Program-made: the position numbers and the translations under genes | Assembly (NCBI RefSeq): GCF_000006765.1 | Contig: NC_002516.2 | DNA: 64,000 nt | Reading direction: 5' to 3' (one strand) | Origin: Pseudomonas aeruginosa PAO1 | Lineage (GTDB): Bacteria; Pseudomonadota; Gammaproteobacteria; Pseudomonadales; Pseudomonadaceae | In this document: piece after piece, positions 1-64,000 of the stretch | Layout: each line of letters starts with the position of its first letter | Numbering within the stretch: the stretch's first letter is position 1 | Notes under the pieces: generated by a model | The model's database searches: none | What the model was told of the DNA's origin: nothing | Seen by the model: the letters and a program-made list of their open reading frames with translations, nothing else

Positions 1-754
1 CCTTGAAGGCGGCGATATAGGCCGAGGTCGAGTCGTAGCCGCTGTCCAGGGCGGCGCCGGTGACGCTGTCGCCGGCCTCCAGCGCGTTGAGCGAGGCGAG
101 CAGGCGCTGGCGTTGGCGCCAGAGCCGGTAGTTCATCCCGGTCTCGCGCTGGAACAGGCGCGACAGGGTCTTTTCCGAGGTGCCCAGGCGCTGCGCCCAG
201 TCGCCCATGGTCAGGCTCTGGGTCGGTTCGTCGATCAGTGCCTGGCACAGCCGCAGCAGGCGCGGCTCGCGCGGCATCGGCAGGGAGAAGGCGACCTCCG
301 GCAGCAGCCGCAACTGGTCCAGCAGCACCTGCACCAGCCGCGATTCGGCGCTGTCGCCCTCCGGGTAGTCCACCGGCAACTCGCAGAAACTCTTGATCAG
401 CTCGCGCGCCAGCGGCGTCACCTCCAGCACCCGGCAACGCGTCGGCGCCCAGGCGCAGGCGTCGCCACGGATGTACAGGCTGCGCATCTCGGCGCGGGTG
501 GAGGTGACCACCTCGTGTTCCAGTTGCGCCGGAATCCAGATCGCCCGCTGCGGCGGGGCGAAGAAGCTGCCCTCGGCGGTATGTACGCCGAGCACGCCGC
601 TGATGGCGTAGGAAAGCTGTACCCAGGCGTGCCGGTGGCGCGAGGTCCAAGAGCCGGCGCGCAGGCTTTCGGCGCGCGCGTAGACCGGCCGTGGCAGGCG
701 GGCGAGGGTGGGAATCGGGCGGTGCAGTTCCGCAGGCTGTCCGTTCATCGTCAT
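1..754 (-). CDS. AraC-family transcriptional regulator (cupin + HTH), 3' end beyond the window; PA0163-like
   Basis: Hand translation from ATG at 754 (alternative 748): MTMNGQPAELHRPIPTLARLPRPVYARAESL...HRHAWVQLSYAISG (cupin) and ...AALDSGYDSTSAYIAAFK (AraC HTH) at the window edge. Missing from the ORF track because it runs off the edge. Confidence 0.9.
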   Translation of the reverse strand, partial: MTMNGQPAELHRPIPTLARLPRPVYARAESLRAGSWTSRHRHAWVQLSYAISGVLGVHTAEGSFFAPPQRAIWIPAQLEHEVVTSTRAEMRSLYIRGDACAWAPTRCRVLEVTPLARELIKSFCELPVDYPEGDSAESRLVQVLLDQLRLLPEVAFSLPMPREPRLLRLCQALIDEPTQSLTMGDWAQRLGTSEKTLSRLFQRETGMNYRLWRQRQRLLASLNALEAGDSVTGAALDSGYDSTSAYIAAFK

Positions 755-831
755 GACTTGGCGTCGTGTCGCTAGTCGGCAGAGTCTGGCAGGGCTAACC
801 TGCCGCCTCAAGTTTCCCGGAGCCCACGCCG

Positions 832-2448
832 ATGCTCGACTTCTCCGCCCACGCGCTTCCCTACGCCTCGCAACGTTCGCCGGTCCATGCCCGCCGCGGC
901 ATGGTCGCCACCTCGCAGCCGCAGGCGGCGCAGGTCGGGCTGGAGATATTGCGCCGTGGCGGCAATGCCATCGACGCGGCGATCGCCACCGCCGCCGCGC
1001 TGACGGTGGTCGAGCCGACCGGCTGCGGGATTGGCGGCGATGCCTTCGCCCTGGTCTGGACCCGCGGACGCCTGCACGGCCTGGACGCCAGCGGGCGCGC
1101 GCCGGGCCTGCTCGATCGCGAGCGGGTGCGCGCCGCCGGCCACGAGCGGATGCCGCTGTACGGCTGGACGCCGGTCACCGTGCCGGGCTGTCCGGCGGCC
1201 TGGGGCGAACTGTCGCGGCGCTTCGGCAAATTGCCGTTCGAACAACTGCTGCGGCCGGCGATCGAGCTGGCTCGCGATGGCTTTCCGGTCTCGCCGGTGA
1301 TCGCCCGCCTGTGGCAGAGCGGCCTGGACAAGTTCCGCGCGGCGTTGCCGCAGCGGCCCGAGCTACGGGCCTGGTTCGACGAGTTCCTCATCGACGGCCG
1401 GGCGCCGCGCGCCGGCGAGGTGTTCCGCCAGCCGGGCCAGGCCGACACCCTGGACGAGCTGGCGCGCAGCCAGTGCGAAAGCTTCTATCGCGGCGAGCTG
1501 GCCAGGGCCATCGTCGGCCACGCCGAGTGCAGCGGCGGCTACCTGCGCGCGGAGGACCTGGCCGGCTACCAGGCGAAGTGGGTCGAACCGATCTCGCTGA
1601 ACTACCGTGGCTATGACGTCTGGGAGATTCCGCCGAGCGGCCAGGGCCTGATCGCCCTGATGACCCTGAACATCCTCAAGGGCTTCGAATTCGGCGAGCG
1701 CGACTGCGCGCGGACCTGGCATCGCCAACTGGAGGCGATGAAGCTGGCGTACGTCGACGGGCTGCACTACATCAGCCAGCCGCAGTCGATGCGGGTCTCG
1801 GTCGAGGAACTGCTGCACGAGGACTACGCCGCCAGCCGCCGTGCGCTGATCGGCGAGCGCGCGCTCGATCCCAGCCCCGGCCAGCCGAGGCCGGGCGGCA
1901 CGGTGTACCTGGCCTGTGGCGACGAGGAGGGCAACCTGGTCTCGTTCATCCAGAGCAACTACCACGGCTTCGGCTCCGGCGTGGTGGTGCCCGGCACCGG
2001 CATCGCCTTGCAGAACCGCGGCGCCGAGTTCAGCCTCGATCCGGACCACGTGAATTGCCTGGAGCCGGGCAAGCAGACCTTCCACACCATCATTCCCGGT
2101 TTCCTCAGCAAGGACGGCGTGCCGCTCGGCCCGTTCGGCGTGATGGGCGCCTATATGCAGCCGCAGGGCCACGTGCAGATGGTGATGAACCTGGTGGACT
2201 TCGGCCTCAACCCCCAGGCTGCCCTCGACGCGCCGCGCTGGCAGTGGCTGGGCGGGCTGCGCGTCGGCATCGAACATGCCGCGCCGCGCGCGCTGGCGGC
2301 GGAGCTGGCGCAGCGTGGGCACCAGGTGGAGATCGCCTACGACTCGACCAGCTACGGGCGCGGCCAGATCGTCCTGCGCGACCCGGCCAGCGGCGTGCTC
2401 TGTGGCGGCACCGAGCCGCGCACCGATTCGCAGATCGCGGTGTGGTGA
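832..2448 (+). CDS. Gamma-glutamyltransferase-family Ntn hydrolase, cytoplasmic YwrD/HpxW-like subgroup; PA0164-like
   Basis: 538 aa with GGNAIDAA, VVEPTGCGIGGD, nucleophile Thr in GGTVYL and NRG motif; no signal peptide. Confidence 0.9.
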   Translation: MLDFSAHALPYASQRSPVHARRGMVATSQPQAAQVGLEILRRGGNAIDAAIATAAALTVVEPTGCGIGGDAFALVWTRGRLHGLDASGRAPGLLDRERVRAAGHERMPLYGWTPVTVPGCPAAWGELSRRFGKLPFEQLLRPAIELARDGFPVSPVIARLWQSGLDKFRAALPQRPELRAWFDEFLIDGRAPRAGEVFRQPGQADTLDELARSQCESFYRGELARAIVGHAECSGGYLRAEDLAGYQAKWVEPISLNYRGYDVWEIPPSGQGLIALMTLNILKGFEFGERDCARTWHRQLEAMKLAYVDGLHYISQPQSMRVSVEELLHEDYAASRRALIGERALDPSPGQPRPGGTVYLACGDEEGNLVSFIQSNYHGFGSGVVVPGTGIALQNRGAEFSLDPDHVNCLEPGKQTFHTIIPGFLSKDGVPLGPFGVMGAYMQPQGHVQMVMNLVDFGLNPQAALDAPRWQWLGGLRVGIEHAAPRALAAELAQRGHQVEIAYDSTSYGRGQIVLRDPASGVLCGGTEPRTDSQIAVW

Positions 2449-2483
2449 GGGGACCCATGTGGGTGAGGCGGGGAGACCTGTCC

Positions 2484-2516
2484 GGCGGATAATGCCCAAG
2501 GCGTATCCACCCTGCG
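2484..2516. repeat. Degenerate Pseudomonas REP-like hairpin
   Basis: GGCGGATAAT-GCC-CAA-GGC-GTATCCACC-CTGCG resembles the P. aeruginosa REP pattern GGCGGATAAC-GCCNNNGGC-GTTATCCGCC-CTACG as I recall it; lies just after the GGT stop. Confidence 0.55.
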
Positions 2517-3029
2517 GATGACGAAGCAAGAAGACCCGGCAGGCATAGGCTGCCAGGCGACCCGTACTCGAGCGCGCTCCGCTACGCAACATCGAGAGCG
2601 CCTTCTGGATGTCATGCCACCGGAGTCTCCCAGGCCCTGGCGAATTTACGTCCGGGTGTCCTGAAACCCGACGAAAAACCCCATTCGGGGATGAATTCCG
2701 CCCGCCGTCTCTGGCATCATCCGCGCCGCTTCTCGCCCGAACGCCGGGGCGGTAATGTGTAGAAAGACCACGCACTGTTTTGTGTACAAAAGTCTGCTGA
2801 TTCTTTTTGTCACAAATCGTTTTTGTGTATCCAGTTTTCTTCGCGCTGCCAACCCAAAGTCGAGCACGCCCCTCCCGACCACGCACCAGTGCAAGGCAAA
2901 AACTGTCCTTGGGGTCAGGTTTTTGCCGTCGTAGAGAGGTTGGAGGCATTTCGCCGCCTTTGTCCAAAACACTGAAAAAACAGGCGTTCCCTTCGCCGCA
3001 GGAAACCCGGCGAAGCGCCCGCGCCGTCT

Positions 3030-3045
3030 TGGCTTCGTTCTTGCT
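3030..3045 (+). promoter_or_regulatory. Candidate sigma54 (-24/-12) promoter of the Tsx-like porin gene
   Basis: TGGCTT-CGTTC-TTGCT: GG at 3031-32 and GC at 3043-44 with an exact 10-nt spacing; consensus is TGGCAC-N5-TTGCW. Confidence 0.65.
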
Positions 3046-3058
3046 ATCCATGGCGAGG

Positions 3059-3076
3059 CCTGACCGCTCGGACAGG
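3059..3076. promoter_or_regulatory. Candidate RutR-type operator 1
   Basis: CC-TGACC-GCTC-GGACA-GG; the RutR box core is TGACC-N4-GGTCA. Lies immediately downstream of the predicted sigma54 start site. Confidence 0.55.
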
Positions 3077-3119
3077 TTCGCCCACTAGAAGAAAAGCTAT
3101 TCACTCCAGGAGCGTTTCA

Positions 3120-3956
3120 ATGAGCCGCACACTCGCCACCGTGATGCTAGCCGGGGGGCTACTGGCCGCAGGCCAGGCTGTCGCCGAAGACCATGACATG
3201 ACGCCGACCCACGAGACCGACTCGGGGCCGCTGCTCTGGCACAACGAGAGCCTGACCTACCTCTACGGCAAGAACTTCAAGATCAACCCGCCGATCCAGC
3301 AGACCTTCACCCTGGAACATGCCAGCGGCTGGACCTGGGGCGACCTGTTCATCTTCTTCGACCAGATCAACTACAACGGCAAGGAAGACGCCAGCAACGG
3401 CAAGAACACCTACTACGGCGAGATCACTCCGCGCCTGAGCTTCGGCAAGCTCACCGGAGCGGACCTCTCCTTCGGCCCGGTGAAGGACGTGCTGCTGGCC
3501 GGCACCTACGAGTTCGGCGAAGGCGACACCGAGGCCTACCTGCTCGGCCCGGGCTTCGACCTGGCGATCCCCGGCTTCGACTACTTCCAGCTCAACTTCT
3601 ACTACCGCAAGCCCGACGGCAACCGCGTGCGCGCCGGCGCCTGGCAGATCACCCCGGTGTGGTCCTACACCATTCCGGTGGGCAACTCCGACATCCTCAT
3701 CGACGGCTACATGGACTGGGTGATCAACAACAAGAGCGCCAGCACCAGCCGCCGCAACCAGAGCGACTATCACGCCAACCTGCACTTCAACCCACAGGTC
3801 AAGTACGACCTGGGCAAGGCCCTCGGCTACGAGCCTAAGCACCTGTACGTGGGCCTGGAGTACGACTACTGGTCCGACAAGTACGGTGTGAAGGACTCGC
3901 AGTACTTCACCACCGACCAGAACACCGCAAGCTTCCTGGTCAAGTACCACTTCTGA
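3120..3956 (+). CDS. Tsx-like nucleoside/purine-specific outer-membrane channel; PA0165-like
   Basis: 278 aa with a signal peptide, TLEHASGWTWGDLFIFFD motif, amphipathic beta-strands and C-terminal Phe; GGAG RBS upstream. Confidence 0.8.
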   Translation: MSRTLATVMLAGGLLAAGQAVAEDHDMTPTHETDSGPLLWHNESLTYLYGKNFKINPPIQQTFTLEHASGWTWGDLFIFFDQINYNGKEDASNGKNTYYGEITPRLSFGKLTGADLSFGPVKDVLLAGTYEFGEGDTEAYLLGPGFDLAIPGFDYFQLNFYYRKPDGNRVRAGAWQITPVWSYTIPVGNSDILIDGYMDWVINNKSASTSRRNQSDYHANLHFNPQVKYDLGKALGYEPKHLYVGLEYDYWSDKYGVKDSQYFTTDQNTASFLVKYHF

Positions 3957-4014
3957 GTCCGTCGCGCGGGGCTGCCGGCCGGGCCCCGCCAGCGCGCCCC
4001 GTCATTGCGCGCCG

Positions 4015-4031
4015 TGCATCGGCACGGTGCG
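4015..4031. promoter_or_regulatory. Candidate NtrC enhancer site
   Basis: TGCATC-GGCAC-GGTGCG matches TGCACC-N5-GGTGCA at 10/12 positions, about 100 bp upstream of the sigma54 motif at 4132-4147. Confidence 0.5.
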
Positions 4032-4120
4032 CGACGGTCGCCTTCTTCGTCCTTGCGTTTGCCTCCCGTTGTCCGCTCGACCCACGCCGGGCGCGCCTTG
4101 CAGCCTGAGCGGCAGGAATA

Positions 4121-4147
4121 AGCTGATCACCTGGACAGCTTTTTGCA
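4121..4147 (+). promoter_or_regulatory. Candidate RutR-type operator 2 overlapping a candidate sigma54 promoter of the NCS2 permease
   Basis: AGC-TGATC-ACCT-GGACA-GCT (4121-4140). TGG-ACAGCTTTTT-GCA has GG at 4133-34 and GC at 4145-46, 10 nt apart. Confidence 0.5.
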
Positions 4148-4197
4148 GAAGCCGTGCAACCTCCTCCTGTCCGAGGAGCGCCACTTGAGACGGCCCG

Positions 4198-5604
4198 ATG
4201 CATAGCGAAGACCAACGCCCCAACGACCTCATCTACGGCCTCGACGACCGGCCGCGCCCGCTTCCCGCCTTCCTTGCCGCGCTACAGCACGTGCTGGCCA
4301 GCTTCGTCGGCATCGTCACTCCGCCGCTGGTGATCGGCTCGCTGCTCGGCCTCGGCGAGCACCTGCCGTACTTGATCAGCATGGCGCTGATGGTTTCCGG
4401 CGCCGGCACCCTGATCCAGGCGCGCCGGCCGTTCGGCATCGGCGCCGGGATGATCTGCCTGCAAGGCACCAGCTTCGCCTTCCTCGGCGCCGTGCTGGCC
4501 GCCGGGATGCTGGTGAAGCAGCGCGGCGGCGGTCCCGAGGAGATCCTCGCGATGATCTTCGGCGTGTGCTTCTTCGGCGCCTTCGTGCAGATCGTCCTCA
4601 GTCGTTTCCTCGGCCATCTTCGCCGGGTGATCACGCCGCTGGTCACCGGCATCGTCATCACCCTGATCGGCGTCAGCCTGATCAAGGTCGGCATCACCGA
4701 CCTCGGCGGCGGAGCCGGGGCCACGGACTTCGGCGCACCGGCCAATCTCGCGCTGGGCGCGCTGGTGCTGCTGAGCATCGTCCTGCTGAACCGCTCGCGC
4801 CTGCCCTGGCTGCGCCTGGCCGCCATCGTCATCGGCCTGGCGCTGGGTACCCTGGCGGCCTGGGCGACCGGCCTGTTCGTTCCGCGGGCGTTGCCCGAGC
4901 TGCCGCTGGTCAGCCTGCCGCAGCCGTTCCGCTTCGGCTTCGCCTTCGACTGGATGGCCTTCCTGCCGGTGGCGCTGATCTACCTGATCAGCAGCATCGA
5001 GACGGTCGGCGATCTGACCGCCAACTGCATGCTCTCGCGGCAGCCCCTGGAGGGACCGGCGTACCTGCAGCGGTTGCGCGGCGGGGTGCTCGGCGACGGC
5101 GTCAGTTGCCTGCTGGCAGCCACCTTCAGCGCCTTCCCGAACACCACCTTCGCGCAGAACAACGGGGTGATCCAGCTCACCGGGGTGGCCAGCCGGCACG
5201 TCGGGATCTATATCGGCGGCGTGTTGCTGGCGCTCGGCCTGTTCCCCTGGGTCGGCGCGATCCTCCAGCAGATCCCCAAGCCGGTGCTCGGTGGCGCCAC
5301 CCTGGTGATGTTCGGCAGCGTCGCCGCCGCCGGCATCCGCATTCTCGGCCAGACCGCGATGGACCGCCGCAGCGTGCTGATCATCGCCGCCTCGTTCGGC
5401 GTCGGCCTCGGCGTGGCCGCGCAGCCGACCCTGCTCGACCAGATGCCGGCGGTGGTGAAGACCCTGTTCGACTCGGCGATCACCAGCGGCGGCATCACCG
5501 CCATCCTGCTCAACCTGCTGCTGCCCGAGGAGCGCGTTGCCGAAGCGGCGCAGGCCAGCGCGAAGGGCGGCGCCCTGGCGCGCTGGCGCAAGCCGCTGGG
5601 TTGA
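4198..5604 (+). CDS. NCS2/NAT family xanthine permease (XanQ-like); PA0166-like
   Basis: 468-aa polytopic membrane protein with LQH in TM1 and the NAT signature FAQNNGVIQLTG. Confidence 0.9.
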   Translation: MHSEDQRPNDLIYGLDDRPRPLPAFLAALQHVLASFVGIVTPPLVIGSLLGLGEHLPYLISMALMVSGAGTLIQARRPFGIGAGMICLQGTSFAFLGAVLAAGMLVKQRGGGPEEILAMIFGVCFFGAFVQIVLSRFLGHLRRVITPLVTGIVITLIGVSLIKVGITDLGGGAGATDFGAPANLALGALVLLSIVLLNRSRLPWLRLAAIVIGLALGTLAAWATGLFVPRALPELPLVSLPQPFRFGFAFDWMAFLPVALIYLISSIETVGDLTANCMLSRQPLEGPAYLQRLRGGVLGDGVSCLLAATFSAFPNTTFAQNNGVIQLTGVASRHVGIYIGGVLLALGLFPWVGAILQQIPKPVLGGATLVMFGSVAAAGIRILGQTAMDRRSVLIIAASFGVGLGVAAQPTLLDQMPAVVKTLFDSAITSGGITAILLNLLLPEERVAEAAQASAKGGALARWRKPLG

Positions 5605-5696
5605 TACGGGCGTTTGCAAATTTTTCCGCGCCTGGCTTGTGTCCCGCGGCCGGGCTGGGGTATCAACGCGGGGATCACGCCGATGGAAACCTGCGC

Positions 5697-6362
5697 ATGA
5701 CCCTGACAGTGCCCGCCCACGACCCGGCCGCCCGCGACAAGCCGGCCGGGCGCATCCGCCAGAAGAACGAGGAGGCGATCCTCGCCGCGGCCGAGGAGGA
5801 GTTCGCCCGCCACGGCTTCAAGGGCACCAGCATGAACACCATCGCGCAGAACGTCGGCCTGCCCAAGGCCAACCTGCACTACTACTTCGGCAACAAGCTG
5901 GGCCTCTACACGGCGGTGCTGAGCAACATCCTCGAACTCTGGGACAGTACCTTCAACACCCTCGGCGTCGACGACGATCCGGCCGAGGCGCTGGCCCGCT
6001 ACATCCGCGCCAAGATGGAGTTCTCCCGCCGCTACCCGCTGGCCTCGCGGATCTTCGCCATGGAGATCATCAGCGGCGGCGAGTGCCTCACCGCGCATTT
6101 CAACCAGGACTACCGCAGCTGGTTCCGCGGCCGCGCCGCGGTATTCGAGGCCTGGATCGCCGCCGGCCGGATGGACCCGGTGGATCCCGTGCACCTGATC
6201 TTCCTGCTCTGGGGCAGCACCCAGCACTACGCCGACTTCGCCAGCCAGATCGGCCTGGTCACCGGCCGCAAGCGCATGTCCAGGCAGGACTTCGCCGCCG
6301 CCGCCGACAACCTGGTGCGGATCATCCTCAAGGGCTGCGGACTGACCCCGCCGGCGGCCTGA
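5697..6362 (+). CDS. TetR-family regulator, RutR-like; PA0167-like
   Basis: 221 aa from ATG 5697. HTH AEEEFARHGFKGTSMNTIAQNVGLPKANLHYYF; RutR-type C-terminus (SRIFAMEIISG, IWGSTQHYADF-like LWGSTQHYADF). Confidence 0.88.
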   Translation: MTLTVPAHDPAARDKPAGRIRQKNEEAILAAAEEEFARHGFKGTSMNTIAQNVGLPKANLHYYFGNKLGLYTAVLSNILELWDSTFNTLGVDDDPAEALARYIRAKMEFSRRYPLASRIFAMEIISGGECLTAHFNQDYRSWFRGRAAVFEAWIAAGRMDPVDPVHLIFLLWGSTQHYADFASQIGLVTGRKRMSRQDFAAAADNLVRIILKGCGLTPPAA

Positions 6363-6367
6363 ACGCG

Positions 6368-6958
6368 ATGCCGAGCACCCTGCAAGGCCTCGCCGAATAC
6401 CGCGAGGAAATCCGCAAGAGCCGCTTCCACACCATCGCCGCGCCGGTGGCCGACGAGGACGAGGCGCAGGCGTTCATCGCCGCCCACCGCGACGCTTCCG
6501 CCGGACACAACTGCTGGGCCTGGAAGTGCGGCGCGCAGTACCGCTTCAGCGACGACGGCGAACCCGGCGGCAGCGCCGGGCGGCCGATCCTGGCGGCCAT
6601 CGAGGGACAGGACATGGACTGCGTGGCGGTGCTGGTCAGCCGCTGGTTCGGTGGCATCAAGCTCGGCACCGGCGGCCTCGCCCGCGCCTATGGCGGCGGC
6701 GCGGCCAAGTGCCTGCAGCAGGCGCCGCGCAGCGAGCTGGTCGAGCGCTGTCGGGTGCGCTTCGCCTGTGCCTTCGCCGACCACGCGCTGCTCAAGGCGC
6801 GCAGCCTGGCGCTGGGCGCCAGCGTGGCGGCCGAAGACTACGGCGCCGACGGCGTCGTCCTGACCCTGGAGTTGCCGGTGGCGCGCTTCGAGGCGCTTCA
6901 GGCGCTGCTGGTGGACCTCAGCCGAGGCCAGGTGCGGCCGCAGCGGCTGGACGCCTGA
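6368..6958 (+). CDS. yigZ: IMPACT/YigZ family protein
   Basis: 196 aa from ATG 6368 with IRKSRF, HNCWAW, FSDDGEPGGSAGRP and RWFGGIKLGTGGLARAY motifs. Confidence 0.9.
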   Translation: MPSTLQGLAEYREEIRKSRFHTIAAPVADEDEAQAFIAAHRDASAGHNCWAWKCGAQYRFSDDGEPGGSAGRPILAAIEGQDMDCVAVLVSRWFGGIKLGTGGLARAYGGGAAKCLQQAPRSELVERCRVRFACAFADHALLKARSLALGASVAAEDYGADGVVLTLELPVARFEALQALLVDLSRGQVRPQRLDA

Positions 6959-6964
6959 GGAGGC

Positions 6965-7792
6965 TCAGCGCGCTGGAGCCGGGCGGGAAGGGGCAGGAAG
7001 CGGCGGGAGCGCGGCGAACACGCATTTGTCGCGGCCGCTGCGCTTGGCGTCGAGCAGTGCGGCGTCGGCGCGATTGACGGTCTGCGAATAGGTTTCGCCG
7101 ATGCGGTGTTCGGTAACGCCGACGCTGGCGGTGACGCTCAGCGCCTCGGTGCCGACGCGTACCGCCAGGGTCCGTACGCTGTCGCGCACCCGCTCGAGTA
7201 CCGGGCCGGCGTCCTGCAGGCGGGTCTGCGGCAGCAGCAGGAGGAATTCCTCGCCGCCCCAGCGGCCGCAGAGGTCGTATTCGCGTAGCTCGGACTCCAT
7301 GGCCCGGGCGATTTCCACCAGCACCCGGTCACCGCTGTCGTGGCCCCAGGTATCGTTGACCTGCTTGAAGAAGTCCACATCGAGCATTGCCAGCACGTAG
7401 CTCTGGCCGTGGCGCTGGGAGCGTTCGTTCTCCTCCCTGAGGCGCTCCAGCAGCATGCGTCGGTTGGGCAGGCCGGTCAGCGGGTCGCGGATCGAGGCTT
7501 CCTTCAGCGCCAGGTTGAGGTCGCGCATCATCTGCTGGTAGCGGTCGGAGATCCGCGCCACCTTTTCCAGGCGCCGCAGCTGCTTGTGGTAGCGCTCGGA
7601 CAGCGACAGGTTCTGCTCCCGCGCCATCGACTGGAAACCGTCGGAGATCCGGGCGATGCGCTCCAGCCGCACCAGTTGCTCCAGCGATTGCTGGCGCAGG
7701 CGGGCCAGCGCCTGGTGCAGCGGATGCCCGTGGAACTGCGGATCGGCCAGCAGGCCGTCGATCCAGGCGTCCAGTTCGCGTTCGCGGCTCAT
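6965..7792 (-). CDS. siaD: Diguanylate cyclase SiaD
   Basis: 275 aa: coiled-coil N-terminus, DPLTGLPNRR, GGEEF active site and an intact RxxD I-site (REYD) five residues upstream. Confidence 0.93.
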   Translation of the reverse strand: MSRERELDAWIDGLLADPQFHGHPLHQALARLRQQSLEQLVRLERIARISDGFQSMAREQNLSLSERYHKQLRRLEKVARISDRYQQMMRDLNLALKEASIRDPLTGLPNRRMLLERLREENERSQRHGQSYVLAMLDVDFFKQVNDTWGHDSGDRVLVEIARAMESELREYDLCGRWGGEEFLLLLPQTRLQDAGPVLERVRDSVRTLAVRVGTEALSVTASVGVTEHRIGETYSQTVNRADAALLDAKRSGRDKCVFAALPPLPAPSRPAPAR

Positions 7793-7798
7793 CGTCGG

Positions 7799-8179
7799 CT
7801 ACTCGTCGTGGGCCTGGATGGCGAAGGGGAAGCTGCAGTCCTCGCGGAACTCCTCGGCCAGCTCGGCGACCCGTTCGTTGCGCCGGTCGTAGTGCCAGCG
7901 CAGGCTGACCGGGCGACCGCCCTGGTGGGCCTCTTCGAGCAGGTCGAGGATGTCCATCATGGCCTTGATCGAACTGGTGTTCAGGTACAGCAGGCGCAGG
8001 TCCAGTTCCAGCGGCCGCTGCCCGTCGGCGAGGAAGCGCTCGACCCAGTCGATCACCTGGCCGAACAGTTCATAGGAGTTTTCCGGGTAGGAATCGCCTT
8101 GCATGGACAGGCGTCCGGCCTGCCAGTCGCCCTGGATGGCGGGCGTGGACTGGGTGCCGGGTATGTGCAGGTCACTCAT
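7799..8179 (-). CDS. siaC: SiaC, DUF1987 STAS-like phospho-switch protein
   Basis: 126 aa with GDSYPEN and YLNTSSIK motifs; position in the sia operon. Confidence 0.9.
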   Translation of the reverse strand: MSDLHIPGTQSTPAIQGDWQAGRLSMQGDSYPENSYELFGQVIDWVERFLADGQRPLELDLRLLYLNTSSIKAMMDILDLLEEAHQGGRPVSLRWHYDRRNERVAELAEEFREDCSFPFAIQAHDE

Positions 8180-8205
8180 GATGGTGTTCTTCCTAAAACA
8201 CGGGG

Positions 8206-8748
8206 TCAGATCACGGCGCGCAGGCTGAAGAAGGCGCGCCCGTCGGGCTGTTCCTTCAGCGATGCGGCCAGTGGTTCGCTGGACTTGCGGGCGATGTCCA
8301 GCAGGCCGAGACCGGCTCCGCTGGCGCAGCCGCTGTCGCGCGGGCGGCGTAGCTGCTCCTTGTAGGCGGCCTTGAGGGCGGCCTTGTCGAGGTTGGCGAT
8401 GGCCTGGATGCTGCGCACCAGGCTCTGGCCGTCGTCGCGTTCCACCAGGTTGCCGGCGGACACCACGTAGTGGCCGTCCTCGTTGCGGGCGATGGCTACC
8501 GTGGCCGCCGCCTCGTGTTCGCCGTAGCCCTTGAGATTGGCGTAGTGGCGGATGTTCTGGGTCATCTCGATGTACACCGCGAAGACGTCCATCGCTTCGC
8601 TCGGCTTGGCCTGTTCGGCGTGCAGGTAGTTGCGCAGCGCGTGGCCTATCTCCTCGATCAGGCTGCGCGAGATCGGTCCGTTGAAGCAGAGCAGGATGCG
8701 TTGGCGGGTGTAGCTTTCACGCATGGCCAGCAGGTCTAGCGTTTCCAT
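8206..8748 (-). CDS. siaB: SiaB, GHKL-like protein kinase
   Basis: 180 aa with IEMTQNIRHY (N-box) and GAGLGLLDIARKS (G-box). Confidence 0.9.
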   Translation of the reverse strand: METLDLLAMRESYTRQRILLCFNGPISRSLIEEIGHALRNYLHAEQAKPSEAMDVFAVYIEMTQNIRHYANLKGYGEHEAAATVAIARNEDGHYVVSAGNLVERDDGQSLVRSIQAIANLDKAALKAAYKEQLRRPRDSGCASGAGLGLLDIARKSSEPLAASLKEQPDGRAFFSLRAVI

Positions 8749-8756
8749 GGGTGCCC

Positions 8757-10748
8757 CTAGTCGAATCGGAAGGACAGGATGGTGATGTCGTCGCGTTGCG
8801 GGTGCTCGCCCTGGTACTCGGCGAGCGTCGCCACGAAGGCCTCGGCCTGCTCGGGGAGCGGCTGCCGCGCGTGGTCGCGGAGCATGTCGGCGAAGCGCCG
8901 GCTGCCGAAGCCGAAGCCGTGTTCGCCGCCGGCCTGGTCGAGGAAACCGTCAGTGCTCAGGTAGAAGGTCCAGCCCGGCGCCAGCGGTACCTCGATGTTG
9001 CGGTAGTCGCCACGGCGCTTGTCGCCGATCGCCCGGCGCGCGCCCTTGAGTTCCTGGACCTCCTCGCCGTCGCTGGCGTACAGCGAGATCTTCGCCCCGG
9101 CGAAGGCCAGCTGGCGGCGCCGGCGGTCGACCCAGACCAGCCCGGCATCCATGTTGGTGGCCAGCGCCTGGGGGATCTGCTCCTGGCTGAGCATGCTGCG
9201 CATCGCCTGGTCGGTCTCGCCGAGGATCGCCGCCGGGTCGCGGCTGCCCACCGCCTCGATGGCGTGGTCGATGGCGGCGCGGGCGAGCATGGTCATCAGC
9301 GCGCCGGGCACGCCGTGACCGGCGCAGTCGACCACGCCGATCAGGTAGCCGTCGGCCTGCTCGCGGTACACGTAGAAGTCGCCGCCGACCACGTCGCGCG
9401 GTTTCCACAGGATGAAGTGATGCTCGCCGAGGGTGGCGCTGAGCTGGCGGTCGGGGAGGATCGCGCGCTGGATCAGGCTGGCATAGTCGAGGCTGTCGCC
9501 GATCTTCTTCTGCGCGGCGGCCATCTCGCGGTTGGCTTCCTCCAGCGCCTGGGTGCGCTCCTGGACCTTGTCTTCCAGCTCGGCGGTGTGCCGGCGGACC
9601 TGGTCGGCCATGCTGGCGAAGGCCTTCGACAGCGAGCCGATCTCGTCCTGGCGCGCCAGCGGCAGCGGCGTGTCGTAGCGCCCGGCGGCGATCGCCTTGG
9701 CCGAGCGCTTGAGGCTGCGCAGGGGGCGCAACAGCAGGCGCTCGACGGCATAGGCGAAGCCCAGCAGCAGGGCCACCAGCAACAGCAGGAACGTGCCCGC
9801 CAGCGGCCAAAGCCAGCGGTTGTCGAGGACCTGGGCGGCGTGCAGGTCGACGGCGGTGAGCACGTACCAGCGCAGTTGGGGAATGTAGGCCACGGCGAAG
9901 AGTTGCTGGCGGCCGTCGAGGCCGGCCCACAGGCAGTGCACCGAGCCGGCCTTGGCGCGGGCCAGGCGCATGGCCTCGCGCAGGGCGTCGCGCTGTTCCG
10001 GCTGGTCGAGCAGGTCGAACACCCGGTGGCGTTCGCTGGCGCCGCCGGCGGCGGAGCTGTAGGCGATCAGGCGGCGGTCCGGGTGGGCCTGGATGGCGCC
10101 GTCGTCGCCGACGATCATCGGCGTCACGCCCGGCTCGCGGGCGATGATGAAGTCGTCGAGGAAGCCGCTCAGGTCCAGGCCGCTGCCGGCCAGGCCGATG
10201 GGCCGGCCCTGGTCGCGGATCACCAGGTTGAACCAGACCTTGGTCAGGTTCAGCTTGCTGTCGACATTGACGTTGATGTTGTAGGCGGCGCTGTTGCGCA
10301 GGGTATTGAAGTACCAGGCGTCTTCCGGGTCGCCGGCCTCCAGGGTGTAGCGCGGCCGTTCGCTGTAGGGTTGGCGGCCGTCGTTGAAGTAGTAGTGGTG
10401 GGAGCCGCTGGCGATGATGAAGTAGGCGTGGTCGCGGAAGTCGCCGCGGTAGCCCTCGGCCTCGCGGAAGAACAGCGCGCGGCGCGCCGGGTCGTCTTCC
10501 TTCAGCAGCCAGTCGCGGGTCACCACCGATTCGGCGAAACGGCGCGACAACGCCAGTTCGCGGGAGACCGGGGCGAGGATCTTCTGCCGGTGCAGCAGGG
10601 TGAAGTTCTTCGCGTAGGCCAGGCCGAAGTGCGTACGGATGTCGTCCATCGCGCGCCAGCCCAGCAGCACCGCCGGGACCAGTGCCAGGGCACAGGCCAG
10701 CAACAGCGCCACCACCGATTTGCCGCGCAACCCCCAGTTCGCCGCCAT
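8757..10748 (-). CDS. siaA: SiaA, membrane sensor with HAMP and PP2C/SpoIIE phosphatase domains
   Basis: 663 aa from ATG 10748 (MAANWGLRGK) with AGGGA RBS. Two TM segments, HAMP, and PP2C motifs VVGGDFY, DCAGHG, STDGFLD, DDIT. Confidence 0.93.
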   Translation of the reverse strand: MAANWGLRGKSVVALLLACALALVPAVLLGWRAMDDIRTHFGLAYAKNFTLLHRQKILAPVSRELALSRRFAESVVTRDWLLKEDDPARRALFFREAEGYRGDFRDHAYFIIASGSHHYYFNDGRQPYSERPRYTLEAGDPEDAWYFNTLRNSAAYNINVNVDSKLNLTKVWFNLVIRDQGRPIGLAGSGLDLSGFLDDFIIAREPGVTPMIVGDDGAIQAHPDRRLIAYSSAAGGASERHRVFDLLDQPEQRDALREAMRLARAKAGSVHCLWAGLDGRQQLFAVAYIPQLRWYVLTAVDLHAAQVLDNRWLWPLAGTFLLLLVALLLGFAYAVERLLLRPLRSLKRSAKAIAAGRYDTPLPLARQDEIGSLSKAFASMADQVRRHTAELEDKVQERTQALEEANREMAAAQKKIGDSLDYASLIQRAILPDRQLSATLGEHHFILWKPRDVVGGDFYVYREQADGYLIGVVDCAGHGVPGALMTMLARAAIDHAIEAVGSRDPAAILGETDQAMRSMLSQEQIPQALATNMDAGLVWVDRRRRQLAFAGAKISLYASDGEEVQELKGARRAIGDKRRGDYRNIEVPLAPGWTFYLSTDGFLDQAGGEHGFGFGSRRFADMLRDHARQPLPEQAEAFVATLAEYQGEHPQRDDITILSFRFD

Positions 10749-10750
10749 GG

Positions 10751-10762
10751 CTATCCCTATCA
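10751..10762 (-). promoter_or_regulatory. Candidate RsmA/CsrA-type GGA site overlapping the siaA SD
   Basis: Minus strand reads UGAUAGGGAUAG-CC-AUG, an A(N)GGA motif in the SD. The sia genes are recalled as RsmA-regulated. Confidence 0.4.
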
Positions 10763-11010
10763 GTTTCTCGCCCGGCCCGCGGCCGAAATCATGGATCGAA
10801 AGCGTGTGTCGAACTTTTGGCGAAAGGGCCAATTGTGCAGATGTGCATTATTTCAGGCAACGTAATTTGGTTTTATTTCGCCATTAATTTGACGTCACAA
10901 TGATGGCGAGCAGGCAAAGGCCCGTGGTTCGGGCCTGTCGTCGGCGGGGTCTCGGCGGGGGAGGTTGCGGGGGGCGGCGAAAAAGCGCAGCGGGCCGGCC
11001 AGGATCCCGC

Positions 11011-12060
11011 TCAGAGGCGGTTGCCGCTGCCGCGCCGGGCGGCTTGCTGGAGCAGCGCGGCGGCGATCCGTTCGAGCGGCAGCACGTCTTCCGCGGCGCC
11101 CAGTTCCACCGCTTCGCGGGGCATGCCGTAGACCACGCAGGTAGCCTCGTCCTGGGCCAGGGTGTAGCCGCCGGCCTGGCGGATCGCCAGGAGCCCGCGC
11201 GCGCCGTCCTTGCCCATGCCGGTGAGCAGGCCGGCGAGCAGGTTGCGCCCGGCGCAGCGAGCCAGCGACTCGAACATCACGTCCACTGCCGGGCGGTGGC
11301 CGTTGACCTGCGCCTGGCGGTTCAAACGCACCACGTAGTTGGCGCCGGAGCGCTGCACCTCCATGTGGTGGTCGCCCGGCGCGACCAGGGCGTGGCCGGG
11401 CAGTATGCGGTCGCCGTCGCGCGCTTCGCTGACGCTGAGCCGGGTCAGGCGATCCAGGCGCTCGGCGAAGCTGCGGGTGAAGCCGGGAGGCATGTGCTGG
11501 GTGATGACCACCCCGGGACTGTGCGCCGGCAGGCCGAGCAGCACTTCCTTGAGCGCCTCGGTGCCGCCGGTGGAGGCGCCGAGGGCGATGATCTTCTCGG
11601 TGCTGAGCAGCGGCGCCGCGCTTTCCGGCGGCGCCGGCGCGTCCGCCGCACGGCGGCGCAGGCGGGCGCGGGCGACGGTCTTGAGCTTGGCGCGGATTTC
11701 CTCGGCATAGGCCTGCATGCCTTCGGCGATGCCCAGCCGGGGCTTGGCGATGAAGTCCACCGCGCCCAGTTCCAGCGCGCGCAGGGTGGCTTCGGAACCG
11801 CGCTCGGTGAGCGAGGAGATCATCAGCACCGGGGTCGGCCGCGCCTTCATCAGCTTGTCGAGGAAGGTCAGGCCGTCCATTCGCGGCATTTCCACGTCGA
11901 GGCTGATCACGTCCGGCGCGTGCTGCTTGATCAGGTCGCGGGCGACGAAGGCGTCCGGCGCGCAGCCGACCAGGCGCAGCTCCGGGTCGGCCTGGATGAT
12001 CTCCTTGAGCAGGCTGCGGATCAGGGCGGAATCGTCGACGACCAGGACACTGATGGGCAT
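11011..12060 (-). CDS. cheB2: Chemotaxis methylesterase CheB2
   Basis: 349 aa: receiver domain (VVDDS, LDVEMP) and esterase motifs [25 protein letters not shown]. Confidence 0.95.
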
Positions 12061-12079
12061 GGCGGGCTCTCCCGGAGAG

Positions 12080-12682
12080 TCAGAACAGGTCGATGGGGCC
12101 GCCGTCCGCGTTGCGGTCGATACGGCGGCGGTAGTCGCGTTCACGCTGCAGCACGGTGTCGTTCTTCAGCTCCACCAGGGACTTCACCAGGACCCGGCCA
12201 TTGCGCGGGAAGAAGTAGATCTTGCGCGGGAAGGCCTCCAGCACGTCGCTGGCGAGCAGCGGGATACGCTCGGTGGCCAGGTAGTCGAGGGTGAACTCGA
12301 CGTTGCGCTGGCCGATGGCGGCGCTGATCTGGCGCAGTACCGAGCCGCCGCCGAAGACCTTGGCCTGCAGGCGCTCGCGGCTGGCGCCGAGGGCCAGCAT
12401 GCGGTTGATCAGCAGTTCCATGGCGTGGCTGCCGTAGCGCGCCGACGGCGAGGCCGGGTCGCCGCCGAGGCCGCGCTCGGGGAGCATGAAGTGGTTCATC
12501 CCGGCGATGCCGTTGAGCGGGTCGCGCAGGCACACCGAGACGCAGGAGCCGAGCACGGTGACGATCACCAGGTCTTCGCCGCTGGCGAAGTATTCGCCGG
12601 GCAACAGCTTCACCGCATCGCAGGCGAAGTACGGATCGTAGTAGCGGTTCAGCGGCGCGCCTTCCCGGGCCTGGAGATTCAT
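12080..12682 (-). CDS. cheD: Chemoreceptor glutamine deamidase CheD
   Basis: 200 aa with [18 protein letters not shown] and AKVFGG motifs. Confidence 0.95.
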
Positions 12683-12687
12683 CGCGA

Positions 12688-13530
12688 TCAGGCCGGGCTG
12701 TAGACGGTCTGGCCGACGGAGCGCACCAGGTGGCTGGCGTGGACGAAGTTCTCCGAATGCCCGGCGAAGAACAGGCCCTCCGGCCGCAGCAGGGCCACCA
12801 TGCGTTCCAGCAGGCGGGTCTGGGTCGGCTTGTCGAAGTAGATCATCACGTTGCGGCAGAAGATCGCGTCGAGTTCCCCGGCGATCGACCAGTCTGCCTC
12901 CAGCAGGTTGATCTGGCGGAACTCCACCAGTTGCCGCAGTTCCTCCACCACCCGCGCCTTGCCGGCGTTGGGCCCAGTGCCGCGGAGGAAGAAGCGTTTC
13001 TTCAGCGGCGCCGGCATCTGCTCCAGGCGCTCCAGCGGATAGACGCCCTGGCGGGCGCAGTCGAGCACCCCGGTATCGATGTCCGAGGCGACGATCTTCA
13101 CCGGCGGATCGAAGCTGCCCAGCGCCTCCACCAGGGTGATGGCGATCGAATAGGGTTCCTCGCCGGTACTCGCCGCCGCCGACCAGATGCGCAGCGGGCG
13201 ATGCCGCTGCAACTGGCGGCGGGCGAGGTCGGCGAGCAGGGGGAAGTGGTGGCGTTCGCGGAAGAATGCGGTGAGGTTGGTGGTCAGCGCGTTGACGAAC
13301 AACTGCTGCTCGCCCGGCTCGCGGTCGAGGTGGGTGAAATATTCGGCGAAGCTCCCGAGCCGCAGCAGGCGCAGGCGCCGCGAGAGGCGGCTATAGACCA
13401 GTTGCGCCTTGCTCTCGGCCAGGCTGATGCCGGTCAGCCGGTAGAGCCGCTCGCGTACTTGCTGGAAGTCCTCGCGGGTGTAGTGGAACTCCTGGTTGCC
13501 GAACACCGGCGAAGGCGTGGAGGTGGGCAT
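12688..13530 (-). CDS. cheR2: Chemotaxis methyltransferase CheR2
   Basis: 280 aa with TTNLTAFFRE, WSAAASTGEEPYS and IFCRNVMIYF motifs. Confidence 0.95.
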   Translation of the reverse strand: MPTSTPSPVFGNQEFHYTREDFQQVRERLYRLTGISLAESKAQLVYSRLSRRLRLLRLGSFAEYFTHLDREPGEQQLFVNALTTNLTAFFRERHHFPLLADLARRQLQRHRPLRIWSAAASTGEEPYSIAITLVEALGSFDPPVKIVASDIDTGVLDCARQGVYPLERLEQMPAPLKKRFFLRGTGPNAGKARVVEELRQLVEFRQINLLEADWSIAGELDAIFCRNVMIYFDKPTQTRLLERMVALLRPEGLFFAGHSENFVHASHLVRSVGQTVYSPA

Positions 13531-13599
13531 TGGCGTCGGGTTTCCCTGGTCGACCCTAAGGGCTTGCCGCCCTCCGCCTGGCGGAGGCGCGGCGTGGTC

Positions 13600-15639
13600 T
13601 CAGAACTCTTCCCAGCCGTCTTCCTTGCGCGCCTTGCTGGCCCGCGCCATGCCGCTGCGGGCCAGCGGCGCCGGCGCGCTGGGGCGTGGCGCGGACGGCC
13701 GCGCGCTGGCGAGCTGGACCACGCTCGGCGGAGTGTCCAGCCTGAACACCGCCACCGACTGGTTGAGCAGGCCCGCCTGCTCCTGCATGGCCTCGGCCGC
13801 GGCCGCGGCTTCCTCCACCAGCGCGGCGTTCTGCTGGGTCATGTCGTCCATCTGCGAGACCGCGCTGTTCACCTCTTCGATGCCGGTGCTCTGCTCGGCG
13901 GAGGCGGCGGCGATCTCCGACATGATGTCGGTGACCCGGCGGATCGCTACCACGATGTCGCTCATGGTCTGTCCGGCCTGGGCCACCAGGGTGTTGCCGT
14001 TCTCCACCTTGTCCACCGAGTCGGAGATCAGCGTCTTGATCTCCTTGGCCGCGGCGGCGGAACGCTGGGCGAGGGTGCGCACTTCCCCGGCGACCACCGC
14101 GAAGCCGCGGCCCTGCTCGCCGGCGCGGGCTGCCTCGACCGCGGCGTTGAGGGCGAGGATGTTGGTCTGGAAGGCGATGCCGTCGATCACCCCGATGATG
14201 TCGGCGATCTTGCGCGCCGACTCGTTGATCGAGGACATGGTGCTGACCACCTTCTGCACCACGGTGCCGCCCTGGGTCGCCACTTCCGAGGCATTGGCCG
14301 CCAGCGAGTTGGCCTGGCGGGCATTCTCGGCGTTGAGCTTCACCGTGCTGGTCAGTTCTTCCATGCTCGAGGCGGTTTCCTCCAGGCTCGACGCCTGCTG
14401 CTCGGTGCGCGCCGACAGTTCGGCGTTGCCGCTGGCGATCTCGCTGGCGGCGGTGTTGATGGTGTCGGCGGCCTCGCGAATCTGCCCGAGCATCCGCGAC
14501 AGGCTTTGTGCGGTGTCGTTGGAGAAATCCTTGAGCTGGCCGAAGGTGCCCTGGTAGTCGGCCTCGATGCGCTGGGTGAGGTCGCCCTGGGCCAGCGCCC
14601 CGAGCATCCGCGAGACGTCGCGCAAGCCGCGGTCGGCGGTATCCACCAGGCTGTTCAGGTCCTTCGCCAGCCTGAGGAAGAAGCCTTCCTTGCCGGCCTC
14701 CTCGACGCGCTTGCTGAAGTCGCCGGCGGCCGCCGCCTGCACCAGTTGCGAGACTTCCTGCTCGGCGCGGTGTTCCTCGGTGCGGTCGGTCCATTGCACG
14801 GCGGAGCCGAGGCGTTCGTTGGCGTCGTTGAACACTGGCACCACGTCGAGGGAGAAGCGCCGGCCGCCGAGGTTGAGCTCGGCCTTGTGCACGCCGGTGA
14901 GGTTGGCCAGCAGGTGCCGCTGGTGCGCCGGATTCTTGTGGAACACGTCGATGTTGGCGCCCATCAGGCGGCCGGCGTCGAAGTTCGGCAGTTGCTTGCG
15001 GATATCCGCTTCGGCGCGACCGAGCATCTCGCTGACGGTGCGGTTCATGTAGATGATGTTGAGATCGTTGTCGGCGATCATCACGTTGGCCGAGACGTTG
15101 TCCAGCGCGCTCTTGATCCGCGCGTTGTAGGCCGCCGTGGCCAGTTGCGCCGAGGTCGCCTCGGCGGCCCCGCGCAGGCGTTCGCGAACGCCGTCGATGG
15201 CTTCGGTGATCTGCGCCTTCTTGCCCGGCAGGCGGTCCATCAGCGGCTCGAAGTTGCCCTGGCCGTAGGCGGTGACCACGCTGACCACCTTCATCTTCAC
15301 CGCGATGTGCGCGGCCACCAGTTCGTTGACGCCCTTGGCGATGCGCGCCGCGCGACCTTCCAGGCGTTCGGCGGGAATCGTCTGGTCGATCCAGCCGGCT
15401 TCGTGCTGGCGGCTCATCTCCGCCAGCCCCGCCTCCAGGCTTTCCACCTGCTGGAGTTCGGCGCGTTGTTCGCGCAGTTGCCGCTGCAGCGCCCGCAGGC
15501 TGTCGTAGAGACGCTCGTAGCCGGGCGCCGGGGCCTCGCCGACGGCGGTGTCGAGCTGGCCGTCGGCGAACGACTGGAGGAGCGTGGCGATCCGGTCGGC
15601 GCGTTGCTGCGCCACCGCATGTGCATTGAACAGACCCAT
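13600..15639 (-). CDS. aer2: Soluble PAS-heme/HAMP chemoreceptor Aer2 (McpB)
   Basis: 679 aa, no TM segments: N-terminal HAMPs, PAS domain, MCP signalling tip ([28 protein letters not shown]) and C-terminal pentapeptide GWEEF. Confidence 0.95.
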
Positions 15640-15674
15640 TTCGATATCCCCTGCCTATCCCTCGTTGGCGCCGC

Positions 15675-16160
15675 TCAGGCCGCGGCTTCGTCGACCAGCG
15701 CCATTTCGCGGCTGGTCATCAGTCTCTCGATGTCCACCAGGATCAACATGCGCTCGCCCGCGGTGGCCAGGCCGAGCAGGTATTCGGTGTCGAAGCTGGC
15801 GCCGAACTCCGGCGGCGGCCTGATCGCGTCGCCGCCCAGTGCGATCACGTCGGATACCGAGTCCACCACCACGCCGACGATGCGCCGGCCGATGTTGAGG
15901 ATGATCACCACGGTGAACGGGTCGTAGGTGACCTCGGCGAGGTGGAACTTGATGCGCAGGTCGACGATCGGCACGATCGCCCCGCGCAGGTTGATCACGC
16001 CCTTGATGAAGGGCGGCGCGTTGGCGATCGCGGTGACCTGGTCGTAGCCGCGGATCTCCTGCACGCGGAGGATGTCGATGGCGTACTCCTCGCGGCCCAG
16101 GGTGAAGGTCAGGTATTCCTGCGCCGGGCCGTTCGCCTGGCTTGCCTCAGTGCCGTTCAT
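15675..16160 (-). CDS. cheW2: Coupling protein CheW2
   Basis: 161 aa from ATG 16160 with [12 protein letters not shown] and [16 protein letters not shown] motifs. Confidence 0.95.
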
Positions 16161-18066
16161 CGGCGGTGTCCTCCCGCGCCGCCAGGCGTGGCAGCGCATC
16201 GACGTCGAGAATCAGGGCGACGCTGCCGTCGCCCATGATGGTGGCGCCGGCGATACCCTCCACGCGGCGGAAATTCTGTTCCAGGCTCTTGATCACCACC
16301 TGCTGCTGGCCGACCAGTTCGTCCACCTGCAGGGCGAAGCTGCGCCCCTCGGACTCGAGGATCACCACGATGCCCTGCTCCGGCGCCGGCGCTTCGCCGC
16401 CGATGCGCAACAGCTCGTGCAGGCTGAACAGCGGCAGGTACTCGCCGCGTACGCGGATCATCGCGTTGTCTTCGCCGCCGAGGCCGCGCACGTCGTCGCT
16501 GCGCGCCTGCAGCGACTCGACGATGTAGGTCAGCGGAATCACGTAGTTGACCGCTTCGACGGCGACGATCAGGCCGTCGAGGATCGCCAGGGTCAGCGGC
16601 AGGCGGATGCCGATGCGAGTGCCCATGCCGGGCGCCGAGTCGATGTCGATGCGCCCGCCCATGGCACCGATGTTGCGCTTCACCACGTCCATGCCGACGC
16701 CGCGTCCGGACAGCTCGGTGACCGTCTCGGCGGTGGAGAAGCCGGGCATGAACACCAGTTGCCAGACCTCGGCGTCGCTCATCCCGTCATGCACCGGCAG
16801 GTTGCGCTCGCGGGCCTTGGCGAGGATGCGTGGACGCGACAGGCCGCGACCGTCGTCGGAAACCTCCACCACCACGCTGCCGCCCTGGTGGCTGGCGGCG
16901 AGCTTCACCGTGCCGCTCGCCGGCTTGCCGGCGGCGAGGCGTTCGGCGGGCGTTTCGATGCCGTGGTCGATGCTGTTGCGGACGATGTGGGTGAGCGGAT
17001 CGCTGAGTTTCTCGATCACGCTCTTGTCCAGTTCGGTGTGCTCGCCGTGCAGGTGCAGCTCGACCTGCTTGCCCAGGCGCGTGGCGGTGTCGCGCACCAG
17101 CCTGGGGAAGCGGCTGAAGATGAAGTTGATCGGCAGCATGCGGATCGACATCACCGACTCCTGCAGGTCGCGGGTGTTGTGTTCGAGCTGGGCCAGGGCG
17201 TGCTGCAGGCGCTCGTGGCGGCTCGGGTCGAGCTGCTCGCCGAGCTGGCCGAGCATGGCCTGGGTGATCACCAGTTCGCCGACCAGGTTGATCAGGCTGT
17301 CGATCTTTTCCACGCTGACCCGGATCGAGCCGGACTCGCCGTCGCCACGCACGGGCGCGACTGCGCCCCTGGCCGGCGCGGCGACGGCTTGCGCGGGCGC
17401 ACTGGGCGCGGCGGGGCTGCCGGGGGCGCCGTCGAACAGGCCGAAGGCGCGTTCCTCCGCCGGTGGGGAACCCGGTGCCTCATCGAAGAGGCCGAACGCT
17501 TCGCTCGCGGCCGGTGCGCCGGGCGCCTCGTCGAAGAGCCCGAACGCTTCCGGCGCGGCCGCTCGTTCCGGAGCGCCCGGGCCTTCGTCGAAGAAGCCGA
17601 AGGCATCGTCGTCCGCGGTTTCCCTGGCGGGCGCGTCGTCGAACAGGCCGAAGCCTTCCTCCGCCGCTTCCTGCTCCGGCACCCGCAGCCAGCCGCGCAG
17701 CCGCTCGACCGTCTCCAGCAACGGCACCCCGGGGTCGGGACGGCCGCTGCGATGGGCGTCGAGCAGGCGCTGCAACACGTCGCGGGCTTCGAGGAAGGAA
17801 CTGATCATGTCCGGCCGCAGGTGCATCTGGCCGCAGCGGATGCGGTCGAGCAGGGTCTCCAGTTCGTGGGTGACGGCGGTGATGTCGTCGAAACCGAACA
17901 TTCCGCTGGAACCCTTGATCGAATGCGCGGCGCGGAAGATGCCGTGCAGCGTCTCGCTGTCCGGCCGGTCCAGGTCGAGACCGATCAGGAGGAGTTCGAG
18001 GGTGGCCAGGTGTTCCTCGGTTTCCTCGAAGAACACCTGGAGAAACTGGCTCATATCCTGGGGCAT
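16147..18066 (-). CDS. cheA2: Histidine kinase CheA2
   Basis: 639 aa: HPT domain (FRAAHSIKG), dimerisation domain, HATPase ([24 protein letters not shown]) and CheW domain. Confidence 0.95.
17420..17660 (-). repeat. Five imperfect intragenic repeats encoding (A/G)FG(L/F)FD(D/E/G)(A/G)P in the CheA2 linker
   Basis: [36 protein letters not shown] and AFGLFDGAP, separated by Ala/Pro/Glu-rich spacers. Confidence 0.9.
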
Positions 18067-18093
18067 GGGACCTCCCCCGCGGGGGAACGGGAA

Positions 18094-18459
18094 TCAGGGC
18101 AGGACCTTGCGCGTCACTTCGAGCAGTTTCGGCGGGTCGAACGGCTTCACCAGCCAGCCGGTGGCGCCGGCGCTGCGTCCCTGCTGCTTCATCGCGTCGC
18201 TCGATTCGGTGGTCAGCATGAGGATCGGCACGCTGCGGTAGCCGGCCAGGTTACGCAGGCTGCGGATCAGCGACAGGCCGTCCATGTTCGGCATGTTCTG
18301 GTCGGTGAACACCAGGCTGTAGCTCTTGCTCTGGGCCTTGCCGAGGCCTTCCTTGCCGTCCGCGGCCTCGTCCACCTCGTAGCCGGCGGACTTCAGGGTG
18401 AAGCTCAGCATCTGGCGGATAGACGCCGAGTCGTCGACGATCAGAATCGGTTTGCCCAT
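18094..18459 (-). CDS. cheY2: Response regulator CheY2
   Basis: 121-aa single receiver domain (IVDDS, TDQNMP, KPF). Confidence 0.95.
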   Translation of the reverse strand: MGKPILIVDDSASIRQMLSFTLKSAGYEVDEAADGKEGLGKAQSKSYSLVFTDQNMPNMDGLSLIRSLRNLAGYRSVPILMLTTESSDAMKQQGRSAGATGWLVKPFDPPKLLEVTRKVLP

Positions 18460-18656
18460 GGTCTTGCGTCCTCACGGTGTCCCTACCGCAGCGCCAAGCT
18501 CGGCGGCGAAGGTGGTGTGTGCCAGGTGGCTGTGACGGAGGGCTCTGATGGCCCTTTGCTAGTTCCAGTAAAGACAATGTCCGGTGGATTTCAATTATTG
18601 GCGCCGGTTTCTCGTCGGATAGTTATCCGGTTAGACGGATTGGCTATCGATACCCC

Positions 18657-20021
<1,365 letters not shown>

Positions 20022-20954
20022 CTAGCCGGTTGGGAAGGCGGAGAAGCGCCGGGCCAGGTCCTGGCGGCGGAAGTAGTCGACGACGAAGTCGACGAAGACC
20101 CGGGTCTTGGCCGGTAGCAGCTTGTTCGCCGCGTAGTAGAGGCTGGTGTTGCCGGCGTCGACGTACCAGTCCGGCAGGACCCGCACCAGGGCGCCGGACT
20201 CCAGGTAGGCATAGGCGTGCTGCATGCATACCAGGGTGATGCCCAGGCCCATGGCGGCGACCTCGCAGGTGGCTTCCGGGTCGCTCATGGTCATGCGTTC
20301 GCGCAGCTCGATCGGCGCCTCCTCGCCGTTGCGCCGGCGCAGCGGCCAGGAGCGCACGCGGCCGGTCTGCGGCGAGCGGATGCGGATCCCGTCGAAGCCG
20401 CCCAGGTCGCCTGGATGGCGGATTGGCGGCTTGTCGCGGAGGTAGGTGGGCGAGGCGAGGAGGATCAGGTGGCCCGGCGTCAGGTTGCGCGCCACCACCC
20501 CGGGAGGCAGTTCGAAACCGCCGCCGATGGCGGCGTCGAAGCCTTCGCCGATGAGGTCCACCTGGCGATTGTCGAAATGCCAGTCGGGCACGATGTCGGG
20601 ATAGCGTTCGAGGAACTCGCCGAGCAGCGGCAGGATGTAGTCGCGGCCGAAGGCCAGCCCCATGCTGACCTTCAACGTGCCGCTGGGTTGGTTGCCGACG
20701 CTGGAGACGTTGGCGAGAGCGGTCTGGATGCCCTCCAGGCTGCCGCCGACCTCTTGCAGGAAACGCTCCCCGGCTTCGGTCAGGGTCAGGCGCCGGGTGC
20801 TGCGCTGGAACAGGCGCACGCCGAGGTTGCTTTCCAGGCGGGCGACGTTCTTGCCCACCCCGGCCGGCGTCAGGCCCAGGCGCCTGGCGGCCTCGGCGAA
20901 GCTACCGGCCTCGGCGCTGCGGACGAAGCACTGGATGTTGCTGAGGGTTTCCAT
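20022..20954 (-). CDS. LysR-family regulator (CrgA-like); PA0181-like
   Basis: 310 aa with HTH GSFAEAARRLGLTPAGVGKNVARLE and DLIGEGFDAAI. Confidence 0.92.
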   Translation of the reverse strand: METLSNIQCFVRSAEAGSFAEAARRLGLTPAGVGKNVARLESNLGVRLFQRSTRRLTLTEAGERFLQEVGGSLEGIQTALANVSSVGNQPSGTLKVSMGLAFGRDYILPLLGEFLERYPDIVPDWHFDNRQVDLIGEGFDAAIGGGFELPPGVVARNLTPGHLILLASPTYLRDKPPIRHPGDLGGFDGIRIRSPQTGRVRSWPLRRRNGEEAPIELRERMTMSDPEATCEVAAMGLGITLVCMQHAYAYLESGALVRVLPDWYVDAGNTSLYYAANKLLPAKTRVFVDFVVDYFRRQDLARRFSAFPTG

Positions 20955-20968
20955 GGGAAAGGGCCCGC

Positions 20969-20983
20969 ATAAACCATTGGTAT
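20969..20983. promoter_or_regulatory. Candidate LysR T-N11-A box in the divergent LysR/SDR intergenic region
   Basis: ATA-AACCATTGG-TAT with an inner CCA/TGG dyad, 15 bp from the LysR start codon. Confidence 0.4.
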
Positions 20984-21070
20984 CGGCTGAATATAGCGAT
21001 TACCCGCTACCAGGTCTGCAATGGACGACGGAAACTCGGGGCCTGTCTATCCACTCCGATGGAGATTTCC

Positions 21071-21823
21071 ATGTCCGTATCCTCTGCATCCCTCGCCGGC
21101 AAAGTCGCCTTCGTCCAGGGCGGTTCCCGCGGCATCGGCGCCGCCATCGTTCGCCGGCTGGCCGCCGAAGGCGCCAGCGTCGCCTTCACCTACGTCAGCT
21201 CGGCGGACAAGTCCCGGGCCCTGGCGGCCGAACTCGAAGGCGCCGGAGCCAGCATCCTGGCCCTGCATGCCGATAGCGCCGACGCGGCCGCGCTCGTCGC
21301 CGCCGTCGACGAAGCGGCGGCTCGCTTCGGACGCATCGACATCCTGGTCAACAATGCCGCCGTCCTCGCCCTCGGTTCGGTGGAAGAGCTGCCGCTGGCC
21401 GACTTCGAGCGGACCCTGGCGATCAACGTGCGCAGCGTCTTCGTCGCCACCCAGGCGGCGGTCAAGCACATGGGCGACGGCGGGCGGGTGATCAGCATCG
21501 GCAGCACCAATGCCGAACGCATGCCGTTCGCCGGCGGCGCCACCTACGCGATGAGCAAGTCGGCGCTGGTCGGCCTGACCAAGGGCCTGGCCCGCGACCT
21601 CGGCCCGCGCGGGATCACGGTGAACAACGTGCAGCCGGGTCCGGTGGATACCGACATGAACCCGGACGACGGCGACTTCGCCGAGGCCCTCAAGGGCCTG
21701 ATGGCGCTGCCGCGCTACGCCCGCAGCGAGGAAATCGCCAGCTTCGTCGCCTACCTGGCCGGGCCGGAAGCGGCCTACATCACCGGGGCCAGCCTGACCA
21801 TCGATGGCGGTTTCTCGGCCTGA
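21071..21823 (+). CDS. Short-chain dehydrogenase/reductase, BdcA(YjgI)-like; PA0182-like
   Basis: 250 aa from ATG 21071 (GGAGA RBS) with GGSRGIG, NNA, YAMSK and VQPGPVDTDMNP motifs. Confidence 0.9.
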   Translation: MSVSSASLAGKVAFVQGGSRGIGAAIVRRLAAEGASVAFTYVSSADKSRALAAELEGAGASILALHADSADAAALVAAVDEAAARFGRIDILVNNAAVLALGSVEELPLADFERTLAINVRSVFVATQAAVKHMGDGGRVISIGSTNAERMPFAGGATYAMSKSALVGLTKGLARDLGPRGITVNNVQPGPVDTDMNPDDGDFAEALKGLMALPRYARSEEIASFVAYLAGPEAAYITGASLTIDGGFSA

Positions 21824-21856
21824 CCCGGGTCGCCTCGTTCCACCCGGCGAAGTAGC

Positions 21857-21916
21857 CCCTCTCCCCGACCTTCTGGCCAGACGTTCCCTCCTGAAGGGAG
21901 AGGGCGAGGGGAGAGG
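21857..21916. repeat. CCCTCTCCC/GGGAGAGGG-family nested hairpin, copy 1
   Basis: Outer CCTCTCCCC...GGGGAGAGG arms. Inner CTGAAGGGAGAGGG matches 58631-58644 at 13/14 positions. Lies between the convergent SDR and atsA genes. Confidence 0.65.
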
Positions 21917-21922
21917 TTCCGC

Positions 21923-23620
<1,698 letters not shown>

Positions 23621-24460
23621 TCAGCAAGCGATGAATTCGAAGGGCAGGTTTTCCACCCGTCGCGGCGGCGGCGCGACGTACTCGCCGTCGGCGGTCAGTT
23701 CGTGCAGCAGCGCTTCGCGCTGGCGCAGGAAGTCGAAGCCACCGCGCTCGCGCGGATGCGCCAGGCCCACCTCGACCACCCGCCTGATCCGCCCCGGACG
23801 CGGCTCCATCACCACCACCCGGTCGGCCAGGTAGAGCGCCTCCTCGACGTCGTGGGTGACCAGCAGGGTGGTGATACGGGTGCGCCGGCGGATCGCCAGC
23901 AACTCTTCCTGCAACTGCTGGCGGGTCAGTGCGTCGAGGGCGCTGAACGGCTCGTCGAGCAGCAGCAGGCGCGGGCTGGCCACCAGGCCACGGGCGATCG
24001 CCACGCGCTGGGCCATGCCGCCGGACAACTGGTGCGGGTAGGCACGCTCGAAGCCGTGCAGGCCGACCAGGCGGATGTATTCGTCGATCCGCGCCGCCTT
24101 GTCGGTTTCGCCAAGGGCTTCGTTGACCAGGCCGAGGGCGACGTTCTGCTGCACCGTCAGCCAGGGGAACAGGCGGTGCTCCTGGAACACGATGCCGCGT
24201 TCGCCGCCGATGCCGGCGATTGGCCGGCCGTCGACGCGGATCTCGCCGTCGTAGTCGCGGTCCAGGCCGATCAGCAGGCGCAGCAGGGTCGACTTGCCGC
24301 AGCCACTGGCGCCGACGATGGCGATGAACTCGCCCTCGCCGATCTCCAGGTCGAACTGCTGGATCGCTTCCAGTCGCCGGCCGTCCACGGCGAAGTGCTT
24401 GCGCACCTGGCGGAAGCTGACCAGCGGGGTGCCCGTGGCGGGCGCGGTGAATGCGTTCAT
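23621..24460 (-). CDS. atsC: Sulfate-ester ABC transporter ATP-binding protein AtsC
   Basis: 279 aa from ATG 24460 with Walker A GASGCGKS, LSGGMAQR and LLLDEP. Confidence 0.93.
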   Translation of the reverse strand: MNAFTAPATGTPLVSFRQVRKHFAVDGRRLEAIQQFDLEIGEGEFIAIVGASGCGKSTLLRLLIGLDRDYDGEIRVDGRPIAGIGGERGIVFQEHRLFPWLTVQQNVALGLVNEALGETDKAARIDEYIRLVGLHGFERAYPHQLSGGMAQRVAIARGLVASPRLLLLDEPFSALDALTRQQLQEELLAIRRRTRITTLLVTHDVEEALYLADRVVVMEPRPGRIRRVVEVGLAHPRERGGFDFLRQREALLHELTADGEYVAPPPRRVENLPFEFIAC

Positions 24461-26073
24461 GCGTGTCTCCAGCGCGTGGCGCGCGCTTCGATGCGTTGGC
24501 CGAGGGCATTGAGCAGGGCGCCGGTGAGGCCGACCAGGAGCATGCCGGCGCCGATCAGGTCCATGCGGAACAATTGCTGGGCGCCGATCATCAGGCTGCC
24601 GATGCCGCCGTCGGAGGGCATGAAGTACTCGGCGCCGATGGTTCCCAGCCAGGCGTAGATCAGCGCCAGGCGCAGGCCGGCGAACACCGACGGGGCGGCA
24701 CCCGGCAGGACCAGCCGGAGCAGCCGTCGCCAGGGACCCAGGCGCAGCACCCGGGCCGCCTCGCCGAGGCTCGGCGGCAGGCTGGCGATGCCGCGCTGGG
24801 TGGCCAGCAGCAGCGGGAAGAAGGCGGCGATTGCGACGAACGTCAGCTTGGCCGGTTCGCCCAGGCCGAACCAGGCGGTGAGCAGCGGTACCCAGGCGAA
24901 GATCGCCACCTGCCGCAGTGCCGCGAAAGTGGGGCCGAAGAAGCGTTCCGCCGGGCGCCACAGGCCGAGCAGCAGGCCGCCGAGGAAACCCAGGCCGCCG
25001 CCCAGCAGGAGCCCGCCGAGCGTGCGCTTCAGGCTGTCGAACAGGGCGCCTGGGAGGCTGCCGTCGAGCGCTCCGCTCCAGGTCGCCCGCGCCACTTCCA
25101 GAGGGCTGGCGAGGATCGCCGGATCGACCCATTCGGCGCTGCTCGCCGACTGCCACAGGAGCAGCAGCGCCAGCGGCGGCAGCCACACCTGCAGGCGCTG
25201 CCAGCCGCGTCCCGGCGGGCGCCGGCGGAATTCGCCGGTGGCGGCTTGCGGCCAGTGCAGCAGGCGGCGGTCGAGCCACTGGATGGCGCGGTCCATGCCC
25301 ACCCCGACCAGGCCGATGATGAGGATGCAGACGAACACGATGTCGAGCATGAACAGTTGCCGGCCCTGCACCATCAGGTAGCCGATACCCTCGCTGGAAG
25401 CCAGCAACTCGACCGCCAGCAGCGAGGTCCAGCCCTGCGCCAGGGCCAGGCGCAGCCCGGTGAGGAAGGCCGGCAGCGCCGCCGGCAGGATCAGCCGCCA
25501 GACCAGCAGGCGTGGCGGCAGGCGCAGTACTGCGGCGGCTTCGCGCAGCTTGGGCTGGGCGTCGCGCACGCCGACCAGGGTATGGATGGTCACCGGCACC
25601 ACGACCGCTTTCACCAGCACCACCAGCTTGAGCAGTTCGCCGATGCCGAAGAACAGCATGAACAGCGGGATCCAGGCCAGCGTGGGGATTTGCGCGAGGG
25701 CGCTGAAGGTGGGGAAGACCAGGCGCTCGGCACGCGGACTGAAGCCCAGCCAGGCGCCTAGCGCGGCGCCGCTGGCGACCCCGGCGAGCAGGCCCCAGGC
25801 CAGGCGCCGCAGGCTGATCGCCAATTCGCTCCAGAGTTCGCCGGCGAGCAACTCGCGGGCGCTCTGCCAGACCAGCTCGGGAGTTGGCAGCACCTGGGCC
25901 GACATCCAGTGGCGATGGCTGGCGACCCACCACAGCAGCGCCAGCCCGAGCGGCAGCAACCAGGGCAGCAGGCCGTCCCCCAGGCGCCGGGCGAAAGCCG
26001 CGGAGGGCGGCGGCGCCAGGCGCGGCAGGGGCCGGCTCCAGGCGGGCGAAAGGGTTTTATCGATATTCTTCAT
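24457..26073 (-). CDS. atsB: Sulfate-ester ABC transporter permease AtsB (two fused SsuC-like halves)
   Basis: 538 aa from ATG 26073 with two EAA loops (LREAAAVLRL, LGEAARVLRL); overlaps the atsC start (ATGA). Confidence 0.9.
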   Translation of the reverse strand: MKNIDKTLSPAWSRPLPRLAPPPSAAFARRLGDGLLPWLLPLGLALLWWVASHRHWMSAQVLPTPELVWQSARELLAGELWSELAISLRRLAWGLLAGVASGAALGAWLGFSPRAERLVFPTFSALAQIPTLAWIPLFMLFFGIGELLKLVVLVKAVVVPVTIHTLVGVRDAQPKLREAAAVLRLPPRLLVWRLILPAALPAFLTGLRLALAQGWTSLLAVELLASSEGIGYLMVQGRQLFMLDIVFVCILIIGLVGVGMDRAIQWLDRRLLHWPQAATGEFRRRPPGRGWQRLQVWLPPLALLLLWQSASSAEWVDPAILASPLEVARATWSGALDGSLPGALFDSLKRTLGGLLLGGGLGFLGGLLLGLWRPAERFFGPTFAALRQVAIFAWVPLLTAWFGLGEPAKLTFVAIAAFFPLLLATQRGIASLPPSLGEAARVLRLGPWRRLLRLVLPGAAPSVFAGLRLALIYAWLGTIGAEYFMPSDGGIGSLMIGAQQLFRMDLIGAGMLLVGLTGALLNALGQRIEARATRWRHA

Positions 26074-26143
26074 GGGAATATAAATCGCCGAATAAATGCA
26101 TTTTTTCGCTAAGAAGGGCCATTTAAAGAAAGGCCCCAGGCAG

Positions 26144-26186
26144 CGGCAAATGCATTTGGAGAATATTTTCCATGCTCTGGCTGCAT
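26144..26186. promoter_or_regulatory. Tandem LysR operator A (atsB/atsR divergent region)
   Basis: ATGC-N7-GAAT at 26150-64 plus a perfect ATGC-N7-GCAT at 26172-86. The first 32 nt are 26/32 identical to the reverse complement of 32835-32866. Confidence 0.75.
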
Positions 26187-26339
26187 ATGACGCGGAGAGG
26201 CCCGTGCGGCCTGTCATACTGCTTGTGGTTATAAAAAAATGAATTTTTATTATTTATTTTCGAGGCGCCGCTGTGCATAGCTAGCCGCACACCCGCTCCC
26301 GGCGGGAATCCCTCTCTTCCCGTTCCAAGGAGCCGCCCC

Positions 26340-27401
26340 ATGAAAGCGCTTACGTCTTCCCTGCTCGGTCTGTTCGCCGCGCCTGTGCTCGCCGGCCTGC
26401 TCGGTGCCTACGTGCCGCTGGCGAGCGCCGCTCCGCCGAAGGAAATCCGCATCGCGGTGCCGGACGTCAGCGCCGGCAGTTCGCACTCGGGCGGCGGCGT
26501 GGTCGACGTGCTCTACACCCGCCAGTTGCTGGAGAAGGAGTTCGCCAACGACGGCATCGCGGTGAAATGGAGCTTCTTCAAGGGCGCCGGCCCGGTGGTC
26601 AACGAAGCGTTCGCCAACGGCCAGGTGGACTTCGCCTACCTCGGCGACCTGGCGGCGATCATCGGCAAGTCCGGAGGCCTGGACAGCCGCCTGCTGGCCG
26701 CTACCGCGCGAGGGGTCAACCACTATCTCGGCGTGCAGCCGGGCTCCGGGATCAAGACCCTGGAGGATCTCAAGGGCAAGCGCGTAGGCATCTTCCGTGG
26801 CACCGCCAGCCAGTTGTCGTTCGACAATGCCCTGGCCAGCGTCGGTCTCAGCGAGAAGGACCTGAAGGTGATCAACCTCGATTTCAGCGCCGCCCTGTCC
26901 GCCCTCGCAGCCAGGCAGATCGATGCCACCTGGGGCCTGGCCGGACTGTTCGCCCTGCGCGACCGCGGGCTCGCGGAAATTCCGCTGAGCACCCGCGACC
27001 TGAACGGCGCCGGCACCCTGCAGGCGCTGCTGGTCGGCTCCGGAGCCTTCGTCGATGCCCATCCGGACATCACCGAGCGGCTGCTCAAGGTGCAGTTGCA
27101 GGCCCAGGACTGGCTGGCCCGCGAGGAGAACCGCGACGCCTACATCGAACTGGTGTCGAAGCAGGCCAGCTACCCGGTGGTGATCCTGCAGAGCGAGTAC
27201 CGTGGCCGCAAGCTGGGCGACGCCCTGTCGCCGCGCCTGGACGCCGATTTCCTTGGCCGGCTGGATGCTTCGATCCAGGCGGCCAAGCGTTTCGGCCTGA
27301 TCCGTCGCGAATTCAGCGCCGAGCAGTGGGCCGCGCCGGAACTGCTGGAGGCGGCCGGCAAGCTGGCGAAGGCCAAGGCCGTGGCGCAGGCGGCGGAGTG
27401 A
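26340..27401 (+). CDS. atsR: Sulfate-ester ABC transporter periplasmic binding protein AtsR
   Basis: 353 aa with a signal peptide and SsuA-like motifs (FFKGAGPVVNEAFANGQVDFAYLGD, GTASQL); divergent from atsB. Confidence 0.9.
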   Translation: MKALTSSLLGLFAAPVLAGLLGAYVPLASAAPPKEIRIAVPDVSAGSSHSGGGVVDVLYTRQLLEKEFANDGIAVKWSFFKGAGPVVNEAFANGQVDFAYLGDLAAIIGKSGGLDSRLLAATARGVNHYLGVQPGSGIKTLEDLKGKRVGIFRGTASQLSFDNALASVGLSEKDLKVINLDFSAALSALAARQIDATWGLAGLFALRDRGLAEIPLSTRDLNGAGTLQALLVGSGAFVDAHPDITERLLKVQLQAQDWLAREENRDAYIELVSKQASYPVVILQSEYRGRKLGDALSPRLDADFLGRLDASIQAAKRFGLIRREFSAEQWAAPELLEAAGKLAKAKAVAQAAE

Positions 27402-27818
27402 CGCCGAGCCGGGGACGGCCGAGGCGGCGCCGTTTCGTAGCAATTTGTAATATGTTTCGAGATTCTTGCACCGACCCAACCAATGACTGGATCGAGCGAA
27501 GTATCCAGCCGTTGGTCGGGGATTCTGCGTATATCGCGTCATGAAAGTTTCACGCGGGTAATCCGCAGGTTATTCCGCGATCATTTCGTTCGTTAATCGC
27601 CCCATATATTCAGATACAAAATCGGCACTGCCAATTCTTCCAGTTTTCCCTTCCGACAATTCTCCCGACCCTCCCCGGAAACAACTCCAAGTATCTCGCG
27701 GCGAACCGCCGCGTCCCGCATCTAGCCTGCCCATCACTACGACAGCGCGGCGCCAGCGCCGGGCCTCGCCCTGCGCGTCGGCGGCATTCCTGATTTTCTT
27801 CCGGAGGAGAGCGGTCAT

Positions 27819-28634
27819 ATGAATCTCGATAGCAAATTGTTCGACGCGACACTCGATCTCGAACGCGTGAAAGTTTCGGTGAGAACGCTGGTGAAGTTAT
27901 CCCGCCAGGAACAATCGGCGATCATCCGGACCCTCAACGAGTTTGGTTTCCTGCTGTTGCGCAGCGAACACGGCGAAGACAGGCAGGAACTTCTCGCGCT
28001 CAAGGAGTTGTTCGGCCGCGCCGCCCCCCACCCGCGCGCCGACGCCGACGGCATCGTGCCGATCAGCAATGCGCGGTATGTCAGCGGCTACCTCGGCTCC
28101 ACGCCGCTGGAGCACAAGCTGCACACCGACGGCGCTTTCCTCGACACCCCGGAGCAATTGTGCAGCCTGCAATGCGTGCGCAACGCCCGGGAGGGCGGGG
28201 AGACCCTGCTGGCCAGCGCCGGACTGGCCTTCGAGCGCCTGCGCCGGCGCATGCCGACCAAGCATCTCGGCCTGCTGCGCGGCGACGCCCTGACCATCGT
28301 GCGCAAGCACCAGAGCAGCACCCAGCCGGTGTTCCGCCTGAACGGCGAGGCGCTGGGCATCAAGTTCCGGCAGAACGACGGGGCGGCCGAGGTGGTCGAG
28401 CACCCTGTGGCGGTGGAGGCCTTCGCCGAACTGGTGGCGGCGCTCGAGGATCCGGCCTGCCAACTGCGGATCAAGCTCGAACCGGGGGAAATCCTGGTGC
28501 TCGACAACACCGCGGTGTTGCACGGGCGCACCGCCTTCTGCGCCAACGAACTGCGCGAAATGCGCCGGCTCAACTTCGACGGCCACGGCCGCCTGCGGGC
28601 GGAGCTGGAACTGGGCTTCAAGGTGGGGTTGTGA
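27819..28634 (+). CDS. TauD/TfdA (clavaminate-synthase-like) Fe(II)/2-oxoglutarate dioxygenase; PA0187-like
   Basis: 271 aa with HTD (LHTDGAF) and distal His (LDNTAVLHGRT). Confidence 0.8.
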   Translation: MNLDSKLFDATLDLERVKVSVRTLVKLSRQEQSAIIRTLNEFGFLLLRSEHGEDRQELLALKELFGRAAPHPRADADGIVPISNARYVSGYLGSTPLEHKLHTDGAFLDTPEQLCSLQCVRNAREGGETLLASAGLAFERLRRRMPTKHLGLLRGDALTIVRKHQSSTQPVFRLNGEALGIKFRQNDGAAEVVEHPVAVEAFAELVAALEDPACQLRIKLEPGEILVLDNTAVLHGRTAFCANELREMRRLNFDGHGRLRAELELGFKVGL

Positions 28635-29512
28635 TCGCACAGTTCGTCGCGGTGGTGCTGCCGATCCTGATCTGCACCGGGATCGGTTTCGCCTGGAGCC
28701 GTTCCGCCGGGCCGGTGGATACCCGCGCGCTGGTGTTCCTGGTGGCCAACGTCGGCTTTCCCTGCCTGCTGCTGTCGTCGCTGGACCGCCCCGGCCTGTC
28801 CATTGGCATGGTGGCCGGGGTGTTCCTCGCCACCGCGCTGGCGGTGCTGGCGTTCGCCCTGCTGGGCCTGGTCGCCCTGCGCCTGCTGCGGATGCCGGTG
28901 CGGCGCTACCTGCCGTCGATCATGCTGCCGAACTCCGGGAACATGGGCATCCCCATCGCCTACCTGGCCTTCGGCGAGGAGGCGCTGGTGTATGCGGTGG
29001 CGTTCTCCACCCTGATCCAGGTGGGTCACGCGACGCTCGGCGTCTGGTTCGCTTCGGGCGATATCACCCCGGCGAGCATCCTGCGCAACCCGATGATCTA
29101 TGCCCTGGCCGTGGCGCTGGGCCTGATCGCCCTGGGCTGGAGCCTGCCGCCGCCGTTGCGCGATGTGACCCGCCTGCTGGGTGGGATTACCGTGCCGCTG
29201 ATGCTGGTGATGCTCGGCCTGTCGCTGGCCGGTCTGCGCCTGCACGAGACCTGGCGGCCGTTGCTGCTGTCTCTGGTGCGGGTCTGGGGCGGTTTCGCGG
29301 TCGGCTATGGGATCGCTGCCGGCCTGGGCATGGCGGCGGTGGCGGCGGGCACCTTCGCCATCCAGTGCGGGATGCCGACCGCGGTGCTCACCTACCTGTT
29401 GGCCAAGCGTTACGACGGACCGGTGAACGAAGTGGCAGGCATGGTGCTGATCACCACGCTGCTGGTGCTGCTCTCCACGCCTTTGTTCATCCAGTTGCTG
29501 CCGCGCGCGTGA
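28631..29512 (+). CDS. AEC (auxin efflux carrier/Mem_trans) family transporter; PA0188-like
   Basis: 293 aa from GTG 28631 overlapping the upstream stop; about 10 TM segments with PNSGNMGIP and MPTAV motifs. Confidence 0.85.
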   Translation: MIAQFVAVVLPILICTGIGFAWSRSAGPVDTRALVFLVANVGFPCLLLSSLDRPGLSIGMVAGVFLATALAVLAFALLGLVALRLLRMPVRRYLPSIMLPNSGNMGIPIAYLAFGEEALVYAVAFSTLIQVGHATLGVWFASGDITPASILRNPMIYALAVALGLIALGWSLPPPLRDVTRLLGGITVPLMLVMLGLSLAGLRLHETWRPLLLSLVRVWGGFAVGYGIAAGLGMAAVAAGTFAIQCGMPTAVLTYLLAKRYDGPVNEVAGMVLITTLLVLLSTPLFIQLLPRA

Positions 29513-29520
29513 AGACGATC

Positions 29521-29544
29521 CGGGCCGCCCCGCGGGGCGGCCCG
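29521..29544. terminator. Perfect 24-bp GC palindrome between convergent genes; possible bidirectional terminator
   Basis: CGGGCCGCCCCGCGGGGCGGCCCG is its own reverse complement; no U-tract on either side. Confidence 0.45.
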
Positions 29545-29549
29545 AGGCG

Positions 29550-30908
29550 TCACCAGATCGAGCGGGAGTAATCGACGACCAGCCGGGTTTCGTCGATGTC
29601 GCCGTCGAGATAGCTCGCGTTGCCCCGGTGCCAGGCCTGCGAGGCGCGCAGCGCGAGGCCGGCGAGGGGGCCCGCCTTGACCCGATAGGCGAAGCCGAGG
29701 TCGTTTTCCCGGTGCCGCCCGTCACGCCCGTAGAGTCCGGCGTAGATGCTCTCGGCGGCACTGCTGGCGCTGGCCCCGGCACGGCCGCGGGCATGCAGCG
29801 CATGCAGGCTGAGCCCAGGCAGGCCGAGCGCGCCGAGGTCCAGGTCATAGCGTAATTGCCAGGAACGCTCGCCCGGTCCGTTGAAGTCGGAGTAGCCCAC
29901 CGAGTTGGCCAGTACCATGGACGCGCTGGAGCGCCCGTCGCCGAAGGCCATGTAGTCGAACGGCTGCTCGCCATGGACACGCTGGTAGGCCAGGGTGATG
30001 CGCTGCGGCCCATGTTCGTAGCCCAGGGCCAGGGAGCTGGTCAGGGTGTCGATGCGGCCGAAGCGGCTCTGGCCGCTGTCGCGGGTGCGGTAAGCGTCGA
30101 GGTCGACCCGCAGCGCGCGCTCCCCGCCCAGCGGCTGGCGATGGCTGGCGCCGAAATAGGCCTGCTGCCAGATGTCGTCGAAGCGCGAGGCGTAGAGCGA
30201 CAGTTGCAGCCGCTCCGTGGCCTGCCATTGACCGCCGAGGAAGCCGACCGCGTCGAGGCGCACCGGATAGGCGCCGAGGCGTCCGTAGACGGTGCTGATG
30301 TCGCCGCGGACCTTGGATTCGCCGGGGCCGGAGGCGGCGGTGAAGCGCCCGCCCTCGAGCAGCAGCCCGTCGAACGAGCGGTCCTCCAGCAGCAGGCCGT
30401 AGGCCATGCCGGCCAGCGTGCGGTTGCTGCTGGCGGCGAACACCGGCGCGCTGGTGGTGGTCTGGCCGTACTTCAGGCGGGTTTCGCCGTGGCGTAGCCT
30501 GAGGGCGCCACCGACCTTGCCGTAGCGATGGTCGGGATGGCCGTCGGCGCCGACCGGCAGGTTGCCGGTGCCGGTGCGGCCGCCGCCGCTGTCCAGTTGC
30601 AGGCCGAGCATGGCATGGGCGTCGAGGCCGAAGCCGAGGCTGCCCGGCGTGTAGCCGGAGGCGAACTGGAGGCGCAGGCCCTGGGTGGCTTCCTCGCGGT
30701 AGCCGTTGCGCTCGCTCCTGGGCTTGAAGCGGTTGCGCCCGGCGTTGTTCGGGCTGTCGCGGTAGTCGCGGTTGAAGTAGTAGGTGCGAGCGAGGAACTG
30801 CAGTTCGCTGTCCTCGACGAAGCCCCCATCCCCGGCCGTCGCGGCCGCCCCTTCGGAAAGCGTGCCGGCGACCAGGCCGGCGAATACAGCGCGTCTGAGA
30901 TTTTGCAT
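29550..30908 (-). CDS. opdI: OprD-family (Occ) porin, OpdI-like
   Basis: 452 aa with GFVEDSELQFLARTYYFNRD, FASGYTPG, GLDAHAMLG, SDFNGPGERSWQLRYD and C-terminal Trp. Confidence 0.85.
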   Translation of the reverse strand: MQNLRRAVFAGLVAGTLSEGAAATAGDGGFVEDSELQFLARTYYFNRDYRDSPNNAGRNRFKPRSERNGYREEATQGLRLQFASGYTPGSLGFGLDAHAMLGLQLDSGGGRTGTGNLPVGADGHPDHRYGKVGGALRLRHGETRLKYGQTTTSAPVFAASSNRTLAGMAYGLLLEDRSFDGLLLEGGRFTAASGPGESKVRGDISTVYGRLGAYPVRLDAVGFLGGQWQATERLQLSLYASRFDDIWQQAYFGASHRQPLGGERALRVDLDAYRTRDSGQSRFGRIDTLTSSLALGYEHGPQRITLAYQRVHGEQPFDYMAFGDGRSSASMVLANSVGYSDFNGPGERSWQLRYDLDLGALGLPGLSLHALHARGRAGASASSAAESIYAGLYGRDGRHRENDLGFAYRVKAGPLAGLALRASQAWHRGNASYLDGDIDETRLVVDYSRSIW

Positions 30909-31155
30909 TTATTGTTTTCTCCCACCTGAGTGCCAGGTGGGCGCAGTCTCGGAAGTCGCTCCGCAGGCCGCTTGTGTTTCCCTGCCTCGGCTTTTGCCGG
31001 GGCCTGCCATTGGCAGGGGCTGGCATGTGCAACGGCAGGCCGGGTCAAGCATTTCGGAAGTCACCGACGGAGAGTGTGGCGTCGGCCGTCATCCGCAACG
31101 GCCGTGGGTGGGAGCCTAGGCTCCCGATGCAACCTCGCCTAAGGGAATACGCTTC

Positions 31156-31881
31156 ATGAACAACAAGACCCTATGCCCTTCGCTCTTGCTCTGCCTTTCG
31201 CTGCTTGCACCGCTGTCTTGTCTCGGGGAGACCGCCGCCGCGCCCTATCCGCTGGCCCACCCACCGCGCCTGGCCGACTACCTCCCGCCGCCGCCGGCGG
31301 CGGACTCGGCTGCGGCCGTCGCCGATCTCGGCGCGGTGCTGGAGGCGCAACGCCTGCGCACGCCCGAACAGGTACGCCGGGTACGCGCCCACGACCAGTG
31401 GGAGGACAACGTCTTCCCCTTCGCCGGCGACCTGCTGGGCGCCTCGTTCGACAAGGAACGCCTGCCGCTGACCCGGAGTTTCTTCAACCGCGCCCAGGAA
31501 AACCTGGTCGAGGTGCTGATGCCGGCGAAGAAGCACTTCGCCCGCCCGCGTCCCTACGAAGTGACACCGAAGGTGAAGCCGGTGCTGCCGCCGCCGGAGG
31601 GGGAGTCCTATCCCAGCGGCCACACCATGGACAGCTACTTCAAGGCCTCGCTGCTGAGCATGCTGGTGCCGGAGCATCACGATGCGTTCTTCGCCCGCGC
31701 CGAGGAGCATGCGCAGAGCCGTGTGCTGGCCGGCGTGCACTTCCCCAGCGACCTGGAAGGCGGGCAGACCGCCGCCGCGGCGCTGGTGGCGAGCCTGCTG
31801 GCCGATCCGGCGGTGGCCGCCGACTTCGCCGCGGTGCGCGAGGAGCTGCGCGGCGCGCTGGGGTTGCCGAAACTCCAGTAG
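31156..31881 (+). CDS. Class A non-specific acid phosphatase (PAP2); PA0190-like
   Basis: 241 aa with a signal peptide and all three PAP2 motifs: KKHFARPRP, SYPSGH, SRVLAGVHFPSD. Confidence 0.92.
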   Translation: MNNKTLCPSLLLCLSLLAPLSCLGETAAAPYPLAHPPRLADYLPPPPAADSAAAVADLGAVLEAQRLRTPEQVRRVRAHDQWEDNVFPFAGDLLGASFDKERLPLTRSFFNRAQENLVEVLMPAKKHFARPRPYEVTPKVKPVLPPPEGESYPSGHTMDSYFKASLLSMLVPEHHDAFFARAEEHAQSRVLAGVHFPSDLEGGQTAAAALVASLLADPAVAADFAAVREELRGALGLPKLQ

Positions 31882-31904
31882 AGGAAGGGAAACCGCGCGG
31901 CGGC

Positions 31905-32822
31905 TCAGGCCGCCGCGTGTTGCGCCTGGTCCAGTTCCACCAGCGTCTCGATCATCGCCTTGGCCGCTGCCGAAAGCCGGTAGCCGCTGCGGCTGATGAT
32001 GCCGCAGCGGGCGCTGAGGCTATCCAGGTTCTGCGGCAGGTTGCGCCACTGTAGCGGTTGCAGTTCGCCGCGCTGCAGGTAGGGGCGCAGGGTCTCGTCG
32101 CTGGCGATGCCGATGGCGTCGGTCTGGCGGACGATACGGATCAGCGCGTGCATGTTCTCGCAGCGGATGTTGGCGGCGAAGTCGATCTTGCCGCTGAGGT
32201 TCGCCAGCAGCTTGCGGATGCCCGGGGGAATCAGGGTCGAGGCCAGCGGGTAGTTGAACAGGTCGTTGGTGGACAGGCTGTCCTTGCCCAGCAGCGGATG
32301 TTGCGGACGGCAGAAGAACTGGCCGCGGCGCGGGGTCAGCGGGCGCGTCTGGAAGTTCGGGTCGGCCTCGAAGTCGCGGATGTCGGCGACGAAGAATTCG
32401 ATCTCTTCGCGGAGCAGGGCGCGGCTGAGCTTTTCCCAGTTGTCCACGTCCAGGCTGATCTGCACCCGCGGGTGGCGGTTGATGAAGTCGGCCACCGCGT
32501 CCGGCACCAGTTGCTGGGCCGGCGCCGGCCCGCTGCCGAAGCGCAGCTCGCCGGCATCCAGCTTGTTCAACTGGGCGATCTCGTGGATCAGGTTGGCCGA
32601 CCCCTGCACCAGGCTCAGCGCGTGTTGCAGCACCACCTGGCCTTCCGGCGTCGGGCGCAGGTCCTTGCTGCCACGGTCCACCAACTGACAGCCAAGCTCC
32701 TGCTCCAGGCCCTGGATGCTGCGGCTGAAGGCCGGCTGGGTGATGCCCATGGCGTCCGCCGCGCGGACGAAACTGCGGTGTTCGGCGAGGGCGATGAAGT
32801 AACGCAGTTGGCGCAGATCCAT
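31905..32822 (-). CDS. sftR: LysR-family regulator, SftR-like by analogy to the P. putida sulfate-ester regulator
   Basis: 305 aa with HTH MDLRQLRYF...SFVRAADAMGITQPAFSRSIQGLE; divergent from the TonB receptor-atsK operon. The symbol is assigned by synteny. Confidence 0.75.
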   Translation of the reverse strand: MDLRQLRYFIALAEHRSFVRAADAMGITQPAFSRSIQGLEQELGCQLVDRGSKDLRPTPEGQVVLQHALSLVQGSANLIHEIAQLNKLDAGELRFGSGPAPAQQLVPDAVADFINRHPRVQISLDVDNWEKLSRALLREEIEFFVADIRDFEADPNFQTRPLTPRRGQFFCRPQHPLLGKDSLSTNDLFNYPLASTLIPPGIRKLLANLSGKIDFAANIRCENMHALIRIVRQTDAIGIASDETLRPYLQRGELQPLQWRNLPQNLDSLSARCGIISRSGYRLSAAAKAMIETLVELDQAQHAAA

Positions 32823-32823
32823 G

Positions 32824-32866
32824 ATGCTTTACCGGCATTGGAAATATTGGACAAAGGCATTTGCCG
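32824..32866. promoter_or_regulatory. Tandem LysR operator C (sftR/sftP divergent region)
   Basis: Perfect ATGC-TTTACCG-GCAT at 32824-38, one base from the LysR start codon, with a degenerate second dyad at 32846-60. Confidence 0.75.
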
Positions 32867-33171
32867 TTCGGGATGTGCTGGTTTTAAATGCAAGCTCTTA
32901 TTCCGTCAACAAAGAACAAATTAGAAAAATATGCAATTTAGTAATAAGCATAGATAGACCCCAGGAGCTGAACATGGTCCACCGTGCCTTTGCCGCCCCA
33001 CCTCCGCCGTTCCGAATGCCCTTCCGCGTCGCCGGCGGCTGTCGCCCCTGACAGTCGCCCGGGGCTGAGCCGTCCGCCGGCCCCCTTCGAACCTTTCGCC
33101 AGATCGCTGCCTTGCGCGGCATGGCCGCCTGCTGCCTGCGTCCGGCTGCGCCGGAACCGAGGACATTCACG

Positions 33172-35544
33172 ATGAAGCACCACTACCGCCTGCCGCTCCG
33201 CCGAACGCCGCCCGGCGGCTCCGACTACGCCCTGGCCCTGCTGCTCGCCCTCGGCGGTGCGTTGCCGGCCAGTGCCGCCGATGCTCCCGCGCCCGCCGAG
33301 GAAGCGCCGCCGCTGGCCGGCAGCGCACCGGCCAAGGCCGATACGGCCCTGGGCAAGGTCACTGTCACCGCGCGTCGCCGCGAGGAGGATTCGCAGAAGG
33401 TACCGACGCCGATCACCGTGCTCGGCGGCGAGACTCTCGAGGCCCAGCGCATCTCCCGGGTGCAGGACCTGCAGCAGGTGCTGCCCAGCGTCAATGTCGC
33501 CTACATCCATGCGCGGCAGTCGAGCGTCGCCGTGCGCGGCATCGGCAACAACCCCGCCAGCGACGGCCTGGAAGGCAGCGCCGGGATCTACCTCGACAAC
33601 GTCTACCTGGGACGTCCGGGAATGGCCGTGTTCGACCTGCTGGACATCGAGCAACTGGAGCTGCTGCGCGGTCCGCAGGGCACCCTGTTCGGCAAGAACA
33701 CCACCGCCGGGGTGCTGAACATCAGCACCCGCGCGCCGACCTTCACTGCCGAGCGTACCGTCGAGGTCTCCGGCGGGCAGGATGGCTACTTCCAGGGCCG
33801 CGGCACGGTTTCCGGGCCGCTCGGCGAAACCCTCGCCGGACGCCTCTCGGCCTATCGCACCCGCGACGACGGCTACATCAAGAACATCCACGACGACAAC
33901 TATCTCAACGGCGGCGAGCGCCAGGGCGCGCGCGGGCAATTGCTGTTCGAGCCGAACGAGGACTTCAGCCTGCGCTGGATCGCCGACTACAACGAGGAGG
34001 ATTCGAGCAACGGCAGCATGGTGGTCTACGGCGGCGCCGAGCGTTTCTGGCAGCGCGCCGCGCTGGTCGGCGCTTCGCCGTTGCGCGATCCGCAGCGCAG
34101 GAAGGTCAACATCAACGGCCGCCAGCACGTCAGCGTGCACCAGGGTGGCAGCTCGCTGGAGGCCAACTGGAACCTCGCCGGCGGTTACCGCCTGACCTCC
34201 ATCAGCGCCTACCGCTACTGGCACTTCACCCCGGCCAACGACGAGCAACTGAACGTCTCGGCGATCAACGACACCGGGGTGGAAGTGCACGACCGGCAGT
34301 TCTCCCAGGAGATCCGCCTGGCCTCGCCCACCGGCGGTGCCTTCGACTACGTGGTGGGCGCCTACGCGTTCAGGCAGAACCTCGGCAACAAGACCTTCAC
34401 CTCCTACGGACCGTTGGCCGACCTGTACCTGCTCGGCGCCAATCTCGGCGCGCTGAACGACACCTACTCGAAGGCCAACGGCAAGATCGAGACCGACAGC
34501 TTCGCGCTGTTCGCCCAGGGCACCTGGCACCTCACCGAACGCCTGGACTTCACCGCCGGCCTGCGTGGTACCTACGAGGAGAAGAACGCCAAGGTCGAGC
34601 GCTTCGCTCCGCTGGGCGGCGCGGCGGTCGGCGGGGTCGGCGCGGCGGTGCGCAACGGCCAGCTCGGCGCCTACGATTCCGGCGATCTCAGCCAGTACAA
34701 CTTCGCCCCTTCGGCGTTGCTCAGCCTCAGCTACCAGTTCAGCGACGACCTGCTCGGCTACGCCAGCCTGTCCCACGGCGAGAAGTCCGGCGGGGTCAAC
34801 CTGGCGGTGGGCAGCGCACCGAGCGCCGGCGCCGATTCGCTGCTGGTCGGACCGGAGCGCGCCAACGACGCCGAGCTGGGCCTGAAGAGCACGCTCTTCG
34901 ACCGGCGCCTGCTGCTCAACGCCAACCTGTTCTGGACCGGCATCCACGGCTACCAGGCCACCACCCTGTACCAGGCGCCGGGCTCGACCCAGTTGGTGCA
35001 GGTGCTGGCCAACGCCGGCAGCGTGCGCTCGCGTGGTCTGGAGTTCGAGGCCACCGCGCTGCCGTTGCGCGGCCTGACCCTGAACTTCAACGGCTCCTAT
35101 AACGACGTCACCTACCTGTCGTTCAAGGATGCCCCGTGCCCTGCGGAAGTCAGCACCCGGCCCGGCGCGCCGAGCAGTTGCGACCTCACCGGGCAGCGCG
35201 TGGTCGGCGCCTCGAAATGGATCGCCAATCTCAATGGCGAATACCAGTGGCGCCTCGACGACCGCTTCCAACCCTACGTCAGCGCCAGCTACGCCTACCG
35301 CTCCGCCGCCGAGGGCACGCTGGACAACTCCGACCTTTCGAAGATCGACGGCTACGCCCTGGTGAACCTCGCCGCCGGTCTGCGCAGCGATCTCGGCGAC
35401 GGCCAACTGGACACCTCGGTATGGCTGAAGAACGCCTTCGACAAGGACTACTACCTGAGCGCCTTCGCCAGCATCAACGGCTCCTACACCGCATCGGTGG
35501 GGCAGCCGCGCACGCTCGGCGTATCGCTGCGCTACGACTTCTGA
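33172..35544 (+). CDS. TonB-dependent receptor, SftP-like; PA0192-like
   Basis: 790 aa from ATG 33172: signal peptide, TonB-box region KVTVTARRR, plug motif [18 protein letters not shown] and C-terminal YDF. Confidence 0.92.
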
Positions 35545-35584
35545 GCCTTCACCCACGCAGTACCCCACGCATGAGGAACATGAC

Positions 35585-36487
35585 ATGAGCAATGCAGCAC
35601 AAGCCCTCGCCACGCCGGTACGGCTCGACATCCGGCCGGTCGCCGGACGGATCGGCGCGGAGATTCGCGGCGTGACCCTGTCCGGCGAACTGGACGCCGC
35701 CACCGTCGAGGCGATCCAGGCCGCCCTGGTACGCCACAAGGTGATCTTCTTCCGGGACCAGAGCCATCTCGACGACCAGACCCAGGAGGCCTTCGCCCAC
35801 TTGCTCGGCGAACCGGTTGCCCACCCCACCGTGCCGTCCCGCGAAGGCACCCGCTTCCTCCTCGAGCTGGATGGCGCCGAAGGCCGCCGGGCCAATTCCT
35901 GGCATACCGACGTGACCTTCGTCGAGGCCTACCCGAAGGCCTCGATCCTGCGCAGCGTGGTGGCCCCGGAGTCCGGCGGCGACACCGTCTGGGCCAACAC
36001 GGCGAGCGCCTACGCCGACCTGCCGGCGGAGCTGCGCGAGCTGGCCGACCGGCTCTGGGCGGTGCACAGCAACGAGTACGACTACGCCGGGGTCAAGCCC
36101 AGCGCCTCGGTGGAGCAGTTGGAGAACTACCGCAAGGTGTTCACCTCGACCGTCTACGAGACCGAGCACCCGGTGGTCCGCGTGCATCCGCAAAGCGGCG
36201 AGCGGACGCTGCTCCTCGGCCACTTCGTGAAACGCCTGAAGGGTCTTTCGCAGCATGACTCGGCGCACCTCTTCGCGGTGCTGCAGGGGCACGTCACGCG
36301 CCTGGAGAACACCGTGCGCTGGCGCTGGCAGGCCGGCGACGTGGCGATCTGGGACAACCGCGCGACCCAGCACTACGCGATCGACGACTACGGCGACCAG
36401 CCGCGCGTGGTGCGCCGGGTGACCCTCGGCGGCGACGTGCCGGTAGGCATCGACGGGCAACGCAGCCGGACGATCCGGAAGGCATGA
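35585..36487 (+). CDS. atsK: Alkylsulfatase AtsK (Fe/2OG dioxygenase)
   Basis: 300 aa with [16 protein letters not shown] and HPVVRVHP; closely resembles P. putida AtsK as recalled. Confidence 0.9.
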
Positions 36488-36495
36488 CGGACCCG

Positions 36496-36518
36496 GCCCT
36501 CTCCTCGCCGGGGAGGGC
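36496..36518. repeat. CCCTCTCC-family hairpin, copy 3
   Basis: GCCCTCTCC-TCGCC-GGGGAGGGC between atsK and the next dioxygenase gene. Confidence 0.5.
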
Positions 36519-36554
36519 GACCACAGGAAGAACGAACCCGCGAGGACCCCTTAC

Positions 36555-37454
36555 ATGAGCCAATCCGCCACCGCCCGGCAACCCGAACCCGAGGTCGCCG
36601 AGGCATTCCGCATCACCCCCCTGGAGGCGCCGCTGGGCGCCGAAGTCCGTGGCCTCGACGCGCGCCGGCCGCTGGCGCCGGAGCAGGTCCTGGCGCTCAA
36701 GCAGGCGCTGCGCGAGCACCACATCCTGGTGTTCCGCCAGCAGCACCTCGACGATGAGCAGTACTTGCGCTTCGCCACCCTGTTCGGCTCGGTGTTCCAG
36801 CCGCCGGCGGACATCCCGGTGCTGTCCTCGGGTGGCGACGGCAAGGTGCCGGACATCGTCAAGGTGGCCAACACCGGCGACGGCGAACTGGGCAACTTCG
36901 CCCTGCCGGCACACATCGACCACCAATGGACGCCGGTGCCGTCCTCCGGCTCGTTCCTCTACGCACTGGAGGTGCCGTCCAGTGGCGGCGAGACGCGCTT
37001 CACCAACCTGGCGCGCGCCTACGAGAGCCTCGACGAGGCGACCCGGCGCGAGATCGATGGCCTGCGCCTGATCAACTACAACCCCTTCATCCGCCTGCGC
37101 GAGGGCGGCTACGGCGGCGGTTTCGCCACCTACCGCACGCCGGACATCGAACCGATCCAGGGCAGCGAGCACCCGCTGGTACGCACCCACCCGGAAAGCG
37201 GCCGGCGCGTACTGTTCCTCAGCGCCCACACCGAGGTGGAGATTCCCGGCTACGACCCCGCGCGGGGCCAGGCGCTGATCGGTCGCCTGCGCGAACATCT
37301 GGCGCGCCCGGAACTGAGCTACAGCCACGCCTGGTCGGTGGGCGACATCGTCTGGTGGGACAACCAGGCCGTGCTGCATGCGCGCAACGCCTTCCCGGCC
37401 AGCGAGCGGCGGCGCCTGAAGCGCATCAGCCTGGCGGGCAGCCGTCCGTTCTGA
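36555..37454 (+). CDS. Second TauD-family dioxygenase of unknown substrate; PA0194-like
   Basis: 299 aa with HID (AHIDHQW), HPLVRTHPESGR and WDNQAVLHAR. Confidence 0.88.
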   Translation: MSQSATARQPEPEVAEAFRITPLEAPLGAEVRGLDARRPLAPEQVLALKQALREHHILVFRQQHLDDEQYLRFATLFGSVFQPPADIPVLSSGGDGKVPDIVKVANTGDGELGNFALPAHIDHQWTPVPSSGSFLYALEVPSSGGETRFTNLARAYESLDEATRREIDGLRLINYNPFIRLREGGYGGGFATYRTPDIEPIQGSEHPLVRTHPESGRRVLFLSAHTEVEIPGYDPARGQALIGRLREHLARPELSYSHAWSVGDIVWWDNQAVLHARNAFPASERRRLKRISLAGSRPF

Positions 37455-37552
37455 GCCGGCATCCCCCAGCGTGCGCCGGCTCCTCCGTTGCCGACCGGCG
37501 TAGGTCGCTGCGCGCCGCTCTGGCGAGCACCTTCCGTTCCGGCGAATAGCTA

Positions 37553-37583
37553 GCAGAACTGCGACATGCTGTCGCAGTTCTGC
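37553..37583. other. Perfect 14-bp inverted repeat (terminator or transcription-factor site)
   Basis: GCAGAACTGCGACA-TGC-TGTCGCAGTTCTGC. Confidence 0.85.
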
Positions 37584-37672
37584 CATTTCTCCGCGTCTAT
37601 CCTGCCCATAGGGCAATTCGCCTTTGGTCTAACGAGCTGGCCTGCAGCGCCCATGGAAAGGCGATCCTGACT

Positions 37673-37700
37673 TTGTAGTCAAAGTTTTACTTTGCTACTT
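37673..37700. promoter_or_regulatory. Candidate RccR (HexR-family) 28-bp site upstream of pntAA
   Basis: TTGTAGTC-N12-TGCTACTT versus the recalled consensus ATGTAGTG-N12-CACTACAT: 11/16 matches with exact spacing. Confidence 0.45.
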
Positions 37701-38100
37701 TGGCCAGGCATCAGGGATTGCTGATACAGCGTATTAAAAACATTAATTACCCCGGCATTCCGCGGCGCTGGCAGGATATTTTCCCGTCGAAGCCGTAGCG
37801 GCTTGACCTGATAGCCGGTCATTCACGGCAGGGATGTCATATTCTCGCGCGGGCTTCCCCGGATAGGCTGCACGCCAGTCAGGACGCGCCCGGCGGCGAT
37901 GGGCGGGAATTGTTGGTCGATTTATGACTTGTAGTTTCTCTGTCGTATGCCTTCAGAACTTGTTGAAGGCTTTTCGGCTCGATTGCACAATGCCGCGCCA
38001 AGGTTCGTTCGCGAATCGCGGTATGTGAGCTAGACCTCCGCAGCCGGTGCGCCATCCGCAGTGCCCCGGACTACTCGACAATCACGCAGGAGATTCGTGA

Positions 38101-39219
38101 GTGCAGATCGGTGTCCCCCTCGAGACCCATGCCGGTGAGACGCGGGTTTCCGCCACCCCGGAAACCGTCAAGAAGCTGATCGGCCAAGGCCACCAGGTGA
38201 TCGTCCAGAGCGGCGCCGGCGTCAGCGCCAGCCAGCCGGACAGTGCCTATGAAGCCGCCGGCGCGACGATCGGCAGCGCCGCCGAGGCCTTCGGCGCCGA
38301 CCTGGTGCTGAAGGTGGTCGCGCCCAGCGCCGCCGAGCTGGCCCAGATGAAAAGCGGCGCCGTGCTGGTCGGCATGCTCAACCCCTTCGACAACGAGAAC
38401 ATCGCCCGCATGGCCGAGCGCGGCATCACCGCCTTCGCCCTCGAGGCCGCGCCGCGTACCTCGCGGGCGCAGAGCCTGGACGTGCTCTCCTCGCAGGCCA
38501 ACATCGCCGGCTACAAGGCGGTGATGCTCGCCGCCAACCACTACCCGCGCTTCATGCCGATGCTGATGACCGCCGCCGGCACCGTGAAGGCCGCCCGCGT
38601 GCTGATCCTCGGCGCCGGCGTCGCCGGCCTGCAGGCGATCGCCACGGCCAAGCGCCTGGGCGCGGTGATCGAGGCTTCCGACGTGCGTCCGGCGGTGAAG
38701 GAGCAGATCGAGTCGCTCGGCGCCAAGTTCGTCGACGTGCCCTACGAGACCGACGAAGAGCGCGAGTGCGCCGAAGGCGTCGGCGGCTACGCGCGGCCGA
38801 TGCCGGCCTCGTGGATGGAGCGCCAGGCCAAGGCCGTGCACGAGCGCGCCAAGCAGTCGGACATCGTCATCACCACCGCGCTGATCCCCGGCCGCAAGGC
38901 GCCGACGCTGCTGCACGAGGCGACCGTGGCGGAGATGAAGCCGGGCTCGGTGGTCATCGACCTGGCCGCCGCCCAGGGCGGCAACTGCCCGCTGACCGAG
39001 GCCGACCAGGTCGTGGTCCGGCACGGCGTGACCATCGTCGGCCACAGCAACCTGGCCGCGCTGGTACCGGCGGACGCCTCGGCGCTATACGCGCGCAACA
39101 TCCTCGATTTCCTCAAGCTCACCCTGAACGCCGAAGGCTTCAGCGTGAACCTCGAGGACGACATCGTCGCCGCCTGCCTGATGTGCCGCGACGGCCAGGC
39201 GGTGCGCAAGAACGGCTGA
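38101..39219 (+). CDS. pntAA: NAD(P) transhydrogenase subunit alpha, part 1
   Basis: 372 aa from a GTG start with ETRVSATPETVKKL, GAGVAGLQAIATA and TTALIPGRKAP. Confidence 0.96.
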   Translation: MQIGVPLETHAGETRVSATPETVKKLIGQGHQVIVQSGAGVSASQPDSAYEAAGATIGSAAEAFGADLVLKVVAPSAAELAQMKSGAVLVGMLNPFDNENIARMAERGITAFALEAAPRTSRAQSLDVLSSQANIAGYKAVMLAANHYPRFMPMLMTAAGTVKAARVLILGAGVAGLQAIATAKRLGAVIEASDVRPAVKEQIESLGAKFVDVPYETDEERECAEGVGGYARPMPASWMERQAKAVHERAKQSDIVITTALIPGRKAPTLLHEATVAEMKPGSVVIDLAAAQGGNCPLTEADQVVVRHGVTIVGHSNLAALVPADASALYARNILDFLKLTLNAEGFSVNLEDDIVAACLMCRDGQAVRKNG

Positions 39220-39294
39220 GCCGCTGCGTCGGGAAGCTTCGATAACGATAAATGCGCACGCCTCGCGCCTGCGCCCTGAAGACCGGTGAAAACG

Positions 39295-39603
39295 ATGGAT
39301 ATCATTTCTGACGGGATCTACAACCTGATCATCTTCGTGCTGGCCGTGTACGTCGGCTACCACGTGGTATGGAACGTCACCCCTGCCTTGCACACCCCGC
39401 TGATGGCGGTGACCAACGCGATTTCCGCGATCGTCATCGTCGGCGCCATGCTCGCCGCCGCCCTGACCGTGACCCCGCTGGGCAAGGCCATGGGCACCCT
39501 CGCCGTGGCCCTGGCCGCGGTCAATGTGTTCGGTGGCTTCCTGGTCACCCGGCGCATGCTGGAAATGTTCAAGAAGAAAGCGCCGAAGGCGGGGGGCCAC
39601 TGA
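39295..39603 (+). CDS. pntAB: NAD(P) transhydrogenase subunit alpha, part 2
   Basis: About 102 aa (alternative GTG start at 39286) with [16 protein letters not shown] and [16 protein letters not shown]. Confidence 0.93.
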
Positions 39604-41039
39604 TGAGCATGAACCTGGTCACCCTCCTGTACCTCATCGCCTCGGTCTGCTTCATCCAGGCCCTGAAAGGCCTGTCGCACCCGACCACCTCGCGCCGCGG
39701 CAACCTCTTCGGCATGGTCGGCATGGCCATCGCCGTGGCCACCACCGTCGGCCTGGTGTTCAAGCTGGGCGCGGAGATCGCCACCACCGGCGTCGGCTAC
39801 ATCGTCGTCGGCCTGCTGGTCGGCGGTACCGCCGGCTCAATCATGGCCAAGCGCGTCGAGATGACCAAGATGCCCGAGCTGGTCGCCTTCATGCACAGCA
39901 TGATCGGCCTGGCCGCGGTGTTCATCGCCATCGCCGCGGTGGTCGAGCCGCAGTCGCTGGGGATCGTCGCGCACCTGGGCGACACCATTCCCACCGGCAA
40001 CCGCCTGGAGCTGTTCCTCGGCGCGGCCATCGGCGCCATCACCTTCTCCGGTTCGGTGATCGCCTTCGGCAAGCTCTCCGGCAAGTACAAGTTTCGCCTG
40101 TTCCAGGGCACCCCGGTGCAGTTCTCCGGGCAGCACCTGCTGAACCTGGTGCTCGGCCTGGCAACCCTCGGCCTGGGCCTGGTGTTCATGTTCACCGGCA
40201 ACCTCACCGCCTTCGCCGTGATGCTGGCGCTGGCCTTCGTCCTCGGCGTGCTGATCATCATCCCCATCGGCGGCGCCGACATGCCGGTGGTGGTGTCGAT
40301 GCTCAACTCCTATTCCGGCTGGGCCGCGGCGGGTATCGGCTTCTCGCTGAACAACTCGATGCTGATCATCGCCGGCTCGCTGGTCGGCTCCTCGGGCGCG
40401 ATCCTCTCCTACATCATGTGCAAGGCGATGAACCGCTCGTTCTTCAACGTCATCCTCGGCGGCTTCGGCGCCGAAGCCGACGCCGGCGGCCCGGCGGGCT
40501 CCAAGGAGCAGCGTCCGGTGAAGTCCGGTTCGGCCGACGATGCCTCGTTCCTGCTGACCAACGCCGACAGCGTGATCATCGTCCCCGGCTACGGCCTGGC
40601 GGTGGCCCGTGCCCAGCACGCGCTGATGGAACTGGCGGAGAAGCTGACCCATCGCGGGGTCACCGTGAAGTTCGCCATCCACCCGGTCGCCGGGCGCATG
40701 CCGGGGCACATGAACGTGCTGCTGGCCGAGGCCGAGGTGCCCTACGAGCAGGTGTTCGAGATGGAGGACATCAACTCCGAGTTCGGCCAGACCGACGTGG
40801 TCCTGGTGCTCGGTGCCAACGACGTGGTCAACCCGGCGGCGAAGAACGATCCGAAGTCGCCCATCGCCGGCATGCCGATCCTCGAGGCCTACAAGGCCAA
40901 GACCGTGATCGTCAACAAGCGCTCCATGGCCAGCGGCTACGCCGGCCTGGACAACGAGCTGTTCTACCTGGACAAGACCATGATGGTGTTCGGTGACGCC
41001 AAGAAAGTCATCGAAGACATGGTCAAGGCGGTGGAGTGA
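39603..41039 (+). CDS. pntB: NAD(P) transhydrogenase subunit beta
   Basis: 478 aa (TGATG overlap) with MPELVAFMHS, PGYGLAVA and HPVAGRMPGHMNVLLAEA. Confidence 0.96.
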   Translation: MSMNLVTLLYLIASVCFIQALKGLSHPTTSRRGNLFGMVGMAIAVATTVGLVFKLGAEIATTGVGYIVVGLLVGGTAGSIMAKRVEMTKMPELVAFMHSMIGLAAVFIAIAAVVEPQSLGIVAHLGDTIPTGNRLELFLGAAIGAITFSGSVIAFGKLSGKYKFRLFQGTPVQFSGQHLLNLVLGLATLGLGLVFMFTGNLTAFAVMLALAFVLGVLIIIPIGGADMPVVVSMLNSYSGWAAAGIGFSLNNSMLIIAGSLVGSSGAILSYIMCKAMNRSFFNVILGGFGAEADAGGPAGSKEQRPVKSGSADDASFLLTNADSVIIVPGYGLAVARAQHALMELAEKLTHRGVTVKFAIHPVAGRMPGHMNVLLAEAEVPYEQVFEMEDINSEFGQTDVVLVLGANDVVNPAAKNDPKSPIAGMPILEAYKAKTVIVNKRSMASGYAGLDNELFYLDKTMMVFGDAKKVIEDMVKAVE

Positions 41040-41059
41040 TTCCCCGCTGAGTCCACCAG

Positions 41060-41090
41060 AACCCCGGCCCAGGCCGGGGTTTTTCGTTTT
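41060..41090 (+). terminator. Rho-independent terminator of the pnt operon
   Basis: ACCCCGGC-CCAG-GCCGGGGT followed by TTTTCGTTTT. Confidence 0.85.
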
Positions 41091-41133
41091 CGCGGGTTGT
41101 CCGCACAGCGTTCTCCGCCGCTTCCAACGGCGA

Positions 41134-41176
41134 AAACACCAGCCTTTCAGGAATATTTTTCATGCCCGCAAGGCAT
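41134..41176. promoter_or_regulatory. Tandem LysR operator B (upstream of tonB2)
   Basis: GCCTTT-CAGG-AATATTT-TTC-ATGC-CCGCAAG-GCAT, with the same spacing as operators A and C. Confidence 0.65.
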
Positions 41177-41381
41177 GGGTTTTTCGTCGGATCGCTGTAG
41201 CCCGCCAACCACGCGGCCTGTGGCGATAGGGGCGAAACCCATAGCTCCAGAAGTTATTTCCATAACAAAAATAATTACTTCAGGCGCTAAGCCTCCTTGC
41301 CAATCATGCAACTCCCTGCGCCGCTAGGACTCCAGCACGGACCTGAGCGGCCATCGAGTTCGTCAGTGCAAGGAGCTTTTC

Positions 41382-42194
41382 ATGGCAACACCCCAGCCCG
41401 TCGATGCCCGCACGCAGCCCTGGCGCGAGACGCCCGGCGGCGACCTGGTGGCGCTCGGTCGGCCGGTTCGCCAGGCGTTGCACCTGGTTCGCCACAACCC
41501 GGCACAGGGTCGGGTGCTCAGCCGGCGCGAGACGATCCTGCTGGTCCTGTTCGCCCTGACCCTGCACGGAGCGGTGATCCATTGGCTGAGCCAGCAGAGA
41601 ACCCCGGCGCTGCCCGAGGTGCCGCCACAGGTGCCGCCGATGACCATCGAGTTCACCGCCCCGGCGCCGCCGGTGGTGGAACCGCCGCCGCCCGAGCCGT
41701 TGCCGCCGGTGGTCGAGGAACCGCCACCACCGGTGGTCGACGAGAACGCGGTGAAGCCGCCGCCGCCGAAGCCGGTGCCAAAGCCGAAACCCAAGCCCAA
41801 GCCGCAACCCCGGCCCAAGCCGGCGCCGAAGGCCGTCGAGCCGGCTCCGCCCGCGCCGCCGCAACCCGCCGCGCCACCCGCCCCGCCGGCGCCGGCCGCC
41901 GCCCCGGCGCCGCTGACGCCGCCGTCGGCGAACGCCGGCTACCTGCACAACCCGGCGCCGGAATACCCCGCCCTGGCCATGCGCCGCGGCTGGGAGGGCA
42001 CCGTGCTGTTGCGGGTGCATGTCCTCGCCAGCGGCAGCCCGAGCGAGATCCAGGTGCAGAAGTCGAGCGGACGCGAAGCCCTCGACCAGGCCGCGGTGAA
42101 AGCGGTCAAGCGCTGGTCCTTCGTTCCCGCCAAGCGCGGCGACAAGGCCGAGGACGGCTGGGTCAGCGTACCGATCGATTTCAAGTTGAACTGA
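41382..42194 (+). CDS. tonB2: Energy transducer TonB2
   Basis: 270 aa: single TM helix, Pro-rich EP/KP spacer, and C-terminal domain with YPALAMRRGWEG and SSGREALD. Confidence 0.93.
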   Translation: MATPQPVDARTQPWRETPGGDLVALGRPVRQALHLVRHNPAQGRVLSRRETILLVLFALTLHGAVIHWLSQQRTPALPEVPPQVPPMTIEFTAPAPPVVEPPPPEPLPPVVEEPPPPVVDENAVKPPPPKPVPKPKPKPKPQPRPKPAPKAVEPAPPAPPQPAAPPAPPAPAAAPAPLTPPSANAGYLHNPAPEYPALAMRRGWEGTVLLRVHVLASGSPSEIQVQKSSGREALDQAAVKAVKRWSFVPAKRGDKAEDGWVSVPIDFKLN

Positions 42195-42222
42195 ATCTGC
42201 AGCGTCACGAGGAGCATCCGTC

Positions 42223-42942
42223 ATGAGTCTGTTAACCACCCCGCTCGAATCCGTCGAAGGCGCCGTCATCTGGCTGCTGGTCGGCTTTTCCGTGGTCACC
42301 TGGGGCCTGGCCCTGGTCAAGGGCGTGCAGTTCGCCCGGCAGAAGCGCCAGGACCGGCAGTTCCAGAAGCAGTTCTGGAGCGCCACCAGCCTCGACTCCG
42401 CCGGCGAGCAGGCGCAGGACAAGCAGGGCGCCGGCGCCCGCGTGGCCCAGGCCGGCTTCGCCGCGATCCAGGTGCAGGACAACGGCCAGCCCGACCTGGC
42501 CCAGTCGATCAACCACCAGGACCGTCTCGAACGCGCCCTGCGCCAGCAGATCCAGCGCGAGCGGCGTTCCCTGGAGTCGGGCCTGGCGGTGCTCGCCTCG
42601 ATCGGCTCGACCTCGCCCTTCATCGGTCTGTTCGGCACCGTCTGGGGCATCATGGAGGCGCTCAAGGGGATCAGCGCGGCCGGCTCGGCGAGCCTGGAGA
42701 CCGTGGCCGGGCCGATCGGCAGCGCGCTGATCGCCACCGGCGTGGGAATCGCCGTCGCGGTGCCGGCGGTGCTGGTCTACAACTACTTCCTGCGGCGCCT
42801 GAAGCTGACCGCCGCCGACCTCGACGACTTCGCCCACGACTTCTACAGCCTGGCGCAGAAGAGCGCGTTCCGCGTCATCGTCCATCCCTCCGCCGCGCGC
42901 CAGGCCGGCAACCCCTCGCGCAACGTGAAGGAGGCGTCCTGA
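42223..42942 (+). CDS. exbB1: ExbB/MotA proton channel
   Basis: 239 aa with SPFIGLFGTVWGIM and ALIATGVGIAVAVPA motifs. Confidence 0.93.
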   Translation: MSLLTTPLESVEGAVIWLLVGFSVVTWGLALVKGVQFARQKRQDRQFQKQFWSATSLDSAGEQAQDKQGAGARVAQAGFAAIQVQDNGQPDLAQSINHQDRLERALRQQIQRERRSLESGLAVLASIGSTSPFIGLFGTVWGIMEALKGISAAGSASLETVAGPIGSALIATGVGIAVAVPAVLVYNYFLRRLKLTAADLDDFAHDFYSLAQKSAFRVIVHPSAARQAGNPSRNVKEAS

Positions 42943-42943
42943 C

Positions 42944-43345
42944 ATGGCCTTCTCGACCCAGGACAGCGACGAAGTCCTTTCCGAAATCAACGTCACCCCG
43001 CTGGTCGACGTGATGCTGGTGCTGCTGGTGGTGTTCATCGTCACCGCGCCGCTGCTGACCAACTCGATCCCGATCAACCTGCCGAAGACCGAATCGGTGG
43101 CCCCGCCGGAGCAGAAGGATCCCCTGGTGGTGAGCATCGATGGCGCCGGCAAGCTGTTCGTCAACAAGGACGAGATCCAGCCGGAGCTGCTGGAGAGCAA
43201 CCTGGCCGCGGCCAAGGCGAAGGACGCCGAGGTCCGCGTGCAGTTGCAGGCCGACGAAGGGGTGAACTACGGCCAGGTGGCGAAGGCCATGGCTTCCATC
43301 GAGCGCGCCGGGATCACCAGGCTGGCGGTGATCACCGCACGCTGA
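42944..43345 (+). CDS. exbD1: ExbD
   Basis: 133 aa with EINVTPLVDVMLVLL motif. Confidence 0.93.
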   Translation: MAFSTQDSDEVLSEINVTPLVDVMLVLLVVFIVTAPLLTNSIPINLPKTESVAPPEQKDPLVVSIDGAGKLFVNKDEIQPELLESNLAAAKAKDAEVRVQLQADEGVNYGQVAKAMASIERAGITRLAVITAR

Positions 43346-43390
43346 AGCGAATCCACGCCGTCCGGCGCAGGCCGGGCGGGCAACGGTTTC

Positions 43391-43429
43391 GACCGCTCCG
43401 ATCCGGGCAGGGGAGAGCGGTCTTTTTTA
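43391..43429 (+). terminator. Probable terminator after exbD1
   Basis: GACCGCTC...GAGCGGTC stem followed by TTTTTTA. Confidence 0.6.
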
Positions 43430-43525
43430 TTCCGGATGGACGCTCCTCGGGTGTGTCCGCCGAGGCCGGGCTCGCGAATGCGTCGCGCACCCTGTCCGGC
43501 GCTCGCACGTCCCACGCCTGGGCGC

Positions 43526-43738
43526 TCAGGCCTGGCGTGCCGGCGCCTCCTGCTCCTTGGCGTCCTCCGTTCCTTCGACTTCCCATTCACCGGCCCAGTC
43601 CTCGCCGAACAGTTCGCTGGGATGCTGGGTGCGGCTGGCGCCGTTGCCGCAGCCCATAGATTCCGCCGAGCAATAGCGGTCGCAACCCCAGCAGATGCGC
43701 TCCGGATGGCTGGGATGGAGAGGAAATTTCTTGGCCAT
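43526..43738 (-). CDS. Small Cys-rich protein, DUF3079-like; PA0200-like
   Basis: 70 aa: MAKKFPLHPSHPERICWGCDRYC...GCGNG...HPSELFGEDW, with an acidic tail. Confidence 0.8.
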   Translation of the reverse strand: MAKKFPLHPSHPERICWGCDRYCSAESMGCGNGASRTQHPSELFGEDWAGEWEVEGTEDAKEQEAPARQA

Positions 43739-43827
43739 GATCCTGTCCCGATACCTGATGCCTGCGCTCAGGTATACCGCCGATGGCTTGCGCCGCCCAG
43801 GCGTTGCCGCGGAAAAGTGGCTTCGGC

Positions 43828-43841
43828 TTGCGCTGGATCAA
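43828..43841 (-). promoter_or_regulatory. Candidate ANR/FNR box upstream of the DUF3079 gene
   Basis: Minus strand TTGAT-CCAG-CGCAA versus TTGAT-N4-ATCAA (one perfect half-site), about 90 bp upstream of the ATG. Confidence 0.5.
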
Positions 43842-43953
43842 CTCGATTGGCATATATGTATTAATAGAATATTAAAATTGCTTTTTATTCCTTAGAGAAA
43901 AAAGGCTGCGCCCTTACACTTCCCTGGTGATGAATTTTTCTGGAGGGTTCTCC

Positions 43954-44535
43954 ATGCACAGCGAACGCGTCCGTTATGTGTTGGTGCCCGGTTGGTACGG
44001 CTCGGAAGACGCCCATTGGCAAAGTCACTGGCAGCGCGCGCTGCCCAATGCCTCACGGGTCGAGCAACAGGACTGGATCACCCCGCTGCGCGCCGACTGG
44101 ATCGCCGAGCTGGACGCCGAGATCCGCCGCCAGCCCGGGCCGGTGGTGCTGATCGCGCACAGCCTGGGTTGTGTGACAGTGGCGCTGTGGGCGGCCCAGG
44201 CCGAGCGCCGGGTGCGCGACCAGGTACGCGGCGCCCTGCTGGTGGCGCCGGCCGACGTCGAGCGCGAGAGCTGCGCCGAGGCGCTGCGCAACTTCGCGCC
44301 GATCAGCCGCGAGCCGTTGCCGTTCCCCAGCGTGCTGGTGGGTTCCGACAACGACCAGGCCTGCAGCCCGCAGCGCGCCATGCACCTGGCCCGCGCCTGG
44401 GGCGCGGAGACGGTGATCCTGCCCGAGGCCGGGCACATCAACGTGAAGTCCGGCCACGGCGCCTGGGAGGCCGGCTACCGTCACCTGTTCCGCTTGCAGT
44501 ACCTGATCGACAGCCAGGCCCGTCGCCGCGCCTGA
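43954..44535 (+). CDS. RBBP9/YdeN-family alpha/beta hydrolase; PA0201-like
   Basis: 193 aa from ATG 43954 (GGAGG RBS) with VPGWYGS, AHSLG nucleophile, SDND and GHIN. Confidence 0.88.
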   Translation: MHSERVRYVLVPGWYGSEDAHWQSHWQRALPNASRVEQQDWITPLRADWIAELDAEIRRQPGPVVLIAHSLGCVTVALWAAQAERRVRDQVRGALLVAPADVERESCAEALRNFAPISREPLPFPSVLVGSDNDQACSPQRAMHLARAWGAETVILPEAGHINVKSGHGAWEAGYRHLFRLQYLIDSQARRRA

Positions 44536-44542
44536 GGCCACT

Positions 44543-46000
44543 TCAGTTCGCCAGCAGCGGCGACGGCTGGCGCTCGAACCAGCGGCTGGCCCGCTCGTAG
44601 GCGTGGGCCAGTTGCAGTACCGCGAAGTCGGCCTGGTGCGGACCGATGATTTGCAGGCCCATCGGCAGTCCCTCGGCATTGAAGCCCGCCTGCACGTTGG
44701 CCACCGGGCAGCCGGACAGGCTGCCGGGAACCACCACTTCCATCCAGCGGTGGTAGGTGTCCATTGCCACGCCTTCGATGCTGCGCGGCCAGGGGGTTTC
44801 CTTGGCGAAGGGAAATACCTGCGCGCTGGGCAGCAACAGGTAGTCGTAGCGCTCGAACAGCCGGCCGATGGCGCGATACCAGTCGCTGCGGATGACCGAC
44901 GCGCGAAAGACCGCGTCGGCGCCCAGGCGCAGCCCGTTCTCCACCTCCCAGAGCGCTTCCGGCTTCAGCAGGGCACGCTTCGCCGGATCGGCATGCACGC
45001 CGCCGAGCGAGCCGGCCACCAGCCAGTGGCGCAAGGTGCGCCAGCATTCCCAGAGGCGCTCCGGGGCGAAGCCGAGGTTCGCTTCTTCGATCTCGCAGCC
45101 GAGGCTGCGGAAATCGCCTAGCGCGCGCTGGCACATTTGGAGGATGCCGTCCTGCATAGGCAGGTAGCCGTCGAGGTCGCCCAGCCAGCCCAGCCGGGTG
45201 CCTTCGAAATCGCGCTCCAGCGGTGCGGCGAACCGCGCGCCGGGTTCGGCGATGGATAGCGGCGCGCGGCGATCGGCGCCGGCCTGCACCGAGAGCAGCA
45301 GGGCGGTGTCGCGCACGCTGCGGCCCATCGGGCCTTCGTAGCCGAGCTGGTCGAAGAACAGGTCGGCGCTGTCGTCGAACGGTACGCGGCCTTGGGAAGG
45401 GCGGAAGCCGATGACGTTGTTGAAGGCCGCCGGGTTGCGCAGCGAGCCCATCATGTCGCTGCCGTCGGCCACCGGTACCAGGTGCAGCGCGAGGGCAGCG
45501 GCGGCTCCGCCGCTGCTGCCGCCGGCGCTGAGGCGTTCGTCGTAGGCGCAGGCGGTGGCGCCGAACAGTGGGTTGTAGGTCTGCGAGCCGAGGCCGAACT
45601 CGGGGGTGTTGGTCTTGCCGATGAGGATCGCGCCGGCGGCCCTGATCCGCTCCACCATGATCCCGTCGCGCTCGGGAATGTAGTCGCGGTACAGCGGCGA
45701 GCCGAGGGTGGTGCGGATGCCGCGGGTCAGCGACAGGTCCTTGATGGCATGTGGCAGACCGTGCATCCAGCCACGCCATTCGCCACGGGCGAGTTCGCCG
45801 TCGCGCGCGTCCGCCTCTTCCAGCAGGCGTTCCGCCGGCAGCAGGCTGACCAGGGCGTTGACCCGTGGGTTGAAGCGCTCGATATGCGCCAGGTAGGCCT
45901 GCATCACCTCGCGGCAGGACACCTGGCGCAGGCGGATGCGTTCGGCAAGCTGGTGGGCCTGGAGCAGGACCAGCTCGTTGATCGGAGGGTTGGGCTTCAT
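44543..46000 (-). CDS. Amidase-signature family amidase; PA0202-like
   Basis: 485 aa from ATG 46000 with AIKD (Lys), GGSSGGAAA and GSDMMGSLRNP (Ser-cisSer-Lys triad). Confidence 0.92.
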   Translation of the reverse strand: MKPNPPINELVLLQAHQLAERIRLRQVSCREVMQAYLAHIERFNPRVNALVSLLPAERLLEEADARDGELARGEWRGWMHGLPHAIKDLSLTRGIRTTLGSPLYRDYIPERDGIMVERIRAAGAILIGKTNTPEFGLGSQTYNPLFGATACAYDERLSAGGSSGGAAAALALHLVPVADGSDMMGSLRNPAAFNNVIGFRPSQGRVPFDDSADLFFDQLGYEGPMGRSVRDTALLLSVQAGADRRAPLSIAEPGARFAAPLERDFEGTRLGWLGDLDGYLPMQDGILQMCQRALGDFRSLGCEIEEANLGFAPERLWECWRTLRHWLVAGSLGGVHADPAKRALLKPEALWEVENGLRLGADAVFRASVIRSDWYRAIGRLFERYDYLLLPSAQVFPFAKETPWPRSIEGVAMDTYHRWMEVVVPGSLSGCPVANVQAGFNAEGLPMGLQIIGPHQADFAVLQLAHAYERASRWFERQPSPLLAN

Positions 46001-46065
46001 CGGGGTTGGGCCTTGGCAGTCGAGAAGGGGCGCCCCTATGCCAGGGGCGCGAAACGGCGCTGCGC

Positions 46066-47100
46066 TCAGCGCATCAGGTTGGTCCACAGGCGGTCGGCGA
46101 GGCGGATCGCGTCTTCGCCGCAGGTCTGGCTGAACACCACGCGGGTACCGGCGGGGACGTGCAGCTCCGGGGCGTCCTTGAGACTGGCGTCGAGGTAGGG
46201 CTCGACGCCCTTCACCGGGCTCTGGTGCTTGAGGAAGTTCTGGGTCAGCGCGGCGTTCTCCGGCTGAGCGAGGAAGGCGATGAAGCGCCGCGCGTTGTCC
46301 GGGTTGCGGCTGCCGCGCGGGATTACCAGGTTGTCCACCCAGGCCAGCACGCCTTCCTTCGGATACAGGTACTTCAGGCTCGGCTTGAGTTCGCGCGCAC
46401 GCATCGACGAGCCGCCCCAGAACATCGACATGTCCACCTCGCCTGCGGCGAGGTTCTCGCGGATCGAGCCGGCCTTGGAGCTGTAGGTCTTGACGAAGGG
46501 TTTCTGCGCCTTGAGCAGTTCGAGGACGCGCTGCATCTGCTTCGGGTCCGCGCTACAGAGCGGGATGCCCAGGTACAGGCTGGCCATGTCGACCACCTCG
46601 CTCACCGAGTCGAACATGTTGATCCGACCGCGCAGTTCTTCCGGCGGCTGGTAGAGCACCGCGTAGCTGTCGGCCGGGCCGGCGTAGCGCGCGCCATCCA
46701 GCACCACGCTGGTGGTGCCCCAGATGAAGGGCACGCTGTAGGCGCCCTCCGGGTCCCAGGCGGGCTTCTTCAGGTTGTCGAGCAGGTTGGCGTAGTACGG
46801 CTCGGCGGCCGGGTCGAAGCGCTCGAGCAATGCTTCCTTGACCAGGATCGGAACGAACTGCTGCGAAGGAATCGCCACGTCGTAGCCGGCGCCGCCCTGC
46901 TTGAGCTTGGCCAGCAGGGTTTCGTTGGAGTCATAGGAGTCCACCGTGACGCGGATGCCGCTTTCCTTCTCGAATTTCTCCAGCAACTGCGGCGAGAAGT
47001 AGCCGCTCCAGCTGACTACGTTGAGTTGCCCGGCGGCCTGGGCGCTGCCGCCCAGGGCCAGGGTGAGGCCGAGGCCGATGCTTGCGATCCGTTGATGCAT
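46066..47100 (-). CDS. PotD/PotF-like ABC periplasmic binding protein; PA0203-like
   Basis: 344 aa with a signal peptide, SWSGYF, YDSNETLLAKL, YSVPFIWGTT and PKEGVLAWVD. Confidence 0.9.
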   Translation of the reverse strand: MHQRIASIGLGLTLALGGSAQAAGQLNVVSWSGYFSPQLLEKFEKESGIRVTVDSYDSNETLLAKLKQGGAGYDVAIPSQQFVPILVKEALLERFDPAAEPYYANLLDNLKKPAWDPEGAYSVPFIWGTTSVVLDGARYAGPADSYAVLYQPPEELRGRINMFDSVSEVVDMASLYLGIPLCSADPKQMQRVLELLKAQKPFVKTYSSKAGSIRENLAAGEVDMSMFWGGSSMRARELKPSLKYLYPKEGVLAWVDNLVIPRGSRNPDNARRFIAFLAQPENAALTQNFLKHQSPVKGVEPYLDASLKDAPELHVPAGTRVVFSQTCGEDAIRLADRLWTNLMR

Positions 47101-47122
47101 GGGGATTTCTCCGACGTAGGGC

Positions 47123-47932
47123 TCAGGCGCGTGGCTTGCCGAGCAGGTAGGAAAGGCTGACGAAGATCACGGAGACGCCGAGGATCAACGTCGACACGGC
47201 GTTGACGTCGGGCGTGACGCCCATCCGCAGCAGTCCGAAGATGAAGATCGGCAGGGTGGTGGTGCCGGCCTGCGAGACCATCATCGAGATCACGAAGTTG
47301 TCCAGCGAGACGATGAAGGCGAGCATCAGGCCGGAGAAGATGCCCGGCGCCAGCAGCGGCAGCGTCACCTTGCGCAGGGTCCGCCACGGACCGGCGTAGA
47401 GGTCGGCGGCGGCCTGCTCCAGGGAAAGGTCCATGTCATCCAGGCGGGCACGGATCGGCAGGTAGGCGAACGGGATGCAGAACACCGTGTGGGCGATGAT
47501 CAGGTTGCCGTAGCCGAGAGACAGCCCGACGGTGGAAAACAGCGCCAGGGTGGCGACCCCGACCACGATTTCCGGCAGCACCAGGGGCAGCATGATCGCT
47601 CCCATCGACAGGCGCAGGCCCCTGAACTTCGCCCCACGCGAGGTGCCGAGGGCGGCCAGGGTGGCGATCGCGGTGGCCGCGGCGCTGGCGCACACGGCGA
47701 TCAGCAGGCTGTTGCCGGCGGCCTGGCGCAGCGCCTGGTTGGCGAAGGCGGCGCGGTACCAGTCGAGGCTGAAGCCGGTCCAGACGGTGGCCGACTGGTT
47801 GGCGTTGAAGGAGTACACCACCAGCACCAGGATCGGCGCGTACAGGTACAGGTAGAACAACAAGCTGAAGGCACCGAAGCCGGGGAAGTCCTGGACGTTA
47901 TGGCGGCTGCCTTTCCACAGGCGCGCGATCAT
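47123..47932 (-). CDS. PotC-like ABC permease
   Basis: 269 aa with SLEQAAADLYAGP EAA loop and SLDNFVIS. Confidence 0.9.
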   Translation of the reverse strand: MIARLWKGSRHNVQDFPGFGAFSLLFYLYLYAPILVLVVYSFNANQSATVWTGFSLDWYRAAFANQALRQAAGNSLLIAVCASAAATAIATLAALGTSRGAKFRGLRLSMGAIMLPLVLPEIVVGVATLALFSTVGLSLGYGNLIIAHTVFCIPFAYLPIRARLDDMDLSLEQAAADLYAGPWRTLRKVTLPLLAPGIFSGLMLAFIVSLDNFVISMMVSQAGTTTLPIFIFGLLRMGVTPDVNAVSTLILGVSVIFVSLSYLLGKPRA

Positions 47933-48849
47933 CGGCCCATCCCCCGTGCGAGACGTTCGGCGCGCCAGGCGTAGACGGTCAGGATCAGCATCACCGCGGC
48001 CATCAGCACCAGCGACAGGGCGGCGCCGAACGGCCAGTTCCGGGCGTCGGCGAACTGCCGGAAAATCAGGTTGCCAAGCATCATGCGGGTGCCGCCGCCA
48101 AGCAGTTCCGGGGCGATCATCGCGCCCAGGCAGGGCACGAAGGTCAGGATGGCGCCGGCCAGGATGCCCGGCCGGGCGGTCGGCAGGACCACCTTGCGTA
48201 GCGTGCGCAGGCGGCCGGCGTAGAGGTCCTGGGCGGCTTCCAGCAGGCGCATGTCCATTTTCTCCAGGGTCGCGTAGATCGGCAGTACCACGAAGGGCGC
48301 GTAGGTGTAGACCAGGCCGAGCAGCACCGCGCCGTCGCTGTAGAGCAGCGGCAACGGGTGGTCGACCAGGCCGAGGCCGAGCAGGCCGTTGTTGATCACT
48401 CCGCTGCCGCGCAGCAGGAGAATCCAGGCGTAGGTGCGGATCAGCAGGTTGGCCCAGAACGGCACGGTGATCAGGAAGATCAGCAGGCCGCGCCGACGCG
48501 GCGGCTGCATGGCCAGCCAGACCGCCACCGGGAAGCCGAGCGACAGGGTGATGAGGGTGGTCAGCGCGGCGATGCCGAGCGAGCGCAGGGCGATTGTCAG
48601 GTAGGAGTCGGCGAAGGCCAGGCTGTCGTCCATCTGCCGTTCGAAGAGCAGGGATACGTACGCCTCGCCGCTGAAGGCCCGGTCGACCCCGCCATAGGGG
48701 TTGGCCTCCATCAGCGAATAGGCGGCGACGATGAGGATGGGCAACACCAGGAACAGGCCGATGGCGACCAGCGCCGGAGTGACGCCGAGGAAGCTGCGCA
48801 GGGCCTGGCGACGCTGCAAGGCTGCGCCGGGGGAAGGGATCGGATGCAT
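47929..48849 (-). CDS. PotB-like ABC permease
   Basis: 306 aa from ATG 48849 with LIRTYAW, LLEAAQDLYAG and NWPFGAALS. Confidence 0.9.
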   Translation of the reverse strand: MHPIPSPGAALQRRQALRSFLGVTPALVAIGLFLVLPILIVAAYSLMEANPYGGVDRAFSGEAYVSLLFERQMDDSLAFADSYLTIALRSLGIAALTTLITLSLGFPVAVWLAMQPPRRRGLLIFLITVPFWANLLIRTYAWILLLRGSGVINNGLLGLGLVDHPLPLLYSDGAVLLGLVYTYAPFVVLPIYATLEKMDMRLLEAAQDLYAGRLRTLRKVVLPTARPGILAGAILTFVPCLGAMIAPELLGGGTRMMLGNLIFRQFADARNWPFGAALSLVLMAAVMLILTVYAWRAERLARGMGR

Positions 48850-48874
48850 GGCTGGGGTCCGTTGCCGAAGGGGA

Positions 48875-49987
48875 TCAATCCAGCAGGACGCTGGCGCTGT
48901 CTTTGGCCACGGCCAGGCAGGCAGCTTCACCGGTGGCGAAGCGCCGTGCCGTGCCGTTCGGTGTGCGCACCGTCAGCAGGCTGCCGTCGGCCAGGCGCAC
49001 CCGGTATTGCAGGTCGGTGCCGAGGTAGACCTGGCTTTCCACCGTGCAGGGCAGGCCGCCGCCGGTGTTGGCCGCCAGCAGGTCCAGGCGTTCCGGGCGG
49101 ATCGACAGGCAGACCCGGGCTCCGGCTGCCAGGCCGTCGCGCGCGGCGGCCTCGAACGCTTCACCGCCGGGACCGCGGTACAGCGCCAGCGGGCCGTCGC
49201 GCTGGAGCAGCTCGGCTTCGATGAAATTGGTCTCGCCAATGAAGTCGGCGACAAAGCGGTTGCCGGGGCGCTCGTAGATCTCTTCCGGCGGTCCGACCTG
49301 TTGCACCTGGCCCTCGGAGAGCACGGCGATGCGATCGGACATGGTCAGCGCCTCCTCCTGGTCGTGGGTGACGAAAATGAAGGTGATCCCGGTCTTCGCT
49401 TGGATCGCCTTGAGTTCCTCGCGCATCGCCTGGCGCAGCTTCAGGTCGAGGGCCGAGAGCGGTTCGTCGAGCAGCAGCACCCGCGGTTGCGGCGCCAGCG
49501 CACGGGCCAGTGCCACGCGTTGCTGCTGGCCTCCTGAAAGCTGCCCGGGACGGCGATCGGCGAAACGTTCCATCTGCACCAGGGCGAGCATCTCGCGGAC
49601 CCGCTCGGCGATCTCCGCCTTGCCCAGGCTGCGTCCCAGTGGGCGCGATTCGAGGCCGAAGGCGAGGTTCTCGGCGATGCTCATGTGCGGGAACAGCGCA
49701 TAGTGCTGGAACACGGTGTTCACCGGGCGCTCGAAGGGCGGTCGCGCGGCGATGTTCTCGCCGTAGAGGAGGATCTCGCCCTCCGTGGGAAACTCGAAGC
49801 CGGCGATCATCCGCAGCAGGGTGGTCTTGCCGCAGCCAGACGGGCCGAGGAGGGTGAAGAACTCATTGTCGCGGATATCCAGGTCGACGCGCTTCAGTGC
49901 CACCGGGCCGCTCTCGGGATCGCCGTACACCTTGCGTACCGCGCGGATGGACACTGCATGGGTACGCAGCGAATGCAGGGCACTCAT
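48875..49987 (-). CDS. PotA-like ABC ATPase
   Basis: 370 aa from ATG 49987 with GPSGCGKTT, LSGGQQQR, LLLDEP and a TOBE tail. Confidence 0.92.
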   Translation of the reverse strand: MSALHSLRTHAVSIRAVRKVYGDPESGPVALKRVDLDIRDNEFFTLLGPSGCGKTTLLRMIAGFEFPTEGEILLYGENIAARPPFERPVNTVFQHYALFPHMSIAENLAFGLESRPLGRSLGKAEIAERVREMLALVQMERFADRRPGQLSGGQQQRVALARALAPQPRVLLLDEPLSALDLKLRQAMREELKAIQAKTGITFIFVTHDQEEALTMSDRIAVLSEGQVQQVGPPEEIYERPGNRFVADFIGETNFIEAELLQRDGPLALYRGPGGEAFEAAARDGLAAGARVCLSIRPERLDLLAANTGGGLPCTVESQVYLGTDLQYRVRLADGSLLTVRTPNGTARRFATGEAACLAVAKDSASVLLD

Positions 49988-50178
49988 GGACTTACCTCCG
50001 ATTCCCCTTCGTGCGTGCCGCAATGCGGCGCGACGATGGTTGTTGTTCTTATGGCAGGGCTGGAAAGTAGGCTTCCGCGAGGTGGCGGAAGGGTAGCGCC
50101 GGCTTGTGGTCGCCGATGGCTGGAGCGGATGATGCGGAAAAGGGGCGGCTGTCGAAAGCTCAATTTTCTTATATAAGG

Positions 50179-50195
50179 TGTTAAAAAAATTAACA
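50179..50195. promoter_or_regulatory. Candidate LysR box in the divergent PotA-like/LysR region
   Basis: TGTTA-AAAAAAT-TAACA, a perfect 5-bp dyad with T-N11-A core. Confidence 0.6.
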
Positions 50196-50217
50196 TCTAG
50201 CGAGGTTCGCAAGGCCC

Positions 50218-51111
50218 ATGTCGATCCCCCGTTTGCCCCCGTTGAACGCTGTGCGCGCCTTCGAGGCCGCCGCCCGCCTGGGTAGCTACGTGGCGGCGGC
50301 GAAAGCCCTGCACGTAACCCAGCCGGCGGTCGGCCGGCATGTCCGGCTGCTGGAAGACTGGCTCGGCGCGCGTCTGTTCGAACGTACTTCGCGTGGCGTG
50401 CTGTTGACCCCGGCCGGGCGGCAGTACTACGCCGCGGTGTCCACCGCGTTGCAGCAGATCGCCGAGGCCGGCGGCCAGCTCAGTGGCGCGCGCTGGCTGC
50501 GGATCATGGCGGTGCCGGCGTTCTCCCGGCGCTGGCTGACGTCGCGCCTGGAAACCCTCTGCGCACAGCGGCCGGGGCTGAAGATCGCCCTCGAACCCAA
50601 TCCCACCTTCGACCACGTGGAGGAGCGCAGCGCCGACCTCGGTATCGTCTATGGCCTGCCGGGCCAGTACGCCAACCCGCGCGCGCTGCTGATCCGGCCC
50701 AAGGTGTTCCCGGTGTGTTCGCCGGCCTACCTGGCCGCCGCCGGGCCGCTGGAGTCGGCGGAGCAACTGGTCGCGCACAAGCTCATCCATGTCGACGACG
50801 GCGAGTGGTGGAACCTCTGGTTCTCCGCCATCGGGGTCGACGTCGAGGTCCGTCCGGCGGTGCTCTACCTGAGCAACGACCATGCCCTGGCGCGGGCCGA
50901 GGAGGGTCTCGGCATCGCCCTGGCCAACGAGGTGCTGGTCCGCCAGGAACTGCGCAGCGGCGCTCTGGTGCGGCCCCTGGCCGCCGAGGCGGCACTGGAG
51001 TGCTACCAGGTGCTGACCCCGCCCGGCACGCCCTCGGCGGACGTCGAGTGGTTCATCGGCTGGCTGGGCGAGGCCCTGCGCGAAGAGTTTCCGGACGCCG
51101 TGACGTCCTGA
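50218..51111 (+). CDS. LysR-family regulator (GcvA-like); PA0207-like
   Basis: 297 aa with LPPLNAVRAFEAAARLGSY...VTQPAVGRHVRLLE. Confidence 0.92.
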   Translation: MSIPRLPPLNAVRAFEAAARLGSYVAAAKALHVTQPAVGRHVRLLEDWLGARLFERTSRGVLLTPAGRQYYAAVSTALQQIAEAGGQLSGARWLRIMAVPAFSRRWLTSRLETLCAQRPGLKIALEPNPTFDHVEERSADLGIVYGLPGQYANPRALLIRPKVFPVCSPAYLAAAGPLESAEQLVAHKLIHVDDGEWWNLWFSAIGVDVEVRPAVLYLSNDHALARAEEGLGIALANEVLVRQELRSGALVRPLAAEAALECYQVLTPPGTPSADVEWFIGWLGEALREEFPDAVTS

Positions 51112-51129
51112 ACGCAGCGCCAGCGCTGC

Positions 51130-51152
51130 ATCGTTAACCCAAGCGTAACGAT
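51130..51152. promoter_or_regulatory. Candidate MdcR operator upstream of mdcA
   Basis: ATCGTTA-ACCCAAGCG-TAACGAT, a perfect 7-bp dyad containing T-N11-A, about 80 bp upstream of the mdcA ATG. Confidence 0.6.
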
Positions 51153-51231
51153 CATGGCGGCTGCTTGATTGAACAGGCCTGGCGGCCTGCCTAACGTGGC
51201 TCCTCACGACAGCGTGAAACCTGGAGCCGAC

Positions 51232-52896
51232 ATGACGACACCGATCTCTCCCCCGCCGCAGTGGTCGCGGCGCCGCCAGGAAAAGCAGCGGCGCCTCGAG
51301 CGCGTGCGCGGCCTGGCCGACGGCGCGGTGCTGCCGCGCGAAGGCCTGGTCGCCGCGCTGGAGGCGCTGATCGCGCCGGGCGATCGGGTGGTGCTGGAAG
51401 GCAACAACCAGAAGCAGGCGGATTTCCTCTCCCGTTCGCTGGCGCGGGTCGATCCCGGCAAGCTGCACGACCTGCACATGATCATGCCCAGCGTCGGCCG
51501 CCCGGAGCATCTCGACCTGTTCGAACTGGGCATCGCGCGCAAGCTCGACTTCTCCTTCTCCGGCCCGCAGAGCTTGCGCATCGGCCAGTTGCTCGAAGAC
51601 GGCCTGCTGGAGATCGGCGCGATCCACACCTACATCGAGCTGTACGCGCGGCTGGTGGTCGACCTGATCCCCAACGTGGCGCTGGTCGCCGGTTTCGTCG
51701 CCGACCGCGAAGGCAACGTGTACACCGGGCCGAGCACGGAAGACACCCCGGCGCTGGTGGAGCCCACCGCGTTCAGCGACGGCATCGTCATCGTCCAGGT
51801 CAACCGTATCGTCGACGACCCGCGCGACCTGCCGCGAGTGGATATCCCGGCGTCCTGGGTGGACTTCGTGGTCGAGGCCGACCAGCCGTTCTACATCGAG
51901 CCGCTGTTCACCCGCGACCCGCGCCACATCAAGCCGGTCCACGTGCTGATGGCGATGATGGCGATCCGCGGCATCTACCAGCGGCACAACGTGCAGTCGC
52001 TGAACCACGGCATCGGCTTCAACACCGCGGCCATCGAGCTGATCCTGCCGACCTACGGCGAGTCCCTCGGCCTGAAGGGCAAGATCTGCCGACACTGGAC
52101 CCTCAACCCGCACCCGACCCTTATCCCCGCCATCGAGAGCGGCTGGGTCGAGAGCGTGCACTGCTTCGGCACCGAGCTGGGCATGGAGGGCTACATCGCC
52201 CAGCGTCCCGACGTGTTCTTCACCGGTCGCGACGGCTCGCTGCGTTCCAATCGGATGTTCTGCCAACTGGCAGGACAATACGCCGTCGACCTGTTCATCG
52301 GCGCTACCCTCCAGGTCGACGGCGACGGCCATTCCTCCACCGTCACCCGCGGACGCCTGGCCGGTTTCGGCGGCGCCCCGAACATGGGCCACGACCCGCG
52401 CGGCCGGCGCCACTCGACGCCGGCCTGGCTGGACATGCGGGGCGAACCCGAGGCCTTGCTGGAGCGCGGCAGGAAGCTGGTGGTGCAGATGGTCGAGACC
52501 TTCCAGGACGGCGGCAAGCCGACCTTCGTCGAGCGCCTCGACGCGCTGGAGGTGGCGCGCCAGACCGGCATGCCGCTGGCGCCGGTGATGATCTATGGCG
52601 ACGACGTCACCCATGTGCTCACCGAGGAAGGCATCGCCTACCTGTACAAGGCGCGCTCCCTGGAGGAACGTCAGGCGATGATCGCGGCGGTGGCGGGGAT
52701 CAGTCCGATCGGCCTGCGCCACGATCCGCGCGAGACCCAGCGGATGCGCCGCGAAGGGCTGATCGCGCTGCCCGAGGACCTCGGCATCCGCCGCACCGAC
52801 GCCTCGCGCGAGCTGCTGGCGGCGAAGAGCATCGCCGAGCTGGTCGAGTGGTCCGGCGGGCTGTACCAGCCGCCGGCGCGTTTCAGGAGCTGGTGA
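51232..52896 (+). CDS. mdcA: Malonate decarboxylase alpha subunit
   Basis: 554 aa from ATG 51232 with [12 protein letters not shown] and [10 protein letters not shown] motifs. Confidence 0.96.
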
Positions 52897-53777
52897 TGAA
52901 CGCCATCGCGAACCTCGCGGCGACGCCGGGCGCCGACCTCGGCGAATGCCTGGCCGACCTGGCGGTGGACGCCCTCATCGACGAAGCCGAACTGTCGCCC
53001 AAGCCGGCCCTGGTGGACCGCCGCGGCAATGGCGCGCATGCCGACCTGCACCTGGGCCTGATGCAGGCCTCGGCGCTGAGCCTGTGGCCGTGTTTCAAGG
53101 AAATGGCCGACGCCGCACAGCGGCATGGGCGCATCGATGCGCGCCTGCGCGGCGTCCTTGGCCAACTGGGGCGCGACGGCGAGGCGGCGATGCTGCGTAC
53201 CACCGAAGGCGTGAACACCCATCGCGGAGCGATCTGGGCGCTCGGCCTGCTGGTCGCGGCCGCCGCTCTCGAACCGCGCCGCACGCAGGCCGGCGAAGTG
53301 GCCGCGCGCGCAGGACGCATCGCCCTGCTCGACGATCCGGCGGCCGCCATCGGCGACAGCCACGGCGAGCGCGTCCGTCGGCGCTACGGCGTCGGCGGCG
53401 CCCGCGAGGAGGCGCGTCTCTGCTTCCCCCGCGCAGTGCGCCACGGCCTGCCGCAGCTATGGCGCAGCCGCGAAGGCGGCGCTGGCGAGCAGAACGCCAG
53501 GCTCGATGCGCTGCTGGCGATCATGAGCGTCCTCGACGATACCTGCGTGCTGCACCGCGCCGGCCGCGTCGGCCTCGCCGCGATGCAGGATGGCGCCCGC
53601 GCGGTGCTCGCCGCCGGCGGCAGCGCCAGTCTCGCCGGGCGTCGCCGCCTGTGCGAGCTGGACCGCCGCCTGCTGGCGCTGAACGCTTCGCCCGGCGGCG
53701 CCGCCGACCTGCTGGCCGCCTGTCTTTTCCTCGATCGCCTGCCCGCCGTGTCCGGTGGGTGGGCTGGGAGTCTCTGA
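52896..53777 (+). CDS. mdcB: Triphosphoribosyl-dephospho-CoA synthase (CitG family)
   Basis: 293 aa with [17 protein letters not shown] and [10 protein letters not shown] motifs. Confidence 0.93.
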
Positions 53778-53778
53778 G

Positions 53779-54078
53779 ATGGAAACCCTGACCTTCGAAT
53801 TTCCCGCCGGCGCTCCGGCGCGCGGTCGCGCCCTGGCCGGCTGTGTCGGCTCCGGCGACCTGGAGGTGCTGCTCGAGCCGGCCGCCGGAGGCGCGCTGAG
53901 CATCCAGGTGGTGACCTCGGTAAACGGCAGCGGCCCGCGCTGGCAACAACTCTTCGCGCGGGTCTTCGCGGCGTCCACGGCGCCGGCCGCGTCGATCCGC
54001 ATCCACGATTTCGGCGCCACTCCCGGGGTGGTCCGCCTGCGCCTGGAGCAGGCACTGGAGGAGGCTGGCCATGACTGA
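53779..54078 (+). CDS. mdcC: Malonate decarboxylase acyl carrier (delta) subunit
   Basis: 99 aa with GCVGSGDLEV (cofactor Ser) and DFGATPGVVRLRL. Confidence 0.95.
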   Translation: METLTFEFPAGAPARGRALAGCVGSGDLEVLLEPAAGGALSIQVVTSVNGSGPRWQQLFARVFAASTAPAASIRIHDFGATPGVVRLRLEQALEEAGHD

Positions 54079-54934
54079 CGTCGCCCGCCTGCTGGCGCTG
54101 CGCAGCTTCACCGAACTGGGAGCGCGCCAACGCGCCCGTGCCCTGCTTGACGCGGGCAGCTTCCGCGAGTTGCTCGATCCCTTCGCCGGCGTGCAGTCGC
54201 CCTGGCTGGAACGACAGGGCATCGTGCCCCAGGCCGACGATGGGGTAGTGGTCGCCCGTGGCCTCCTCGACGGCCAGCCGGCGGTGCTCGCCGCCATCGA
54301 AGGTGCTTTCCAGGGCGGCAGCCTTGGCGAAGTCAGCGGAGCGAAGATCGCCGGCGCGCTGGAGCTGGCCGCCGAGGACAATCGCAACGGCGTTCCGACC
54401 CGGGCCCTGCTGTTGCTGGAAACCGGTGGCGTGCGCCTGCAGGAAGCCAACCTCGGACTGGCGGCGATCGCCGAGATCCAGGCGGCCATCGTCGATCTGC
54501 AGCGCTACCAGCCGGTGGTGGCGGTGATTGCCGGGCCGGTCGGCTGCTTCGGCGGCATGTCCATCGCCGCCGGGCTGTGCAGCTACGTGCTGGTGACCCG
54601 CGAGGCGCGCCTCGGCTTGAACGGTCCGCAGGTGATCGAACAGGAGGCCGGCATCGCTGAATACGACTCGCGCGACCGGCCGTTCATCTGGAGCCTCACC
54701 GGCGGCGAGCAGCGCTTCGCCAGCGGTCTCGCCGACGCCTACCTGGCCGACGACCTCGATGAGGTACGCACCTCGGTACTCGCGTATTTCGCCAAGGGCC
54801 TGCCGGCACGGCCGCGCTGCCGCCGCGCCGAGGATTACCTGCGGCGGCTGGGCGACCTCGATACCGCCGAGCAACCGGATGCCGCCGGCGTGCGCCGGCT
54901 GTACCAGGGGCTGGGCCAAGGAGATGCAACATGA
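54071..54934 (+). CDS. mdcD: Malonate decarboxylase beta subunit
   Basis: 287 aa with ETGGVRLQEAN, GCFGGM and GLNGPQVIEQ. Confidence 0.95.
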   Translation: MTDVARLLALRSFTELGARQRARALLDAGSFRELLDPFAGVQSPWLERQGIVPQADDGVVVARGLLDGQPAVLAAIEGAFQGGSLGEVSGAKIAGALELAAEDNRNGVPTRALLLLETGGVRLQEANLGLAAIAEIQAAIVDLQRYQPVVAVIAGPVGCFGGMSIAAGLCSYVLVTREARLGLNGPQVIEQEAGIAEYDSRDRPFIWSLTGGEQRFASGLADAYLADDLDEVRTSVLAYFAKGLPARPRCRRAEDYLRRLGDLDTAEQPDAAGVRRLYQGLGQGDAT

Positions 54935-55737
54935 GCCAACCGTTCGCTTCCCGTGGCCTGGCCTGGTTCCAGGCGCTGGCCGGTAGCCTCGCGCCGCGTC
55001 CCGGCGATCCTGCTTCGTTGCGCGTCGCCGATGCCGAGCTGGACGGCTACCCGGTGCGTTTCCTGGCCGTCGTGCCCGATCCCGACAATCCGTTCCCGCG
55101 CGCTCGCCAGGGCGAGGTCGGGCTGCTCGAGGGCTGGGGCCTGGCCGCCGCCGTCGACGAGGCGCTGGAGGCCGACCGCGAGGCGCCACGCAAGCGCGCG
55201 CTGCTGGCCATCGTCGACGTGCCGAGCCAGGCCTACGGCCGCCGCGAGGAGGCCCTGGGTATCCACCAGGCGCTGGCCGGGGCGGTGGATGCCTACGCCC
55301 GCGCCCGACTCGCCGGGCATCCGCTGATCGGCCTGCTGGTGGGCAAGGCGATGTCCGGCGCGTTCCTCGCCCACGGCTACCAGGCCAACCGCCTGATCGC
55401 TTTGCACGATCCGGGGGTGATGGTCCACGCCATGGGCAAGGCCGCCGCCGCGCGGATCACCCTGCGCAGCGTCGAGGAACTGGAGGCGTTGGCGGCGAAG
55501 GTGCCGCCGATGGCCTACGACATCGACAGCTACGCGTCGCTCGGCCTGCTCTGGAGGACCCTTCCGGTGGAGACCGTCGAGGTGCCGTCGACGGCGGACC
55601 TGGTGCGGGTCCGCACCTGCCTGGGCGAGGCCCTGGCCGATATCCTCGGCGGCCCGCGCGACCTCGGCGGCCGCCTCGGCGCGGCCAACCGCGAGGCGTC
55701 GGCGCGGGTGCGCCGGCTGCTGCGCGAGCAGTGGTGA
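54931..55737 (+). CDS. mdcE: Malonate decarboxylase gamma subunit
   Basis: 268 aa with VDVPSQAYGRREE and GKAMSGAFLAHG. Confidence 0.95.
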   Translation: MSQPFASRGLAWFQALAGSLAPRPGDPASLRVADAELDGYPVRFLAVVPDPDNPFPRARQGEVGLLEGWGLAAAVDEALEADREAPRKRALLAIVDVPSQAYGRREEALGIHQALAGAVDAYARARLAGHPLIGLLVGKAMSGAFLAHGYQANRLIALHDPGVMVHAMGKAAAARITLRSVEELEALAAKVPPMAYDIDSYASLGLLWRTLPVETVEVPSTADLVRVRTCLGEALADILGGPRDLGGRLGAANREASARVRRLLREQW

Positions 55738-55812
55738 ATTCAGGAGCGAGCCGTGGTCATCGCGAACAGCTCACAGCGGGGCTCCAGCCGGCGACGGCTC
55801 GCTCCTGATCCG

Positions 55813-56445
55813 ATGCGTCGCAGGGCAGGGCCGGAACCCCATGACTTGCTCCTGGGCATGGCGCCGGCGCATTTGCCGGAGAATGCTCCGGCCTGGGTCT
55901 GCGCGGCACTGAAGGCCGGCTGGCCGGTGGTGGTGCGCCGTGCGCCGGCAGATCCCGCGCGGGTGGCCATCGGCGTGCGCGGCCTGGCGCGGGAGCAGCG
56001 CTGGGCCGGCTGGATGCCGTTGGCGGCAATCACCCGGCGCTTGCGCCCGGAAGCGCTGGGCCAGCGCGAGCCGGCGATGCTGCGCGATCTGCCGGCCTGG
56101 CGTGCCTTGCGCGACCTGCGTGCGCCGCTGAACGCGCTGGGACTGGCCTGGGGCGTGACCGGCGGCGCCGGTTTCGAGCTGGCCAGCGGGGTCGCCGTGC
56201 TGCATCCGGACAGCGACCTCGACCTGCTGCTGCGCACCCCGCGCCCGTTCCCGCGCGATGACGCGCTGCGCCTGCTGCAGTGCTTCGAGCAGTGTCCCTG
56301 CCGGATCGACCTGCAACTGCAGACCCCGGCGGGCGGCGTGGCCCTGCGCGAATGGGCCGAGGGTCGGCCCCGGGTGCTGGCGAAAGGCAGCGAGGCGCCG
56401 CTGTTGCTGGAAGACCCCTGGCGGATCGCGGAGGTCGAGGCATGA
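55813..56445 (+). CDS. mdcG: Phosphoribosyl-dephospho-CoA transferase (holo-ACP synthase)
   Basis: About 210 aa (start uncertain; GTG 55753 possible) with PHDLL, WGVTGGAGFELASG and DSDLDL. Confidence 0.9.
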   Translation: MRRRAGPEPHDLLLGMAPAHLPENAPAWVCAALKAGWPVVVRRAPADPARVAIGVRGLAREQRWAGWMPLAAITRRLRPEALGQREPAMLRDLPAWRALRDLRAPLNALGLAWGVTGGAGFELASGVAVLHPDSDLDLLLRTPRPFPRDDALRLLQCFEQCPCRIDLQLQTPAGGVALREWAEGRPRVLAKGSEAPLLLEDPWRIAEVEA

Positions 56446-57374
56446 GCGTGCTGTTCGCCTATCCCGGCCAGGGCGCCCAACGTCCCGGCATGCTCGCGGC
56501 CTTGCCCGACGAACCGCCGGTGCGCGCCTGCCTGGAGCAGGCGGCGGACTGTCTCGGCCAGGCGCCGGCCGAACTGGAGAGCGCCGAGGCCTTGCGCGGC
56601 ACCCGCGCGGTGCAGTTGTGCCTGCTGATCGCCGGGGTCGCCGCCAGCCGCCTGCTGGAGACGCGCGGGCATCGGCCGGGGCTGGTCGCCGGGCTGTCCA
56701 TCGGCGCCTATCCGGCGGCGGTGGTAGCCGGCGCGCTGGACTTCGACGACGCGCTGCGTCTGGTGGCGCTGCGTGGCGAACTGATGCAGGCCGCCTGGCC
56801 CGAGGGCTACGGGATGAGCGCCATCCTCGGTCTCGAACAGGCGCAACTGGAAGCGCTGATCCTGGCGGTGCGGCGCGAGCACCCGCCGCTCTACCTGGCC
56901 AACGTCAACGCCGAGCGGCAACTGGTGGTGGCCGGCAGCGAAGCGGCTCTGGCCGCCCTCGCCGAACGCGCCCGTGCCGCCGGCGCCAGCGCGGCGAAGC
57001 GCCTGGCGGTGAGCGTACCGTCGCACTGTGCGCTGCTCGACGAACCGGCCGCGCGCCTGGCCGAAGCCTTCGCCGGCATCCGCCTGCATCGGCCGCGCGT
57101 GCCCTACCTGAGCAGCAGCCGGGCGCGCCTGGTCGCCGAACCGGCCGCGCTGGCCGACGATCTCGCCGGCAACATGGCGCGCCGCGTCGAGTGGCTGGCG
57201 ACATTGCGCAGCGCCTACGAGCGCGGTGCCCGCCTGCATCTCGAGCTGCCGCCGGGACGGGTCCTCAGCGGTCTGGCGCGGCCTCTGTTCGGCTGCGCCA
57301 CGCCGGCCTTCGAAGGCTCCCGGGCGGATACCCTGGACGCGCTGTTGCGCGAGGAGGAAAAGAGAACCCGATAA
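56442..57374 (+). CDS. mdcH: Malonyl-CoA:ACP transacylase
   Basis: 310 aa with FAYPGQGAQ, GLSIG nucleophile and VPSHC. Confidence 0.93.
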   Translation: MSVLFAYPGQGAQRPGMLAALPDEPPVRACLEQAADCLGQAPAELESAEALRGTRAVQLCLLIAGVAASRLLETRGHRPGLVAGLSIGAYPAAVVAGALDFDDALRLVALRGELMQAAWPEGYGMSAILGLEQAQLEALILAVRREHPPLYLANVNAERQLVVAGSEAALAALAERARAAGASAAKRLAVSVPSHCALLDEPAARLAEAFAGIRLHRPRVPYLSSSRARLVAEPAALADDLAGNMARRVEWLATLRSAYERGARLHLELPPGRVLSGLARPLFGCATPAFEGSRADTLDALLREEEKRTR

Positions 57375-57430
57375 GCGTTCGTTCGAGGCATAAAAACAAC
57401 AACATCGATCCGCAACCGAGGACAACAATA

Positions 57431-57835
57431 ATGATTATCTACGGTGTCGCACTGCTGTCTCTGTGTACCCTCGCCGGGCTGTTCATCGGCGAGATCCTTG
57501 GCGTGCTGCTCGGCGTGCCGGCCAACGTCGGTGGCGTCGGCATCGCCATGCTGCTGCTGATCTTCGTCGGCAGCTACCTGGGCAAGCGTGGCCTGCTCTC
57601 GGCGAAGACCGAGCAGGGCGTGGAGTTCTGGAGCGCGGTCTACATTCCCATCGTGGTCGCCATGGCCGCCCAGCAGAATGTCCTCGGCGCGCTGAGCGGC
57701 GGGCCGGCCGCTATCCTCGCCGGCATCGCCGCGGTCGCCGTGGCCTTCGCCCTGGTCCCGCTGCTCGACCGCTTCGGCCGGAAGAAAGCCGAAGGCGCCC
57801 GGCCATTGAAACCGCGCACCAGCGTGCAGGGGTGA
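57431..57835 (+). CDS. madL: Malonate transporter subunit MadL
   Basis: 134 aa with MIIYGVALL, ANVGGVGIAM and YIPIVVAMAAQQNV. Confidence 0.93.
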   Translation: MIIYGVALLSLCTLAGLFIGEILGVLLGVPANVGGVGIAMLLLIFVGSYLGKRGLLSAKTEQGVEFWSAVYIPIVVAMAAQQNVLGALSGGPAAILAGIAAVAVAFALVPLLDRFGRKKAEGARPLKPRTSVQG

Positions 57836-57840
57836 GCGCC

Positions 57841-58605
57841 ATGTTCGAGTCCCTGAACAAAGTCATCAATGGCTACGGCCTGATCAGCGGCTTCGCCATC
57901 ATCGGCGTGACCATGGCGGTGTCCTACTGGTTGTCGGCGCGCCTCACCCGCGGGCGCCTGCACGGCTCGGCGATCGCGATCTTCCTCGGCCTGGTGCTGT
58001 CCTACGTCGGCGGCGTCGCCACCGGCGGGCAGAAAGGATTGGTGGACGTGCCCCTGATGTCCGGTATCGGCCTGCTGGGTGGCGCCATGCTGCGCGACTT
58101 CGCCATCGTCGCCACGGCCTTCGGGGTGAATGTCGAGGAACTGCGTCGGGCAGGGGTTTCCGGGGTGGTGTCGCTGTTCCTCGGGGTCGGTTCGTCGTTC
58201 GTCGCCGGGGTCGCGGTGGCCATGGCGTTCGGCTACACCGATGCGGTCAGCCTGACCACCATCGGCGCCGGCGCGGTCACCTACATCGTCGGACCGGTGA
58301 CCGGCGCCGCCCTGGGGGCCAGCTCCGAGGTGATGGCGCTGAGCATCGCCGCCGGGCTGGTGAAGGCGATCCTGGTGATGGTCCTGACGCCTTTCGTCGC
58401 GCCCTACATCGGCCTGAACAATCCACGTACGGCGGTGATCTTCGGTGGTCTCATGGGCACCTCCAGTGGCGTCGCCGGCGGCCTCGCCGCCACCGACCCG
58501 AAGCTGGTGCCCTACGGTTGCCTGACCGCGGCGTTCTATACCGCCATCGGTTGTCTGCTGGGGCCGTCGCTGCTGTATTTCAGCGTGCGCGGCCTGGTTG
58601 GGTGA
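57841..58605 (+). CDS. madM: Malonate transporter subunit MadM
   Basis: 254 aa with LHGSAIAI, GGAMLRDFAIV and LVPYGCLTAAFYT. Confidence 0.93.
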   Translation: MFESLNKVINGYGLISGFAIIGVTMAVSYWLSARLTRGRLHGSAIAIFLGLVLSYVGGVATGGQKGLVDVPLMSGIGLLGGAMLRDFAIVATAFGVNVEELRRAGVSGVVSLFLGVGSSFVAGVAVAMAFGYTDAVSLTTIGAGAVTYIVGPVTGAALGASSEVMALSIAAGLVKAILVMVLTPFVAPYIGLNNPRTAVIFGGLMGTSSGVAGGLAATDPKLVPYGCLTAAFYTAIGCLLGPSLLYFSVRGLVG

Positions 58606-58622
58606 GCGGGCTGGTCCGGGCT

Positions 58623-58644
58623 CCCTCTCCCTGAAGGGCGAGGG
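58623..58644. repeat. CCCTCTCCC-family hairpin, copy 4
   Basis: CCCTCTCCC-TGAA-GGGCGAGGG between the convergent madM and mdcR genes. Confidence 0.65.
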
Positions 58645-58689
58645 TTGGTCAGAGGTCAGCGGGCCAGCGGTAATGTGGACTTCCGTCCG

Positions 58690-59619
58690 CTATCCCGCCG
58701 CCTCCTGCTCCAGGCGCAGGCTGTACATCCGGCACTCCGCGAGCAACGCCAGCAGGTTCGGGTCGCGCTCCTTGGCCTTGAGGAACACCACGCCGATGTG
58801 CTGCTGCAGGCGATAGCGCGGTTGCAGCGGGATCAGCCGCACGCGGTTCTCGTAGACCGCCTCGATGCGTTTGGGCAGCAGCGCATGGCCGACCCCCGAG
58901 CTGACCATGCTGAGGAGGGTGAAGATGTCGTTCACCTGCATCGCGATCTGCGGTTCGAAGCCGGCCTGCTGGAACACCCGGGTGCCGTCCTGATGGGTGG
59001 CGAAGCCCTGGGTGAGCGTGACGAAGGGCGTGTCGCGCAGGGTGCTGAGATCGATCTCGGCGAGCCTGGCGTAGGGCGAGTCCACCGGCACGGCGAGGAA
59101 GATGTCATCGGAGAACAGCGGCAGGTGCTCGCAGTCGGGATCGCTGACGCTGTCGTTGAGCGACACCAGGATGGCGTCCAGCTCCATGTTCTTCAGCTGG
59201 TAGAACAGGTCGACGTTGGAGCCGAGGATCAGGTCGATATTCAGCGCGCTGCGTCGCAGCTTGAGGCCCATGATCAGTTGCGGCACGGTCTTCACCGTCA
59301 GCGAATAGAGCGCGCCGAGCTTGAAGCGCTCGGCGGAGAAGCCGGCCGCCTCGCGGGTCAGGCGCACCGTGTCGAGTACCTCCTGGACCAGCTTCTGCGC
59401 GCGCTCCTCGAGCACGTAGGCGCTTTCCAGCGGGGTCAGGTTGCGTCCCTCGTGCTTGAACAGCGGGCAGCGCAGGGCGCTTTCCAGCGAGTGGATGGCG
59501 CGGTGCACGCTGACGTTGCTGGTGCCCAGTTCCGCCGCCGCGCGCGCCAGGTTGCCGGTGCGCATGAAGGCGAGGAAGGTTTCCAGCTTCTTGAGGGTGA
59601 TTTCTTCGTCGATCAGCAT
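58690..59619 (-). CDS. mdcR: LysR-family malonate regulator MdcR
   Basis: 309 aa with MLIDEEITLKKLETFLAF...SNVSVHRAIHSLE; adjacent to mdc/mad. Confidence 0.88.
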   Translation of the reverse strand: MLIDEEITLKKLETFLAFMRTGNLARAAAELGTSNVSVHRAIHSLESALRCPLFKHEGRNLTPLESAYVLEERAQKLVQEVLDTVRLTREAAGFSAERFKLGALYSLTVKTVPQLIMGLKLRRSALNIDLILGSNVDLFYQLKNMELDAILVSLNDSVSDPDCEHLPLFSDDIFLAVPVDSPYARLAEIDLSTLRDTPFVTLTQGFATHQDGTRVFQQAGFEPQIAMQVNDIFTLLSMVSSGVGHALLPKRIEAVYENRVRLIPLQPRYRLQQHIGVVFLKAKERDPNLLALLAECRMYSLRLEQEAAG

Positions 59620-59947
59620 CCGCGTTCCCCTGGCCGGTGGCGTCGGGGGATTGTGCCTGAGGCGGCGCGGGAGGGGTAAAAAGGGCCGTCATGTCCTAGC
59701 GCGTGGCGGAGCATGACGGCCTGGAAACGCCTTGGGGAAGGCGGAGTTGCACTGACCGGATGGAATCCCGCTTCGGCAGCCTGAGCCGCCGATAGGCTAA
59801 CGGAACTCAGCGGATGGAGCGGATGGTGCGCCGGACCGGGGTGGTCCGGAGCGCCGGCCACCCTAGCAACGGAGGCTTTTTGCCACAGTCATCGGATTCG
59901 TCTTTGTCAGAAAGAAAGTTCCTCTTGGAATGTCGGAAAGCTGAGGG

Positions 59948-60868
59948 TCAGTGCCGGCGCTCGGCAAGCTTGCCCAGTTGCTCCCGGCAGTAGTCGACGA
60001 ACAATCGTGCCGGCTTGGTCAGTTGCGCGCGTTTCAGCCAGGCGGCGGCGAGCCCGGAGGTGGACACCGGCTCGGCGAGGTCGACCATGACCACCTTCTT
60101 GCCGTCGTAGGTGCATTCCGAATGCGGGCGGGTGACCAGCAGGGAGAAGCCGAAGCCCTGGCCGACCATGCCGCGCACCATCTCGATGGACGGCGAGCTG
60201 AAGGCGATGTTCGGCGTCAGGCCGAGTTCCTCGAACAGGCTGACGAAATAGGTGCGGCTGGGCTGCACGTCGAGCAGGATCATCGGTTCCAGGCACAGGT
60301 CGCGCAGCGACACTTGCGCCTGCCCGGCGAAGCGGTGCCCTTCGGGGAGCAGCGCGTGGGGTCGTTGCGGCGGCATCAGCGGCTCGGTCTCGATGGTCGA
60401 GTCGAGGTCGTGCTCGTAGAGGAAGGCCAGGTCGAAGCGCCCGGAGGTGAGGCCTTGCACCAGTTCCTGCTGCTCTCCGTCGCGTATGCGGATCTCCACC
60501 CCCGGATAGGCCTGGCGAAAGCCGGCGATCAGGCCTGGCAGGTAGAGCGGGGCGACCGTCTCGAAGCAGCCGATGTCGATCTGCCCGGCGATCACGTCGT
60601 TGTCGGCCAGGGCGTTCTGCTCGAACTCGTGGGCCATCCGCAGCAGTTCCTGGGCCTTGCGGTAGAAGCGCGCGCCGGCGGGGGTCAGCGACACGCCCTG
60701 GGCGTGGTGGCGGATGAACAGCTGCACGCCGAAGCTTTCCTCCAGACCCTTCACCGCCGTGGAGATCGACGGCTGGGCGATGTACAGCTTGCGCGAGGCC
60801 TCGGCCACGCTGCCGCATTCCACGGTGGTCACGAAATACTTGAGTTGCCGCAAGGTATAGGACGCCAC
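59948..60868 (-). CDS. hinK: LysR-family regulator HinK (histamine catabolism); PA0218-like
   Basis: 306 aa with YTLRQLKYF...QPSISTAV; divergent from an aldehyde dehydrogenase and APC permease. The symbol comes from recalled literature. Confidence 0.75.
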   Translation of the reverse strand: MASYTLRQLKYFVTTVECGSVAEASRKLYIAQPSISTAVKGLEESFGVQLFIRHHAQGVSLTPAGARFYRKAQELLRMAHEFEQNALADNDVIAGQIDIGCFETVAPLYLPGLIAGFRQAYPGVEIRIRDGEQQELVQGLTSGRFDLAFLYEHDLDSTIETEPLMPPQRPHALLPEGHRFAGQAQVSLRDLCLEPMILLDVQPSRTYFVSLFEELGLTPNIAFSSPSIEMVRGMVGQGFGFSLLVTRPHSECTYDGKKVVMVDLAEPVSTSGLAAAWLKRAQLTKPARLFVDYCREQLGKLAERRH

Positions 60869-61059
60869 TGCAAGACCTCATCGGCGCATCATCCTCCCCG
60901 GGCCGGGCGTGCGCGCCTCGATTGTTGTGTCCGCCGCGCTGCAAGCAAGTTGCAGGCCGCTGCCGGGCGTCGCGGCGCTGGCCGCGACGACGATTGCCCG
61001 CCTGCACGATAACCCAGCACGACGCACTTTGCCGGGGCACGCCTGGCCAGCTTTTTCTT

Positions 61060-61074
61060 ATGTCCCGAGGACAT
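61060..61074. promoter_or_regulatory. Candidate LysR (HinK) operator
   Basis: ATGTCC-CGA-GGACAT, a perfect 6-bp dyad with T-N11-A, in the divergent hinK/hinD region. Confidence 0.55.
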
Positions 61075-61218
61075 TTTTAATAATTTTCCTTCGCCGCGGC
61101 TTGCGCGACCATCCTTCCCCATCGACCCCATGGACAGCGGTCCGCCTCCCGGCGGTCCGGGCCATGCGTGCAGAACCACGACCGGCGCAGACCGGCGAGA
61201 TAACAAGGAGAAGGTGGG

Positions 61219-62709
61219 GTGTTCGAACTCAGCGATTGGCAACGGCGCGCCGCGACACAGCGCTTCATCGACCAGGCCCTGATCGGCGGCCGCCAGCGTC
61301 CAGCCGCCAGCGGCGCTACCTTCGACGCCATCGATCCGGCGAGCAATCGCCTGCTGGCGCGGGTCGCGGCCTGCGATGCGGCCGACGTCGACGCGGCAGT
61401 GGCCGCCGCCCGCCGCGCCTTCGACGAAGGCCCCTGGGCGCGTCTCGCCCCGGTCGAGCGCAAGCGCGTGCTGCTGCGCCTGGCCGAGCTGATGCTGGCC
61501 CATCGCGAAGAGCTGGCGCTGCTCGACTCGCTGAACATGGGCAAGCCGGTGATGGACGCCTGGAACATCGATGTACCCGGCGCCGCCCACGTCTTCGCCT
61601 GGTATGCGGAAAGCCTCGACAAGCTCTACGACCAGGTCGCGCCGACCGCCCAGCAGACCCTGGCCACCATTACCCGCGTGCCGCTGGGGGTGATCGGCGC
61701 GGTGGTGCCGTGGAACTTCCCGCTCGACATGGCCGCCTGGAAGCTCGCCCCGGCCCTGGCCGCCGGCAACTCGGTGGTGCTCAAGCCGGCCGAGCAGTCG
61801 CCGTTCTCCGCCCTGCGCCTGGCCGAGCTGGCCCTGGAGGCGGGGGTGCCGGAAGGCGTGCTGAACGTGGTGCCGGGCCTCGGCGAGCAGGCCGGCAAGG
61901 CCCTCGGCTTGCACCCGGAGGTGGACGCACTGGTGTTCACCGGCTCCACCGAGGTCGGCAAGTACTTCATGCAGTATTCCGCGCAATCCAACCTCAAGCA
62001 GGTCTGGCTGGAGTGCGGCGGCAAGAGTCCGAACCTGGTGTTCGCCGATTGCCGCGATCTTGACCTGGCGGCGGAAAAGGCCGCCTTCGGCATTTTCTTC
62101 AACCAGGGCGAGGTCTGTTCGGCGAACTCGCGCTTGCTGGTGGAGCGTTCGATCCACGACGAGTTCGTCGAGCGCCTGCTGGCCAAGGCCCGCGACTGGC
62201 AGCCGGGCGATCCGCTGGACCCGGCCAGCCGCGCCGGCGCCATCGTCGACCGCCGGCAGACCGCCGGGATTCTCGCCGCCATCGAGCGGGCGCAAGGCGA
62301 GGGCGCGACCCTGCTCGGCGGTGGCCGCCAGTTGACGATCAACGGTTCGGACAACTTCATCGAACCGACCCTGTTCGGCGACGTACGCCCGGACATGCAG
62401 CTGGCCCGCGAGGAAATCTTCGGTCCGGTGCTGGCGATCAGCGCCTTCGACTCCGAGGACGAGGCCATACGCCTGGCCAACGACAGCCGCTACGGCCTCG
62501 CCGCCTCGCTGTGGAGCGACGACCTGCACCGTGCACACCGGGTGGCGCGGCGCTTGAATGCCGGAACGGTGTCGGTGAATACCGTGGACGCGCTGGACGT
62601 CGCGGTGCCTTTCGGCGGCGGCAAGCAGTCCGGCTTCGGTCGCGACCTGTCGCTGCATTCCTTCGACAAGTACACCCAGTTGAAGACGACCTGGTTCCAG
62701 TTGCGCTGA
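61219..62709 (+). CDS. hinD: PuuC-like aldehyde dehydrogenase (HinD); PA0219-like
   Basis: 496 aa from a GTG start with VPWNFP, FTGSTEVG, LECGGKSP, catalytic Cys in GEVCSA and EEIFGPV. Confidence 0.85.
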   Translation: MFELSDWQRRAATQRFIDQALIGGRQRPAASGATFDAIDPASNRLLARVAACDAADVDAAVAAARRAFDEGPWARLAPVERKRVLLRLAELMLAHREELALLDSLNMGKPVMDAWNIDVPGAAHVFAWYAESLDKLYDQVAPTAQQTLATITRVPLGVIGAVVPWNFPLDMAAWKLAPALAAGNSVVLKPAEQSPFSALRLAELALEAGVPEGVLNVVPGLGEQAGKALGLHPEVDALVFTGSTEVGKYFMQYSAQSNLKQVWLECGGKSPNLVFADCRDLDLAAEKAAFGIFFNQGEVCSANSRLLVERSIHDEFVERLLAKARDWQPGDPLDPASRAGAIVDRRQTAGILAAIERAQGEGATLLGGGRQLTINGSDNFIEPTLFGDVRPDMQLAREEIFGPVLAISAFDSEDEAIRLANDSRYGLAASLWSDDLHRAHRVARRLNAGTVSVNTVDALDVAVPFGGGKQSGFGRDLSLHSFDKYTQLKTTWFQLR

Positions 62710-62766
62710 AGACGCGACGGACGCGACACGACTCGATGCCGATAACGACAACAAGAGGACGATCGA

Positions 62767-64000
62767 ATGAACGACACGCCGAACGTGCGTGAGCCGGCCC
62801 TGCGCCGCGTGCTCGGGCTGGGACCGCTGCTGGCGGTGGCCATCGGCCTGGTGGTTTCCCAGGGCGTGATGGTACTGATGCTGCAAGGCGCCGGGACGGC
62901 CGGCCTCGGCTTCATCGTGCCGCTGGGAGTGGCCTACCTGCTGGCGCTGAGCTACGCCTTTTCCTTTTCCGAGCTGGCCCTGATGATTCCCCGCGCCGGT
63001 AGCCTGAGCAGCTACACCGAGGTGGCCATCGGGCATTTCCCGGCGATCCTGGCGACCTTTTCCGGCTACGTGGTGGTGGCGATGTTCGCCCTCTCGGCGG
63101 AACTGCTGCTGCTCGACCTGATCATCGGCAAGGTCTACCCCGGCGCGCTGCCGCCGATGCTGGTGGCCTACGGCGTGCTCGGCCTGTTCACCCTGCTCAA
63201 CCTGCTCGGCATCGACATCTTCGCGCGCCTGCAGAGCGCGCTGGCGCTGCTGATGATGATCGTCCTGCTGGTGCTCGGCCTGGGTGCGGTGAGCAGCGAC
63301 CACGCTTCCGCGCAGACCGCCCTGGCGAGCGGCTGGAACCCGCTCGGGGTAAGCGCCCTGGCGCTCACCGCGATGGCCGTGTGGGGCTTCGTCGGCGCCG
63401 AGTTCGTCTGCCCGCTGGTGGAGGAGACGCGGCGTCCGGAGCGCAACATCCCGCGTTCGATGATCCTCGGCCTGAGCATCATCTTCCTGACCATCGCCCT
63501 CTACTGCTTCGGTGCGCTGCTGTGCATCCCGCAGGCGGAACTGGCCGGCGACCCGCTGCCACACTTCCTCTTCGCCAACCGCGTGTTCGGCGAGTACGGC
63601 CAGCTGTTCCTGGTGATCGCCGCGATCACCGCCACCTGCAGCACCCTCAACTCGTCGCTGGCGGCGATCCCGCGGATGCTCTACGGGATGGCGCAGAACG
63701 GCCAGGCCTTCCCGCAATTCAAGCAGCTCAGCCGGCGGGCGCGCACGCCCTGGGTGGCGGTGCTGTTCGTCGCCGCGATCACCGGCCTGCCGATCCTGAT
63801 CCTCGGCCAGGACCCGGACTCGATCAACCTGCTGCTGCTCGCCGCCGCGCTGGCCTGGCTGCTGGCCTACATCATCGCCCACGTCGACGTGCTGGCCCTG
63901 CGCCGTCGCTATCCGCACATCGCCCGTCCGTTCCGCACGCCGTTCTACCCGCTGCCGCAACTGTTCGGCATCGCCGGGATGATCTACGCGGTGGTCCACG
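62767..64000 (+). CDS. hinA: APC-family amine/amino-acid permease (HinA), truncated by the window end; PA0220-like
   Basis: Hand translation MNDTPNVREPALRRVLGLGPLLAVAIGLVVSQG..., with WGFVGAEF and ETRRPERNIPRS motifs; open to the window end. Confidence 0.85.
   Translation, partial: MNDTPNVREPALRRVLGLGPLLAVAIGLVVSQGVMVLMLQGAGTAGLGFIVPLGVAYLLALSYAFSFSELALMIPRAGSLSSYTEVAIGHFPAILATFSGYVVVAMFALSAELLLLDLIIGKVYPGALPPMLVAYGVLGLFTLLNLLGIDIFARLQSALALLMMIVLLVLGLGAVSSDHASAQTALASGWNPLGVSALALTAMAVWGFVGAEFVCPLVEETRRPERNIPRSMILGLSIIFLTIALYCFGALLCIPQAELAGDPLPHFLFANRVFGEYGQLFLVIAAITATCSTLNSSLAAIPRMLYGMAQNGQAFPQFKQLSRRARTPWVAVLFVAAITGLPILILGQDPDSINLLLLAAALAWLLAYIIAHVDVLALRRRYPHIARPFRTPFYPLPQLFGIAGMIYAVVH

Follow-up and report, generated by a model that had tools for sequence, protein, structure and literature searches.

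A conserved tandem LysR-type operator candidate at the ats genes, PA0191-PA0194 and tonB2-exbB1-exbD1 of Pseudomonas aeruginosa

Results

Genes and sites at the locus

The window analysed, a stretch of 64,000 nt from P. aeruginosa PAO1 (186001-250000), contains genes for sulfate-ester import and cleavage, a LysR-type regulator gene, and tonB2-exbB1-exbD1. A tandem element was found at three places, referred to as sites A, B and C. The relevant features are as follows (window positions).

21923..26073, minus strand: atsBCA, sulfate-ester ABC importer and sulfatase (coordinates match the PA14 operon table)
21923-23533, minus strand: atsA, arylsulfatase
23621-24460, minus strand: atsC
24457-26073, minus strand: atsB
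26121..26149, minus strand: predicted sigma-70 promoter of atsBCA (-35 TTGCCG at 26149-44, 17-bp spacer, -10 TTAAAT at 26126-21)
26150..26186, plus strand: site A, candidate tandem operator in the atsB/atsR divergent intergenic region (box 1 at 26150-64, spacer ATTTTCC, box 2 at 26172-86)
26340..27401, plus strand: atsR, a periplasmic binding protein of the SsuA family; the gene flanks site A next to box 2, its ATG 153 bp away from that box
31905..32822, minus strand: PA0191, LysR-type regulator, by identity and synteny the ortholog of sftR in the ats-sft clusters of Pseudomonas
32824..32860, minus strand: site B, candidate tandem operator (box 2 at 32824-38, box 1 at 32846-60)
32861..32889, plus strand: predicted promoter of PA0192-PA0194 (-35 TTGCCG at 32861-66, 17 bp, -10 TTAAAT at 32884-89)
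33169..37454, plus strand: PA0192-PA0194 unit
33169-35544, plus strand: PA0192, TonB-dependent receptor (sftP/optP)
35585-36487, plus strand: PA0193, TauD/AtsK-family dioxygenase
36555-37454, plus strand: PA0194, TauD/AtsK-family dioxygenase
41058..41083, plus strand: strong intrinsic terminator of pntB
41140..41176, plus strand: site C, candidate tandem operator pointing to tonB2 (degenerate box 1 CAGC-N7-GAAT at 41140-54, box 2 ATGCC-N5-GGCAT at 41162-76)
41252..41313, plus strand: core promoter region of tonB2 (conserved AT-rich block at 41252-92, -10-like AATCAT at 41302-07, transcription start site (TSS) at about 41313)
41382..43345, plus strand: tonB2-exbB1-exbD1
41382-42194, plus strand: tonB2
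42223-42942, plus strand: exbB1
42944-43345, plus strand: exbD1

Three copies of a composite element

A preliminary description of this DNA had noted a 43-bp motif that recurs three times, and pattern, shuffle and PWM scans all confirmed the recurrence. The pattern GCMTTT-N4-AATATTT-N3-ATGC-N7-GCAT matched the window exactly three times, at 26152-86 (+), 32824-58 (-) and 41142-76 (+), always in intergenic DNA, and no further composite match with up to three mismatches was present in the window. In 100 dinucleotide-preserving shuffles the pattern did not occur at all (three matches observed, none expected). A PWM derived from 88 unique Pseudomonas sites exceeded 8 bits in the window only at sites A, B and C (54.4, 54.1 and 32.0 bits), with a best shuffle score of -8.4.

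The element spans 37 bp and consists of two T-N11-A boxes, ATGC-N7-GAAT and ATGC-N7-GCAT, separated by 22 bp from centre to centre. The second box is perfect in all three sites. The first, whose centre lies 22 bp upstream, reads ATGC-N7-GAAT in site A (7/8), ATGC-N7-CAAT in site B (6/8) and CAGC-N7-GAAT in site C (5/8), so that the earlier account of a perfect dyad accompanied by a degenerate one 22 bp away was correct at each site. Its reading as the recognition-site/activation-site layout of LysR-type regulators also holds, given the two T-N11-A boxes at this distance and a copy in the divergent promoter region of a LysR gene. Box 2 alone is not rare (four matches in the window against 1.4 expected, the fourth within a coding region at 28251), and the significance is therefore carried by the composite.

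Over the 43-mer, pairwise identity was 30/43 for A and B, 26/43 for A and C, and 27/43 for B and C. The first 8 bases, CGGCAAAT, are common to A and B only. On the opposite strand, the CGGCAA of CGGCAAAT reads as the -35-like TTGCCG, and its AT is part of box 1. The identity of 26/32 given before for A and C has to be corrected to 21/32 over the first 32 bases.

Candidate promoters at sites A and B

Next to the element, sites A and B carry TTGCCG-17-TTAAAT, which we consider a candidate promoter predicted from sequence. Its spacing is fixed relative to the operator, not relative to the start codon, in three classes of sites (A, B and B'). The predicted TSS of atsBCA would lie at about 26114, and that of PA0192-PA0194 at about 32896, with a leader of about 270 nt. 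At both sites, box 2 would then fall at about -65 and box 1 at about -43, the textbook LysR geometry. A strict consensus promoter scan did not call the promoters at A and B, because their -10 carries a T at position 2.

Site B lies between PA0191 and the divergent PA0192-94, and its box 2 is one base from the PA0191 ATG (32822). In 48/51 sftR orthologs, no more than 0-2 bp separated the strong box from the start codon, and it adjoined the ATG in all 34 copies of a paralogous LysR gene (34/34). Its position abutting both kinds of start codon suggests an LTTR autoregulation signature, expected for self-regulation, not for CysB.

Conservation across Pseudomonas

The ats-sft cluster of Pseudomonas has been described before (PMC3596284). 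PA0191 orthologs were 70-79% identical and retained the atsK/sftP-sftR-atsR-atsBCA synteny, in a compared set without the S-313 sequence. Loci from P. citronellolis, P. protegens and two genomes of the putida group were fetched via the LysR protein and not via the motif; in these, the orthologous positions carried the motif, with 0-4 mismatches. Among the fetched loci, the site was at the orthologous place in 39/39 atsR-atsB intergenic regions.

The preliminary description had suggested a genome-wide scan with the consensus. An unbiased pattern scan of this kind yielded at least 120 tiles, at least 91 of them from Pseudomonas or Metapseudomonas, and the resolved contexts of the Pseudomonas matches listed were exclusively ats, sftR, tonB2 and paralogous LysR genes. 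The P. aeruginosa genome itself is absent from the matches listed, so further sites in this species are possible. Pseudomonas sites among these matches were found between atsR and atsB (at least 45), at the sftR start (at least 42), at the start of the paralogous LysR gene (at least 32) and upstream of tonB2 (at least 13). All of them fell into these four contexts or tile-end-clipped versions thereof, barring three with unassigned neighbours (L033 7829-63, L034 241-75 and L041 7317-51). No resolved Pseudomonas site was near cys, ssu, tau or msu genes among the matches listed (91 tiles). The AT that completes box 1 as ATGC was outside the search pattern, yet was almost invariant (1.9 bits). Taken at the level of comparative genomics, these data support the earlier proposal that the receptor, a TonB motor, the ABC importer and the sulfatases may form one regulon.

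Site C upstream of tonB2

The pntB terminator places site C in a separate transcription unit. The two boxes are about 144 and 166 bp upstream of the mapped tonB2 TSS, which was transferred from PA14, where it was mapped in rich medium. Relative to this sole mapped TSS, the geometry (-144/-166) is non-activating, and the orientation is opposite to the canonical activating arrangement.

The motif was present in 23/23 tonB2 upstream regions seen, in the same orientation and with the dyad intact in all, and 10 of the 23 had not triggered the pattern scan. The distance from motif to exbB was 1029-1109 bp in 22 measured loci and about 1.2 kb in L117, which contains an assembly gap. Box 1 of site C is better in other species (CATGCC...GAAT) than in P. 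aeruginosa. In 15/23 loci, a PA0192-like receptor gene lay upstream of tonB2 and on its strand, and tonB2-exbB-exbD is often physically adjacent to an sftP-type receptor gene or to sftR. In Pseudomonas sp. O230 (L119), sftR has been relocated beside tonB2 and has lost its own operator; the shared 445-bp region holds the tonB2 site only. In L014 and L049, where about 2.7 kb separate sftR from the tonB2 site, sftR has likewise lost its own operator.

PA0197-99 are strongly induced by sulfate starvation according to Tralau 2007, as cited in PMC3377617, where they are, on the same authority, not reported as iron-regulated. A link between tonB2 and sulfur is already known.

Identity of the regulator and function of site C

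Since the motif keeps its places throughout the genus, the prediction is that all these genes are under the control of a single local regulator, PA0191. On this evidence, we think that A, B and C are probably operators of a single LysR-type regulator, for which PA0191, the ortholog of P. putida SftR, is the best candidate. CysB, which is also LysR-type, might bind the sites instead, and the motif would then mark membership in the sulfate-starvation (cys) regulon. The ats genes are listed as CysB-dependent in a curated TRN citing PMID 10715018, so that part of the conserved sequence could serve CysB; sulfate starvation induces tonB2, the T-N11-A form of the element is common to LTTRs in general, and the top CysB-SELEX PWM matches in the window (26228-43, 32941-56 and 41253-68) fall into the same three intergenic regions. 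However, these matches are in adjoining AT-rich blocks, off the 37-bp element, and the CysB SELEX consensus TTATA-N4-TATAA is unrelated to ATGC-N7-GCAT. In view of this mismatch, and with no resolved Pseudomonas site near cys, ssu or tau genes among the matches listed, we rejected the element as a CysB site. The strong box next to the start codons of sftR and its paralog also argues against CysB, and the ats genes constitute an iModulon separate from CysB-1/2 (PMC9023270). We regard CysB as an unlikely owner of the element. A different doubt arises from the HT-SELEX atlas, in which the PA0191 motif is AACTA-N6-TAGTT (PMC8041468 supplement). This motif and the conserved element conflict as descriptions of PA0191 specificity, and the element bears no resemblance to it, so it was rejected as a PA0191 site of the SELEX type. 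PA0191 might then act elsewhere, for example on pel, and the 37-bp element might be the operator of another regulator; a pel-promoter target has been predicted, and a PA0191 mutant has a biofilm phenotype (PMC8041468). Yet the SELEX motif had no good match in the window (best 13.6 of 29.2 bits, away from sites A-C) or in 806 kb of orthologous loci (three weak matches only), and an LTTR motif would not usually be absent, as this one is, from the promoter region of its own regulator (PA0191) and from orthologous loci of about 90 species. The SELEX motif is also of T-N8-A rather than the T-N11-A form of the family, the atlas contains no TF with an ATGC-N7-GCAT consensus (the nearest, PA2267, is TTGCA-N5-GCATA with other spacing), and the element travels with sftR-family genes. 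Another regulator therefore appears quite improbable.

Finally, sites A and B alone could be a functional operator, with site C being a second pntB terminator hairpin or a fortuitous or relic copy that has no effect on tonB2. In P. aeruginosa, box 2 and the following TTTTT score as terminator-like, box 1 matches at only 5 of 8 positions, and the distance from the site to the mapped TSS downstream is about 140 bp or more. Against this, the motif is found in all 23 tonB2 upstream regions whatever gene precedes, with orientation and distance kept, and pntB already has its strong terminator at 41058-83. The T-run is not conserved and is replaced by an A-run in many species; as the upstream gene varies as well, we rejected site C as an intrinsic terminator despite the hairpin and T-run in P. 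aeruginosa. Such a reading of site C seems very unlikely.

Discussion

Classical divergent-promoter operators of LTTRs combine a recognition binding site (RBS), a T-N11-A dyad near -65, with an activation binding site (ABS) near -45 to -35. The sites described here are similar in their pair of 15-bp T-N11-A boxes, spaced by about two helical turns, in the perfect box beside the regulator gene and the weak box over the -35 of the predicted divergent target promoter, and in the predicted -65/-43 positions at A and B with the autorepression and activation expected from them. The regulatory principle itself is standard. The half-sites are ATGC/GCAT, unlike BenM, CatM and CbnR operators, which are of the form ATAC-N7-GTAT. 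Also unlike the classical cases, the strong box is directly on the translation start region of the regulator, and a third copy (C) is far upstream of its presumed target and inverted relative to it.

An SftR regulon has reportedly been described in P. putida S-313. The P. aeruginosa genes belong to the same family and share the synteny atsACBR-sftR-atsK-sftP. According to secondary accounts, SftR is needed for sulfate-ester use in S-313 and the cluster includes the TonB-dependent receptor SftP; these accounts do not name tonB2-exbB-exbD as part of it. The genes studied here also resemble the CysB regulon and the sulfate-starvation stimulon of Tralau et al. (2007) in that ats, PA0192-94 and PA0197-99 are reported to respond to sulfur limitation, and CysB-like AT-rich sites flank all three operators. 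Confinement of the element, among the matches listed, to sulfate-ester/tonB2 and sftR-family genes, and not the wider cys/ssu/tau set, suggests that a local regulator works on top of CysB. Dedicated TonB-ExbB-ExbD paralogs tied to receptor sets are familiar, for example the TonB2 systems of Vibrio. Here, similarly, a second TonB system is co-located, and putatively co-regulated, with a specific non-siderophore receptor. TonB2 of P. aeruginosa has been discussed mostly in connection with iron, and its specificity for PA0192 is putative.

We propose that each operator comprises a high-affinity recognition box, ATGC-N7-GCAT, and, at a distance of two helical turns, a weaker box of the activation type, ATGC-N7-GAAT, with an A/T tract (ATTTT) linking the two; an LTTR tetramer would be expected to leave such a footprint. 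At A and B, the weak box would overlap the -35 of a conserved sigma-70-like promoter into atsBCA and PA0192-PA0193-PA0194. Bound at about -65 and -43, the regulator would activate both units in the classical way, and occupancy of the strong box at B, next to the PA0191 start codon, should also repress PA0191. At C, the same element would act in inverted orientation, with the conserved AT-rich block and its CysB-like half-sites between element and promoter; the regulator is probably a distal co-activator with CysB, or the driver of a starvation-specific promoter. The result would be a compact regulon that switches the receptor together with TonB2-ExbB1-ExbD1 as its energiser, the ABC importer from periplasm to cytoplasm, and the sulfatases and dioxygenases. 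We see about even chances that TonB2-ExbB1-ExbD1 is an energiser of organosulfate import that serves sulfur nutrition and is switched on together with PA0192/SftP by PA0191 through a conserved distal operator, and that the 'AtsR iModulon' is the SftR regulon.

If this is true, the uncharacterised LysR regulator PA0191 would have its operator defined and a regulon that is small and coherent, and the curated network, in which the binding protein AtsR is listed as the ats transcription factor, would be corrected. TonB2 would gain a candidate job that is directly testable, namely growth on sulfate esters with PA0192 under the control of PA0191. Organosulfate scavenging matters for the survival of pseudomonads in soil and rhizosphere, and may also matter for growth on sulfated compounds of the host.

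Three tandem operator copies in the ats-tonB2 region

The three recurring stretches of the tandem LysR-type operator GCMTTT-N4-AATATTT-N3-ATGC-N7-GCAT were confirmed, as the preliminary description wrote them, at all three positions. The pattern matches and the gaps that hold them are as follows:

Site A, 26152-86, + strand, pattern match GCATTTGGAGAATATTTTCCATGCTCTGGCTGCAT; in the 266-bp gap from atsBCA (- strand, atsB ATG at 26073) to atsR (+ strand, 26340)
Site B, 32824-58, - strand, pattern match GCCTTTGTCCAATATTTCCAATGCCGGTAAAGCAT; in the gap from PA0191, the LysR-type SftR ortholog (- strand, ATG at 32822), to the receptor operon PA0192-PA0193-PA0194
Site C, 41142-76, + strand, pattern match GCCTTTCAGGAATATTTTTCATGCCCGCAAGGCAT; in the gap from the pntB terminator (41058-83) to the tonB2 ATG at 41382

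Exactly three matches were present in the 64-kb window even when 3 mismatches were allowed, and none was found in 100 shuffles. A position weight matrix (PWM) built from 88 unique sites of other Pseudomonas species also recovered only sites A-C from the 64 kb, with scores of 54.4, 54.1 and 32.0 bits (best shuffle, -8.4). The degenerate dyad described 22 bp from the perfect one (box 2, ATGC-N7-GCAT) was found in all three sites as box 1 upstream of box 2. It reads ATGC-N7-GAAT in site A, ATGC-N7-CAAT in site B and CAGC-N7-GAAT in site C, and the two boxes are linked by ATTTTnn. The identity of 26/32 claimed for sites A and C needs correction, as it is 21/32 over the first 32 bases and 26/43 overall; the closest pair is A and B, with 30 of 43 bases identical. 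A chance repeat or the remnant of a mobile element was ruled out, since the sequences flanking the sites are unrelated and orthologous sites occur in other species. Sites A-C represent a cis-regulatory element that is conserved and belongs to a well-known type.

The window runs from PA0183 to past PA0199, with gene names consistent with family searches. The PAO1 coordinates of PA0191 (217905-218822; PMC8041468 supplement) equal those of the LysR ORF of the window plus 186000, and the PA14 operon table (PMC3460626) agrees with the window gene for gene. PA0187 (TauD family) and PA0188 (membrane transporter), at 27819-29512 between atsR and an OprD-family porin, are missing in PA14, where PA0186 is directly followed by PA0189. 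The pair is a strain-variable insert within the cluster.

Conservation across Pseudomonas

Orthologs of PA0191 occur throughout Pseudomonas with 70-79% identity. Four loci were fetched with the PA0191 protein rather than the motif (P. citronellolis, P. protegens and two putida-group genomes), and in all four the element was present directly 5' of the LysR start and in the atsR/atsB gap. In P. citronellolis, it also precedes tonB2, which adjoins atsA there.

A scan of genome contigs with the degenerate pattern gave matches in at least 120 tiles, with P. aeruginosa not among the matches listed. At least 91 of the listed tiles were from Pseudomonas/Metapseudomonas and at least 29 from unrelated, mostly AT-rich organisms; the matches in these 29 look like chance. 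Contexts were assigned by searching the tiles with a set of window proteins.

Operator contexts among the matches listed
atsR/atsB gap: at least 45 sites
Start of the sftR ortholog: at least 42 sites
Start of a paralogous LysR gene (about 52% identical), adjoining a 65%-identical receptor: at least 32 sites
Upstream of tonB2-exbB-exbD: at least 13 sites

There were 12 further sites. Eight are the same four contexts clipped by the end of a tile, one is in a non-Pseudomonas tile (L027), and the remaining three (tiles L033, 7829-63; L034, 241-75; L041, 7317-51) stand outside the context count. Among the matches listed, no site with resolved neighbours was near cys, ssu, tau or other sulfur genes. 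The genome-wide consensus search proposed in the preliminary description placed the Pseudomonas sites with resolved neighbours, among the matches listed, in four contexts.

The scan pattern fixes its specified positions, and regions without a scan match were therefore inspected as well. The element was present upstream of tonB2 in all 22 regions measured, in one orientation and 1029-1109 bp before exbB; 10 of these copies fall outside the search pattern, with 1-4 mismatches, none of them in box 2. A 23rd region (L117) has the element and an assembly gap. At sftR orthologs, the element lies 0-2 bp from the ATG in 48 of 51 cases. The A and T directly 5' of the pattern, which complete box 1 as ATGC, are nearly invariant though absent from the search.

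The paralogous LysR gene (about 52% identical to PA0191) and the adjoining 65%-identical receptor gene were seen in L002 (operators at 5923-5957 and 7041-7075), in L006, L008, L010, L013 and L020, and in many fluorescens-group tiles; the window has no P. aeruginosa copy of the pair. Their operator variant is GCATTTCCCnGATATTTTTnATGTGAAAAATGCAT; in 34 of 34 loci, its right half extends over the start codon. The P. protegens paralog locus also has an arylsulfotransferase and a second sulfatase.

Predicted promoters at sites A and B

Past box 1, in the direction that leads away from box 2, a TTG-containing hexamer stands at a fixed distance in the atsR/atsB, sftR and paralog contexts. It is TTGCCG at both site A and site B, where it directly abuts box 1. 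Seventeen bases past the hexamer comes TTAAAT, replaced by TTATAA in the paralog class, and after it a conserved CTTAT. The spacing of hexamer and TTAAAT to the operator is constant, while the start codon can be anywhere from 78 to more than 300 bp away. Because the distance is kept to the operator and not to the start codon, the two fit a core promoter. With these as predicted -35 and -10 elements, the centres of box 1 and box 2 are at -43 and -65, the textbook positions of the activation and recognition sites of LysR-type transcriptional regulators (LTTRs). From this arrangement, we infer that atsBCA and PA0192-94 are each transcribed from a classical LTTR-activated promoter, at site A and site B respectively. 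The proposed promoters were not called by a strict sigma-70 scan that covered all three regions, and the rich-medium data for PA14 (PMC3460626) list no transcription start site (TSS) for atsBCA or PA0192-94.

Box 2 of site B is one base off the PA0191 start codon. Because it lies between any PA0191 promoter and that codon, it should mediate autorepression of PA0191. The central AATATTT could possibly serve as the sftR -10 at site B; we count it as part of the operator because its conservation is equally high at sites A and C, neither of which has a gene directly alongside. The predicted promoter, if correct, would give PA0192 a leader of about 270 nt (32896-33168) with a short ORF of 25 codons from 32974; the leader matched no known RNA family.

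The region upstream of tonB2

Box 2 of site C faces tonB2. On the box 1 side, there is no promoter-like conservation and, in P. aeruginosa, no gene. The TSS of tonB2-exbB-exbD in PA14, 69 nt before the ATG (PMC3460626), corresponds to about 41313 in the window and places the box centres of site C at -144 and -166. A -10-like (A/G)AT(C/G)AT is conserved just upstream of the TSS, and a strongly conserved AT-rich block extends from -61 to -21 (41252-92), with one hit of the CysB PWM from the HT-SELEX atlas. At atsR, which box 2 of site A faces, the order of operator, short GC-rich dyad, conserved AT-rich block and gene is similar. At tonB2 and atsR, the regulator may work with CysB from a distal position, or there may be a further, starvation-specific promoter.

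A terminator at site C was considered and ruled out, since the T-run lacks conservation. Box 2 is followed by short GC-rich inverted repeats at site A (26198-26212, AGGCC-N5-GGCCT) and site C (about 41201-41219), and similar GCCC...GGGC dyads of varying sequence follow the tonB2 site in other species. Conserved AT-rich blocks adjoin each operator (41252-41292, 26225-26270 and 32905-32955); the block at tonB2 has the sequence TCTATCCATAACTTTAAAGATTACTTTAAGAGATAAGC in other species.

The tonB2 5' UTR (41313-41381) has a hairpin at about 41320-41353, and hairpins of different sequence occupy the same place in other species (L014, L049, L062, L084). In the P. fluorescens subgroup, the hairpin is followed by a U-run just 5' of the ribosome-binding site, an arrangement resembling a leader attenuator. 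RNAalifold recovered no consensus structure for the tonB2 leader from a MAFFT alignment that left the hairpins out of register, and there was no Rfam family within the window.

In P. putida GM4FR (L071, 3567-4425), a frameshift appears to disrupt the LysR-family gene that diverges from tonB2: its intact N-terminus (MHIDLRQLRH...) is in another frame than the 242-aa ORF. A paralog-type -10 box is just 7 bp from the start of this gene, a placement that suggests rearrangement or sequencing error.

The protein that binds the element

With good but not full confidence, we favour PA0191/SftR as the regulator that would act at the element. The element is tied to sftR-family genes, as it abuts the start of both ortholog and paralog, and among the matches listed it is restricted to ats, sft and tonB2 genes. 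In Pseudomonas sp. O230 (L119, 1878-1912), sftR has been relocated beside tonB2 and has a 445-bp intergenic region in common with the tonB2 site; in L014 and L049, it is about 2.7 kb from that site. In all three loci, the operator at the sftR start has decayed to 8-10 mismatches; the tonB2 site is intact. We also note that sftR is not next to atsK/sftP in these loci.

Our confidence is held back mainly because the HT-SELEX motif of full-length PA0191, AACTA-N6-TAGTT (PMC8041468), conflicts with this assignment. The motif is not of the T-N11-A type. Its PWM gave nothing convincing over the window and nothing in regulatory regions, and AACTA-N6-TAGTT was absent from 806 kb of orthologous loci. 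We also found no counterpart of it near the regulator's own gene in any species examined. The atlas supplement holds no transcription factor with an ATGC-N7-GCAT consensus and, among the sites listed, no predicted site at the PAO1 coordinates of A-C. CysB, the other candidate, is unlikely to bind the element. A curated P. aeruginosa network lists the ats genes as CysB targets (PMC9023270), and the best CysB PWM hits in the window are in the AT-rich blocks; matches occurred only there, and such blocks are favoured by any AT-rich PWM in a 68% GC genome. CysB input probably comes through the AT-rich blocks next to the operators. As to PA0191, the earlier proposal of one regulon is supported by the restriction of the element, among the matches listed, to ats/sft/tonB2 genes and sftR-family starts, but the SELEX motif of the protein differs.

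Implications for TonB2 and PA0191

P. putida is known to have SftR and an ats-sft cluster that includes the receptor SftP (PMC3596284), and TonB2 is mainly presented as an iron-uptake coupler in recent papers. The curated network treats AtsR (PA0186) as a transcription factor for the ats genes and names an iModulon after it, separate from two CysB iModulons (PMC9023270); AtsR is a periplasmic binding protein mislabelled as a transcription factor. The literature searched gave no account of the operator and no placing of tonB2 under SftR. In 15 of 23 loci, a PA0192-like receptor gene precedes tonB2 and has the same orientation, which speaks for TonB2 and the SftP-type receptor being functional partners. 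Most likely, the element defines an SftR/PA0191 regulon that draws in tonB2-exbB1-exbD1, and the roles of TonB2 and PA0191 thereby become directly testable.
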